From Micromonosporaceae bacterium (GTDB lineage Bacteria; Actinomycetota; Actinomycetes; Mycobacteriales; Micromonosporaceae): a stretch of DNA of 52,334 nt. The translations under genes were made by a program, and so were the position numbers. Shown here piece after piece: positions 1 to 52,334 of the stretch. How positions within the stretch are numbered: position 1 is the stretch's first letter; every line of letters begins with the position of its first letter. The stretch is from contig WHSM01000001.1 of assembly GCA_009380105.1 (NCBI GenBank), forward strand, positions 1 to 52,334, written 5' to 3'. Below the pieces are notes generated by a model, which saw nothing but the letters and a program-made list of their open reading frames with translations, was not told the DNA's origin and ran no database searches.

Positions 1-726
1 ATGAAGCGCAGCAAGAGCTACCGCAAGGTCACCGAGCAGGTCGACAAGACCAAGCTGTACGGCCCGCTGGAGGCGACGACGCTCGCCAAGGACACCAACC
101 CCGCGAAGTTCGACGCCACCGTCGAGGTCGCGATGCGGCTCGGTGTGGATCCTCGCAAGGCCGACCAGATGGTGCGGGGCACCGTCAACCTCCCCCACGG
201 CACCGGCAAGGTGGTGCGTGTGATCGTGTTCGCCGCCGGAGAGAAGGCCGAGGAGGCGCGCGCCGCGGGGGCTGACGAGGTCGGCGCGGAGGAGTTGATC
301 GCGCGGATTCAGGGCGGCTGGCTGGAGTTCGACGCCGCCATCGCCACACCGGACCAGATGGCCAAGGTCGGCCGGATCGCGCGGATTCTGGGCCCGCGCG
401 GCCTGATGCCGAACCCCAAGACCGGCACCGTGACCATGGACGTGGCCAAGGCGGTGCAGGACATCAAGGGCGGCAAGATCTCCTTCCGGGTGGACAAGCA
501 CTCGAACCTGCACACGACCATCGGCAAGGCGAGCTTCTCGGCGCAGCAGCTCGCCGAGAACTACGGCGCGGTGCTCGACGAGGTGCTGCGTGCCAAGCCG
601 TCGTCGGCCAAGGGCCGGTACCTGAGGAAGGTCACCATCTCCACGACAATGGGGCCCGGCATCCCGGTCGATCCGAGCCGCACCCGCGACCTGTCGCAGG
701 ACGAGGCCGGCGCGCAGACCGCCTGA
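1..726 (+). CDS. rplA: 50S ribosomal protein uL1
   Basis: 241-aa [33 protein letters not shown] and [15 protein letters not shown] match bacterial L1 end to end. The ATG is the first base of the window, so upstream context is unseen. Confidence 0.95.
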
Positions 727-752
727 GCATGGCGCCGGCAAGACTCGTGGAG

Positions 753-787
753 TGAGGGGAGCGGATCGCCGCTCCCCTCATTGCGTT
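753..787 (+). terminator. Intrinsic terminator after rplA
   Basis: Perfect 12-bp stem (753-764 pairs with 769-780, loop ATCG) 27 nt after the rplA stop, followed by TTGCGTT. Confidence 0.65.
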
Positions 788-836
788 CACAGGCCGCCGC
801 TCGGGGTGCTGCGGGGCCTGGCGCGGTGACGTTACG

Positions 837-2675
837 GTGTCAATGCCGTCAAAGCGGGGGTGTGGAGGACACGTGGGCGGACAGACACGGCCGGGCAGCC
901 GCCGGCGGGTTCGGCGGATGTGGCCTGCGACCGGCCCTGGTCTGTTGCGGACCGCGGCCGCCGCGCTGTTGGCGGCGGCGCTCGGCGCGGGAGCCGGGGT
1001 GCTCTGGCAGCCGCCGCCCGCGGCCGCGCAGGAGACCATCCGGCAGCTGTCCTGGCATCTCGGTGCGATGCACGTCAAGGACGCCCACGAGATCGCGACC
1101 GGGGTCGGCGTGACGGTCGCCGTGGTCGACACCGGGGTCGACGCCAGCCACCCGGATCTCGAAGGCCAGGTGCTGGACGGCGGCGAAGTCGGAGACGCCG
1201 GGGCCGAGAGGCAGACCAAGGGTCAGGGCGACAAGGACGGCCACGGCACCGGAATGGCGAGCCTGATCGCCGGCAAAGGCGACAGGGGGCCCAACAGTGT
1301 GCTCGGGGTGGCGCCCGCGGCGAAGATCCTCCCCGTCAAGATCTCGCAGAACTCCGACGGCGCCTTCCGCCCCGAAGACGTGTACAAAGGCGTCCGCTGG
1401 GCGATCGACAACGGCGCGAAGATCGTGAACATCTCGCTCGGCGGCGAGCGCAGCGTCGAGGCGCCGTGGAAGAAACAGTTGATCGACTACGCCATCTCCC
1501 AGGACGTGGTCCTGATCGCGGCTGCTGGCAACACCGGCTCCGGTGACAAGAAGGTCGCCGAGCCGGCGTCGATCCCAGGCGTGGTCGCGGTGAGCGGCCT
1601 CACCCGCAACGGCGCGTTCTGGGACGGCTCCGCGAATGGCCCGGAGGTGGTGGTCTCCGCTCCGGCGAAGGGCCTGCCGCATGCCGTGCCGACCAGCGTC
1701 GCCGACAGCGGGTACGCCCTCGCCGACGGCACCAGCGGCGCCACAGCGCTGGTGTCCGGGGTGGCCGCGCTGGTCCGGCAGGCGTACCCGGAAGCCACCG
1801 CCAACGACATCGTCAACCGGCTCATCCACACCGCTGAGGACCGGGGCGACAACGGCCGCGACGAGGAGTACGGCTACGGGGCGGTGGACGCCCTGGCTGC
1901 GCTGCAGGGCGACGTCCCGGGCGTGAAGCACCATCCGCTCGTTTCGCCTGAGGCGGCCAAGTCGGATGAGAAGGCCGCCGCGAGGGCCGCCGCCAAGCGC
2001 AGCGACCGGCGCGTGCTGGTCGTGGTCGGGGTGTTCATCGGCTCGATGCTGGTGCTGCTGGTGGGCGCGTACCTGATCTACCTGGCGCGGCGTTCCCGTC
2101 AGGTCGTGGTGGCGGGCGTGCCGCCCGGCTATCCGGCGATGGTGGGCGTCGGCTGGGGTCAGCCCGGCCCGCAGCCGATGTTCCCGCAGTATCCGCCAGG
2201 GCCGTGGTATCCGCAGCAGCCTGGCCAGCCGTACCCACAGACCGGGCCGCCCCCGACGCACCCGCAACCTGGACCGCCCTCGCAGTACCCGCAGCCCGGG
2301 CCGCCCTCGCAGTACTCACAACCCGGGTCGCCGTATCCGCAGCCCGGGTCGCAGTATCCGCAACCCGCTGGCGGGTTTCCGGCGCCAGCCGCGCCACGCC
2401 CGGGTGTCCCGCAGCAGCCGGCGGGTCCGGGTTGGCCCGCCCAGCCCGCGCTGGCGGGTCCGGGTTGGCCCCCTGTCGGCTCGGTCTCGGTGCCGCGACA
2501 CCAGCCCGAGTCACCGGAGTCGGGGGCGTCGGGGCAGGGTCGGTCCGACGCTGTCGGCGTCCAGAGCCAGCCCAGCGGCGGGACGAACGCTGTGACCCAG
2601 GCTGTCCCGATCGTGCGGCCAGCCCCGGCGCCTCCACCCCCGGTCGACCCGTGGGCCGGGCGCCCGCCGCAATAG
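837..2675 (+). CDS. S8 (subtilisin-family) serine peptidase, mycosin-like: signal peptide, catalytic domain, one C-terminal TM helix, ~195-aa Pro/Gln/Gly-rich tail
   Basis: Catalytic triad motifs VAVVDTGVD (Asp), DGHGTGMASLIAG (His), GTSGATALVSGVAALV (Ser), plus AAAGNTG (oxyanion Asn). N-terminal RRRVRRMWPATGPGLLRTAAAALLAAALGAGAG...AAAQE looks like a signal peptide. TM helix VLVVVGVFIGSMLVLLVGAYLIYLA (about 2013-2087). Start is uncertain: ATG 837, GTG 873 (GGAGGA at 864-869) or ATG 918. Confidence 0.8.
   Translation: MSMPSKRGCGGHVGGQTRPGSRRRVRRMWPATGPGLLRTAAAALLAAALGAGAGVLWQPPPAAAQETIRQLSWHLGAMHVKDAHEIATGVGVTVAVVDTGVDASHPDLEGQVLDGGEVGDAGAERQTKGQGDKDGHGTGMASLIAGKGDRGPNSVLGVAPAAKILPVKISQNSDGAFRPEDVYKGVRWAIDNGAKIVNISLGGERSVEAPWKKQLIDYAISQDVVLIAAAGNTGSGDKKVAEPASIPGVVAVSGLTRNGAFWDGSANGPEVVVSAPAKGLPHAVPTSVADSGYALADGTSGATALVSGVAALVRQAYPEATANDIVNRLIHTAEDRGDNGRDEEYGYGAVDALAALQGDVPGVKHHPLVSPEAAKSDEKAAARAAAKRSDRRVLVVVGVFIGSMLVLLVGAYLIYLARRSRQVVVAGVPPGYPAMVGVGWGQPGPQPMFPQYPPGPWYPQQPGQPYPQTGPPPTHPQPGPPSQYPQPGPPSQYSQPGSPYPQPGSQYPQPAGGFPAPAAPRPGVPQQPAGPGWPAQPALAGPGWPPVGSVSVPRHQPESPESGASGQGRSDAVGVQSQPSGGTNAVTQAVPIVRPAPAPPPPVDPWAGRPPQ
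2262..2357 (+). repeat. Imperfect tandem 27/21-nt coding repeats (PQPGPPSQY units) in the protease tail
   Basis: ccgcaacctggaccgccctcgcagtac (2262-2288) is followed by ccgcagcccgggccgccctcgcagtac (2289-2315) and two shorter degenerate units. Confidence 0.8.
2421..2471 (+). repeat. 18-nt exact direct repeat (AGPGWP coding) in the protease tail
   Basis: gcgggtccgggttggccc occurs at 2421-2438 and again at 2454-2471. Confidence 0.85.
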
Positions 2676-2759
2676 CGCCCCTCACCCTGGAGATCTTGGA
2701 GCACTTCCGTCTCCAGAACGACGGAAAAGCTCCACGATCGCGTGGTGGGCAGGGGTGAT

Positions 2760-2789
2760 TTGGAGTCGGCGACTCACACCGCGTACGCT
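2760..2789 (+). promoter_or_regulatory. Candidate sigma-70-type promoter for rplJL
   Basis: TTGGAG (2760-2765), 18-nt spacer, TACGCT (2784-2789). Pattern match only. Confidence 0.25.
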
Positions 2790-3037
2790 TGCCTGCGGTT
2801 CAACCGAAGACCGCTGGTCACCGTGGCGTACACGGTCGAAGGCTCCGCGTGAAGCGGGCGGCCCGCGCAGGGAGAGCGGAAGCGACAGGGCGCCGCCGCG
2901 CCGGATCATCACAGCCGCGCGGTCCGAGCGCCCATCGAAGCCCCGCGCGCCCTGCGCCGGGGCTCCTCTCGTTTCAGGGGCGTTCCTTCGCCCATGTGCT
3001 CGGCGAGTTGTCCAGCTGAGCACACGAGAGGAGGAAC
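2790..3037 (+). promoter_or_regulatory. Long 5' leader of rplJ-rplL (possible L10-leader-type autoregulatory RNA)
   Basis: ~250 nt non-coding GC-rich stretch with several hairpins (e.g. GTGCTC...GAGCAC just before the GAGGAGGA RBS). L10(L12)4 autoregulation through the rplJ leader is established in other bacteria. Not verified against a covariance model. Confidence 0.3.
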
Positions 3038-3625
3038 ATGGCGACAGATGCTGAGTCCGCGAGGCGTGATCCGGCCAAGCCCTTTCCCGGGGACAAGGCC
3101 GCCGCGATCGCTGAGCTGGTGGACAGGTTCCAGGGAGCGTCCGCCACGCTGCTGACGGAGTACCGCGGTCTGACCGTCACTCAGATCACCCAGCTTCGCC
3201 GTTCGCTCGGCGAGGGCGCCCGGTACCGGGTCGCGAAGAACACGTTCATCAAGCGGGCCGCTGCCGAGGCTGGCATCGAAGGGCTTGACGACCTGTTCTC
3301 CGGCCCCACCGCGCTGGCGTTCGTCACCGGCGACCCGGTGGAGGCCGCCAAGGGTCTGCGTGACTTCGCCAAGGACCATCCGAACCTGGTGATCAAGGGT
3401 GGGGTGATGGAGGGCAAGACGGTCTCCGCCGCCGAGATCACCAAGCTCGCGGACCTGGAGTCGCGCGAGGTGCTGCTGGCGAAGCTGGCAGGGGCGATGC
3501 AGGCCAACCTGAGCAAGGCCGCGGGCCTGTTCCAGGCTCCGCTGTCCCAGGTGGCACGGCTCGCTGCCGCGCTGCAGGAGAAGCGAGAGTCCGAGGGCGC
3601 GCCCACGCCTGCCGCGGAGGCCTGA
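3038..3625 (+). CDS. rplJ: 50S ribosomal protein uL10
   Basis: 195 aa. [38 protein letters not shown] is typical L10. Strong RBS gagaggagga lies upstream of the ATG. Confidence 0.95.
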
Positions 3626-3724
3626 TCCGCGGACACGCGGCGCCTCGCGCGCCGTACCCACAGCAAAGAACCCGACACACGACGTGCCGCGGGAGATTCC
3701 GCGGAGAGCATTGAAAGGAACACC

Positions 3725-4114
3725 ATGGCGAAGCTGTCCAGCGACGACCTGCTCGAGGCGTTCAAGGAGATGACGCTGATCGAGCTCTCTGAGTTCGTTA
3801 AGAAGTTCGAGGAGACCTTCGACGTCACCGCCGCGGCGCCGGTCGCCGCGATGGCGATGCCGGGCGCCGGCGGCGCGGGCGAGGCCCCGGCCGTCGAGGA
3901 GCAGGACGAGTTCGACGTCGTCCTGGAGGCGGCCGGCGAGAAGAAGATCCAGGTCATCAAGGAGGTGCGCGCCCTGACCAGCCTCGGCCTGAAGGAGGCC
4001 AAGGACCTGGTGGACGGCGCGCCGAAGACCGTCGTCGAGAAGGCGACCAAGGAGGCTGCCGAGAAGGCGAAGGAGCAGCTCGAGGGCGCGGGCGCGACCG
4101 TCACCCTCAAGTAA
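3725..4114 (+). CDS. rplL: 50S ribosomal protein bL12 (L7/L12)
   Basis: 129 aa. N-terminal dimerisation helix, Ala/Pro hinge, then [32 protein letters not shown]...GATVTLK. Confidence 0.97.
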
Positions 4115-4123
4115 CTCCCGCTC

Positions 4124-4167
4124 CCGCGGCGATCGGGGTGGCCACCGGAGACGGGTGGTCACCCCGA
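4124..4167 (+). terminator. Intrinsic terminator after rplL
   Basis: 13-bp stem (4124-4136 pairs with 4144-4156, one G.U pair, 7-nt loop) followed by ACGGCTTTTCT. Confidence 0.7.
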
Positions 4168-4207
4168 CGGCTTTTCTACCACCAGACTAAAGTGGCATGT
4201 ATCTGGA

Positions 4208-4254
4208 ATATCCGGATATCGGGGCTTTGTCAAGTGCTGTGATCCGCGTAACGT
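4208..4254 (+). promoter_or_regulatory. Candidate operator palindrome plus promoter upstream of the mce locus
   Basis: Perfect 12-bp palindrome ATATCCGGATAT (4208-4219) lies immediately upstream of TTGTCA (4227-4232), 16-nt spacer, TAACGT (4249-4254). It sits in a locally AT-rich island. Confidence 0.3.
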
Positions 4255-4431
4255 AGAGCGACCGACGTTTCGATTCCATGACTGAGGTGTGGCAACTCGC
4301 GCAAGGGTCTTCCATCCTGAGTTACTGAGCGGTTAACTTACCCCTCAGTCAGGTTCTGGTTCCCTTAGCCAAGGCGGCGGGCGATAGTCGGCGAGGAACG
4401 TGTCCGGTCAAGGCCGACCGGGGAACTACCG

Positions 4432-5484
4432 GTGGGAGGAGCCCAGTTGGGCGTCGAGGTGACCGTCGAAGGGCTGACCAAGTCCTTCGGCAGGCAGTTG
4501 ATCTGGGGGGATGTGAGCCTCACCCTTCCCGCGGGTGAGATCTCGGTGCTGCTCGGCCCTTCCGGCACCGGCAAGTCCGTCTTCCTCAAGACGCTCGTCG
4601 GGCTGCTCAAGCCCGAGGCGGGCTCGATCTGGATCCGCGACAAGGACCTTCCGAAGCTCTCCGAGCACGACCTGTACGAGGTCCGCAAGCTGTTCGGCGT
4701 GCTGTTCCAGGACGGCGCGCTCTTCGGGTCGATGACCCTCTACGACAACATCGCGTTCCCGCTGCGCGAGCACACTAAGAAGTCCGAGCGCGAGGTGCGG
4801 GACATCGTCATGGAGAAGATGGAGATGGTCGGTCTCCTCGGCGCCGAGAAGAAGCTGCCGGGTGAGATCTCCGGAGGCATGCGCAAGCGCGCCGGTCTGG
4901 CCCGCGCGCTGGTGCTCGACCCCGAGATCATCCTCTTCGACGAACCGGACTCCGGCCTGGACCCGGTGCGGACGGCGTACCTGAACCAGTTGATCGTCGA
5001 CCTGAACCAGCAGGTCGAGGCGACGTTCCTGATCGTCACCCATGACATCAACACCGCGCGCACCCTGCCCGACAACATCGGCCTGCTTTACCACAGGCAC
5101 CTGGCGATGTTCGGGCCGCGCGAGATGTTGCTCTGCTCCGAGGAGCCGGTGGTCCGGCAGTTCCTCAACGCCCAGCGGGTCGGGCCGATCGGGATGGCCG
5201 AGGAGAAGGACGCCGACGAGCTCGCGGCGGAGGCCGAGTCCGGGCAGGAGATCCCGCCGCTGCCCCCGGTGCCGGTGCAGCTTCCGCCCTCCAACGGCCT
5301 TCCGCGCCGTACCCAGCGGCCACCGGGCGAGTGGTGCCGGCAGAACGGCGTCACGCCGCCGCCCGGCTCCTTCGAGGGCGTGGACTGGACCGTCCCGGAC
5401 GAGGGCACGGTGTACTCCAGCCGTTACGCGCAGCCCGTCGACGGCGACCAGGACACGGTGACGCTGCGCCGGAGAGAGGGCTAG
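4432..5484 (+). CDS. mkl: Mce-system ABC ATPase (Mkl/MceG, MlaF-like) with Pro-rich C-terminal extension
   Basis: Walker A GPSGTGKS, ABC signature ISGGMRKRAGLARAL, Walker B ILFDEPDSGLDP, H-loop VTHD. It directly precedes two YrbE permeases. GTG start. Confidence 0.85.
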   Translation: MGGAQLGVEVTVEGLTKSFGRQLIWGDVSLTLPAGEISVLLGPSGTGKSVFLKTLVGLLKPEAGSIWIRDKDLPKLSEHDLYEVRKLFGVLFQDGALFGSMTLYDNIAFPLREHTKKSEREVRDIVMEKMEMVGLLGAEKKLPGEISGGMRKRAGLARALVLDPEIILFDEPDSGLDPVRTAYLNQLIVDLNQQVEATFLIVTHDINTARTLPDNIGLLYHRHLAMFGPREMLLCSEEPVVRQFLNAQRVGPIGMAEEKDADELAAEAESGQEIPPLPPVPVQLPPSNGLPRRTQRPPGEWCRQNGVTPPPGSFEGVDWTVPDEGTVYSSRYAQPVDGDQDTVTLRRREG

Positions 5485-5487
5485 TCG

Positions 5488-6261
5488 ATGGCCAATCCGG
5501 TCACCGCGGGCTTGGCGCAGGCAGGCGGCTTCTTCGCCTTCGCTCTCGACACCATCCGGGCGTTCCCGCGCCGCCCCTTCCAGTTCCGGGAGCTGGTGCA
5601 GCAGGCCTGGTTCATCGCCAGCGTGTCCATCCTGCCCGCCGCGCTGGTCGCGATCCCGTTCGGCGCGGTGATCTCGCTGCAGCTCGGCTCGCTGACCCGG
5701 CAGCTCGGCGCGCAGTCCTTCTCCGGCGCGGCCAGCGTCCTGGCCGTCGTGCGGGAGGCCGGCCCGATCGTGACCGCCCTGATCATCGCCGGGGCCGGCG
5801 CGTCGGCGATCTGCGCGGACCTCGGCGCCCGCAAGATCCGGGAAGAGCTGGACGCGATGCAGGTGCTCGGCATCGACCCGATCCAGCGCCTGGTGGTGCC
5901 CCGGGTGATCGCCAGCATGTTCGTGGCGGTGCTGCTCAACGGCCTGGTCAGCGTGGTGGGCGTCGCCGGCGGCTATTTCTTCAACGTGATCATGCAGGGC
6001 GGCACGCCGGGCGCGTACCTCAACAGCTTCCAGGCTCTCGGCCAACTCGCCGACCTCGTGTCAGGCGAGATCAAAGCGCTCTGTTTCGGCGCCATCGCGG
6101 CGCTGGTCGCCTGCTATCTGGGCATGAACGCCAAGGGAGGTCCCAAAGGCGTGGGTGACGCGGTGAACCAGACCGTGGTCTTCGCCTTCATGCTGCTGTT
6201 CGCGGTCAACTTCATCATCGTGGCGATCTACTTCCAGGTCGTTCCGCAGAAGGGGAGTTGA
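5488..6261 (+). CDS. yrbEA: Mce-system permease, YrbE/MlaE family (A subunit)
   Basis: 257-aa polytopic membrane protein. REAGPIVTALIIAGAGASAICADLGARKIREELDAMQVLGIDP is the characteristic MlaE/YrbE motif. Confidence 0.85.
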   Translation: MANPVTAGLAQAGGFFAFALDTIRAFPRRPFQFRELVQQAWFIASVSILPAALVAIPFGAVISLQLGSLTRQLGAQSFSGAASVLAVVREAGPIVTALIIAGAGASAICADLGARKIREELDAMQVLGIDPIQRLVVPRVIASMFVAVLLNGLVSVVGVAGGYFFNVIMQGGTPGAYLNSFQALGQLADLVSGEIKALCFGAIAALVACYLGMNAKGGPKGVGDAVNQTVVFAFMLLFAVNFIIVAIYFQVVPQKGS

Positions 6262-7091
6262 CCGTGGCTGACATGAACACGATCTACCGCAAACCGCTCT
6301 CCATGCTGGACGACCTGGGCGATCAGCTCTCCTTCTACAGCCGGTCGCTGGCGTGGACCCCGCGCACCATCCGCCGCTACAAGCGTGAGGTCCTCCGCCT
6401 GCTCGCCGAGGTGAGCTTCGGCACCGGCGCGCTCGCGGTGATCGGCGGCACCATCGGCGTGATCGTCTTCATCACCTTCTTCACCGGCACCGAGGTGGGC
6501 CTGCAGGGCTACCAGGCGCTGCAGCAGATCGGTTCCAGCGCGTTCACCGGGTTCGTGTCGGCGTACTTCAACACCCGCGAGATCTCCCCGCTGGTGGCGG
6601 GCCTGGCGCTGTCGGCGACAGTCGGCGCCGGCTTCACCGCGCAGCTCGGCGCGATGCGGATCAACGAGGAGGTGGACGCGCTGGAGGTCATGGGCCTGCC
6701 GTCGCTGCCCTTCCTGGTGACCACCCGCATGATCGCCGGGTTCGTCGCGGTGATCCCGCTGTACGTGATCGCGCTGCTCTCCAGCTACGCCGCGACCCGC
6801 ATGATCGCCACCAGCTACTTCGACCAGTCGACCGGCACGTACGACTACTACTTCACCCTGTTCCTGCCGCCGGAAGACGTGTTGTGGTCGTTCTTCAAGG
6901 TGCTGGTGTTCAGTGTTTTGGTGATCCTGATCCACTGCTACTACGGTTACACCGCGTCCGGCGGTCCGGCGGGGGTCGGGATGGCCGTCGGCCGCGCGGT
7001 GCGGCTGGCGATCGTCGCGATCAATATTGTTGACTTCTTCCTCAGTCTCGCGATCTGGGGCACCACGACGACAGTCCGGATCGTGGGGTAG
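6258..7091 (+). CDS. yrbEB: Mce-system permease, YrbE/MlaE family (B subunit)
   Basis: 277 aa. REISPLVAGLALSATVGAGFTAQLGAMRINEEVDALEVMG motif. The start overlaps the previous stop (TTG 6258; GTG 6264 or ATG 6273 also possible). Confidence 0.85.
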   Translation: MTVADMNTIYRKPLSMLDDLGDQLSFYSRSLAWTPRTIRRYKREVLRLLAEVSFGTGALAVIGGTIGVIVFITFFTGTEVGLQGYQALQQIGSSAFTGFVSAYFNTREISPLVAGLALSATVGAGFTAQLGAMRINEEVDALEVMGLPSLPFLVTTRMIAGFVAVIPLYVIALLSSYAATRMIATSYFDQSTGTYDYYFTLFLPPEDVLWSFFKVLVFSVLVILIHCYYGYTASGGPAGVGMAVGRAVRLAIVAINIVDFFLSLAIWGTTTTVRIVG

Positions 7092-7099
7092 GGGCGACT

Positions 7100-8149
7100 G
7101 TGGCGATACAAGGACGTGGCTACGTAGGCCCGCTCATCAAGCTGGGCATCTTCACCCTGATCACCGCGATGGCGACGCTGTTCCTGGCCAGCACCCTGAC
7201 CACCTTCGGGGCCGGCGACGGGCACACGTACAAGGCGCGGTTCACCAACGTGGCCGGGCTGCTCGCCGGCGACGACGTGCGCATCGCCGGGGTGCAGGTC
7301 GGCAAGGTCACCGACATCGCGCTGGTCGACAACCGGCTCGGCCAGGTCACGTTGGTGGTCGACGACTCCATCAGGCTGCCGAAGACAGTCGAGGCGAAGA
7401 TCCGCTACCGCAATCTCGTGGGCCAGCGCTACATCTCGCTCACCGAAGGCCCCAGCAAGCACGGCCGGCTCGCGCCGAACGGCACCATCCCGCTCAGCCA
7501 GACCGAGCCGTCGCTGGACCTGACGCTCCTGTTCAACGGGTTCCGCCCGCTGCTGACAGCGCTGACGCCGAAGGACATCAACAAGTTCTCGTACGAGATC
7601 ATCCAGGTTCTCGAAGGCGAAGGCGGCACCGTGGAGAGCCTGCTGTCGCGCACCGCCTCGCTGACCAACACCCTCGCCGACCGCGACGAGGTGATCGGCC
7701 GGGTGATCGACAACCTGAATCAGGTGCTGGGCACGCTGAACGCGCGGGACAAGCAGTTGGCCGAGACCATCAGCCAGTTGCAGGCCTTCGTCTCCGGGCT
7801 GGCCAAGGACCGCAAGGCGATCGGCGAGTCGTTGGGCCACATCGGCACGCTCGCCGACGAGACCTCGAAGCTGCTCAAGGACGCGCGTCCGGCGCTGAAG
7901 GCGGACATCGCTCAGCTGCGCAAGCTCGCGGTCACGCTCAACGCCAACAAGTCGGTGATCAACAACACTCTCGCCAGGCTGCCGGTGCATTTCGCGACCA
8001 TGAACCGCGTCGCCTCGTACGGCTCCTGGTTCAACTTCTTCCTCTGCGACTGGGATGGCCGGGTCAACGTCCCCGGCGCCGGTCACGTCACCCCGGCGAC
8101 CTTCCACTCGCAGCAGGCCCGCTGCCAGCGCACCGGGGCGGGTGACTAG
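7100..8149 (+). CDS. MCE-family (MlaD-domain) substrate-binding protein 1
   Basis: N-terminal TM helix, then the MlaD fold signature YKARFTNVAGLLAGDDVRIAGVQVGKVTDI...IRYRNLVGQRYISL, then a long helical region. Confidence 0.85.
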   Translation: MAIQGRGYVGPLIKLGIFTLITAMATLFLASTLTTFGAGDGHTYKARFTNVAGLLAGDDVRIAGVQVGKVTDIALVDNRLGQVTLVVDDSIRLPKTVEAKIRYRNLVGQRYISLTEGPSKHGRLAPNGTIPLSQTEPSLDLTLLFNGFRPLLTALTPKDINKFSYEIIQVLEGEGGTVESLLSRTASLTNTLADRDEVIGRVIDNLNQVLGTLNARDKQLAETISQLQAFVSGLAKDRKAIGESLGHIGTLADETSKLLKDARPALKADIAQLRKLAVTLNANKSVINNTLARLPVHFATMNRVASYGSWFNFFLCDWDGRVNVPGAGHVTPATFHSQQARCQRTGAGD

Positions 8150-9199
8150 ATGAAACCGTTCCGGGATCGGAGCCAGGTCGTCATCGGGGCGATCTGCGTC
8201 GGCCTCCTGGTGGCCGGCGTGCTGGCAGCGTTCCAGTTGGAGAACATCAGCGGGATGTTCGGCACGAAGTACCGGGCGGCGTTCGCGGACGCGAGCGGGC
8301 TGACCACCAGGGACGAGGTGCGTATCGCCGGCGTGAAGGTCGGCAAGGTCACCAAGATCGGCCTGGCGGGCTTCAAGGAGAGCACAGGCAGGCAGCGCCC
8401 GTACGTGGAGGTGCAGTTCCGAGTCGACGGCGACGTGTCGATGGGGACGAAGACCAAAGCGGTGATCGCGGTCAAGACCCTGGTGGGCCAGAAGTACCTG
8501 GCGTTGCAGCCGGCCGGGCCGGGTGAGATGTCGGGCGGCGACCTGATCCCGCGCTCGCGGACCGTGGCGCCGTTCGACGTGGTGGACGCGTTCAGCTCCT
8601 TGGCGGAGACCGTCACGAAGATCGACGTCGAGCAGCTCAAGAAGGCGCTGACGGTGCTGTCGGACACCTTCGAGGACACCCCGCCGCACGTGAAGTCGTC
8701 GCTGGAAGGTTTGTCGCGACTGTCGAAGACGGTCGCGAGCAGGGACAAGCAGCTGCAGCTGCTGCTCAAGCGCACCCAAGGGGTGACGAAGGTCCTGGCG
8801 GAGCGCAGCGGCGAGTTCCGCAAGCTGGTCAAGGACGCCAACCTGCTGCTGGACGAGGTGAGCAAGCGCAAGGACGCGATCCACCGGCTGCTCGTCGCCA
8901 CGGATGACCTGGCCACGCAGCTGTCCGGCGTGGCGAAGGACAACCGCAAACAGTTGGGCCCGGCGCTCAAGCAGCTGCGCGGGGTCGCCGAGATCCTGCG
9001 CAAGAACAAGACCAACCTGGAGAAGACCCTCAAGAACATGGGCCCGTACATCAAGGCGTTCACCAACGTCGTCGGCAACGGGCGCTGGTTCGACAACTAC
9101 ATCGACGGCCTGCTCCAGCCGTACACGCCCAGCGGCCCGACGGTGGTGCCTGAAGGCGGCTCGCGACCCGGCTCCGCCGCGAAGGAAGGTGGGCGGTGA
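8150..9199 (+). CDS. MCE-family substrate-binding protein 2
   Basis: TM helix plus YRAAFADASGLTTRDEVRIAGVKVGKVTKI...VKTLVGQKYLAL. The ATG abuts the previous stop codon. Confidence 0.85.
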   Translation: MKPFRDRSQVVIGAICVGLLVAGVLAAFQLENISGMFGTKYRAAFADASGLTTRDEVRIAGVKVGKVTKIGLAGFKESTGRQRPYVEVQFRVDGDVSMGTKTKAVIAVKTLVGQKYLALQPAGPGEMSGGDLIPRSRTVAPFDVVDAFSSLAETVTKIDVEQLKKALTVLSDTFEDTPPHVKSSLEGLSRLSKTVASRDKQLQLLLKRTQGVTKVLAERSGEFRKLVKDANLLLDEVSKRKDAIHRLLVATDDLATQLSGVAKDNRKQLGPALKQLRGVAEILRKNKTNLEKTLKNMGPYIKAFTNVVGNGRWFDNYIDGLLQPYTPSGPTVVPEGGSRPGSAAKEGGR

Positions 9200-10446
9200 T
9201 GGCGGCCACAGGCAGCGGCGTGGTCGCCGGATTCGCGCGCAGCAAGCTGGCGGTCGGTCTGGCGATCGCGGTGGCGTTGGTGCTCGCAGCCGTGGCAGCG
9301 GTCTTCCTGCTCGACCTGCGGGCCGGCGGCCGTACGGTCACGGCGCACTTCACCCGCACCGTCGGCATCTACCCCGGCTCCGACGTGCGCATACTCGGCG
9401 TCAAGGTGGGGGAGATCGAGGAGGTCGTCCCGCGGGGGAAGACCGTGCGCGTCACGATGAACTACTCCACCGAGTACCAGGTCCCGGTGGACGTCAAGGC
9501 CATCGTCGTGCCGCCCAGCCTGGTCTCCGACCGGTACATCCAGCTCGCGCCTGTGTACAAGGGCGGCCGCGAGCTGGCGAACCACGCGACGCTCTCGAAG
9601 AGCCGCACCGTGGTCCCGCTCGAGCTGGACGAGGTGTACTCGTCGCTGGACGAGCTCGGCCGGGCGCTCGGCCCCGAGGGCGCCAACTCCACCGGTGAGC
9701 TCTCCCGGCTGCTCAAGACCGAACGGAAGAACCTGGAAGGCAACGGCGAGCAGCTCGGCAAGACCCTGTCCGACTTCTCCAAGGCGCTGGACACGCTCGC
9801 CAGCGGCCGCAAGGATCTGTTCGGCTCCATCAGCAACCTGCAGAAGTTCACCAAGGTGCTGGCGGACAGCGACAAGGAAGTGCGCCGCTTCAACAGCAAA
9901 CTCGCCTCCGTCTCCAAGCAGCTCTCGGCGGAGCGGGACGAGTTGTCCGGGGCCCTGCGCAGCCTCGCCAAGGCGCTGGGGCACGTGACGAAGTTCGTGC
10001 GGGACAACCGCAAGGAGCTGGTCAAGAACGTCGACCTGCTCACTGACGTCACGTCCTCGCTGGTCAAGCAGCAGTCGGCGCTGATCGACGTGCTGGACTT
10101 CGCTCCTGTGGGCGCGTCGAACCTGGCGCTGTCGTACAACCCGCGCTCCGGCACCATCGACGCCAGGGACACCCTGATGGGGCCGTACGATCCCGCGTCG
10201 TTCGTGTGCTCGCTGATGGTGCACGTGCTGCCGACCGACGACATCCCGCAGGCCTGCTTCGACCTGGCGCAGCGCCTGCACGACGGTGGCGCGCAGCTCA
10301 CGCCCGAGCTGGGCAAGCTGCTCGGGCTGTCGGTGCCGACCCCCGGCCCGAAGGGCGGCTCCGACAAGAAGAAGGGCCCGCTCCCCAGCGGGGAGTCGCA
10401 GTCGAGCGATCCGACGTTCGGCGGCATTCTGGGAGGCTCACGATGA
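9196..10446 (+). CDS. MCE-family substrate-binding protein 3
   Basis: TM helix plus VTAHFTRTVGIYPGSDVRILGVKVGEIEEV...PSLVSDRYIQLAP. GTG 9196 or ATG 9199 overlaps the upstream stop. Confidence 0.85.
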   Translation: MMAATGSGVVAGFARSKLAVGLAIAVALVLAAVAAVFLLDLRAGGRTVTAHFTRTVGIYPGSDVRILGVKVGEIEEVVPRGKTVRVTMNYSTEYQVPVDVKAIVVPPSLVSDRYIQLAPVYKGGRELANHATLSKSRTVVPLELDEVYSSLDELGRALGPEGANSTGELSRLLKTERKNLEGNGEQLGKTLSDFSKALDTLASGRKDLFGSISNLQKFTKVLADSDKEVRRFNSKLASVSKQLSAERDELSGALRSLAKALGHVTKFVRDNRKELVKNVDLLTDVTSSLVKQQSALIDVLDFAPVGASNLALSYNPRSGTIDARDTLMGPYDPASFVCSLMVHVLPTDDIPQACFDLAQRLHDGGAQLTPELGKLLGLSVPTPGPKGGSDKKKGPLPSGESQSSDPTFGGILGGSR

Positions 10447-11702
10447 TCTCGAGATTGCGTGGACTCCACCGACTCCGCAAGACGTGCGTCGCCTTCCTCG
10501 CGGCCGTCATGGCGTTGACGTTCGGCCTGGCCGGCTGCTCGAAGGACGGCGGCTCGGCGATCCCGCTGCCCGGCGGAGCGCCTCGCGGCGACTACTTCAC
10601 GATCACGGCCGAGTTCGACGATGTCCTCGACCTGGTGCCTGAGGCGTCGGTGAAGGTGAACGACGTCTCGGTCGGCAGCGTGGAGCGGATCTGGCTGCGC
10701 GGCTGGAAGGCGCGGGTCGCGCTGCGGATCGACAAGTCCGTCACGTTGCCGGACAACGCGATCGCGGCGCTGCGGCAGACCAGCCTGCTGGGCGAGAAGT
10801 TCGTCGCCCTGGACCCGCCGGAGCGCGGCAAGTCGTACGGGCGGCTCAGCGACGGCGATCTGATCCCGCTTGCTCGCACCAGGCGGAGCACCGACATCGA
10901 AGAGGTGTTCTCGGCGATGGCGATGCTGCTCAACGGCGGCGGACTGGCCGAGCTGCGGACCATCAACCGGGAGATCGGCAAGGCGCTCCACGGGCGCGAA
11001 GCCGATGTGAAGAAGACCTTGAAGGAGCTCAACCGCTTCGTCGGCGGCCTGGACGACCAGAAGAAGGACATCGTCCGCGCCATCGACGCGATGGACAAGC
11101 TGTCGGCGCGACTCGCCAAGGACCGCGGCAAGGTGGCCAAGGCGCTGGACTCGTTGGGCCCCGGTCTCAAGACGCTCGCGCAGCAGCGCAAGGATCTGGT
11201 GGCGATGCTCACCTCGTTGAAGAAGCTCGGCAAGGTGGGCACGAAGGTGATCAGGGCGAGCCGGGACGACACCGTGTCGGTGCTGCGCGACCTGCAGCCG
11301 GTGCTGACGGAGCTGGTGAAGGCCGGCGACGAGGTGCCGAAGCGCCTCTATTACCTGCTCACGTTCCCGGTCCCGCCGGAGGCGTTGAAGGCGATCCACC
11401 CGGACAAGACCGATCCGCGTCAACAGTTCGTGAACCTGAGCATTACGCTCGACCTCGACGCCAAGGTCATCCTGCACAACCTGACCTGCAATCCGGAGCC
11501 GGCGCCGGATGAGCCTGGCAGCCCTCCGCCGAGCGACCCTGACGACCGGTCCTCGGACCAGCCGTGTATAGGCGGTCACGAGCCAGAGTCGCCGGTGAAG
11601 CCTGGCGCGCCGGTGGCTCCGAGGGTTCCGGGCCTGCCGGGCGAGGCAGATGGCCAGCGGGGCGGTCTGGCCGACCTCCTCATAGGGGGCCTGACACGTT
11701 GA
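10443..11702 (+). CDS. MCE-family lipoprotein (MceE/Lpr-like), 4th and last MCE protein
   Basis: MISRLRGLHRLRKTCVAFLAAVMALTFGLAGCS carries a lipobox (LAGC). MlaD signature FTITAEFDDVLDLVPEASVKVNDVSVGSVERI...TSLLGEKFVALDPP. ATGA overlap with the upstream gene. The longer ORF start at 10206 is rejected. Confidence 0.8.
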   Translation: MISRLRGLHRLRKTCVAFLAAVMALTFGLAGCSKDGGSAIPLPGGAPRGDYFTITAEFDDVLDLVPEASVKVNDVSVGSVERIWLRGWKARVALRIDKSVTLPDNAIAALRQTSLLGEKFVALDPPERGKSYGRLSDGDLIPLARTRRSTDIEEVFSAMAMLLNGGGLAELRTINREIGKALHGREADVKKTLKELNRFVGGLDDQKKDIVRAIDAMDKLSARLAKDRGKVAKALDSLGPGLKTLAQQRKDLVAMLTSLKKLGKVGTKVIRASRDDTVSVLRDLQPVLTELVKAGDEVPKRLYYLLTFPVPPEALKAIHPDKTDPRQQFVNLSITLDLDAKVILHNLTCNPEPAPDEPGSPPPSDPDDRSSDQPCIGGHEPESPVKPGAPVAPRVPGLPGEADGQRGGLADLLIGGLTR

Positions 11703-11855
11703 TCCCGCGTCGTGCCCTGCGGCCCCGCCTGACGGTGGCTGCGGACGCGACGTGTGCTGTGTCCGGGTGACCCGGTTCTGACGGCGGGTGCCGTGTGTCG
11801 ACGCAGCGTGTGTTGAATGGGAGTGCATGATGACGGAAAGTAGCGAGGAGAGGAG

Positions 11856-12515
11856 GTGCAGCGCGTGATGGCGACTCGGCTGCCCCGCTCCGGCGGGTCC
11901 GGTCGCGGGGCCCGTTCCGGCGGCCCCGCTCGGCCCGCCCGTGCCGCTGGCTCGCGCAGCTCCGGCCGCAGACCTGAATCGGCCCGCGCCAGGCTGCCCA
12001 AGAAGCCGGATCCGTTCCGGCGTGAGCGCACGACATGGCTCGCCGTCAGCGTGGTGCTGACCCTGTTGCTCCTCGCCTCCATGGGCTTCGCCGGCTGGTG
12101 GGGCTACGACTGGTACGAGCAGCGGCAGGTCCGCGAGAGCCACAAGACCGCGGTCGCGGCCGCCCGCCAGACAGTGGTCGACTTCTTCTCGATCAGCGGC
12201 GACAGCGTCGACCGGGACGTGGAGCAGGTGATCCAGGGCGCGACCGGCACGTTCAAGGAAGAGTACGAGGCCGGCAGGGCGGAGCTGCGCACCGCTGTGA
12301 AAGAGAACAAGGTGAAGTCCGAGGGCAAGGTGCTGCGTGCTGGCCTGGTCAGCGGTGACAGCGACTCGGCGACGGTGCTGGTCGCGGCTGACGCCAACGT
12401 CAGGAACGCGAACTCGCCCAAGGGGCGCAAGGTGCATTACCGGGTTCAGGTCGAGATGTCGTACGACAAGAAGAGCGAACGCTGGTTGGTCGCCGACCTG
12501 AAGTTCGTCGGATAG
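11856..12515 (+). CDS. Mce-associated membrane protein (Mas-like)
   Basis: Arg-rich N-terminus, one TM helix (WLAVSVVLTLLLLASMGFAGWWGY), then a C-terminal domain typical of Mas proteins encoded downstream of mce operons. Start is GTG 11856 or ATG 11868. Confidence 0.7.
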   Translation: MQRVMATRLPRSGGSGRGARSGGPARPARAAGSRSSGRRPESARARLPKKPDPFRRERTTWLAVSVVLTLLLLASMGFAGWWGYDWYEQRQVRESHKTAVAAARQTVVDFFSISGDSVDRDVEQVIQGATGTFKEEYEAGRAELRTAVKENKVKSEGKVLRAGLVSGDSDSATVLVAADANVRNANSPKGRKVHYRVQVEMSYDKKSERWLVADLKFVG

Positions 12516-12535
12516 CGCGGGAGTTCACCAAGACG

Positions 12536-13717
12536 ATGGCGAGATATGTGCCCAGGGCGCTGCGTGGTCGCTCCGCGGACGGCCCGGAACCCACGGAGGA
12601 GTTCGCAGCCCGGCGACGGGAGGCGGAGAACGCCGCGGAGTCCGCGTCCGAGCCGGTGTCCGGCTCCAGCGCTGACGACGGCGACGCGACGGGGAACGAC
12701 GACGCGACGGCGAACGACGACGAGGCGACACCGAAAGACGGCGACGCGACGGCGAAGAACGGCGACCGCGCCGCCGCCCGGCGGCGGCGTCCGCAGCCGC
12801 GAGCGGCTGCGTCCGACTCCGCGCCGGCCGCTGATGACGCTGACGGCGCAGCGGAGGACGTTGACCCGGCTGAGGGGCAGGACGTCCCCGAGCGCGACGC
12901 GGAGCGTGCCCCCGAGCCCGACGAGCCAGACGCGGACGTCGAGCCCGAGGCAGACGACAAGCTGGACGCGGAGGACGAGGACGTCGAGCCCGAGGCGGAC
13001 GACGAGCCCGAGGACGAGGACGCCGAGCGCGAGAAGCCCAGATCGGGACGGATCGGCGCAGCCGCGGGGCGCGCCAAGCGCGGCCGGTCCACGTCCGACG
13101 ACGCGGCGGGCAGGACCTCGGGCGCGCGCGGCCCGGCAGGTCGCAAGGTGGCGGCGCCGCGCGCCCGCATGAGCCGCCGGGCTCGGGAAGCCGAGGCGGC
13201 GGTCGCGCGGTTGCGCCGCACCGCGGCCGCCATCGGCGTCTGGGCGCTGATCTTCGCGCTGCTGGCCGGCGGAGCGTACTACCTCAAGAGCAGCGCGGAG
13301 GCCACTGCCCGGGCGGACAGGGAGGCGACGGCGGCGGCCGCCGCTGCCGCCGAGGCGATCTTCTCGTACGACTACCGCTCATTCGACGACAGCGTGGCCA
13401 ACGGCCTGGCCTTCACGACCGGGGATTTCAAGAAGGAGTACCGCAAGACGACCGGGAGCCTGAAGGCCACTGCTGTGAAGGAGAAGGCCGTGGTGCGCGC
13501 CAACGTGAAGTTGATGAGCGTGGCTGACCGGCCGGCCGACTGCGGGGAGGACGCGGCGGAGTGCGTCGAGGTGCTCCTGTACGTCAACCAGTTCCGGACC
13601 AACGCGAACATCAAGGGTGAGAAGGTGGATCAGAACCGGGTGGTCCTGACCATGGTCCGGATCCGCGACGAGAAGACCGGCCACGACTGGTTGGTCCGGG
13701 ACGCGCTGGCGATCTGA
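12536..13717 (+). CDS. Mce-associated membrane protein (Mas-like) with ~230-aa acidic low-complexity N-terminus
   Basis: TM helix AAIGVWALIFALLAGGAYYL, then AIFSYDYRSFDDSVANGLAFTTGDFKKEYRKT..., a Mas-type domain paralogous to 11856-12515. The N-terminus is Asp/Glu/Ala-rich with repeats. Confidence 0.7.
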   Translation: MARYVPRALRGRSADGPEPTEEFAARRREAENAAESASEPVSGSSADDGDATGNDDATANDDEATPKDGDATAKNGDRAAARRRRPQPRAAASDSAPAADDADGAAEDVDPAEGQDVPERDAERAPEPDEPDADVEPEADDKLDAEDEDVEPEADDEPEDEDAEREKPRSGRIGAAAGRAKRGRSTSDDAAGRTSGARGPAGRKVAAPRARMSRRAREAEAAVARLRRTAAAIGVWALIFALLAGGAYYLKSSAEATARADREATAAAAAAAEAIFSYDYRSFDDSVANGLAFTTGDFKKEYRKTTGSLKATAVKEKAVVRANVKLMSVADRPADCGEDAAECVEVLLYVNQFRTNANIKGEKVDQNRVVLTMVRIRDEKTGHDWLVRDALAI

Positions 13718-13959
13718 GCGACAGGGCTCGCGCGCGGCCCGCGTCCCGCCCGGCGCGCCCCCGCCGGGTGGCCAGCGGGCTCCTCCGCGGTGTCTGCGGG
13801 TCGTGGGCGCCCCGTTGCGCCGGGACACTCGGGCGCGGCCCTTGACTCCAGAGGGATGATGAAGGCACGCTAGGTGCTAGTCGCCTCCCATGACGGCCGC
13901 TGAGGAGGGCGGGCTAAGCCCGCCGAAAACGGCATATGGGTCGCTGTGCGCCCGTGGCC

Positions 13960-13988
13960 TCGACAGCGGTGGGGCTTTCGGCTACACT
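13960..13988 (+). promoter_or_regulatory. Candidate rpoBC promoter
   Basis: TCGACA (13960-13965), 17-nt spacer, TACACT (13983-13988), ~105 nt upstream of the rpoB GTG. Pattern match only. Confidence 0.3.
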
Positions 13989-14092
13989 GCTAGTTTGCGC
14001 TGCCTTCCGTTTGATACCTGTCCGGATTTGCGGGATTCTGTCCAGATCGCGGAGATTCGAGCCAGGACGTTCGGGGTGCGCGCATAACGGCC

Positions 14093-17554
<3,462 letters not shown>

Positions 17555-17628
17555 GTGAGGCAGCTGAGTCGGCAGGCGCCGACGACAAACTTGCGAGATC
17601 GCGAGCCACGAGTTAAGGACTGGACAAC

Positions 17629-20600
17629 GTGCTCGATGTGAACTTCTTTGACGAGCTGCGGATCGGCTTGGCGACAGCCGACGACATCCGTCAGTGGTCG
17701 CACGGCGAGGTCAAGAAGCCTGAGACGATCAACTACCGAACGCTCAAGCCGGAGAAGGACGGCCTTTTCTGCGAGAAGATCTTCGGTCCCACCCGGGACT
17801 GGGAGTGCTACTGCGGCAAGTACAAGCGGGTGCGCTTCAAGGGCATCATCTGTGAGCGCTGCGGGGTCGAGGTGACCCGTGCCAAGGTGCGGCGCGAACG
17901 GATGGGTCACATCGAGCTGGCCGCGTCGGTGACGCACATCTGGTACTTCAAGGGTGTGCCGAGCCGGCTGGGGTATCTGCTCGACATCGCCCCGAAGGAT
18001 CTTGAGAAGATCATCTACTTCGCGGCGTACGTGATCACCAGCGTCGACGCCGAGGCGCGGCACCGTGATCTGTCGACGGTCGAGAACGAGATCGGCGCGG
18101 AGAAGCGGCAGCTGGAGAACCGCCGCGACGCCGACGTCGACGGGCGCGCCAAGAAGCTGGAGTCCGACCTCGCCGAGCTGGAGGCCGAGGGCGCCAAGAG
18201 CGACGTGCGACGCAAGGTCAAGGAGTCCGGCGAGCGTGAGATGCGCCAGCTCCGGGACCGGGCGCAGCGCGAGCTCGACCGGCTCGACGAGGTGCTCGAC
18301 ACCTTCCGGAAGCTGGAGCCGCGGCAGTTGGTCGCCGACGAGCTGCTCTACCGGGAGCTGCGCGACCGGTTCGGCGAGTACTTCACCGGCGGCATGGGCG
18401 CCGAGGCGATCAAGTCGCTGCTGGAGAACCTCAACCTCGAGGACGAGGCCCAGTCGCTACGGGAGACCATCCGCAGCGGCAAGGGGCAGCGGAAGATCCG
18501 GGCGCTGAAGCGGCTGAAGGTGGTCGCCCATTTCCTGAACACCCGCAACAGCCCGGTCGGGATGGTGCTCGACTGCGTCCCGGTGATCCCGCCGGATCTG
18601 CGTCCGATGGTGCAGTTGGACGGCGGCCGGTTCGCCACCTCCGACCTGAACGACCTGTACCGCCGCGTGATCAACCGGAACAACCGGCTCAAGCGCCTGA
18701 TCGACCTGGGCGCGCCCGAGATCATCGTCAACAACGAGAAGCGGATGCTGCAGGAGGCCGTTGACGCGCTGTTCGACAACGGCCGCCGTGGCCGGCCGGT
18801 GACCGGCCCGGGCAACCGTCCGCTGAAGTCGCTGTCGGACATGCTGAAGGGCAAGCAGGGCCGGTTCCGTCAGAACCTGCTCGGCAAGCGGGTCGACTAC
18901 TCCGGCCGTAGCGTGATCGTGGTCGGCCCACAGCTCAAGCTGCACCAGTGCGGCCTGCCCAAGCAGATGGCGTTGGAGCTGTTCAAGCCGTTCGTGATGA
19001 AGCGACTGGTGGACCTCAACCACGCGCAGAACATCAAGTCCGCCAAGCGGATGGTGGAGCGGCAGCGGCCCGTGGTGTGGGACGTGCTGGAGGAGGTCAT
19101 CGGGGAGCACCCGGTGATGCTCAACCGGGCGCCCACGCTGCACCGGCTGGGCATCCAGGCGTTCGAGCCGCAGCTGGTCGAGGGCAAGGCGATCCAGATC
19201 CACCCCTTGGTCTGCACCGCGTTCAACGCGGACTTCGACGGCGACCAGATGGCGGTGCACGTGCCGCTGTCGGCCGAGGCGCAGGCCGAGGCCCGGATCC
19301 TGATGCTGTCCAGCAACAACATCCTCAAGCCGGCCGACGGCAAGCCGGTGACCATGCCCACCCAGGACATGATCATCGGCCTGTACCACCTCACCCACAT
19401 GCGGGAAGGCATGAAGGGCCAGGGCCGGGTGTTCTCCTCCGACGCCGAGGCCGTCATGGCGTACGACAGCGGAGAGCTGCACCCGCAGGCCAAGGTCACG
19501 ATCCGGTTCAAGGACCTGACCGGCATGGACGAGGCGATGGGCAAGCCCGCCCCGATGCCGGACGGCTGGGAGCCGGGTCAGTCCGCGCTGGTGGAGACCA
19601 CGCTGGGGCGGGTGCTGTTCAACGAGACCCTCCCCGAGACGTACCACTTCGTCAACTACGAGATCCGCAAGGGACAGCTCTCGGCGATCATCAACGATCT
19701 CGCGGAGCGGTTCCTCAAGGTGGAGTTGGCGGCCACGCTGGACGCGCTCAAGGAGGCCGGCTTCCACTGGGCCACCTGGTCCGGCGTCACGATCGCCATC
19801 GAGGACGTCATCCGCCCGCCGGGCAAGCAGCAGATCCTGGATCGGCACGAGAAGGACGCCCAGCGCATCGACAAGCAGTACCAGCGGGGTCTGATGACCG
19901 CCGAGGAGCGGCGCGGCGAGCTGATCGAGATCTGGACCAAGGCGACGAACGAGATCGCCAAGGAGATGGAAGAGGCGCTGCCGCAGACCAACCCGCTGTG
20001 GACCATGATCCACTCGGGTGCCCGAGGCAACCTGCTGCAGCTGCGTCAGATCGCCGCGATCCGTGGTCTGGTGGCCAACCCGAAGGGTGAGATCATCCCG
20101 CGGCCGATCAAGTCCAGTTATCGCGAGGGCTTGTCGGTGCTGGAGTACTTCATCTCCACGCACGGCGCCCGGAAGGGTCTGGCGGACACGGCGCTGCGTA
20201 CCGCGGACTCCGGTTACCTGACCCGGCGTCTGGTGGACGTGTCGCAGGACGTCATCATCCGTGAGCTGGACTGCGGCACCGACCGGGCGATCCGGATGCC
20301 GATCGGCGAGGTGGTGGACGGCAAGCTCGTCAAGCACGAGTACGCCGAGACCGGCGTGTACGCGCGCGGCCTGGCCACGGACGTGCAGGACGCCGACGGC
20401 AAGCTGGTGGCCGAGGCCGGCAGCGACCTGAACGCGATCCTGACCGACAAGCTGATCGCTGCGGGCGTCGGCGAGGTGCGGGTGCGGAGCGTCCTCACGT
20501 GCGAGTCGAAGCTCGGCGTGTGCGCGGCCTGCTACGGCCGTTCGCTGCCGACCGGCAAGCTGGTGGACGTCGGCGAGGCGGTCGGCATCATCGCCGCCCA

Positions 20601-21516
20601 GTCGATCGGTGAGCCGGGCACTCAGCTGACAATGCGGACCTTCCACACGGGTGGCGTCGCCGGTGACGACATCACCCAGGGTCTGCCCCGGGTGCAGGAG
20701 ATCTTCGAGGCGCGGGTGCCGAAGGGCAAGGCGCCGATCGCGGAGACTCCGGGTCGGGTGCGGATCGAGGAGGGCGAGAAGTCGCGGAAGATCGTCGTCA
20801 TCCCGGACGACGGCAGCGACGAGCTCGTCCACGACAAGATCCCGCGCCGGGTGCGGCTGCGGGTGGCGGACGGTGACAGCATCGGGGTCGGCGAGAAGCT
20901 CGTCGAGGGCACCATCGACCCGCACGAGCTGCTGCGGATTCTGGGCCCCCGGTCGGTGCAGATGCACCTGGTCAGCGAGGTTCAGGACGTGTATCGCTCA
21001 CAGGGTGTGCAGATCCACGACAAGCACATCGAGATCATCATCCGTCAGATGCTGAAGCGGGTGACGGTGATCGACTCGGGTTCGACCGACTTCCTGCCGG
21101 GCTCCCTGGTGGATCGGGCGCACTTCGAGGCGGAGAACCGACGCGCGGTCGCGGAGGGCGGCGAGCCGGCCTCCGGGCGTCCGATGCTGATGGGCATCAC
21201 CAAGGCGTCGCTCGCCACCGAGTCGTGGCTGTCGGCGGCCTCCTTCCAGGAGACCACCCGGGTGCTCACGGACGCCGCGATCCAGGCCAAGAGCGACTCG
21301 CTGATCGGTCTGAAGGAGAACGTGATCATCGGAAAGCTGATCCCGGCGGGCACCGGTATCTCCAAGTACCGGAACATCCGGGTGGAGCCGACCGAGGAGG
21401 CCAAGTCCAGGGTGTACTCGATGACCGGGTACACCGAGGCGGACTACGGCTTCGGGACCGGCAGCGGCCAGGCTGTCCCGCTGGACGACTTCGACCTGGG
21501 GTCGTTCGGCAGGTAG
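17629..21516 (+). CDS. rpoC: DNA-directed RNA polymerase subunit beta'
   Basis: 1295 aa. Zn finger [23 protein letters not shown], catalytic [12 protein letters not shown], trigger-loop and bridge-helix regions. Confidence 0.97.
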
Positions 21517-21536
21517 CGAGGACGCCTCACGACGCT

Positions 21537-21573
21537 GGCGGCCGGCTGTCCCCTCGCGGGACAGCCGGCCGCC
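21537..21573 (+). terminator. Terminator hairpin after rpoC
   Basis: Perfect 16-bp stem GGCGGCCGGCTGTCCC (21537-21552) pairs with GGGACAGCCGGCCGCC (21558-21573), 5-nt loop, 21 nt after the stop. No U-tract, which is common in actinomycetes. Confidence 0.6.
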
Positions 21574-21636
21574 TCACGTTGCGATCGTCGCGGCGAGCTG
21601 GGCACGGTGCGCCAGCCGTGAGCGGCATCACTTTTG

Positions 21637-21704
21637 ATACGCGGCCGTTTCGTATTTACGGCACGGGGGGTAACGTCGATCGCAAATACGAGACGTTAAC
21701 GTAT
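21637..21704. promoter_or_regulatory. Two ATACG-N9-CGTAT palindromic sites (candidate TetR operators) in an AT-rich promoter region of the MFS-TetR operon
   Basis: Site 1 is 21637-21655 (ATACGcggccgtttCGTAT). Site 2 is 21686-21704 (ATACGagacgttaaCGTAT) and contains the 10-bp palindrome ACGTTAACGT. Site 2 ends 17 nt before the MFS GTG. Confidence 0.35.
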
Positions 21705-21721
21705 CGATAAAGGGGGCGTGG

Positions 21722-23305
21722 GTGGATTCACCTGAAGCCGCTGGTCACCCACAGCGGTGGACCATCCTCGGGGTGCTGGTGGTCAGCCTGCTCGTGGTGG
21801 TCCTGGACAACACAGTGCTGAACGTGGCGTTGAAGGCGATCGCCGATCCGGTGCACGGCCTCGGGGCCACCCAGAGCGAGCTTGAGTGGTCCATCAACTC
21901 GTACACACTCGTCTTCGCGGGCCTGCTGTTCACCTCGGGCGTCCTGGGGGACCGGCACGGACGCCGCGCCGCGCTGCTGCTCGGCATGGTGCTCTTCGGG
22001 CTGGCGTCGCTGGCGTCGGCGTACGCTCAGACGCCCGCTCAGTTGATTGGCGCCCGGGCCCTGATGGGGATCGGCGGAGCGGCGATCCTGCCCGCCACGC
22101 TGTCCATCATCAGCAACGTCTTCCACCCCACGGAGCGCGCCCGCGCGATCGGCGTGTGGGCCGGCGCGGTGGGGCTCGGGGTGGCGATCGGCCCTGTGGT
22201 CGGGGGCGCGCTGTTGGAGCGCTTCTGGTGGGGCTCGGTCTTCCTCATCAACGTGCCGATCCTGCTGGCCGGCCTGATCGCCGTGCTCGTGTTGGTGCCC
22301 GAGTCGCGCGATCCCAGCCCGGGCCGGATCGACGCTATCGGCGTGGCGCTGTCCATCGTCGGTCTGGTGTCCCTGGTGTACGGCGTCATCGAAGGCGGGG
22401 AGACCGGTGACTGGGGCCGGCCCGACGTGTGGGGACCGATCGCCGCCGGAGTCGGCGTGATCGCCGCGTTCATCTGGTACGAACGGCGCGCGGCGCACCC
22501 CGCGCTGGACGTGACCCTGTTCCGGGATCCGCGATTCTCGGCCGCGGTGGCCATGATCGGCCTGGTCTTCTTCGGCGCGATGGGCACGTTCTTCTTCGGG
22601 AGCTTCTACCTGCAGCTGGTGCGGGGCTTCACCCCGCTGCAGGCGGGCCTGTTGATGCTGCCGTTCGCAGCCGCGCAACTGATCTTCGCGCCGTTGAGCT
22701 CCAGCCTGGTCAAGCGGTACGGCCCCAAGGCCGTGTCCGTGACCGCCCTGCTCGTCACGGCCGTGGCGACCGGCGGGTTCACCATCGTGGCCGTGGACAC
22801 CCCGGTGTGGCTGCTGGGGACCTTCTTCTTCCTGCAGGGCGTGGGAATGGCCTCCGTGATCCCCTCCGCGACCGAGTCCGTGATGTCCACGCTGCCGCGC
22901 GAAAAGGCCGGGGTGGGCTCCGCGGTGAACAACACGATCCGGCAGGTGGGCGGCGCGTTGGGCGTCGCCGTGCTCGGGTCGCTGCTCTCCGCGGTGTACC
23001 GGGAACAGATCACCCCGCACGTCAGCGGACTGCCCCACTCAGCCCAGGAGGTCGCGAAGGAGTCCGTCGCCGGGACGTATGGCGTCGCCGATCGTCTCGG
23101 CCCGGCGAGCGCCTCGTTGCTCGACTCGGCTGACGACGCCTTCGTCACCGCGATGCACTGGGCGGCCGGCGGCTCGGTGGCGGTCATGCTGGTCGGCGCG
23201 CTGGTGGCGCTCAAGTGGCTACCAGGCCTGCCGGCTGGCACACCGGCTGCCACACCGGCTGCCGCTTCGCGGGTCGGTGAGCCGGAGTTGGTGGAAGCCG
23301 GCTGA
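21722..23305 (+). CDS. MFS transporter, DHA2 (EmrB/QacA, 14-TMS) drug-efflux family
   Basis: 527 aa. RWTILGVLVVSLLVVVLDNTVLNVALKAI, GVLGDRHGRR (motif A-like), and many hydrophobic segments typical of DHA2. Confidence 0.85.
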   Translation: MDSPEAAGHPQRWTILGVLVVSLLVVVLDNTVLNVALKAIADPVHGLGATQSELEWSINSYTLVFAGLLFTSGVLGDRHGRRAALLLGMVLFGLASLASAYAQTPAQLIGARALMGIGGAAILPATLSIISNVFHPTERARAIGVWAGAVGLGVAIGPVVGGALLERFWWGSVFLINVPILLAGLIAVLVLVPESRDPSPGRIDAIGVALSIVGLVSLVYGVIEGGETGDWGRPDVWGPIAAGVGVIAAFIWYERRAAHPALDVTLFRDPRFSAAVAMIGLVFFGAMGTFFFGSFYLQLVRGFTPLQAGLLMLPFAAAQLIFAPLSSSLVKRYGPKAVSVTALLVTAVATGGFTIVAVDTPVWLLGTFFFLQGVGMASVIPSATESVMSTLPREKAGVGSAVNNTIRQVGGALGVAVLGSLLSAVYREQITPHVSGLPHSAQEVAKESVAGTYGVADRLGPASASLLDSADDAFVTAMHWAAGGSVAVMLVGALVALKWLPGLPAGTPAATPAAASRVGEPELVEAG

Positions 23306-23323
23306 CTTGCGGAGAATGACCGC

Positions 23324-23938
23324 ATGACCACGACTGGCGCCGGAGCTGCGCGACCTGTTGGCAGGCCGCGCAGCTCCCAGGCCAGCGACGCCATCATCTC
23401 GGCGACCCTGGATCTTCTCGCGGAGGGCGTCACCATCGAGGCGCTCACCATCGAGGCGATCGCGTCGCGTGCCGGCGTCGGCAAGGCGACGGTCTACCGG
23501 CGATGGCCCAACAAGGAAGCGCTGGTGATCGACGCGATCGCCTGCCTCAAAGGCGCGACGCCGCTGCTTCCGGGCCGGTCGGTGCGCGAGGACCTGGTCA
23601 CTCTGCTGGCTGGCATGGGCAAGGCCAACGACACGCCTGAGGGGCGGATCGTGCTCGCTGTGCTCCCGGAGATCCGGCGGAACCCCGAGCTGTCCGCCCG
23701 CTACGCCGCGATGGTGGACAGCCGCCGTGAGGTGATCCGCGAGGTCTTCCGGCGCGGCCTGGCCTCCGGTGAGCTGACGCCGGACCTCGACGTCGAGCTC
23801 GCGCTCGCCATGCTCTCGAGCCCCATGATGTCGGTGGCGTCGATGCGCATGTTTCCGCGGGTGTCGGAGGAGCGGCTGGCCGAGCGCATCGTCGACCTGG
23901 CGCTCGCCGGCATGCGGGGCCCGGCGCCGTGCGAGTGA
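23324..23938 (+). CDS. TetR/AcrR-family transcriptional regulator
   Basis: 204 aa. N-terminal HTH LTIEAIASRAGVGKATVYRRWPNKEAL. Lies 18 nt downstream of the MFS gene on the same strand. Confidence 0.85.
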   Translation: MTTTGAGAARPVGRPRSSQASDAIISATLDLLAEGVTIEALTIEAIASRAGVGKATVYRRWPNKEALVIDAIACLKGATPLLPGRSVREDLVTLLAGMGKANDTPEGRIVLAVLPEIRRNPELSARYAAMVDSRREVIREVFRRGLASGELTPDLDVELALAMLSSPMMSVASMRMFPRVSEERLAERIVDLALAGMRGPAPCE

Positions 23939-23993
23939 GCGTGCCACGCTGGGGCATGATGGCTGGCGGAGAAGACTACTTCCACGAGGGCGG

Positions 23994-24347
23994 GTGCATC
24001 CAGTCATGAACGCAGCGTCGGCGTCCGGCTCGACGGGAGCGGTCGCGGCCCGCGATCCCCGCGACCCGGATCCGGTGCGGTCCACCAAGGCGCGCGCCGT
24101 CCTGGCGCTCGGCATCGTCGCCCTGTGCACCTCGATCACGGTCGGCGGGATCATCCCCGCGGTGCTCGCGTTGTCGATGGCCCGCCAGTGCCGCGCCGAG
24201 ATGCGCCGGTCTGAGGGCTTCCTGACCGGCGGGGCGTTGCTGCGGACCGGCGAGCGGCTGGCATGGGCGTCGATCGTCGTGGTGGCGGCGGTGCTCGTGG
24301 TCGCGGCCATCAGCGGCCTGCTGACGCTCGCCCCCGGCGCCGCGTGA
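23994..24347 (+). CDS. Small membrane protein, DUF4190-like
   Basis: 117 aa with two TM helices flanking ...MARQCRAEMRRSEGFLTGGALLRTGERLAW... Start is GTG 23994 or ATG 24006. Family assignment is from memory of the motif pattern. Confidence 0.45.
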   Translation: MHPVMNAASASGSTGAVAARDPRDPDPVRSTKARAVLALGIVALCTSITVGGIIPAVLALSMARQCRAEMRRSEGFLTGGALLRTGERLAWASIVVVAAVLVVAAISGLLTLAPGAA

Positions 24348-24468
24348 GACTGGGCGAGCCGGAGACCGCGCCGCCGCGCCGGATTCCGGCCGGGCCGTGC
24401 CCCCGCCTGTCTCTGACGTCCCGCGTACCCTGGCGGACGGCATCGCGGCATGGCCGTAAGGAGGTTCG

Positions 24469-25029
24469 ATGAGCGACCAGTCCGGTCCCGGGGCGGGCCA
24501 GTCGGGCTCGGAGCCGGAGTCGGCCGACGCGGAAGCGTCCCCGGCCGCGGGCATGCCGCAGCCACCGCCCATGCCGCAGCCACCGCCGATGTCGTACGAG
24601 CAGGGAGCCAGCGAGGCGGCCCAGGCGCCGGCCCCGCCGGCGTCAGCGCCGCCGCATGTCCCGTCGGCGCCACCGGCGCCGCCTCCGCCGCCGCAGCACG
24701 GGGACTTCGTGCTGGTCAGCCCGCACCTGCAGCCGACGACCACCGGCCTGGGGACCGGAGGTCTGGTCAGCGGGATCGGATCCTGCCTGCTGGCGTTGCT
24801 CAGCTGCTGCTGGTGGCCGCTGTTCGCGCTCCCGGCGATCATGGGGATCGGCGCGATGCTGCTCGGCTTCCTCGGCATGCGGCAGGTGAGCGGATCCGGC
24901 GGCGAGGTCGCCGGCAGGGGGATCTCCATCGCCGCGATCGCGACGGGCGGCGTGGGCCTGCTGCTGAGCCTTCTGGCCACTGTGATCGGCCTAATCGCGA
25001 ACGCGAGCGGCGGCTCCGCGTTCGGGTGA
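24469..25029 (+). CDS. Pro-rich N-terminus plus DUF4190-like two-TM membrane protein
   Basis: 186 aa. AGGAGG RBS. PQPPPMPQPPPM and APPAPPPPPQ tracts, then GLVSGIGSCLLALL...IMGIGAMLLGFLGMRQVSGSGGEVAGRGISIAAIATGGVGLLLSLL. Confidence 0.55.
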   Translation: MSDQSGPGAGQSGSEPESADAEASPAAGMPQPPPMPQPPPMSYEQGASEAAQAPAPPASAPPHVPSAPPAPPPPPQHGDFVLVSPHLQPTTTGLGTGGLVSGIGSCLLALLSCCWWPLFALPAIMGIGAMLLGFLGMRQVSGSGGEVAGRGISIAAIATGGVGLLLSLLATVIGLIANASGGSAFG

Positions 25030-25101
25030 GTATGCTTACCTGTGGTGCCGCCCCCAGCGGACGCGGTTCACGAGAGAGTTCGAGAGTTCGGCGACCTCGT
25101 T

Positions 25102-25130
25102 TTGACCTGCGCCCATTTGGTGGGTACCCT
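25102..25130 (+). promoter_or_regulatory. Candidate str-operon (rpsL) promoter
   Basis: TTGACC (25102-25107), 17-nt spacer, TACCCT (25125-25130). This would give a ~345-nt leader. Confidence 0.4.
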
Positions 25131-25282
25131 TTCTGATCGTGCCTAGGCTCACCCCTGGGCCGACATGTGTGCGTCATGCACCACACGATGCGTTTGTCGT
25201 TATCGGCGGTGCGTCTCACCCCGGTGTCGGACGTACGCGGAGATGACACCCCACCGGCTCAATCGCAGGTGGGCGCGCGCGG

Positions 25283-25309
25283 GCGACACGCCCGACCGCG
25301 GGGGTCGGA
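25283..25309 (+). promoter_or_regulatory. Leader element shared with the rpsJ leader (copy A)
   Basis: GCGACACGCCCGACCGCGGGGGtCGGA. The first 22 nt are identical to 30290-30311, and 26/27 nt match overall. A GGAGC-GAAG-GCTCC hairpin follows at 25307-25320. Confidence 0.4.
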
Positions 25310-25480
25310 GCGAAGGCTCCGATGTGGCGAGCGGCCCGGCCCATGCCGGATCGCGCGCCGTACGTGACCGGCCGTCTCGGCGGCCGGTGGCGGTAACACC
25401 GTGAGACCAAGGACCGTAACGAAGACGTCAGCAGAATGCCGACGGCGCGGCCGCAATGGCCGAAGGGAGCGAAAGACCCG

Positions 25481-25855
25481 GTGCCCACCATCTCCCAGCT
25501 GGTCCGCAAGGGCCGCAAGGCGAAGACGAGCAAGACGAAGACGCCAGCCCTCAAGGGCAGCCCGCAGCGGCGCGGCGTGTGCACGCGTGTGTACACCACC
25601 ACGCCCAAGAAGCCGAACTCGGCGCTGCGCAAGGTCGCCCGCGTCAGACTCTCCAGCGGCATCGAGGTGACCGCCTACATTCCCGGCGCCGGCCACAACC
25701 TGCAGGAGCACTCGATCGTGCTCGTGCGTGGCGGCCGGGTGCGGGACCTCCCGGGCGTCCGTTACAAGATCATCCGCGGTTCGTTGGACACCCAGGGTGT
25801 CCGGGACCGCAAGCAGGCGCGCAGCCGCTACGGCGCGAAGAAGGAGAAGAGCTGA
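25481..25855 (+). CDS. rpsL: 30S ribosomal protein uS12
   Basis: 124 aa from GTG 25481 (RBS gaagggag). [12 protein letters not shown]...[12 protein letters not shown]...[18 protein letters not shown]. The longer ORF start at 25436 is rejected by homology. Confidence 0.95.
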
Positions 25856-25856
25856 C

Positions 25857-26327
25857 ATGCCGCGTAAAGGCCCCGCGCCGCGCCGGCCGCTGACCCCGGA
25901 TCCGGTGCACAACTCCGTGCTCGTGACGCAGCTGGTCAACAAGCTTCTGCAGCGTGGCAAGCGGCAGCTGGCCGAGCGCGTTGTGTACAACGCGCTCGAC
26001 GGCTGCAAGGAGAAGACCGGCTCCGACCCCGTGGTCACCCTCAAACGGGCGCTGGACAACGTCAAGCCCACCCTGGAGGTGCGCAGCCGCCGGGTTGGTG
26101 GCGCCACGTACCAGGTGCCGGTGGAGGTGCGCCCGCCGCGGGCCACCACGCTGGGTCTGCGCTGGCTCGTCCAGTACTCCCGGGCGCGACGTGAGAAGAC
26201 GATGGTCGAGCGCCTGATGAACGAGCTGCTCGACGCCAGCAACGGCCTCGGCGCCGCCGTGAAGCGGCGTGAGGACACCCACAAGATGGCCGAGTCCAAC
26301 AAGGCCTTCGCGCACTACCGCTGGTGA
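25857..26327 (+). CDS. rpsG: 30S ribosomal protein uS7
   Basis: 156 aa. [31 protein letters not shown]...AFAHYRW. The ATG lies 1 nt after the rpsL stop. Confidence 0.95.
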
Positions 26328-26471
26328 GTCGCCCGGGGGTGTGATCCCCCGGCGGCACGGAGCAGGACAACTGCAGGACTGCACAGAGCACATCGGCGGG
26401 CCGCCGGCCCGCCGCAGAAAGGCAAGAACGAGGACTTACATGGGGCGCACGCCCTATGGGGGAAGGTTGAA

Positions 26472-28571
26472 GTGGCTAACGCCGACGCCGCGCTGGCCAA
26501 GGTCCGCAATATCGGCATCATGGCGCACATCGATGCCGGTAAGACCACCACGACTGAGCGCATCCTGTTCTACACCGGCATCACCTACAAGATCGGTGAG
26601 GTCCACGACGGCGCTGCCGTCATGGACTGGATGGAGCAGGAGCAGGAGCGGGGCATCACGATCACTTCCGCCGCCACCAAGTGCGAGTGGAAGGGCCACA
26701 CGGTCCAGATCATCGACACGCCCGGCCACGTCGACTTCACCGTCGAGGTGGAGCGTTCGCTGCGCGTGCTCGACGGCGCCATCGCCGTCTACGACGGCGT
26801 GGCAGGTGTGGAGCCCCAGACCGAGACGGTCTGGCGGCAGGCGGACAAGTACAACGTGCCGCGGATGTGCTTCGTCAACAAGCTGGACCGGACCGGCGCG
26901 GACTTCTTCCGCTGCGTGGAGATGATGAAGGACCGGCTGAACGCCACCGTGCTGGTGCTGCAGCTGCCGATCGGCAACGAGTCGAACTTCGTCGGCGTGG
27001 TCGACCTGGTCGAGATGCGCGCGCTCACCTGGCGCGGGGAGACCCAGAAGGGCGAGGACTACGCGGTCGAGGAGATCCCAGCCGAGCTCGCCGACCAGGC
27101 CGCCGAGTACCGCGAGAAGCTGCTCGAGACCCTGGCCGAGAACGACGACGCGGTGATGGAGAAGTACCTCGAGGGCGAGGAGCTCACGGTCGAGGAGATC
27201 AAGGCCGGCATCCGCCGCGCCACGATCGCGAGCAGCCTGAACCCGGTGCTGACCGGTTCGGCGTTCAAGAACAAGGGCGTGCAGTCCATGCTCGACGCCG
27301 TGGTGGACTACCTGCCCAGCCCGCTGGACGTTCCTCCGGTGGAGGGCCTCGCGACCGACGGCGAGACGCCGGTGCAGCGCAAGGCCAGCCCCAGCGAGCC
27401 GTTCTCTGCGCTCGCCTTCAAGATCCAGACTGACCAGCACCTGGGCAAGCTGACCTACGTCCGCGTCTACTCCGGCAAGCTGGAGGCGGGCTCGCAGCTG
27501 ATCAACTCCTCCAAGGACCGCAAGGAACGGATCGGCAAGATCTTCCAGATGCACGCCAACAAGCGGGAAGAGCGGCCGTTCGCGCTGGCGGGGGACATCG
27601 TCGCGGTGCAGGGTCTGAAGCAGACCACCACCGGCGACACGCTCTGCGACCCGGCGCACCCGGTGATCCTGGAGTCGATGACGTTCCCGGAGCCGGTCAT
27701 CTCGGTGGCGATCGAGCCGAAGAGCAAGGCCGACCAGGACAAGCTCAGCACAGCGATCCAGAAGCTGGCCGAGGAGGACCCGACCTTCCGCGTCTACAAC
27801 GACGAGGAGACCGGTCAGACGGTCATCCAGGGCATGGGCGAGCTGCACCTTGAGGTGCTGGTCGACCGGATGAAGCGCGAGTTCAGGGTCGAGGCCAACA
27901 TCGGCAAGCCGCAGGTGGCCTACCGCGAGACGATCCGCAAGACCGTCCAGAAGGTCAACTACCTGCACAAGAAGCAGACCGGCGGCTCGGGCCAGTTCGC
28001 CAAGGTGATCATCAACCTGGAGCCGCTGCCGTTGGGCGCCGACCAGCCCACGTACGAGTTCGACAACAGCATCACGGGCGGCCGGGTGCCGAAGGAGTAC
28101 ATCCCTTCGGTCGACGCCGGCTGCCAGGACGCCATGCAGTACGGCGTGCTCGCCGGCTATCCGCTGGTGGGCTTGAAGGTGACGCTCACCGACGGCCAGT
28201 ACCACGACGTCGACTCGTCCGAGATGGCGTTCAAGATCGCCGGGTCCATGGTCCTCAAGGAGGCCGCTCGCAGGGCTGGCCCGGTGCTGCTCGAACCGAT
28301 GATGTCCGTGGAGGTCCACACTCCCGAGGACTACATGGGCGACGTCATCGGCGACCTAAACTCCCGGCGGGGCACGATCCAGGCGATGGAGGAGCGCGGC
28401 GGCGCTCGCGTCGTCCGGGCCATGGTGCCGCTGTCGGAGATGTTCGGCTACGTCGGCGAACTGCGGTCGAAGACCCAGGGCCGGGCGAGCTACACAATGC
28501 AGTTCGACTCCTACGCCGAGGTTCCCAGCAATGTGGCGAAGGAGATCATCGCAAAAGCAACAGGCGAGTGA
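26472..28571 (+). CDS. fusA: Elongation factor G
   Basis: 699 aa. [41 protein letters not shown] start. Confidence 0.97.
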
Positions 28572-28696
28572 GGACTTCAGGCCGCGATGAGTGGTCTGGA
28601 ATCTCACAGAACTGCGACCGCGCCGGCCCCTAGTGGGTCGGAAGACCGAGCCGGAACACGGCGTACGAACCAGCAAAGTCCCAAGGAGGACCCAAA

Positions 28697-29890
<1,194 letters not shown>

Positions 29891-29899
29891 CGCGCTGCC

Positions 29900-29938
29900 G
29901 GTGGCTCTGGCTGGTCACACCGGCCGGCCGGAGCCACC
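29900..29938 (+). terminator. Hairpin (probable terminator) after tuf
   Basis: ~15-bp stem (29900-29914 pairs with 29924-29938, two G.U pairs, 9-nt loop) starting 10 nt after the stop. No U-tract. Confidence 0.5.
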
Positions 29939-29989
29939 ACAGCGGGTCGTCGCGCGTCGCCTCCGGGCGGCCGGGTGGCGGTCCGGTAC

Positions 29990-30062
29990 CCCGATTTCGT
30001 GATGTCGTTGCAGTACGGCATAATGAATTGGTTGCGTCTGCGAGGCTGATCGAGATTGCTCT
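29990..30062 (+). promoter_or_regulatory. AT-rich island with candidate S10-operon promoter(s)
   Basis: Locally AT-rich. Contains CATAAT (30019-30024), and TTGGTT (30028-30033) with an 18-nt spacer to GAGATT (30052-30057). No single unambiguous -35/-10 pair. Confidence 0.3.
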
Positions 30063-30289
30063 GAGCATGTCGATTGCCCCGCTCAGCGAGTGGCCCTGAT
30101 TGCGCGCCGCGCAAAGAGGGTGACTCGGACCCCAGCCCGTGTGGCTGGGCGGTCCGCACTGGCGGCCAAGGTCCCGACTCGGATACCCGGGGCGGAGCCT
30201 GGCTTTCATGCGAATGTCGCGAGGCACACCGCGAGACAGCGGCGTGCCACCCGAGCCGGAAGGTGCGGGAGCGGATTCGGCCGTCAGGC

Positions 30290-30316
30290 GCGACACGCCC
30301 GACCGCGGGGGCCGGA
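30290..30316 (+). promoter_or_regulatory. Leader element shared with the rpsL leader (copy B)
   Basis: GCGACACGCCCGACCGCGGGGGcCGGA. A 9-bp hairpin follows (30330-30338 pairs with 30343-30351, GGAGCGTG-AAGA-CACGCTCC core). 81 nt lie between the element and the rpsJ ATG. Confidence 0.4.
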
Positions 30317-30397
30317 CACAACGGGCGCGGGGAGCGTGAAGACACGCTCCCGGCGACCGACCAGCAGCGGCACGAGAAGAAGGAAACCGAAGCCACC

Positions 30398-30706
30398 ATG
30401 GCGGGACAGAAGATCCGCATCCGGCTCAAGGCCTATGACCACGAGGTCGTTGACTCCTCGGCGCGGAAGATCGTCGAGACCGTGACGCGTACCGGTGCAC
30501 AGGTCGCTGGCCCGGTGCCGCTGCCCACGGAGATCAACCGTTTCTGCGTCATCCGTTCGCCGCACAAGTACAAGGACTCGCGCGAGCACTTCGAGATGCG
30601 TACGCACAAGCGTCTGATCGACATCCTCGATCCCACGCCGAAGACGGTCGACTCGCTGATGCGGCTCGACCTGCCGGCCGGTGTCGACATCGAGATCAAG
30701 CTGTAG
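30398..30706 (+). CDS. rpsJ: 30S ribosomal protein uS10
   Basis: 102 aa. [28 protein letters not shown]...[14 protein letters not shown]. The upstream in-frame extension from 30074 is rejected. Confidence 0.96.
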
Positions 30707-30719
30707 GGACTCCGAGACG

Positions 30720-31385
30720 ATGGATAGGCAAGTCAAAGGCATTCTGGGCGCCAAGCTCGGCATGACGCAGATCTGGGACGAGAACAACCACGTCGTCCCG
30801 GTGACTGTGGTGCAGGCCGGGCCGTGCGTCGTCACCCAGGTGCGCACGGCCGACAAGGACGGCTACTCCGCCGTCCAGCTCGCGTTCGGCGCAATCGACC
30901 CGCGCAAGGCCACCAAGCCGCTGACCGGCCACTTCGAGAAGGCCGGCACAGCGCCGCGCCGCCACGTCGTGGAGCTGCGCACGACCGACGCGAGCGAGTA
31001 CGAGTTGGGCTCCGAGGTCACGGCGGAGGCCTTCGAGTCCGGTCAGCTGGTGGACGTCACCGGCAGGACCAAGGGCAAGGGCTTCGCGGGTGTGATGAAG
31101 CGGCACGGCTTCCACGGTCTGCGCGCCTCGCACGGTGTCGAGCGCAAGCACCGCTCTCCGGGCTCCATCGGCGGCTGCGCGACCCCGGGCCGGGTGTTCC
31201 GCGGCCAGAAGATGGCTGGTCGGATGGGCGGCGTGCGTCACACAGTGCAGAGCCTGACCGTGCACGCGGTGGACACCGAGAACAACCTGCTGCTGATCAA
31301 GGGCGCCGTGCCTGGCCCCAAGGGCGGGCTGGTGCTGGTGCGCACTGCGGCGAAGGCTCCAGCCGGCAAGGGCGGTGCGGCATGA
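30720..31385 (+). CDS. rplC: 50S ribosomal protein uL3
   Basis: 221 aa from ATG 30720. [33 protein letters not shown]...[10 protein letters not shown]. Confidence 0.95.
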
Positions 31386-32563
31386 CAGGGACAGCGACCG
31401 AGGCGCTGGCGCCGGTGCGGGTCGACGTGGTGGACGCCGAGGGCGAGCCTGCCGGCACGGTCTCCGTGCCGGGCGAGATCTTCGACGCCCAGGCGAACAT
31501 CCCGTTGATGCACCAGGTGGTGGTGGCCCAGCTGGCCGCCGCACGCCAGGGCACCCACAAGACCAAGACCCGCGGCGAGGTCGCCGGCGGCGGCAAGAAG
31601 CCGTACCGCCAGAAGGGCACCGGCCGCGCCCGTCAGGGCTCGATCCGCGCGCCGCAGTTCGCCGGCGGCGGCGTGGTCCACGGCCCTGTGCCGCGCGACC
31701 ACAGCAAGAAGGTGCCGAAGAAGATGAAGGCGGCCGCCCTGCGCGGCGCCCTCTCCGACCGGGCGCGCGACGGCAGGATCCACGTGGTCTCCGCGTTGGT
31801 CGACGGTGAGACCCCGTCGACGAAGCAGGCCATCGCGGCGCTCACGGCCCTCGTGGAGACCCGGCGCGCGCTGGTGGTGCTGGACCGCGAGGACGAGCTC
31901 AACTGGAAGAGCCTCCGCAACGTGCCGACGGTGCACCTGATCACCGCGGACCAACTGAACACGTACGACGTGCTCGTCAACGACGACCTCGTGTTCACCA
32001 CGGCGGGGCTGCGGGCCTTCCTCGGTGCCGAGCTGGAGATCACTGAGGCCAAGCCGAAGAAGAAGGCCGTCGCCAAGAAGGCCGGGAAGGCGGACGAGGC
32101 CAAGAAGGCTGACAAGGCTGACAAGGCCAAGGACAAGGCCGAGAAGGCCACGTCGGACAAGGCTCAGAAGGCAGCGCCCAAGAAGGTCGAGAAGGCGGCG
32201 CCGAAGAAGGCCGAGAAGGCGGTGCCGAAGAAGGCCGCCAAGGCGGACTCCGAGGCGCCTGCTGACGAGGCCAAGCCGGCCAAGAAGGCCGCCGCGAAGA
32301 AGAGCGGCGCCAAGAAGGCCGCGGCGAAGGTCGAGGCGGAGCTCGGGCCGTACTCGGGATCTGTGATCCCGCCGCCGGACGGCTCCGTGCCTGACGGTTA
32401 CCCGATCAAGGGCAACGAGCAGTCGGGGCTCTACCACGAGCCGGGCAGCCGTCACTACAAGCAGACCAAGGCCGAGTTCTACTTCGCCACGGTCGATGAC
32501 GCCAAGGCGGCCGGCTTCAACGCGCCTGGCGCCAAGGACGACGGCGAGGAGGGTGAGAAATGA
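31382..32563 (+). CDS. rplD: 50S ribosomal protein uL4 with ~175-aa C-terminal extension (Lys/Ala-rich linker plus terminal module)
   Basis: ATGA overlap with rplC. uL4 core includes [25 protein letters not shown] and ends near residue 215. The frame continues to residue 393. The rplW ATG overlaps the stop. Confidence 0.9.
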
Positions 32564-32868
32564 GTGCCGTGAGCCTGACGGACCCCCGCGACATCGTCTT
32601 CCAGCCGGTGGTCTCGGAGAAGAGCTACGGCCTGCTGGACCAGAACAAGTACACGTTTCTGGTGCATCCGGACGCGAACAAGACCCAGATCAAGATTGCT
32701 ATCCAGCAGATCTTCGAGGTCCGGGTGCTGAAAGTGAACACCGCCAACCGCGAGGGCAAGCGTCGCCGTACCCGGCACGGCTGGGGAAAGCGCAAGGACA
32801 CCAAGCGGGCGATCGTGACGCTCGCCGAGGGCGACCGCATTGAAGCCTTCGGCGGACCGGTGAGCTGA
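32560..32868 (+). CDS. rplW: 50S ribosomal protein uL23
   Basis: 102 aa. [46 protein letters not shown]. Confidence 0.95.
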
Positions 32869-32885
32869 GGCGGGAGTAGAGGACA

Positions 32886-33725
<840 letters not shown>

Positions 33726-33743
33726 GTGGGGAGATAGCGTCAA

Positions 33744-34025
33744 ATGCCTCGCAGCCTGAAGAAAGGCCCATTCGTCGACGACCACCTCGTCAAGAAGGTG
33801 GATATGCAGAACGAAAAGGGCACTAAGAACGTGATCAAGACCTGGTCGCGGCGGTCCACGATCATCCCGGACATGATCGGCCAAACGATCGCCGTGCACG
33901 ACGGGCGCAAGCACGTGCCGGTCTTCGTCACCGACGCGATGGTCGGGCACAAGCTCGGCGAGTTCGCCCCGACCAGGACATTTCGGGGCCACGAGAAAGA
34001 CGACCGTAAGAGCCGCCGGCGCTGA
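33744..34025 (+). CDS. rpsS: 30S ribosomal protein uS19
   Basis: 93 aa. [15 protein letters not shown]...[33 protein letters not shown]. Confidence 0.97.
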
Positions 34026-34115
34026 TCGCGCCGAACGGCTCGGCGGTCGCCCTCCGGGGCGGCCGGGGACCGCAACGCGACGTACGTACGGATAGAAAGA
34101 GCAAGGGGACTCCCG

Positions 34116-34628
34116 ATGCCAACTACGGGTGGCGCGCCAACGCTACCGGGCGCCAGAGCGGTGGCGCGCTTCGTGCGCGTAACGCCGATGAAGGCGCGCC
34201 GTGTGGTCAACCTCATCCGCGGGCTTCCCGCGCAGGAGGCGCTGACGGTGCTGCAGTTCGCGCCCCAGGCCGCGAGCGAGCCGGTCTACAAGGTGCTCGC
34301 CAGCGCGATGGCCAACGCGGAGAACAACGAGTCGCTGGACCCGGACTCGCTCCTGGTCAGCGAGGCGTACGTCGACGAGGGGCCGACGTTCAAGCGGTTC
34401 CGGCCGCGGGCCCAGGGTCGGGCGTACCGGATCCGTAAGCGGACCAGCCACATCACGGTCGTGGTGGAGAGCGTCCAGGCGGCGGCTCCGGCGCGGAAGG
34501 CGGCCAAGGCGGCGAAGGCGGCCAAGGCCGCGAGCAAGCCGAAGGCCGCCGAGGTGAGCAAGGCGTCCTCGGCGACGGCTGAGGAGACGACCGCGGCCGA
34601 GAGCACCACGAAGGAGAGTGCCGAGTAA
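34116..34628 (+). CDS. rplV: 50S ribosomal protein uL22 (Lys/Ala-rich C-terminal tail)
   Basis: 170 aa. [24 protein letters not shown]...[30 protein letters not shown], then [18 protein letters not shown]... Confidence 0.94.
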
Positions 34629-35482
34629 TGGGTCAGAAAGTTCACCCACACGGCTTCAGGCTCGGCATCAGCGCCGATTGGAAGTCCCGCTGGTACGCCG
34701 ACAAGCTGTACAAGGACTACGTCGCCGAGGACGTCAAGATCCGCAAGATGATGTCCCACGGCCTGGAGCGCGCGGGCATCTCCAAGGTGGACATCGAGCG
34801 CACCCGCGACCGGGTGCGGGTCGACATCCACACCGCGCGGCCTGGCATCGTGATCGGCCGCAAGGGCGCCGAGGCGGACCGCATCCGCGGGCAGCTCGAG
34901 AAGCTCACCGGCAAGCAGATCCAGCTGAACATCCTCGAGGTGAAGAACCCCGAGTCGGACGCGCAGCTGGTCGCCCAGGGCATCGCCGAGCAGCTCGCCA
35001 GCCGGGTCAACTTCCGGCGGGCCATGCGTAAGGCGATCCAGTCGGCGATGAAGAACCCGCTGGTCAAGGGCATCCGGGCGCAGTGCTCCGGGCGACTGGG
35101 CGGCGCCGAGATGTCCCGCTCGGAGTTCTACCGCGAGGGTCGTGTGCCGCTGCACACGCTGCGGGCGAACATCGACTACGGCTTCTTCGAGGCGCGCACC
35201 ACCTTCGGCCGGATCGGCGTGAAGGTGTGGATCTACAAGGGTGAAGTGATCCCGGGCCGGGAGCAGCCGGCCGTCGAGACCGAGCGGCGGCCTCGCCGTG
35301 AGCGGCCGCGTCGTGGGCGTTCCGGCGCCGCCGGCACCACGGCGGGCGGCACCGACGCCGGACGCGCCGCGGCGGCCGAGCGGACGGGCAGGAGCCCCAA
35401 GGGCGCTGCTCCGGAGACCGCCGAGCCGACCCCAGAAGCCAGCGCCGCCGAGACTGCTCCGGCCGCGACGACGGAGGGCTAA
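34628..35482 (+). CDS. rpsC: 30S ribosomal protein uS3 (Arg/Ala/Glu-rich C-terminal tail)
   Basis: 284 aa. [14 protein letters not shown]...KH domain...[31 protein letters not shown]. Confidence 0.95.
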
Positions 35483-35486
35483 GCAG

Positions 35487-35912
35487 ATGTTGATGCCACG
35501 TAAGCCCCCGAAGGGCTTCCGCAAGCCTCACTCGCCGAAGCGGCGCGGTCAGGCCAAAGGCGGTGTGCGCGTGACCTTTGGTGAGTACGGGATTCAGGCT
35601 CTCGAGCACTCGTACGTCACCAACCGGCAGATCGAGGCCGCACGTATCGCCATGACCCGGCACATCAAGCGTGGCGGCAAGGTGTGGATCACGATCTTCC
35701 CGGATCAGGCGCTGACCAAGAAGCCCGCCGAGACCCGGATGGGTTCCGGCAAGGGCACCCCGGAGTGGTGGGTGGCGAACGTCAAGCCCGGACGCGTGAT
35801 GTTCGAGCTGTCCTACCCCAGCGAGACGACCGCCCGCGAGGCGCTGACTCGCGCGATCCACAAGCTCCCTATGAAGTGCCGCATTGTCAAGCGTGAAGTG
35901 GGTGAAGCCTGA
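35487..35912 (+). CDS. rplP: 50S ribosomal protein uL16
   Basis: 141 aa from ATG 35487. [15 protein letters not shown]...[25 protein letters not shown]. The longer ORF from 35298 lies inside rpsC and is rejected. Confidence 0.94.
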
Positions 35913-36142
35913 TGGCAGCGGGCACAACCGCCACTGAGCTGCGGGAACTCACTGAGGATGAGCTGGCTACCCGGCTGAAGGAAGCCAAGGCGGAGCTGTT
36001 CAACCTCAGGGTTCAGGCGGCGACCGGGCAGATGGACAACAACCGGCGGCTGCAGGTGGTGCGCCGGGAGATCGCCCGGATTTACACGATCATGCGCGAG
36101 CGTGAGCTTGGGCTCTCTGCCGCGCCGAGTGAGGTTGCCTAA
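35912..36142 (+). CDS. rpmC: 50S ribosomal protein uL29
   Basis: 76 aa. [49 protein letters not shown]. The ATG overlaps the rplP stop. Confidence 0.94.
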
Positions 36143-36417
36143 TGACCGAGCAGACACAGACGCAGCCGCGTGGCCGCCGCAAGGTGCGGGAGGGCTACGT
36201 GACCAGCGACAAGATGGAGAAGACCGTCGTGGTCGAGGTCGAGGACCGCGTCAAGCACTCGCTGTACGGCAAGGTCATGCGCCGTACCAGAAAGTTGAAG
36301 GCGCATGACGAGAGCAACCAGTGCGGCACCGGCGACCGCGTGCTCCTGATGGAGACGCGGCCACTGTCGGCCACCAAGCGCTGGCGGGTCGTCGAGATCC
36401 TCGAGAAGGCCAAGTAA
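36142..36417 (+). CDS. rpsQ: 30S ribosomal protein uS17
   Basis: 91 aa. [45 protein letters not shown]. The ATG overlaps the rpmC stop. Confidence 0.95.
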
Positions 36418-36496
36418 CCCAGAAAAGGTCGAGTAACCCACTAGTTCCGCCAGGCTCAGCCGCAGGCTGAGAACCGGCAGACACACAGGAGTTGAC

Positions 36497-36868
36497 GTGA
36501 TCCAGCAGGAGTCGCGACTGCGCGTCGCCGACAACACGGGTGCGAGGGAGATCCTCTGCATCCGGGTGCTCGGCGGCTCGGGTCGGCGCTACGCGAGCAT
36601 TGGCGACGTCATCGTGGCCACTGTCAAAGACGCCATCCCCGGCGCGGGCGTGAAGAAGGGCGACGTCGTCCGGGCGGTCGTGGTGCGCGTCGCCAAGGAG
36701 CGGCGGCGTCCGGATGGCTCGTACATCCGGTTCGACGAGAACGCGGCCGTGATCCTCCGGGAGGGCAGCGGAGAGCCTCGCGGCACCCGCATCTTCGGCC
36801 CGGTGGGCCGGGAGCTCCGGGACAAGCGCTTCATGAAGATCATCTCGCTGGCCCCGGAGGTGCTGTAG
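36497..36868 (+). CDS. rplN: 50S ribosomal protein uL14
   Basis: [46 protein letters not shown]... GTG start, 79 nt after rpsQ (S10/spc operon boundary). Confidence 0.96.
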
Positions 36869-36950
36869 TCGTGAGTGAGCGTCAGCGAGCGAACCATCGA
36901 GCACAGCAGGACCCGCTTCGCGGCGGCTCCGACCGAAGGGAGGAGGCGGC

Positions 36951-37265
36951 GTGAAGGTGAAGAAGGGCGACACGGTGCTCGTCGTCGCCGGCAAGGACAA
37001 GGGAGCCAGGGGCAAGGTGATCGCCGCGTACCCGAAGCTCGACAAGGTTCTGGTCGAAGGCGTGAACCGGGTCAAGAAGCACACCCGCATCCAGACCAAC
37101 CAGCGCGGATCCAAGAGCGGCGGCATCATCACGCAGGAGGCGCCGGTTCACGTGAGCAACGTGATGGTGCTCGATGCCGACAACAAGCCCACCAGGGTCG
37201 GTTACCGCAAGGACGAGGACGGTCGTCCGGTCCGCGTGTCCCGCCGTAGCGGTAAGGATCTGTGA
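36951..37265 (+). CDS. rplX: 50S ribosomal protein uL24
   Basis: 104 aa. [47 protein letters not shown] start with GGGAGGAGG RBS. Confidence 0.95.
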
Positions 37266-37837
37266 TCATGACGGCGACAACAGAGCAGAAGGCGACCCCA
37301 CGGCTCAAGCAGCGGTACCGCGAGGAGATCGTGGGCAAGCTGCGGGAGCGGTTCGAGTACGCCAACCCGATGCAGGTTCCCGGCCTGGTCAAGATCGTGG
37401 TCAACATGGGTGTCGGCGACGCCGCCAAGGACTCCAAGCTGATCGACGGCGCGGTGCGGGACCTGACCACGATCACCGGCCAGAAGCCGCTGGTCCGCCG
37501 TGCGAAGAGGTCGATCGCGCAGTTCAAGCTGCGCGAGGGCATGCCGATCGGCGCCAAGGCCACCCTCCGGGGCGACCGGATGTGGGAGTTCCTGGACCGG
37601 CTGCTGTCGATCTCGCTACCGCGGATCCGTGACTTCCGTGGCCTGTCGGACAAGCAGTTCGACGGCAACGGCAACTACACGTTCGGGCTCACCGAGCAGT
37701 CGGTGTTCCACGAGATCGACCAGGACAAGATCGACCGGGTTCGCGGCATGGACATCACTGTGGTGACGTCCGCCAAGACCGACGAGGAAGGACGGGCGCT
37801 ACTCAAGCTCCTGGGCTTCCCGTACAAGGAGAGCTGA
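37262..37837 (+). CDS. rplE: 50S ribosomal protein uL5
   Basis: [47 protein letters not shown]. Start is GTG 37262 (overlaps the rplX stop) or ATG 37268. Confidence 0.95.
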
Positions 37838-37840
37838 GTA

Positions 37841-38026
37841 ATGGCGAAGAAGGCGCTGGTTCACAAGGCGCAGCAGAAGCCGAAGTTCTCGACGCGTGCG
37901 TACACTCGCTGCCAGCGCTGTGGGCGTCCGAAAGCGGTGTACCGCAAGTTCGGGCTCTGCCGGATCTGCATTCGCGAGATGGCGCACCGCGGAGAGCTTC
38001 CAGGTGTGTGGAAAGCCTCGTGGTGA
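37841..38026 (+). CDS. rpsN: 30S ribosomal protein uS14, short zinc-binding (type Z) form
   Basis: 61 aa. [20 protein letters not shown] gives CxxC...CxxC. Ends ...LPGVWKASW. Confidence 0.95.
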
Positions 38027-38111
38027 CCACTACGCCGCTTGAAGATCAACAACTTCGCCGTAGGCCACGCGGACTGCGCGGAACCGCGGTGAGAGAGGCA
38101 CAGAGTCGACC

Positions 38112-38519
38112 ATGACCATGACCGACCCGATCGCAGACATGCTGACGCGTCTGCGTAACGCCAACCAGGCGTACCACGACGAGGTCGTGATGCCCTACTC
38201 GAAGATCAAGGCGAACATCGCCGAGGTCCTCAAGCAGGAGGGTTACATCACGGCCTGGCAGGTCCGGGAGCCCGAGGCCGACGCCGTCGGCAGGTCGCTC
38301 GCGGTGGAGCTGAAGTTCGGCCCGAACCGCGAGCGCAGCCTCGCTGGCCTGCGCCGGGTGTCCAAGCCCGGCCTGCGCGTGTACGCCAAGTCGACCGAGC
38401 TGCCTCGAGTGCTCGGTGGACTGGGTGTGGCGATCGTTTCCACGTCCCAGGGGCTGCTCACCGACCGGCAGGCTCGCAAGCGAGGGGTGGGCGGGGAAGT
38501 CCTCGCCTTCATCTGGTGA
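38112..38519 (+). CDS. rpsH: 30S ribosomal protein uS8
   Basis: 135 aa. [44 protein letters not shown]...GGEVLAFIW. Confidence 0.96.
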
Positions 38520-38535
38520 GAGGAGCCGCGTAACC

Positions 38536-39075
38536 ATGTCTCGAATTGGTCGCAAGCCGATCACCGTCCCCGCCGGCGTCGATGTCGCCATCGACGGCCC
38601 CACCGTCACGGTGAAGGGCCCCAAGGGCGAGCTGTCGCACACGCTGGCCGAGCCGATCACGGTGGATCGCGCGGAAGACGGCGTGCTGCACGTCAAGCGC
38701 CCCGACGACGAGCGGCGCTCGCGGGCGCTGCACGGCCTGTCCCGCACCCTCATCAACAACATGGTGGTCGGTGTGTCGGAGGGGTACTCGCGCACGCTGG
38801 AGATCCACGGCACCGGTTACCGGGTGCAGGCGAAGGGCACGGACCTGGAGTTCGCGCTCGGGTTCTCGCACCCTGTGGTGGTCTCGCCACCAGAGGGCGT
38901 GACGTTCCGGGTGGAGCGGCCCACGCAGCTCGTGGTCGAGGGCATCGACAAGCAGCAGGTCGGTGAGGTCGCCGCGAACATCCGTAAGATCCGCCCGCCG
39001 GAGCCGTACAAGGGCAAAGGCGTGCGGTACCAGGACGAGCACGTCCGCCGCAAGGCAGGAAAGGCAGGTAAGTGA
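38536..39075 (+). CDS. rplF: 50S ribosomal protein uL6
   Basis: 179 aa from ATG 38536. [33 protein letters not shown]...[11 protein letters not shown]. Confidence 0.95.
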
Positions 39076-39470
39076 TGACGGCACAGCTGCTACGCCGCCG
39101 CGCGTCGGGCGGGGTCAGCGCCCAGCGCCGGATCGGGCGTGCCCGTCGCCACTTCCGGGTCCGCAAGGCGGTCTTCGGCACCGCGGAGCGTCCGAGGCTG
39201 GTGGTGACCCGCTCGCTGCGGCACATCACCGCGCAGGTCGTCGACGACACCAAGGGCCACACGCTGGCCTCGGCGTCGACCCTGGACGGGGCGGTCCGCG
39301 GCGGCGACGGCGGAAAGAGCGCGCTGGCGCGCAAGGTCGGCGAGCTGGTCGCCGAGCGGGCCAAGGCCGCCGGTGTCACCGCAGTGGTCTTCGACCGCGG
39401 CGGAAACCGCTACCACGGTCGGATCGCGGCGCTCGCTGACGCGGCGCGCGAGAGCGGCCTGAAGTTCTGA
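39072..39470 (+). CDS. rplR: 50S ribosomal protein uL18
   Basis: [35 protein letters not shown]...[28 protein letters not shown]. Start is GTG 39072 or ATG 39075. Confidence 0.94.
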
Positions 39471-39507
39471 TGAAGTTCGGCAAGCCAGGGAGAGAGGTAA
39501 GCGCCTG

Positions 39508-40116
39508 ATGGCAGGTCCGCAGCGCCGTGGCGGGTCCGGCGGCTCCGAAGGGGGTCGTCGCGATCGCCGTGATGGCGGCCGCGGCGGCGCGGCCGCGGAG
39601 AAGACGCCACACCTCGAGCGCGTCGTCACAATCAATCGCGTCGCCAAGGTAGTCAAGGGCGGCCGCCGGTTCAGCTTCACCGCGCTGGTCGTGGTGGGCG
39701 ACGGCGAAGGCACCGTGGGAGTCGGCTACGGCAAGGCCAAGGAGGTGCCCGCGGCGATCGCCAAGGGCGTCGAAGAGGCCAAGAAGCACTTCTTCAAGGT
39801 GCCGCGCATCGCCTCGACGATCACCCACCCGGTGATCGGCGAGGACGCGGCCGGCGTGGTGCTCCTCAAGCCGGCCAGCCCCGGTACCGGTGTGATCGCC
39901 GGTGGTCCGGTGCGCGCCGTGCTGGAGTGCGCCGGCATCCACGACGTGCTCTCCAAGAGCCTCGGCTCCTCCAACCCGATCAACATCGTGCACGCCACTG
40001 TGGCGGCGCTGAAGTCCCTCGAGACGCCGGAGCAGGTGGCGGTGCGCCGCGGTCTGCCGGTGGAGGACGTCGCGCCGGCCGCCATGCTCCGGGCGCGCGC
40101 AGAGGCGGGGGCATGA
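39508..40116 (+). CDS. rpsE: 30S ribosomal protein uS5 (Gly/Arg-rich N-terminal extension)
   Basis: 202 aa. [48 protein letters not shown]. Confidence 0.95.
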
Positions 40117-40301
40117 GGATGGTACGGCTCAAGGTCACCCAGGTTCGGTCAGTGATCGGCAGGAAGCAGAACCAGCGGGACACGCTGCGCACGCTCGGGC
40201 TGAAGCGGATCAACGACGTGGTTCTCAAGGAGGACCGCCCGGAGATCCGCGGCATGATCACGACTGTGACTCACCTCGTGAAGGTTGAGGAGGTCGAGTA
40301 G
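40113..40301 (+). CDS. rpmD: 50S ribosomal protein uL30
   Basis: (MR)[50 protein letters not shown] 40113 overlaps the rpsE stop. ATG 40119 fits the usual 60-aa length equally well. Confidence 0.9.
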
Positions 40302-40305
40302 CTCC

Positions 40306-40761
40306 ATGGCTATCAAGATCCACCATCTCCGCCCCGCTCCCGGCGCGCACCGTGACAAGGTGCGGGTCGGCCGTGGTGAGGGCAGCAAGGGCAAGACCGC
40401 AGGGCGCGGCACGAAAGGCACCAAGGCCCGCAAGCAGGTGCCTGTCGCGTTCGAGGGTGGTCAGATGCCCATCCACATGCGGCTACCGAAGCTCAAGGGC
40501 TTCCGGAACCGGTTCCGGGTGTCGTACCAGGTGGTGAACCTGGACCGGCTCGCGGAGCTGTTCCCGGACGGCGGCGAGGTCGGTCCGCTGGAGCTGGCGC
40601 GCGCTGGCGCGGTCCGCAAGGGCCAGCCGGTGAAGGTGCTGGGCCAGGGCGATCTCGGCGGTGTCACGCTGCAGGTGACCGCCCACGCGTTCAGCGCCTC
40701 GGCCAAGGAGAAGATCGCCGCGGCCGGCGGCTCCGCGACGCTTGTCGGCGCCGACTCCTGA
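40306..40761 (+). CDS. rplO: 50S ribosomal protein uL15
   Basis: 151 aa from ATG 40306. [38 protein letters not shown]... Confidence 0.94.
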
Positions 40762-40771
40762 TCGGCGGAAC

Positions 40772-40830
40772 GTGACATGTCCCGCCGCGGCACGGTCGAT
40801 TCCCCGGCAGGCCGCGGCGGGAGCGGTCAC
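40772..40830 (+). other. Long GC hairpin in the rplO-secY spacer
   Basis: TCCCGCCGCGGC (40780-40791) pairs perfectly with GCCGCGGCGGGA (40811-40822), 19-nt loop. The stem is extended by GTGAC (40772-40776) pairing with GTCAC (40826-40830) across a 3x3 internal loop. Confidence 0.4.
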
Positions 40831-40997
40831 AAGGTGTCATCACCTGGGTCGGCAGCGGGATACCGCCCTCGCCGATCCCGTACGAGAAGAAGTAGGCTGC
40901 GAACTCCACACGTCGCGACTGTTACAGTCGCACCCACCCTTGTCAGCTAAGTACGGCCGACCGGCCGGCACGGATCGCCACGCGCAGGAGGAAGAAA

Positions 40998-42332
40998 TTG
41001 CTCTCCGCCTTTATCAGTGCGTTCAAGACGCCTGACCTGCGCAAGAAACTGCTCTTCACCCTTCTCATCATCGCGATCTACCGGTTCGGCGCGACCCTTC
41101 CGAGTCCTGGCGTGTCGTACTCGAACGTCCAGGAGTGCCTGAAGTACATCGGTCAGGCCGACAGAGGCGGCGCTGACGTCTTCACGCTGCTGAACCTATT
41201 CTCCGGCGGCGCGCTGCTGCAGTTGTCGGTGTTCGCGCTCGGGATCATGCCGTACATCACAGCAAGCATCATCCTGCAGCTCCTCGTGGTGGTGATTCCG
41301 CGCCTGGAGCAGCTGAAGAAGGAAGGCCAGGCCGGCCAAGCCAAGATCACGCAGTACACGCGCTACCTGACCCTGGGTCTGGCCGTGCTGCAGTCCTCCG
41401 GCTTCATCGCGCTCGCCAAATCCGGCCAGTTGTTCAACAACCAGTGCCAGAAGTGGCCGATCGTTCCGGAGAGCACCCTGATGCCCGGCTGGTTGATCAC
41501 CGGTGGCCTGGTGGTCACCATGACCGCCGGCACCGGCGTCATCATGTGGCTCGGCGAGCTGATCACCGATCGCGGCGTCGGCAACGGCATGTCAGTCCTG
41601 ATCTTCACCTCGATCACGGCCCGGCTGCCTGCTGAAGGTTTGTCGATCTACCAGACCAACAAGCTGACCTTCGGCGTCATCGTGGCGATCGGCATCGTGG
41701 TGATCACGCTCGTGGTCTTCATCGAGCAGGCGCAACGCCGGGTTCCGGTGCAGTACGCCAAGCGGATGGTCGGCCGGAAGATGTACGGCGGCACGTCGAC
41801 GTACATTCCGCTGAAGGTCAACCAGGCCGGCGTCATCCCGGTCATCTTCGGCTCGTCGCTGCTCTATCTGCCGGCGTTGGCGAGTCAGCTCGCGGGCGAG
41901 GACAAGAACGCCGTGCTCACCTGGATCGACCGCAACCTGGTCCGGCCCGACAGCTGGGTGTACATCGTCACCTACTTCCTGCTGATCATCTTCTTCACCT
42001 ACTTCTACGTGGCGATCACGTTCAACCCCACGGACGTCGCCGACAACATGAAGAAATACGGGGGCTTCGTCCCCGGAATCCGTCCCGGTAAGCCAACGGC
42101 GGAGTACCTGGACTTCATCTTGAGCCGGATCACGCTGCCGGGCTCGCTCTACCTGGGCATCATCGCGATCCTGCCGAACCTGTTCATCGGGCTGGCAGGC
42201 GGCGGCCAGGTGCTGCAGAACTTCCCGTTCGGCGGCACGGCGGTGTTGATCATCGTCGGTGTGGGTCTTGAGACGGTGAAGCAGATCGAGAGCCAGCTGA
42301 TGCAGCGCAACTACGAAGGGTTCCTGCGCTAG
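40998..42332 (+). CDS. secY: Preprotein translocase subunit SecY
   Basis: 444 aa with 10 hydrophobic segments. [34 protein letters not shown] start. Confidence 0.95.
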
Positions 42333-42381
42333 TGCGCCGCTCGCTTCGGCGGGCGGCCTCCAAGCGCAGGGAGGTGGTTGG

Positions 42382-43035
42382 ATGAGGTTGGTGCTGGTAG
42401 GCCCCCCGGGTGCGGGTAAAGGGACCCAGGCGGAGTTCATCGCTGCCCACCTAGCGGTCCCAAAGATCTCGACCGGGGATATCTTCCGGGCCAACGTCGC
42501 CTCTGGCACCCCGCTGGGCCAGCAGGCCAAGCGCTACATGGACGCTGGGCAGCTGGTGCCGGACGAGGTCACCATCGACATGGTGCGGGATCGGCTCGCC
42601 GAGGCCGACGCCGCGGACGGCTTCCTGCTCGACGGCTTTCCGCGCACAGTGCCGCAGGCGACCGCGCTGGACAAGCTGCTCGCCGACCTCGGCACCGGTC
42701 TGGACGTCGTGCTCGAGCTGGTGGTCGAGGACGACGAGGTGATCCGGCGGCTGTCCGGGCGGCGCACCTGCCGCGGCTGCGGCAAGGTCTGGCACGTCGA
42801 GTTCGACCCGCCGAACGTCGAAGAGCTCTGCGACCGTTGCGGCGGGGAGCTGTTCCAGCGCGACGACGACAAGCCGGACACGATCGCCGAGCGGCTCCGG
42901 GTGTACGGGCGCGACACCGCCCCGCTGAACCAGTACTACGGGGCCCAGGGCAAGCTCGTTGGAATCGACGCGACCGGCCCGGTGGAGGACGTCACCGAGC
43001 GCGCGATCGACGGACTCCGGTCGTACGGCGGCTGA
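42382..43035 (+). CDS. adk: Adenylate kinase
   Basis: 217 aa. [17 protein letters not shown]; the lid has CRGCGKVWH...CDRCGGEL (Zn-type). Confidence 0.95.
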
Positions 43036-43037
43036 GG

Positions 43038-43850
43038 GTGTTCCGTCGCCGGATTCAGATCAAGACGGCTGAGCAGCTGGAGTTGATGCGAGCGGCGGGC
43101 CTGGTCGTGGCCCGCACCCTCGCCGTGCTCCGCGAGGCAGCGCGGCCGGGTGTCTCGACCGGAGAGCTGGACGCGCTGGCCGAGGCGACGATCCGCTCCG
43201 AGGGCGCCGTGCCGAGCTTCAAGGGCTACCAGGGCTTCCCCGCGACCATCTGCGCGTCGGTGAACGACCGGGTGGTGCACGCGATCCCGTCGCGGGACGA
43301 AGTGCTCTCCGACGGCGACCTGATCTCCATCGACTGCGGCGCCATCCTCGACGGCTGGCACGGCGACTCCGCGATCACCGTGCCGATCGGTGACGTGGAG
43401 CCGGATCTGCTGGAGATGCTGCGCGTGGTCGAGGACTCGCTCTGGGCCGGAATCGCCGCGGCGCGTCCGGACGGCCGGCTCACGAACATCTCGCACGCCA
43501 TCGAGACCACGATCCGCGACCTTGGCCCGTACGGGATCGTGGAAGGGTACGGCGGCCACGGGATCGGCACCGAGATGCACCAGGAGCCGCACATCCACAA
43601 CCATGGCCGGGCCGGCCGCGGTCCGCGGATGACCGTCGGCATGGCGTTCGCGATCGAGCCGATGATCACCTGGGGTTCCCCGGAGGTGGTGGAGCTCGAC
43701 GACGGCTGGACCGTGGTGACGCTGGACGAGTCGGTGGCGGTGCACGTCGAGCACTCGATGGCGATCTGCGATGACGGCATCTGGGTGTTGACGGCGTTCG
43801 ACGGCGGCCGGGAACGACTCGGAGACCTGGTCACGGCCCGGCAGCGCTGA
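43038..43850 (+). CDS. map: Type I methionine aminopeptidase
   Basis: 270 aa from GTG 43038. FKGYQGFPATICASVNDRVVHAIP, DCGAILDGWHGDSA, GHGIG, AFAIEPM, HVEHS metal ligand motifs. The longer ORF from 42837 overlaps adk and is rejected. Confidence 0.93.
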   Translation: MFRRRIQIKTAEQLELMRAAGLVVARTLAVLREAARPGVSTGELDALAEATIRSEGAVPSFKGYQGFPATICASVNDRVVHAIPSRDEVLSDGDLISIDCGAILDGWHGDSAITVPIGDVEPDLLEMLRVVEDSLWAGIAAARPDGRLTNISHAIETTIRDLGPYGIVEGYGGHGIGTEMHQEPHIHNHGRAGRGPRMTVGMAFAIEPMITWGSPEVVELDDGWTVVTLDESVAVHVEHSMAICDDGIWVLTAFDGGRERLGDLVTARQR

Positions 43851-43949
43851 CCGGCGGAGCAGGGGCCGGATGCGCCGGGTATCCGTGACGCCCCGCCTCG
43901 GCGTGTCGTGGGATAGTGGAACGCAGAGGCGCGTGACGGGAGAGCCGGA

Positions 43950-44534
43950 ATGGAGCAACGACCGGACCTGAGGGCCAGCGACCAGGATCGCCAGAAGATC
44001 GCCGACCAGTTGAAGGACGCCGTGAGCGAGGGGCGCATCGACCTGTCGGAGTACGACGAGCGGCTCGCGTCGGCCTACGCTGCCAAGACGTACGGGGAGT
44101 TGGCCCAGGTCACCGCTGACCTGCCCCTGCCCGAGAAGCAGGCGGTCGCCCCCCGGCAAGGGGCGCCGATGGCGACCCAGCAGCAGATCGCGGAGGCCGA
44201 GAAGGCGGCGTTCGCGCGGCGCGCGCGGATCAGCCGCCGGCTGTGGCGCATGTGGCGGCCGTGGGCTGCGGCGTCAGCCGTCACCACCGGGGTGTGGCTG
44301 GCCATCCTCATCGCCAACGGCGGCGAGGTCACGTTCTTCTGGCCGGTGTTCGTGATCGTGCCGTGGGGGCTCATGCTCGCGGTGAAGAGCTTCGGCGTAG
44401 TCGGCAGCGGAGAGCGCTACGAGTGGGAAGGCGTCGAGGGGCGCGGGCCGGCAGGCCACCAGGTCGCAGACCGCCACGCGTCCGCCGAGCACTGGCGCAG
44501 CGCGCGGCGGGGGCGGCGCGGCGGGTGCTGCTGA
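43950..44534 (+). CDS. DUF1707-domain membrane protein
   Basis: N-terminal LRASDQDRQKIADQLKDAVSEGRIDLSEYDERLASAYAAKTYGELAQVTADLP is the classic DUF1707 motif. Two C-terminal TM helices. Confidence 0.7.
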   Translation: MEQRPDLRASDQDRQKIADQLKDAVSEGRIDLSEYDERLASAYAAKTYGELAQVTADLPLPEKQAVAPRQGAPMATQQQIAEAEKAAFARRARISRRLWRMWRPWAAASAVTTGVWLAILIANGGEVTFFWPVFVIVPWGLMLAVKSFGVVGSGERYEWEGVEGRGPAGHQVADRHASAEHWRSARRGRRGGCC

Positions 44535-44561
44535 GCCCCGCGCGGACGATGGGACCCCGGA

Positions 44562-44591
44562 TTGGTGTTCCGGGTCGGGTCAGCGTAAACT
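44562..44591 (+). promoter_or_regulatory. Candidate infA promoter
   Basis: TTGGTG, 18-nt spacer, TAAACT. Pattern match only. Confidence 0.2.
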
Positions 44592-44710
44592 GGCACGCTG
44601 GCGCACAGCGTCTGCTCCACTATGCCCGTTCTGCGCTTCGGCGGGACGTGGGGCGCGGCTGAGGCCTGTGAGTCAACCTAGATCCGAACTCGTCACGGTA
44701 AGCGGAGGAC

Positions 44711-44932
44711 ATGCCAAAAAAAGACGGCGCCATTGAGATCGAAGGGCGTGTGATCGAGCCCCTGCCGAACGCCATGTTCCGCGTGGAGCTCGCCAATGGT
44801 CACAAGGTCTTGGCCCACATCAGTGGGAAGATGCGGCAGCACTACATCCGCATTCTTCCGGAAGACCGGGTTGTCGTGGAGCTCTCGCCCTATGACCTCA
44901 CCCGGGGCCGCATCGTCTACCGCTACAAGTGA
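44711..44932 (+). CDS. infA: Translation initiation factor IF-1
   Basis: 73 aa. [42 protein letters not shown]. Confidence 0.97.
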
Positions 44933-45061
44933 CGACTCGGGAGTCCGTGTCCATCTTCTTCGCGCGAGCCAGACGGCTCGGCGCAGACGGCGCCCGCTGT
45001 TCGGCGTGCCCCGCGAGCGTCGATCGCTGTGCTCTGTGTGAAAGGGAGTAAGGCAGCCGCC

Positions 45062-45175
45062 GTGAAGGTCAAGCCGAGCGTCAAGAAGATCTGCAACAAG
45101 TGCCGGGTGATCCGCCGTCACGGCCGGGTCATGGTGATTTGCGCAGACCCCCGCCACAAGCAGCGGCAGGGCTGA
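45062..45175 (+). CDS. rpmJ: 50S ribosomal protein bL36
   Basis: 37 aa, below the ORF-track cutoff and read by hand. GTG start; (M)[36 protein letters not shown], stop TGA 45173-45175. Confidence 0.92.
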
Positions 45176-45319
45176 GCAGCAGCCACCGGCCACAACTGAA
45201 ACTAAAGCTCGTCCCAACCGGATTGCGGTAACCCTCGGTCGGAGGCCGGGGCCTTGTCTAGGGCGGCAAGGACGGGATGGGCGCAGACCTCCGAACGAGC
45301 TTAAGGAGCACGCCCGCAC

Positions 45320-45700
45320 ATGGCACGTCTGGTCGGCGTCGACCTCCCCCGCGAGAAGCGGATGGAGATCGCGCTCACGTACATCTTCGGCATTGGCCGC
45401 ACCCGCGCGCTGGAGTCCTGCGCGCAGGTCGGCGTGGACCCGAACAAGCGAGCCAAGGATCTCACCGACGAGGAGCTGGTCAAGCTTCGCGACTGGATCC
45501 AGGCCACATACAAGGTCGAGGGCGACCTTCGCCGCGAGGTCACCGCAGACATTCGGCGCAAGATCGAGATCGGTTGCTACCAGGGCATCCGGCACCGTCG
45601 CGGGCTGCCGGTGCGGGGTCAGCGGACCCGTACCAACGCGCGTGGCCGCAAGGGCCCGCGTCGCACCGTGGCCGGCAAGAAGAAGGCCGGCAAGAAGTAG
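45320..45700 (+). CDS. rpsM: 30S ribosomal protein uS13
   Basis: 126 aa. [30 protein letters not shown]. Confidence 0.96.
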
Positions 45701-45754
45701 GTCGTCACGCCGGCCGCGACGCCGGCACGAAGCGCATCGAGGAGTTAGACAGGT

Positions 45755-46156
45755 ATGCCGCCAAAGGCACGCGCCGGCCTGAAGAAGGTACGGCGCAAAG
45801 AGAAGAAGAACATCGCCCACGGGCACGCCCATATCAAGAGCACCTTCAACAACACGATCGTGTCGATCACCGACCCGACCGGCAATGTGATCGCCTGGGC
45901 GTCGTCCGGCCAGGTGGGCTTCAAGGGTTCCCGCAAGTCGACCCCGTTCGCGGCGCAGTTGGCCGCCGAGGCCGCCGCGCGCCGCGCTATGGAGCACGGC
46001 ATGCGCAAGGTCGACGTGTACGTCAAGGGTCCAGGCTCCGGCCGCGAGACAGCGATCCGTTCGCTGCAGGCCGCCGGTCTGGAAGTTGGTTCGATCTCCG
46101 ACGTGACGCCGCAGCCGCACAACGGCTGCCGTCCGCCGAAGCGGCGTCGGGTCTGA
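45755..46156 (+). CDS. rpsK: 30S ribosomal protein uS11
   Basis: 133 aa. [30 protein letters not shown]...[16 protein letters not shown]. Confidence 0.96.
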
Positions 46157-46170
46157 GGGGGTAGCTGGAT

Positions 46171-46797
46171 ATGGCTCGTTACACCGGCCCCGACTGCCGT
46201 CGCTGCCGTCGGGAGAAGATGAAGCTGTTCTTGAAGGGCTCCAAGTGCGAGAGCCCGAAGTGCCCGATCGAGCAGCGCCCGTACCCGCCCGGCCAGCACG
46301 GCCGCGGCCGGCTCAAGGAGACCGAGTACCTGCTGCAGCTTCGTGAGAAGCAGAAGGCCCGCCGGGTGTACGGCGTGCTGGAGAAGCAGTTCAAGCGGTA
46401 CTACGAGGAAGCCAACCGCAAGGGCGGCAAGACCGGCGAGACGCTGCTGCAGATCCTCGAGTCCCGCCTGGACAACGTCGTGTACCGGGCCGGCTTCGGC
46501 AAGTCTCGGGACATGGCCCGCCAGCTCGTCAAGCACGGCCACATTCTGGTCAACGGCAAGAAGGTCGACATTCCGTCGTACCGGGTCGGCGGGCACGACA
46601 TCGTCGAGGTGCGGGAGAAGTCCCGCGAGTTGACGCCGTTCGTGGTGGCCCGCGCCGAGGCCGGCGGCAAGCCCGTGCCGGCGTGGCTGGAGGTCATCCC
46701 CGGCCAGATGAAGATCCTCGTCCACTCGCTCCCGGCCCGCCAGGTCATCGACACGCAGGTCCAGGAGCAGCTGATCGTCGAGCTCTACTCCAAGTAG
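46171..46797 (+). CDS. rpsD: 30S ribosomal protein uS4
   Basis: 208 aa. MARYTGPDCRRCRREKMKLFLKGSKCESPKCPIE... plus an S4 RNA-binding domain. Confidence 0.96.
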   Translation: MARYTGPDCRRCRREKMKLFLKGSKCESPKCPIEQRPYPPGQHGRGRLKETEYLLQLREKQKARRVYGVLEKQFKRYYEEANRKGGKTGETLLQILESRLDNVVYRAGFGKSRDMARQLVKHGHILVNGKKVDIPSYRVGGHDIVEVREKSRELTPFVVARAEAGGKPVPAWLEVIPGQMKILVHSLPARQVIDTQVQEQLIVELYSK

Positions 46798-46947
46798 CGC
46801 TCGTACGGGTTCGTCCCCTGGGGCGCCTCCCGCGTCCCTGGGGATGGACCCGGCGCCCGGCGCCGTTGTCGGCGGCGGGCAGGGCTCGAAGGAGCCCACT
46901 TGGTTGCGGCGTCATATAGCGGGCGCCCCGACAACTGGAGGAACACA

Positions 46948-47970
46948 GTGCTCATCACCCAACGGCCCACGCTGAGCGAAGAGTCGATCAGCGACACCCG
47001 CTCCCGGTTTGTCATCGAGCCGCTGGAGCCCGGCTTCGGCTACACCCTGGGCAACTCGCTCCGGCGCACGCTGCTCAGCTCCATCCCCGGCGCCGCCGTC
47101 ACGAGCATCAAGATCGACGGCGTGCTGCACGAGTTCACCACGATCCCCGGTGTCAAGGAGGACGTGGTGGAGCTGGTGCTCAACGTCAAGGAGCTGTGCG
47201 TCAGCTCCGAGCACGACGAGCCGGTGACCATGTACATGCGCAAGCAGGGCCCCGGCGAGATCACAGCCGGCGACATCCAGCCTCCGGCGGGGGTCAGCGT
47301 GCACAACGCCGACCTGCGCCTGGCGACCCTCAACGGCAAGGGCCGGGTTGACATGGAGCTGGTGGTCGAGCGTGGCCGCGGCTACGTCACCGCCGCCCAG
47401 AACAAGCAGGCCGGTCAGGAGATCGGCCGGGTGCCGGTGGACTCGATCTACACCCCGGTGCTCAAGGTCAGCTACAAGGTCGAGGCCACCCGGGTGGAGC
47501 AGCGCACAGACTTCGACAAGCTGATCGTCGACGTGGAGACGAAGCCGTCGATCAGCCCGCGCACCGCTCTGGCGTCGGCCGGCTCCACGCTGGTCGAGCT
47601 GTTCGGGCTGTGCCGCGAGCTGGACGAGACCGCCGAGGGCATCGACATCGGCCCGTCGCCGCAGGACGCTCAGCTCGCCGCGGATCTGGCGCTGCCGATC
47701 GAGGAGCTGGATCTCACCGTGCGGTCGTACAACTGCCTGAAGCGCGAGGGCATCAACACGGTCGGCGAGCTGATCAGCCGCAACGAGGCCGACCTGCTCG
47801 ACATCAGGAACTTCGGCCAGAAGTCCATCGACGAGGTCAAGATGAAGCTCGCCGGCATGGGGCTCGCGCTGAAGGACTCCTCGCCGGTCTTCGACCCCGC
47901 CAACGTCGTGGACAGCTTCGCTGACACCGACTACGACGGCGGCGACTTCCGGGAGACCGAGGAACTGTAG
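46948..47970 (+). CDS. rpoA: DNA-directed RNA polymerase subunit alpha
   Basis: 340 aa from GTG 46948 (RBS ggagga). (M)[11 protein letters not shown]...[31 protein letters not shown]...; CTD has [14 protein letters not shown]. The ORF start at 46900 is rejected by homology. Confidence 0.95.
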
Positions 47971-47986
47971 AGGTCACGTGTGGCGA

Positions 47987-48010
47987 CCGGCGCCGGGACT
48001 CCGGCGCCGG
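47987..48010 (+). other. GC hairpin in the rpoA-rplQ spacer
   Basis: Two copies of the self-complementary decamer CCGGCGCCGG (47987-47996 and 48001-48010) separated by GACT give a 10-bp stem with a tetraloop, starting 17 nt after the rpoA stop. Confidence 0.4.
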
Positions 48011-48065
48011 CGCGCCGGCAGCACACCAGCCCAAGAACAATTGACGCAACGTAGGAGCACCAACG

Positions 48066-48806
48066 ATGCCCCAGCCCACCAAGGGAGCCCGTCTCGGCGG
48101 CAGCCCTGCACACCAGCGGTTGATGCTGGCGAACCTCGCCACGTCGCTGTTCCGGCACGGCAAGATCCGGACGACCGAGACCAAGGCGAAGCGGCTGCGG
48201 CCCTTCGCGGAGCGTCTGGTCACCTTCGGCAAGCGCGGCGACCTCAACTCCCGTCGCCGGGCGATCGCCGTGCTCCGGGACAAGGAAGTCGTGCACCAGC
48301 TCTTCGAGGAGATCGCGCGCAGGTACGCCAACCGGCCAGGCGGCTACACCCGTACCACCAAGATCGGTCCGCGTAAGGGCGACAACGCTCCGATGGCCGT
48401 GATCGAGCTGGTCGAGGAGTTGGCCGTCGCCGAGCCGGAGGCGAAGCGCGCCGCGCGCAAGGCGGCGAAGGCCGACGCGGTGGCCGCGCTCGCGGGCGAG
48501 ACCGACGAGGCTGACGAGGCCGCGGCCCCGGAGGCCAAGGCCCCCGAGACCGACCTGGTCGGCGCGGACGAGGAGCCGCCGTACGGCGAGGGCAGCCACG
48601 CCCCGCTGGAGGACGACTCCCAGCCGGAAGGTTTCCCGATCAAGGGGAACGAGGACTCAAAGCTCTACCACACCACGGACAGCCCGTCCTACAAGCGGAC
48701 GGTCGCCGAGGTGTGGTTCGCGACCGAGGAGGCCGCGGAGGCCGCTGGCTTCCAGAAGCCGCCGTCGCAGCGGGACAAGGACGACTCCGAGGATTCCGCG
48801 GAGTAA
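48066..48806 (+). CDS. rplQ: 50S ribosomal protein bL17 with ~130-aa C-terminal extension (acidic linker plus the same terminal module as uL4)
   Basis: bL17 core [46 protein letters not shown]...MAVIELV ends near residue 116. The frame continues to residue 246. Confidence 0.92.
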
Positions 48807-48815
48807 TCGCCTCCG

Positions 48816-49664
48816 TTGAATGAACCACTTGCACCCGAGCCCGCCAGAGAGCACTCTGGCGGGCTCGTGCGTGTCCGGCTGGATGTGTCGTACGACGGGA
48901 CCGAGTTCTCCGGTTGGGCGGCGCAGCCCGACCAGCGCACCGTGGCGGGGGTGCTGCTCGAAGCGCTGACCAGGCTGTTCGGGAGGCCTGGCGGGCTCAC
49001 GGTGGCGGGACGCACTGACGCTGGCGTGCACGCCACCGGCCAGGTGTGTCATGTGGACGTGCCGGCCGACGCGTGGGCGAGGTCTGCCGGCACCGTGATC
49101 CGGCGACTGGCGGGTCTGCTGCCGCCGGACGTGCGGGTGGTCGCGGCGGCTGAGGCCCCGCCCGACTTCGACGCGCGCTTCTCGGCGATCCGCCGCCGGT
49201 ACGAGTACCGCGTCGTCGACGAGCCGTGGGGTGCGCCGCCGTTGCGTCGTCGCGACACGCTCGCGTGGCCGTGGCGGCTGGACGTGCATCGGCTGAACGC
49301 GGCCGCGGCGGGCCTGATCGGCGAGCATGACTTCGCGGCGTACTGCCGGCGAAAGGAGCACGGCACGACGATCCGCACCCTGCTGCGGTTGGACTGGCGG
49401 CGGGATCCGGACGGCGCCGTGGTGGCGAGTGTGGAGGCGGACGCGTTCTGCCAGGCGATGGTGCGCAGTCTGGTCGGCGCGTTGCTGCCGGTCGGGGATG
49501 GTCGTCGTCCCGTGGAGTGGCCGGCGTCGCTGCTGTCGCGGCGGGAGCGCGCCAGCGAGGTGGGGGTGGCGCCGCCGCACGGGCTGAACCTGGTGGGCGT
49601 GGACTACCCGGACGCAGAGGGGTACGCCGCCCAGGCCGGCCGGGCCCGCACCCTCCGATCTTGA
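48816..49664 (+). CDS. truA: tRNA pseudouridine(38-40) synthase
   Basis: 282 aa. VRLDVSYDGTEFSGWAAQPDQRTV...VAGRTDAGVHATGQV (catalytic Asp). TTG start; a later start is possible. Confidence 0.9.
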   Translation: MNEPLAPEPAREHSGGLVRVRLDVSYDGTEFSGWAAQPDQRTVAGVLLEALTRLFGRPGGLTVAGRTDAGVHATGQVCHVDVPADAWARSAGTVIRRLAGLLPPDVRVVAAAEAPPDFDARFSAIRRRYEYRVVDEPWGAPPLRRRDTLAWPWRLDVHRLNAAAAGLIGEHDFAAYCRRKEHGTTIRTLLRLDWRRDPDGAVVASVEADAFCQAMVRSLVGALLPVGDGRRPVEWPASLLSRRERASEVGVAPPHGLNLVGVDYPDAEGYAAQAGRARTLRS

Positions 49665-49732
49665 CTGACCGATCAGTTTCCGGCGTCCTGGGGTCTAACC
49701 TTCCGTAGGGCTATCGGTGAAGGGAGATCGCG

Positions 49733-50345
49733 ATGAAGTTGACGGTGACCACGTTCCTGTCGGTCGACGGGGTGATGCAGGGGCCGGGCGGTCCGGACGA
49801 GGACCGCGGCGATGGGTTCACGCGGGGCGGCTGGGTGGTCCCGCACTTCGACGAGGACGCCGGCCGGTTCATGAACGAGGTGTTCGACCAGGTCGACGCG
49901 TTCCTGCTCGGCCGGCACACGTACGACATTTTCGCCGCGTCCTGGCCGAACGCGACGGACCCGGACGACCCGATCGCGAGCCGGCTCAACACGCTGCCCA
50001 AATGTCGCTTCGACCACGCTGACCGCGCCCGAGTGGGGCCCCACGACGGTGCTCACCGGCGACGTGCCCGCCGCGGTGGCCGACCTCAAGCGGCAGCCGG
50101 GGCGGGAGTTGCAGGTGCACGGCAGCGGCGCGCTGGTGCGCACCCTGCACGAGCACGACCTGGTCGACGAGTACCGGCTGCTGGTCTTCCCGGTCGTCGT
50201 CGGGGAGGGCCGCCGCCTGTTCCCCGACCGGGGCGTGGCCACCGGGCTCACCCTGGCAGACACGCGCACCACCGGCTCAGGCGTGGCCATCCAGGTGTAC
50301 CGGCCGACCGGCCGGCCCGAGTTCGGCACGATCGAGGTCACCTAG
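49733..50345 (+). pseudogene. RibD_C / dihydrofolate-reductase-family gene interrupted by a frameshift near 50012
   Basis: N-terminal half [24 protein letters not shown]...ASRLNTLPK is in the frame of 49733. The C-terminal half ([16 protein letters not shown])[29 protein letters not shown]...[10 protein letters not shown] is in the frame of 50013/50049. The junction reads aaa-t-gtc. Confidence 0.7.
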
Positions 50346-50675
50346 CTCGCTCAGCGGAGTTTGAGGGCCAGCTCGACTAGTGCTCCCGCCTCACGGGCGC
50401 TCTCCCGATGTCCCGCGCTGCCGCTCTGATCCGCGCCACGGCTTCCAGCATCTGCCGCTCCAGATCAGGCGGCCGGCTCGGCAGTGTCCCCCTGTCCCGG
50501 CGCTCCAGGGAGGCGAAGCGCGGAACGGCCTGCCGAGCCGGCCTGTGGGAGTGACTCTCACTCCCGTCATCACCCGGTACCGAGGACATGACTCCAGGTT
50601 GCGGCATCGGCCTGGCGTGCGGAAGAATCTCGTGCACTCCGCACGCTGCGCGGTGACAAGAGACTGGGGGGCATT

Positions 50676-51545
50676 GTGAGAAGAGGCAGGACCATCCAGG
50701 CGCGGGAGTTGGGCCGGCAGCTGCGGAACCGGCGCCAGGAAGCGGGGATGAGCGTGGACCACGCCGCTGCCGAGCTGTCGCTGTCGGTGCCCACGATCTA
50801 CCGGTACGAGACGGGGACGACGGTGCCGAGGCCACCCGACGTGAAGGGGCTCTGCGAGGCGTACGGCGCTGATGAGGACATGACGCGAGCGCTCGTCGCC
50901 TTGGCGCGGGAAGCCGACGCGCCCGGATGGTGGCGAAGCTACGACGGGGCGATCCCGCGATGGTTCGACACGTTCGTCTCCCTGGAGAGCGGGGCCAACC
51001 ACATTCGGGCGTACGACTCTGAACGGGTGCTCGGGTTGCTTCAGACCAGGGCGTACGCGGAGGCGATGATCCGTGCCCTGGTGCCCCCGGAGGTCGACCA
51101 CGAGGGGGTGTCCAAGCGGGTTGAGGTGCGGATGCAGCGGCAGCGCATCCTGGAGCGCCGCAACCCGCCGCAGTTGGACGTGATCCTCGGCGAGGCCACA
51201 CTGGTTCGGTCTCCCGGTGACGAGATCATGGCCGAGCAACTGTCGCATCTGGACAAGGTCTCGCGACGTCCGAATATCACGCTGCGAGTCCTGCCCCTGA
51301 ACTTGATCCATCGTGGCTTGGGGTGCGGCGCCAACTTCATGATGTTGGACTTCCCGACCGACAGGCGCGACCTCGGTGAGCCTCCAATGGTGTACGCGGA
51401 GAACCTCACGGGCGCGGTCTACCTAGACAAGCCGGGGGAGATCCGGGCGTACAGCCGGGTCTGGGAGAGCCTTGTGCGAGATGGGTCGTCCACAGCCGAG
51501 TCCCGTACGATCATCAATACTTACAGGGAGAGGTACGAGCAGTGA
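50676..51545 (+). CDS. XRE-family HTH regulator with DUF5753-like C-terminal domain (WhiJ/Scr1-like)
   Basis: 289 aa. LGRQLRNRRQEAGMSVDHAAAELSLSVPTIYRYETG is the HTH; WWRSYDGAIPRWFDTFVSLESGANHIRAYDSERVLGLLQT is typical of the family. GTG start. Confidence 0.8.
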   Translation: MRRGRTIQARELGRQLRNRRQEAGMSVDHAAAELSLSVPTIYRYETGTTVPRPPDVKGLCEAYGADEDMTRALVALAREADAPGWWRSYDGAIPRWFDTFVSLESGANHIRAYDSERVLGLLQTRAYAEAMIRALVPPEVDHEGVSKRVEVRMQRQRILERRNPPQLDVILGEATLVRSPGDEIMAEQLSHLDKVSRRPNITLRVLPLNLIHRGLGCGANFMMLDFPTDRRDLGEPPMVYAENLTGAVYLDKPGEIRAYSRVWESLVRDGSSTAESRTIINTYRERYEQ

Positions 51546-51721
51546 GTGACTTAGTGTGGCGCAAGTCCAGCAGGTCCGGCGGAGAAGGCGCCTGCGTCGA
51601 GGTTGCGGCGCTGCCTGACCGCGTGATGGTGCGTGACTCCAAGGATCCTGACGGAGCGGTGCTGACCTTCCCGCGCGGCGAGTGGCGAGCCTTCGTGGAC
51701 CACCTGCGCGAGGTCCGTTGA
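51542..51721 (+). CDS. DUF397-domain protein
   Basis: 59 aa, below the ORF-track cutoff and read by hand. (M)SDLVWRKSSRSGGEGACVEVAALPDRVMVRDSKDPDGAVLTFPRGEWRAFVDHL. The GTG overlaps the XRE stop (GTGA). Confidence 0.8.
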   Translation: MSDLVWRKSSRSGGEGACVEVAALPDRVMVRDSKDPDGAVLTFPRGEWRAFVDHLREVR

Positions 51722-51940
51722 GAGCGATTCCGCTGCACGCTTGGTAGCCCCTGCGCTGTCTCACAGTGGGTGGGGGTTGCGCGCGTCCGGCGTGCTCTGC
51801 TGCTCGTATGGCCAATGCAAACCGCTATCCCACCACGGCGGCATTGCGGGTCGCTATCTCACCACGGCGGGGGAAGCGGCATCGGCGATCTGACAGCCGC
51901 GTTGCTCGGACACAGCCACGCTCAGCGCCTCCTGCCAATC

Positions 51941-52334
51941 TCACACGGTGAGCGTGACGTGTGCCAGCCCAGTGCCCGCGATGACCAGCGAGATCCCGCC
52001 ACCCGGTCCGGTCGCCGCCGTGGCGAGCGCGTGCACGGCGCCTGGGACGCTCAGCGGTGGCGCCGTTGAGTTTCCGGTGGTCAGGTCCCAGATTCGGATG
52101 GCGCCGCCGCCGCCGGTGACGGCGACGGGTCTGCCGTCGAGGTGGGCGATCGCCACGGCGTTCACCCAGCCGGTGTGGCCGGTCAGTGGTTGGCGGTGGG
52201 GGCGGCCGGTGCTCAGGTCCCAGATTCGGATGGCGCCGCCGCCGTCGCCGGTGACGGCGACGGGTCTGCCGTCGAGGTGGGCGATCGCCACCGCCCGCAC
52301 CAAGCCCTCGTGGCCGGTCAGCGTTTCGCTGGCG
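51941..52334 (-). CDS. WD40-repeat protein, C-terminal part only (5' end lies beyond the window)
   Basis: Minus-strand frame is open to the window edge. Repeats LTGH(E/T)G(L/W)V(R/N)AVAIAHLDGRPVAVTG(D)GGGAIRIWDL(S/T)TG. Stop codon at 51941-51943. Confidence 0.8.
   Translation of the reverse strand, partial: ASETLTGHEGLVRAVAIAHLDGRPVAVTGDGGGAIRIWDLSTGRPHRQPLTGHTGWVNAVAIAHLDGRPVAVTGGGGAIRIWDLTTGNSTAPPLSVPGAVHALATAATGPGGGISLVIAGTGLAHVTLTV
52081..52334 (-). repeat. Near-identical tandem WD40-coding DNA repeats (~129-132 nt unit)
   Basis: 52081-52156 and 52213-52291 are identical apart from one extra codion-length insertion of 3 nt (gtc) and one base substitution. The rest of each unit differs only at a few clustered codons. 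Confidence 0.85.

Follow-up and report, generated by a model that had tools for sequence, protein, structure and literature searches.

Ribosomal protein uL4 with an added C-terminal domain is already known, both from curated NCBIfam and Pfam families and from a published ribosome structure, and curated models also exist for the corresponding architecture of bL17. In NCBIfam the domain is modelled as NF051437 ("sunset"), and full-length models describe the sunset domain variants of 50S ribosomal proteins L4 (NF051449) and L17 (NF051448), with sister sunset-variant models for bL20, uS2 and ArfC. The Pfam family PF27542, with the family name ArfC, covers the same module as NF051437. The ArfC proteins after which it is named (Rv0901-type, from the ompATb/arfABC operon) carry the same module at their C-terminus, but differ from the ribosomal proteins described below in being membrane-anchored and non-ribosomal, often with several modules in tandem. 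According to a 2025 review the role of rv0900 and rv0901 (ArfB, ArfC) "remains elusive", and thus no function can be transferred from ArfC to the ribosomal modules. [quoted passage not shown] A profile of the module matches chain e of PDB 8CRX and five related entries, with the sunset module at residues 241-289 of the 301-aa C. acnes uL4 (E 2.4e-18). The extension of this protein is solvent-exposed and without EM density (Nucleic Acids Res 2023, PMC10085706), and in the same paper it is treated as merely disordered, no domain being recognised. Literature searches of the available library on the sunset domain, on its accessions and on Lys/Ala-rich extensions of actinobacterial ribosomal proteins returned nothing relevant.

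The window, a stretch of 52,334 nucleotides from a Micromonosporaceae bacterium (GCA_009380105.1, WHSM01000001.1:1-52334), encodes both a uL4 and a bL17 of this kind. rplD (31382..32563, plus strand; start ATG at 31382, stop TGA at 32561-32563) translates into a protein of 393 aa that scores 417.8 bits with NF051449 (E 2.7e-125, cut-off 385), and is an intact uL4 of the curated sunset-domain variant type. Its core (aa 1-215, 31382..32026) is a bona fide bacterial uL4 at the rplC-rplD-rplW position, matching TIGR03953 (224.5 bits) and Pfam Ribosomal_L4 (PF00573, aa 28-211, E 6e-63); as the latter match ends at aa 211, the whole of the canonical uL4 lies within about the first 215 residues. The core is followed, all on the plus strand, by a linker (aa 216-320, 32027..32341), by the sunset module with a conserved N-terminal arm (aa 321-382, 32342..32527; NF051437 and AF2), and by an acidic C-terminal tip of 11 residues (aa 383-393, 32528..32560; translation and composition). 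The rplC stop is overlapped by the rplD ATG, and the ATG of rplW (32560..32868, plus strand; ATG at 32560-32562) shares the ATGA at 32560-32563 with the rplD stop. GC3 values for core, linker and module are 0.96, 0.93 and 0.88, and that they stay high through the extension supports genuine in-frame coding of the whole of rplD. No promoter-like sites were found in a scan of 29800-36500; five terminator-like matches in the same interval (two inside rplD, minus strand) do not exceed the number expected from shuffled sequence (mean 4.5). The initial annotation had described a 393-codon frame with its core complete by about residue 215, overlapped by rplW at 32560-32563, and had placed the extension inside an intact, translationally coupled operon with no neighbouring gene fused to it. 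The translation, the PF00573 match, the overlaps, the open frame and the homologues with the same architecture bear out each of these points.

The NCBIfam sunset match falls at aa 342-382 (32405-32527, plus strand), with a score of 64.3 bits with NF051437 (cut-off 27). The order of uL4 core, low-complexity linker and C-terminal module is common to the window protein and NF051449/NF051437, and the motif IKGN..S..YH...F....A.AAGF to the window module and the sunset models. The copy of Pfam that was searched holds no PF27542, the label being precomputed on nearly all close homologues. Among the 120 best uL4 homologue clusters, the sunset profile matches the C-terminus of 111 (291-418 aa, median 322), and all but one of these 111 carry the annotation PF27542+PF00573. 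The window uL4, at 393 aa, is longer than this median and than the 285 positions of NF051449, the excess over the model consisting of an unusually long, strongly basic Lys/Ala-rich linker. The module ends 11 residues before the C-terminus of the window uL4, the median distance being 8 residues in the 111 homologues, and acidic tips like aa 383-393 are also seen on uL4 homologues. Profile searching of the tail, which had been put forward as a check on its identity, therefore recovers a catalogued domain above its cut-off. The remark in the initial annotation that IKGN...YH...AGF mini-domains are appended to diverse bacterial proteins was right. The implied novelty of the module does not survive, as curated models (NF051437/PF27542 and the uL4 and bL17 variant models) exist and both window proteins pass.

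Named carriers of the uL4-sunset architecture are Pseudonocardia, Herbihabitans and Jiangellaceae. In a scan of representative genomes, which was biased by its seed patterns and in which the distribution is patchy, the uL4 tail is present in Micromonosporaceae MAGs, Actinophytocola, Herbihabitans and one Amycolatopsis MAG, and no uL4 tail was found in Saccharopolyspora, Rhodococcus or other Amycolatopsis. The nearest uL4s in the genome collection are those of Micromonosporaceae MAGs (69-81% identity), and in the protein collection the best cluster (P0194) shares 71% identity with the window uL4, no identical protein being on record. P0194-P0196 (69-85% identity) have the same order of core, linker, module and acidic tip, which excludes a frameshift or fusion artefact in the window. 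A sequencing frameshift or missed stop that joined a separate small gene to rplD might be suspected from some long-read MAGs, in which the tail is called as a separate ORF of 85-117 aa between rplD and rplW. However, one of these (L050) is split by an erroneous frameshift within the linker repeats, and the sunset frame carries on in +1; another (L052) shows this ORF arrangement as well, alongside irregular gene calls (e.g. a fused L3-L4 ORF), as read from the gene calls. In addition, the window frame is open with GC3 of 0.88-0.93 in the extension, the fused architecture recurs in 111 of the 120 best homologue clusters, and the curated HMM models the full-length form, leaving the artefact next to impossible. 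A tail encoded as an independent gene between rplD and rplW was also considered and rejected, L050, the one locus examined, being a frameshift error. Several small "sunset-only" proteins in the databases are not independent genes.

The second protein is encoded by rplQ (48066..48806, plus strand), a bL17 of 246 aa of the sunset-domain variant type (NF051448, 337 bits, cut-off 280). Within this interval, a core (aa 1-117) is followed by an acidic linker (aa 118-180, net charge -10 by composition) and by a sunset match at aa 192-232 (48639-48761, plus strand; NF051437, 80.6 bits), ending 14 residues before the C-terminus. The uL4 and bL17 tails are 51% identical over 67 residues (BLASTP, E 1e-16), and with the NF051437 match on both, the earlier claim that the same terminal module recurs on bL17 stands, as does its reading as a discrete functional unit. 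A six-frame motif scan finds these two copies and no third in the window. The bL17 module is 72-77% identical to uL4 or uL22 modules of Pseudonocardiales-type organisms, but its identity to the uL4 module encoded in the same genome is only 57%. That uL4 module has 83% identity to the module of the nearest relative and 56-63% to Pseudonocardiales uL4 modules; in this lineage it is thus a diverged subtype, and the uL4 and bL17 modules of the genome are not recent duplicates of each other.

Like the window protein, C. acnes uL4 has a C-terminal extension (~90-100 aa) that ends in sunset, although the protein is shorter (301 versus 393 aa) and so is its linker. The absence of density for the C. 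acnes tail indicates that the module is not rigidly docked on the ribosome, and by analogy agrees with the proposal of the initial annotation that the window tail is tethered on the solvent side. It is no proof that mature ribosomes keep the tail.

The linker of the window uL4 is a low-complexity, Lys/Ala/Glu-rich stretch of 105 residues (33 K+R, 34 A, 18 D+E; net charge +15). It contains three tandem 24-nt units (32171..32242, plus strand) at exactly the coordinates first given for them, which encode octapeptides with the consensus A(A/V)PKK(V/A)(E/A)K, AVPKKAAK among them, at 32171-32194, 32195-32218 and 32219-32242. These units are part of looser arrays of period 24 (32061-32248) and period 48 (32135-32244) detected by Tandem Repeats Finder. 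Lys/Ala/Pro-rich C-terminal tails typify actinobacterial nucleoid proteins (HupB/MDP1-type HU, histone H1-like). The uL4 linker resembles such tails in composition, in its short PKK(A/V) repeats, in its net positive charge and in being predicted disordered, and its tandem repeats are of the PAKK/KAAK type that marks HU/H1-type tails. It differs from them in that, as a spacer, it connects two folded regions of one ribosomal protein, in that it is interspersed with D and E and is thus a polyampholyte, and in that its charge is not kept among orthologous uL4-sunset proteins. Of the 111 uL4-sunset clusters, 38 have a linker of net positive charge and 56 one of net negative charge; linker length, which reaches 133 residues, and linker charge both vary, with the module being kept throughout. 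This lack of conservation argues that binding of DNA or RNA by the linker is not the conserved function. A Lys/Ala tether as a conserved functional element was rejected, as the sign of the charge flips among orthologues and between uL4 and bL17 of this genome. The more general claim that the tether is a nucleic-acid binder likewise could not be upheld, given the acidic homologue linkers, the bL17 linker of -10 and the acidic modules. The basic spacer of the window uL4 could still bind rRNA or another nucleic acid by itself, and the long basic PKK-repeat spacer may be a lineage-specific embellishment, common to P0194-P0196, that confers extra RNA affinity.

An AF2 model based on the window uL4 module and 61 homologous modules has a mean pLDDT of 84.9, with strands at 13-16 (IKGN), 21-23 (LYH) and 37-39 (FYF) and a helix at 42-47. 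The structure prediction that had been suggested for the module thus returns a beta-beta-beta-alpha order, and it is proposed here for the first time that this module of 45-60 residues would fold autonomously as a mini-domain, as confidently predicted by the model. Single-sequence AF2 of the full-length uL4 left the core unfolded as well (mean pLDDT 41.9) and was discarded; the linker had no confident structure in single-sequence AF2.

The Ada N-terminal domain (PF02805; 1ADN, 1EYF, 1U8B, 1WPK, 1ZGW) has the same beta-beta-beta-alpha order, and is the best structural and the best non-self sequence match of sunset in the PDB. Three independent searches, by structure, by profile against the PDB and by Pfam, lead to this domain. 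The best Foldseek match is the N-Ada/DNA complex 1u8b_A (TM 0.54, E 0.9), with 1wpk third, and N-Ada entries are the only PDB profile matches besides C. acnes uL4 (E 0.18-0.43). In the alignment the three sunset strands (IKGN, LYH, FYF) and the helix are set opposite the matching N-Ada segments, and the motifs G-hydrophobic-aromatic-[C/H]-x-P and A-x-A-A-G-F are common to both. Pfam Ada_Zn_binding (PF02805) is matched by 10 of 62 isolated modules (best E 2.3e-6), and by neither window module even at E<=1. As direct matches are weak for canonical modules, the link was examined by transitivity through a Cys-bearing group of relatives (A4), with the pattern "IIGNKNSK.YH.P.C...NRVFF...AE.AGY..A.NC". 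With hhalign, the Cys-free sunset profile (A5) matches this group with 98.2% (E 2.9e-14), and the group matches E. coli N-Ada with 90.4% (E 1.4e-6), compared with 12% (E 2e-3) for A5 directly against Ada. Only the Cys-bearing relatives ("IIGNKNSK.YH.P.C...NC") pass the Pfam gathering cut-off for Ada of 23 bits (26.6-27.9). None of the zinc ligands (Ada C38, C42, C69 and C72) is present in the window uL4 module, which has no Cys, and Cys is absent from 203 of 302 modules; the alignment places a nearly invariant His at C38, frequently Ser at C42, and P/K at C69/C72. In comparison with Ada, sunset therefore lacks the Zn(Cys)4 site and the methyl-acceptor Cys38, and is acidic, C-terminal and not joined to an AraC-type HTH, in contrast to the basic N-terminal domain of Ada. 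Membership in Ada_Zn_binding was ruled out, as zinc ligands, score and charge all fail. A distant kinship, suggested here on the basis of transitive profile matches of moderate strength, is probable, with the module being a zinc-ligand-free relative of the Ada N-terminal metal-binding domain.

This kinship raises the question of whether the module grips a phosphodiester backbone as N-Ada does and, together with the basic spacer, forms an extra RNA/DNA-binding arm of the 50S subunit, for example on rRNA during assembly, on mRNA or on the nucleoid. Ada Cys38 accepts a methyl group from a backbone phosphotriester, and in the sunset motif IKGN..S..YH hardly any variation is seen at K, N, S and H, of which S and H align with Ada T34 and C38. 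Some nuclease-like proteins carry Cys-bearing relatives (SNase in 1 of 100 hosts, and one protein named deoxyribonuclease I), and the window linker, at +15 and with PKK-type repeats, is like HU/H1-type tails. However, the four zinc ligands are all missing, the Ada residues R32, R39, R45, R49, R67, K70 and R71 are mostly unmatched, and the window modules do not have the basic DNA-backbone surface of Ada; the net charge is -2 for the uL4 module and -6 for the bL17 module, with a median of -3 over 302 modules. The linkers are also acidic in half or more of the uL4-sunset proteins and in the window bL17. Backbone binding is thus considered unlikely for the module, and from the sequences analysed here, generic nucleic-acid binding by an acidic module on a linker of lineage-variable charge is doubtful.

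The family extends well beyond the ribosome. An exhaustive HMMER search of representative clusters with a four-sequence profile gave 4,848 sunset clusters (50% identity) at E<=1e-3 and 1,496 at E<=1e-10. Word-indexed searches, which returned 2 matches for the 72-aa tail and short proteins only for the 62-module alignment, were used for names and Pfam labels. The ribosomal hosts are uL4, bL17 and uL22 and, according to NCBIfam, also bL20 and uS2. The commonest carriers among the top matches are N-terminally membrane-anchored, ArfC-like proteins, and these top matches hold 2-5 tandem modules, with one to five predicted cytoplasmic copies on ArfC-type proteins. In most of 152 proteins (P0001-P0152) the last module lies within ~10 residues of the C-terminus, an extreme position that explains the name "sunset", and 89 of the 152 have an N-terminal hydrophobic segment. 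The N-termini that were inspected consist of an uncharged or acidic stub, a hydrophobic helix and then an R/K cluster, and by the positive-inside rule this cluster predicts that the modules are cytoplasmic, which fits with ribosomal proteins being hosts as well. When 100 full-length hosts were scanned with Pfam, Ada_Zn_binding was found in 8, Ribosomal_L22 in 3, BON in 2 and DUF308 in 2, the single SNase case being accompanied by other singletons. OmpA-like or BON-like genes lie upstream of two stand-alone sunset ORFs, which is the arfABC context. Searching phages with the module gave no matches, and searching plasmids gave one only, a Tsukamurella record carrying rplQ; thus nothing points to the module having come from a mobile element.

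Several features of this distribution point towards a tethered handle: the modules are C-terminal and often in tandem, many hosts are membrane proteins, several different ribosomal proteins are hosts, and the module is conserved and the linker is not. The C-terminus of uL4 would lie on the solvent face of the 50S subunit, where the module would not dock on the ribosome itself but would swing on its disordered spacer "like a fishing line" and offer a cytoplasmic partner a handle to dock on. The same partner would also recognise the membrane-anchored ArfC-type proteins that carry sunset copies. The logic is comparable to that of the flexibly tethered termini of stalk proteins, which recruit factors. 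This partner-docking mechanism, the simplest and likeliest of the roles considered, is offered tentatively, at somewhat less than an even chance, and a handle that acts as a generic binder of polyanions or nucleic acids is unlikely. The explanation as a whole, combining the sunset identity, the Ada ancestry and the tethered handle, is given a probability of about 0.55, and the overall reading of the initial annotation, an extra domain tethered to uL4, is sound and its observation accurate, the domain itself being already catalogued.

The same distribution bears on two further explanations. One is a homotypic or multivalent network, in which modules bind each other or a hub and cluster ribosomes with ArfC-type anchors, which would give membrane-proximal translation or storage/hibernation clusters. 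The module is found both on a number of ribosomal proteins of the solvent side and, in 2-5 tandem copies joined by disordered linkers, on membrane anchors, an architecture that appears typical of multivalent scaffolds; however, acidic modules would repel one another unless bridged, and such a network has only a slim chance of being correct. The other is a cis-acting aid to solubility or assembly, in which the tail shields basic, aggregation-prone uL4 and bL17 before their incorporation into the pre-50S and has no role on the mature ribosome. The proteins uL4, bL17, bL20 and uL22 assemble early into the 50S subunit, so that the hosts of the module include early-assembly proteins, and all modules and many linkers are acidic. 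However, the window uL4 linker is strongly basic, and the precisely conserved fold and the majority of the hosts, which are non-ribosomal membrane proteins, would be left unexplained; a purely cis-acting role is thus highly improbable.

For the window alone these results are of little importance, as standard annotation would name the architecture automatically. What remains of interest is the biological role of the module and its zinc-less, probably Ada-derived fold. In many Actinomycetota, with the clinically studied ribosome of C. acnes as one example, ribosomal proteins of the solvent side, several in number, carry this conserved folded domain. Its Ada-like fold without zinc ligands, its acidity and its sharing with ArfC-type proteins reduce the number of plausible explanations and bring the question within reach of experiment. 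As a more speculative extension of the tethered handle, and with the odds well against it, sunset may be a dedicated docking tag that couples ribosomes, through the tails of uL4, bL17, bL20, uL22 and uS2, to ArfC-type membrane proteins or to a common hub. If so, it would represent an unrecognised system by which Actinomycetota position or store ribosomes at the membrane.

The uL22, uS3 and uS5 proteins of the window also carry low-complexity extensions, from which the sunset module (NCBIfam NF051437, Pfam PF27542 "ArfC") is absent. In uL22 (34116-34628, 170 aa), an A/E/T/S-rich tail follows the Pfam core at residues 15-118; uS3 (34628-35482, 284 aa) has an A/E/P/T tail, and uS5 (39508-40116, 202 aa) has a G/R-rich N-terminus. 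A sunset tail on uL22 is found in other genomes, in 3 of the 100 full-length sunset carriers scanned with Pfam.

Two contigs from long-read MAGs have the tail of uL4 annotated as an ORF of its own, labelled PF27542 and 85-117 aa long (loci L050, 4301-5258, and L052, 3763-5354). The separate tail ORF of L050 is the product of a frameshift error inside the GC-rich repetitive linker. Thus, some of the "stand-alone sunset proteins" in databases are pieces of ribosomal proteins. Non-ribosomal sunset ORFs are found at two further loci, L049 (2787-6363) and L051 (3382-5333), where OmpA-like or BON-like genes lie upstream of them. Such a context is consistent with operons of the arfA-arfB-arfC type, though gene calls there are fragmented.

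Several further genes lie in the window. Between rplA and rplJ there is a gene for an S8 subtilase-like protein (837-2675; Peptidase_S8 in Pfam, E 3e-54), and between map and infA one for a DUF1707 (SHOCT-like) protein (43950-44534). The mce-type lipid-transport operon between rplJL and rpoBC (4432-13717) is complete. Its ABC ATPase (4432-5484) is followed by two permeases of the MlaE/YrbE type (5488-7091), by MlaD/Mce4_CUP1 proteins (from 7100) and by two unassigned ORFs (11856-12515 and 12536-13717). At the 3' end, a long minus-strand ORF with repeated, WD40-like "GGGAIRIWDL...TGHTGWV" units (about 49433-52303) overlaps the region of a plus-strand HTH_31/DUF5753 regulator (50676-51545).

A sunset subtype with two cysteines, in the motifs "CP..(Y/H)P(I/V)KGN" and "E(F/V/I)CF", makes up 59 of the 302 modules surveyed (among others in proteins P0012, P0015, P0022, P0025 and P0047), and its carriers include polytopic membrane proteins. 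The cysteines stand where the canonical module has its otherwise conserved Pro and Trp, and could form a disulfide or a metal site. A further set of proteins (P0132, P0185-P0190, P0192 and P0193) shares the motif "IIGNKNSK.YH.P.C..Y....NRVFF....AE.AGY..A.NC" and matches both PF27542 and Ada_Zn_binding (PF02805), the N-terminal metal-binding domain of Ada. One source labels members of this group as methylphosphotriester methyltransferase or deoxyribonuclease I. At the Ada ligand positions, His and two Cys are retained. This group is probably the evolutionary bridge that links Ada and sunset.

Follow-up and report, generated by a model that had tools for sequence, protein, structure and literature searches.

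The C-terminal sunset domain shared by ribosomal proteins bL17 and uL4 of a Micromonosporaceae bacterium

Results

The rplQ and rplD genes

The window, by which we mean the whole analysed stretch of 52,334 nucleotides from a Micromonosporaceae bacterium, has a GC content of 68% and a mycobacteria-like gene content including mce and mycosin genes. The rplQ gene, which encodes ribosomal protein bL17, is flanked by rpoA and truA, and the rplD gene, which encodes uL4, by rplC and rplW. Translation of uL4 starts from the ATG at 31382, overlapping the stop codon of rplC, and the open reading frame ends at 32563. The two genes and their products are laid out as follows.

31382..32563, plus strand: rplD, uL4 'sunset domain variant', 393 aa plus stop
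32027..32341, plus strand: uL4 tether, residues 216-320, low complexity, rich in Lys/Ala/Glu/Asp
32342..32527, plus strand: uL4 sunset lead-in (20 aa) and core (42 aa; core 32402-32527), by NF051437 and BLASTP
32528..32560, plus strand: uL4 acidic tail, 11 aa, read from the sequence
48066..48806, plus strand: rplQ, bL17 'sunset domain variant', 246 aa plus stop
48066..48419, plus strand: bL17 conserved ribosomal core, residues 1-118, by Pfam and TIGRFAM matches
48420..48578, plus strand: bL17 tether, residues 119-171, rich in Ala/Glu/Asp, predicted disordered
48579..48635, plus strand: bL17 sunset lead-in, residues 172-190 (19 aa), conserved PYGxGS...P[DE]G[FY]
48636..48761, plus strand: bL17 sunset core, PIKGN...GFQKP, residues 191-232 (42 aa), NF051437 match
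48762..48803, plus strand: bL17 acidic C-terminal tail, 14 aa, read from the sequence

Residues 20-116 of bL17 correspond to Pfam Ribosomal_L17 (PF01196); the protein scored 132 bits against the L17 model TIGR00059, and its core can be aligned to solved bL17 chains. The uL4 protein matched PF00573 and scored about 224 bits against TIGR03953 (rplD_bact). The copy of Pfam used for scanning did not include the module model, so that only the ribosomal cores were matched in that scan; PF27542 is precomputed on the bL17 of the window (P0246).

Family assignment of the C-terminal module

The module is NCBIfam NF051437 "sunset" and Pfam PF27542 "ArfC", and is thus a catalogued domain. The NF051437 cut-off of 27 bits was passed by the tails of both bL17 (80.6 bits) and uL4 (64.3 bits). 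The fusion classes NF051448 (L17) and NF051449 (L4), already named 'sunset domain variant', were matched above their cut-offs as well: bL17 reached 337 bits over residues 1-232 (cut-off 280) and uL4 417.8 bits (cut-off 385). We consider it virtually certain that both tails belong to the sunset family. The novelty implied by the initial annotation has to be withdrawn, since NCBIfam and Pfam already have curated entries for the domain and for both kinds of fusion. The module was present on all 120 of the 120 best bL17 homologues (PF27542), some of which are named '50S ribosomal protein L17, sunset domain variant' in NCBI and UniRef. The closest bL17 relatives were found in Nakamurella, Antricoccus, Labedaea and Pseudonocardia.

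The module comprises about 60 residues, with the lead-in PYGxGS...P[DE]G[FY] followed by IKGN..S..YH....Y..T.AE..F.....A..AGF. The signature [IV]KGN-x2-S-x3-H ... T-x-AE-x2-F ... A-x2-AG[FY] is present in the bL17 and uL4 copies, and all the invariant columns (K8, G9, N10, S13, H17, T27, E30, F33, A39, A42 and G43) are retained in both. In the uL4 copy, the sole departures are at V31, W32 and E40, which are nearly invariant; it is divergent, having EFYF where the near-invariant EVWF is expected, and is at most 64% identical to the other uL4 modules sampled. There is no Cys anywhere in the window modules.

An ungapped alignment of bL17 and uL4 from PIKGN to the final P contains 25 identities in 42 positions; the earlier count of 25/41 was right in the identities and one position short in length. 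BLASTP between the two tails with compositional adjustment gave 34/67 identities without gaps (E=2e-20), and the Smith-Waterman score of 159 compares with 26 ± 5.1 (maximum 56) after shuffling the uL4 segment 20,000 times (z=26). Comparison with a compositionally matched background had been set beforehand as the test, and with a score 26 SD above the shuffles and this E value the likeness lies far beyond such a background. The view that two unrelated large-subunit proteins share one autonomous small module is supported. The P-Y...P-(D/E)-G-(Y/F) lead-in reported to be common to both was indeed found in both, and it is conserved throughout the family. A six-frame HMM search detected only these two copies in the window; the uL22 of the window has a low-complexity tail in which this search found no sunset module.

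Tethers

The module is almost always carried on a long tether of variable sequence. In bL17, core and module profile are separated by 67 residues, of which 20 are A, 18 D/E and 6 K/R (net charge -0.18 per residue), in agreement with the acidic linker described previously. The uL4 tether had been called strongly basic, which is not borne out: the 120 residues between core and module profile contain 33 K/R vs 19 D/E, so that the tether is of mixed charge with a modest net positive value, although Lys-rich to an unusual degree. Other uL4-sunset linkers are mostly acidic or neutral, and the contrast between a basic and an acidic tether is a peculiarity of the uL4 of this genome. From generic random-coil scaling, tethers of 67 and 120 residues would span very roughly 55-75 Å r.m.s., and 240-430 Å when stretched out completely. 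The module itself is net acidic, as are most tethers, which speaks against an unspecific affinity for nucleic acid or anionic lipid.

Origin of the two fusions

Low-complexity Ala/Glu/Lys tails are common among high-GC actinobacterial proteins and frameshifted pieces of such tails do exist in long-read MAGs, which could suggest that the resemblance is due to chance or composition, or that an untranslated stretch was turned into a spurious tail by a frameshift or a mis-called stop. The probability of this is practically negligible in view of the shuffling and compositionally adjusted scores given above and of the curated HMM cut-offs that were passed. Moreover, GC3 stays unbroken at 0.89-0.98 throughout linker, module and tail, which indicates that the extensions are coding, and in the comparison of bL17 with 119 homologues the linker drifts (mean identity 23%) while the lead-in (77%) and the module (72%) are conserved, as is the core (75%); the acidic tail is 28% identical, and the spacing between the core end and the KGN motif varies from 32 to 104 residues. 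The two modules are encoded at a distance of 16 kb in the same genome and their alignment is free of gaps, as would be expected if one ribosomal gene had recently received the tail of the other by intragenomic domain shuffling or gene conversion. This is nevertheless very improbable. The coding stretches of the two modules are only 69% identical in DNA, with 24/42 third positions matching, and the identity of the bL17 module is 81% with its equivalents on bL17 in other genera, compared to 57% with the uL4 module encoded in the same genome. Similarly, comparison of the uL4 with the uL22 module inside each of six other genomes gave 70% identity, whereas the closest same-host counterpart of these 12 modules in another genome shares 70-98% of the residues, and at least 79% in 11 cases. 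Modules are thus closer to same-host modules of other genomes than to their own-genome partner, and this, together with the DNA identity of 69%, speaks against a recent rplD/rplQ exchange. Both fusion classes are also widespread over actinobacterial orders. As judged from these sequence comparisons, the fusions are old and not a product of recent shuffling inside this genome. The module is too conserved, with 59-72% identity between any two module classes, for the host-specific clades to form a resolved tree, and it was the comparison of identities within genomes with those on the same host that proved informative. The suggested spread of the domain within the lineage therefore holds insofar as the module is a promiscuous C-terminal one in Actinomycetota, whereas its recent shuffling between rplD and rplQ does not.

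Predicted fold

The AlphaFold2 (AF2) model of the module is compact, with three strands and one helix (pLDDT 86-91 for the bL17 core); the bL17 lead-in is modelled as a short strand (pLDDT 74-85) and pLDDT falls to about 54 at the extreme C-terminus. In a natural tandem protein, each module was modelled with pLDDT above 90 and the linker with pLDDT below 50. According to these models, the module is an autonomously folding mini-domain that ends a low-complexity linker. Foldseek searches of PDB and BFVD gave no significant match for the module models, and tblastn with the module gave no match in a phage collection. In the searchable literature, we found neither a paper nor an experiment on the sunset domain, and neither a published function nor a solved structure.

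Remote similarity to the Ada metal-binding domain

Several tests pointed weakly but concordantly to the metal-binding domain of Ada, of which the sunset domain appears to be a zinc-less relative, although no single test reached significance. PF02805 matched 9/118 family members at E<=1e-3, on their sunset copies (best E=3.2e-5). Three multi-copy members scanned individually scored 18.9-22.5 bits, all under the gathering cut-off of 23 bits, and no PF02805 match was obtained with bL17, uL4 or the isolated modules. The profile-profile comparison of sunset and Ada by hhalign gave a probability of 75% and E=2.5e-5, with confidence over 18 columns only, compared to E=0.46 and 0.1% for the reversed control. 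When a profile of 25 sequences was compared with the sequence of E. coli Ada alone, the probability was 7%, and 75% was reached only after broader profiles were used on both sides. In the Foldseek search of PDB, N-Ada (1u8b_A, 1wpk) ranked 2-3 for two independent models (E=4.6-7.3, TM 0.22-0.43), and one BFVD match is annotated as 'Metal binding domain of Ada'. The profile alignment places the invariant His on the methyl-accepting Cys38 of Ada and a Ser on Cys42. None of the zinc ligands Cys38, Cys42, Cys69 and Cys72 is retained, the latter two being without counterpart, so that the sunset domain has no zinc-thiolate methyl acceptor.

Carriers of the sunset domain

At E<=1e-3, the sunset family includes 3,993 clusters at 50% identity, many of them with 2-5 copies. 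All but one of the best 80 genome matches (78 of 79 loci) were in Actinomycetota, the exception being a MAG labelled Kiloniellales; the best module match in the genome scan was 83%. The 88 sunset ORFs were distributed among L17 (36), L4 (15), L22 (10) and other hosts (27), in a sampling of clusters and best genome loci which is biased. At least five ribosomal hosts were observed (uS2, uS3, uL4, uL22 and bL17), and a sixth, bL20, is known through its own NCBIfam model. The carriers uS2, uS3, uL22, F1-ATPase gamma, membrane pyrophosphatase and ArfC were confirmed by NCBIfam. In Ilumatobacter loci, uL4, uL22 and uS3 of one operon each carry a module, and a ribosomal and a membrane-type carrier occur in one MAG (loci L005 and L021). 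Four short 'standalone' sunset proteins that were checked (L007, L009, L064 and L075) turned out to be frameshifted tails of uL22, uS2 and uL4 in MAGs, and 'standalone' proteins were therefore not counted as a class.

Further membrane carriers are BON and fasciclin proteins and DUF308 proteins, while ArfC-type membrane proteins bear 1-5 module copies. An N-terminal transmembrane helix starts 70 of the 149 top matches, and ArfC-N or ArfB-like anchors were found in 35/118 sunset proteins. Positive residues directly follow the N-terminal anchors, and where sunset copies are N-terminal, the BON or fasciclin domain lies beyond a transmembrane helix that has R/K in front of it. From this arrangement, the module is predicted to lie on the cytoplasmic side of the membrane carriers. 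A Tat-like signal peptide was seen in one member of the family and a Cys pair in some, so that the cytoplasmic location is not obligatory for every copy.

The uL4 of Cutibacterium acnes

A sequence search of PDB revealed a single carrier of the module, the uL4 of Cutibacterium acnes (8CRX chain e), whose module matched the bL17 tail with E=1e-14 and the profile with E=4e-27. [quoted passage not shown] The missing density would also fit proteolytic loss of the uL4 tail. The bL17 of C. acnes (8crx_m, 187 aa) gave no module match. The invisibility of the C. acnes uL4 tail in the map suggests that the module is a tethered, non-structural domain. Together with the divergence of the bL17 linker relative to the lead-in and module, it favours the previous proposal that the module is displayed by the ribosome and not built into it.

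Discussion

We propose, with a probability of roughly 0.6, that the sunset module is a tethered, non-structural docking module. The module would have no architectural role in the ribosome and would float off the solvent face on its tether, where it may dock to or capture a shared cytoplasmic partner, in the way in which the C-terminal domain of bL12 fishes for factors. The binding site is probably the patch of invariant polar residues. The presence of several modules per ribosome and of arrays on membrane anchors suggests a multivalent system, which could cluster ribosomes or position them relative to a partner or a membrane. For any one specific ligand, the odds are low at best.

Among more specific readings, an Ada-derived site for a phosphate ester or a metal ion would fit the remote Ada likeness, with the invariant His and a Ser in place of Cys38 and Cys42; the K/N/S/H/T/E patch would then sense or recruit its ligand both on ribosomes and on membrane machines that handle protons and phosphate. 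Candidate phosphorylated ligands under this reading include the nucleic-acid backbone, a nucleotide, polyphosphate and a lipid head group. That seven polar or charged residues are invariant within a domain of 47 residues suggests a defined site and not a greasy protein interface, and the hosts F1 gamma, membrane pyrophosphatase, DUF308 proteins and, from the ompATb operon for acid adaptation, ArfC could be viewed as a common theme. We nevertheless consider such a site unlikely: all four zinc-ligand cysteines are gone, the module carries a net negative charge, the homology stays below threshold and the 'theme' of hosts is drawn from a handful of proteins in biased samples. It is likewise conceivable that sunset modules bind each other, so that membrane ArfC-type arrays capture ribosomes carrying 2-5 modules or ribosomes cluster, e.g. 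in dormancy. The layout of 1-5 modules on linkers of about 30-100 residues in N-terminally anchored membrane proteins resembles stickers and spacers, and both the Ilumatobacter operon with three module-bearing ribosomal proteins and the MAG with a ribosomal and a membrane-type carrier are in line with this reading. However, in the AF2 single-chain model of the natural two-module protein the modules showed no confident mutual packing (pTM 0.49; a weak test), which leaves module-module association without support, and a module fused to the rotating F1 gamma subunit does not sit easily with static cross-linking. Self-binding of this kind seems rather improbable.

In a broader form, the docking module would serve a phylum-specific multivalent tethering, in which a shared partner or self-binding links the ribosome solvent face to ArfC-type arrays, F1 gamma, pyrophosphatase and DUF308 proteins by means of a pocket derived from a zinc-less Ada-like ancestor. 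This combination is speculative and, taken as a whole, doubtful. Under it, the invariant His could make binding pH- or ligand-dependent, and if it were true, it would represent an unrecognised way of organising or silencing actinobacterial ribosomes, e.g. in acid stress or dormancy.

As a discovery, the present finding is of minor weight since the domain and both fusions are already named in NCBIfam, Pfam and UniRef. Its interest lies in a fold which spans some 60 residues, is highly conserved and is placed on ribosomal, F1 gamma, pyrophosphatase and anchor proteins in a phylum that includes mycobacteria and Cutibacterium. The partner, once known, would explain a lineage-specific trait of actinobacterial ribosomes and probably also the role of ArfC in the acid-adaptation operon of M. 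tuberculosis.

Comparison with known systems

The window proteins share the order of core, tether and C-terminal module with the NF051448 and NF051449 classes and do not differ from them materially except for the divergent uL4 copy. Fusions of L22 to an 'unknown domain' were noted long ago, as follows from the name of PRK12279 (NF008917), 'L22/unknown domain fusion protein', which matched weakly, along with an L22 core, in 4/118 sunset proteins and at locus L013, with scores far under its cut-off (76 vs 526 bits). Mycobacterial ArfC (Rv0901, ompATb/arfABC operon) shares the domain family PF27542, which is precomputed for all the homologues, but it is an N-terminally anchored membrane protein with an NF051455 N-domain, whereas the window proteins are ribosomal. 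The latter scored 96 and 52 bits against NF051433, below the cut-off of 100 and through the module alone, and NF051455, the N-terminal ArfC transmembrane domain, had no match in bL17 or uL4. The role of ArfC has been called elusive, and its operon is one of ammonia/acid adaptation (PMC12183614).

The N-terminal domain of Ada (PF02805; 1ADN, 1U8B, 1WPK) appears to resemble the module, over about 40 residues, in the predicted order strand-strand-strand-helix with AGF at the end of the helix. It differs in being an N-terminal domain of a DNA-repair protein and regulator, whereas the sunset domain is C-terminal on a tether.

The C-terminal domain of bL12 (L7/L12) is small, sits on a flexible hinge, is usually invisible in maps and captures ligands. 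It belongs to the GTPase-associated stalk, where it binds translational GTPases. The sunset module is similar to it as a small folded domain on a flexible linker off the ribosome surface. In contrast to bL12, it hangs from solvent-side proteins far from the factor site, is unrelated in sequence and occurs on non-ribosomal proteins as well.

The shared C-terminal module of bL17 and uL4

The ribosomal proteins bL17 and uL4 end in the same module, the sunset domain, which consists of a lead-in and a core. The features concerned are:

48066..48806, + strand: bL17 ORF, 246 residues
bL17 residues 20-116: Pfam Ribosomal_L17
bL17 residues 119-171: Ala/Glu/Asp-rich stretch after the ribosomal core
48579-48635: bL17 sunset lead-in, 19 residues
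48636-48761: bL17 sunset core, 42 residues
bL17 C-terminus, after the sunset core: acidic tail, 14 residues
31382-32563: uL4, whose start codon (ATG at 31382) overlaps the stop of rplC
32342-32527: uL4 sunset unit matching that of bL17

The likeness of the two tails, noted in the initial annotation from a hand alignment, was confirmed and is statistically highly significant. BLASTP with compositional adjustment gave 34/67 identities without gaps (E=2e-20), and the local score of 159 compares with 26 +/- 5 (maximum 56) for 20,000 shuffles (z=26). The 25 identities reported for the ungapped stretch from PIKGN to the final P were found again, over 42 positions and not 41. A six-frame HMM search of the window detected exactly these two copies. 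GC3 is kept at 0.89-0.98 throughout both extensions, which are thus translated sequence. The window uL22 (34116-34628) and uS3 (34583-35482) also have long low-complexity tails, that of uS3 being Arg/Ala/Thr/Glu-rich, without the sunset module, unlike the uL22 and uS3 of Ilumatobacter-type loci, which bear it.

Both proteins exceed curated NCBIfam cut-offs: bL17 scored 337 bits (cut-off 280) with NF051448 (50S ribosomal protein L17, sunset domain variant) and uL4 417.8 bits (cut-off 385) with NF051449, the corresponding L4 variant, and the sunset domain model NF051437 (cut-off 27) gave 80.6 bits for the bL17 and 64.3 bits for the uL4 module. PF27542 (named ArfC in Pfam) is present on every homologue in precomputed annotations, the architecture PF01196+PF27542 occurs in 120/120 best bL17 homologues, and several of these are entered in NCBI or UniRef as sunset domain variants. 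The domain was therefore already catalogued and has been rediscovered here, with little new in the finding. No paper mentioning the sunset domain was found in the literature searched, and a 2025 review (PMC12183614) describes rv0901 (arfC) as a gene whose role is still elusive.

A mycosin gene of type VII secretion (756-2675) lies between rplA and rplJ. Between rplL and rpoB there is an mce-type lipid-transport operon (4369-13717) with an Mkl/MlaF-like ATPase, two YrbE/MlaE permeases and three or more Mce proteins. Such an arrangement is mycobacteria-like synteny and is of use in placing the organism.

Anatomy, predicted fold and position on the ribosome

Across 119 bL17 homologues, mean identity to the window bL17 was 75% in the ribosomal core, 77% in the lead-in and 72% in the sunset module, versus 23% in the linker and 28% in the tail, and the distance from the core to the KGN motif varied from 32 to 104 residues. 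Such a conserved unit behind a variable spacer is the pattern typical of a folded domain held by a disordered tether. AlphaFold2 modelled the bL17 tail as compact, three strands and one helix coming after a short strand in the lead-in (pLDDT 86-91 for the module); in a natural two-module protein both modules exceeded pLDDT 90 and the linker stayed below 50. The tethers had been described as acidic in bL17 and strongly basic in uL4. The former holds (charge -0.18 per residue), whereas the uL4 tether is of mixed charge (net +14 over 120 residues); other uL4-sunset tethers are mostly acidic or neutral.

The only chain with the module in a solved structure is Cutibacterium acnes uL4 (8CRX chain e), whose C-terminal extension of ~100 residues is solvent-exposed and without EM density (PMC10085706). 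The module is thus not stably docked on the ribosome that bears it, or else it is lost from the mature protein.

Distribution and hosts

A 47-residue core profile matched 3,993 clusters (50% identity) at E<=1e-3, or 1,441 at the stricter E<=1e-10, and many of the matched proteins carry 2-5 tandem copies. A genome scan gave at least 584 matches. Among the best 79 loci, which were examined, 78 are labelled Actinomycetota, including Pseudonocardia, Kribbella, Nakamurella, Actinophytocola, Mycobacterium, Brachybacterium and Ilumatobacter/Acidimicrobiia. The sole other label belongs to L051 (CAXMOP010000059.1), a uS3-sunset gene in a MAG labelled Kiloniellales (Alphaproteobacteria). Either the contig is actinobacterial and was binned wrongly, or the gene was transferred in a rare event.

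The 88 sunset ORFs of these loci are hosted by bL17 (36), uL4 (15), uL22 (10) and others (27), the last including uS2, uS3, F1-ATPase gamma, a membrane pyrophosphatase with two copies of the module, and ArfC-type proteins. NCBIfam has dedicated variant models for uL4, bL17, bL20, uS2 and ArfC only, and the uS3, uL22, F1-ATPase gamma and pyrophosphatase host classes appear to be unnamed there. For the F1-ATPase gamma fusion, provisional as yet, the one example comes from a very low-coverage MAG. Scan loci with fusions of these four classes are:

L022, 3032-4168
L051, 2795-4252
L013, 2867-4192
L032, 2-1183
L070, 68-4144

Short, seemingly standalone sunset ORFs (L007 3833-4201, L009 3971-4177, L064 3797-4174 and L075 3707-4177) overlap uL22, uS2 or uL4 genes of the MAG assemblies, or lie directly after them, in a different frame, as if a frameshift error had cut the tail off the ribosomal gene, and many matches of 45-112 residues are probably similar fragments.

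Two DUF308 hosts (P0130 and P0134 of the profile search) have six transmembrane helices; this family includes the acid-resistance protein HdeD. Several non-ribosomal hosts (DUF308 proteins, the pump energised by pyrophosphate, F1 gamma, and ArfC/ArfA from the operon for acid adaptation) may have proton or acid handling in common, although with such small, biased samples this may be coincidence.

Origin of the two copies

Domain shuffling within the lineage, raised initially as a possibility, finds no support in the sequences if it means recent exchange. The coding stretches of the two modules are 69% identical, with 24/42 third positions identical, and the window bL17 module shows 81% identity with bL17 modules from other genera versus 57% with the uL4 module beside it in the genome. 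Six other genomes gave 70% identity between their own uL4 and uL22 modules, versus 70-98% with the closest same-host module elsewhere (at least 79% for 11/12). No sign of recent exchange within the window genome was seen in the DNA, third-position or same-host comparisons, and the fusions are old and vertically inherited. Host-specific clades are otherwise poorly resolved because the module is so conserved.

Predicted cellular side and possible function

An N-terminal transmembrane helix followed by Arg/Lys is present in 70/149 top representatives, and proteins with N-terminal sunset copies have Arg/Lys before a true transmembrane helix and then a C-terminal BON or fasciclin domain. From this placement of Arg/Lys, the modules are predicted to face the cytoplasm. 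The exceptions are P0164, with a Tat-like signal peptide, and some Cys-pair variants. In several of P0164, P0192, P0205, P0244 and P0245 there is a conserved pair of Cys residues (one in C-P-x-G ahead of KGN, the other in E-[VFL]-C-F at the place of EVWF), which hints at variants with a stabilising disulfide that may lie outside the cytoplasm. Between the N-terminal copies of P0111, P0119, P0141, P0170 and P0214, Ala/Gly-rich pseudo-hydrophobic segments recur, each with an Asp run after it, e.g. GVAAAGVAGAAAVGAAALLGDDDD; their scores resemble those of weak transmembrane segments, but they probably represent another linker motif that is repeated.

The module is conserved and folded, with a variable tether, multivalent, carried by many hosts, predicted to be cytoplasmic and solvent-exposed, and unseen in the one ribosome map. 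We infer that it would dock or capture a common partner while held on its tether, at a binding site probably built from the invariant K/N/S/H/T/E residues. The initial interpretation is reasonable in outline. A more specific version, homotypic pairing of sunset modules linking ribosomes to ArfC arrays like velcro, found no support in a single-chain AlphaFold2 test (pTM 0.49). The interest lies in a widespread, strongly conserved actinobacterial ribosome appendage for which no function, partner or structure was found on record.

A possible relation to the Ada domain

Another specific version of the docking reading proposes that an Ada-like ancestor passed on a site for a phosphate ester or a metal. 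Several results, each of them weak, agree in pointing to the Ada zinc domain (N-Ada). PF02805 (Ada_Zn_binding) matched 9/118 multi-copy sunset proteins at E<=1e-3; three matches examined singly lay on sunset copies (profile positions ~20-58), just under the gathering score (22.5 vs 23 bits), and the sunset domain fell outside the Ada metal-binding family when tested for membership. With a 201-copy sunset profile and a 28-sequence Ada profile, made from homologues of authentic E. coli Ada, hhalign gave a probability of 75% (E=2.5e-5; reversed control E=0.46). With both of two independent models, N-Ada structures came second or third in Foldseek, not significantly (E=4.6-7.3), and a BFVD match is annotated as an Ada metal-binding domain. 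BFVD also gave Gp605 of Bacillus phage G (59 residues; 42% identity to the model over 45 alignment columns).

The extended alignment places the invariant His on Cys38 and a Ser on Cys42, and counterparts of Cys69 and Cys72 are absent from the sunset profile. Descent of the sunset domain as a zinc-less relative of the Ada domain is plausible but unproven; the inherited site is opposed by the acidity of the module and by the loss from it of all four zinc ligands of the Ada domain.
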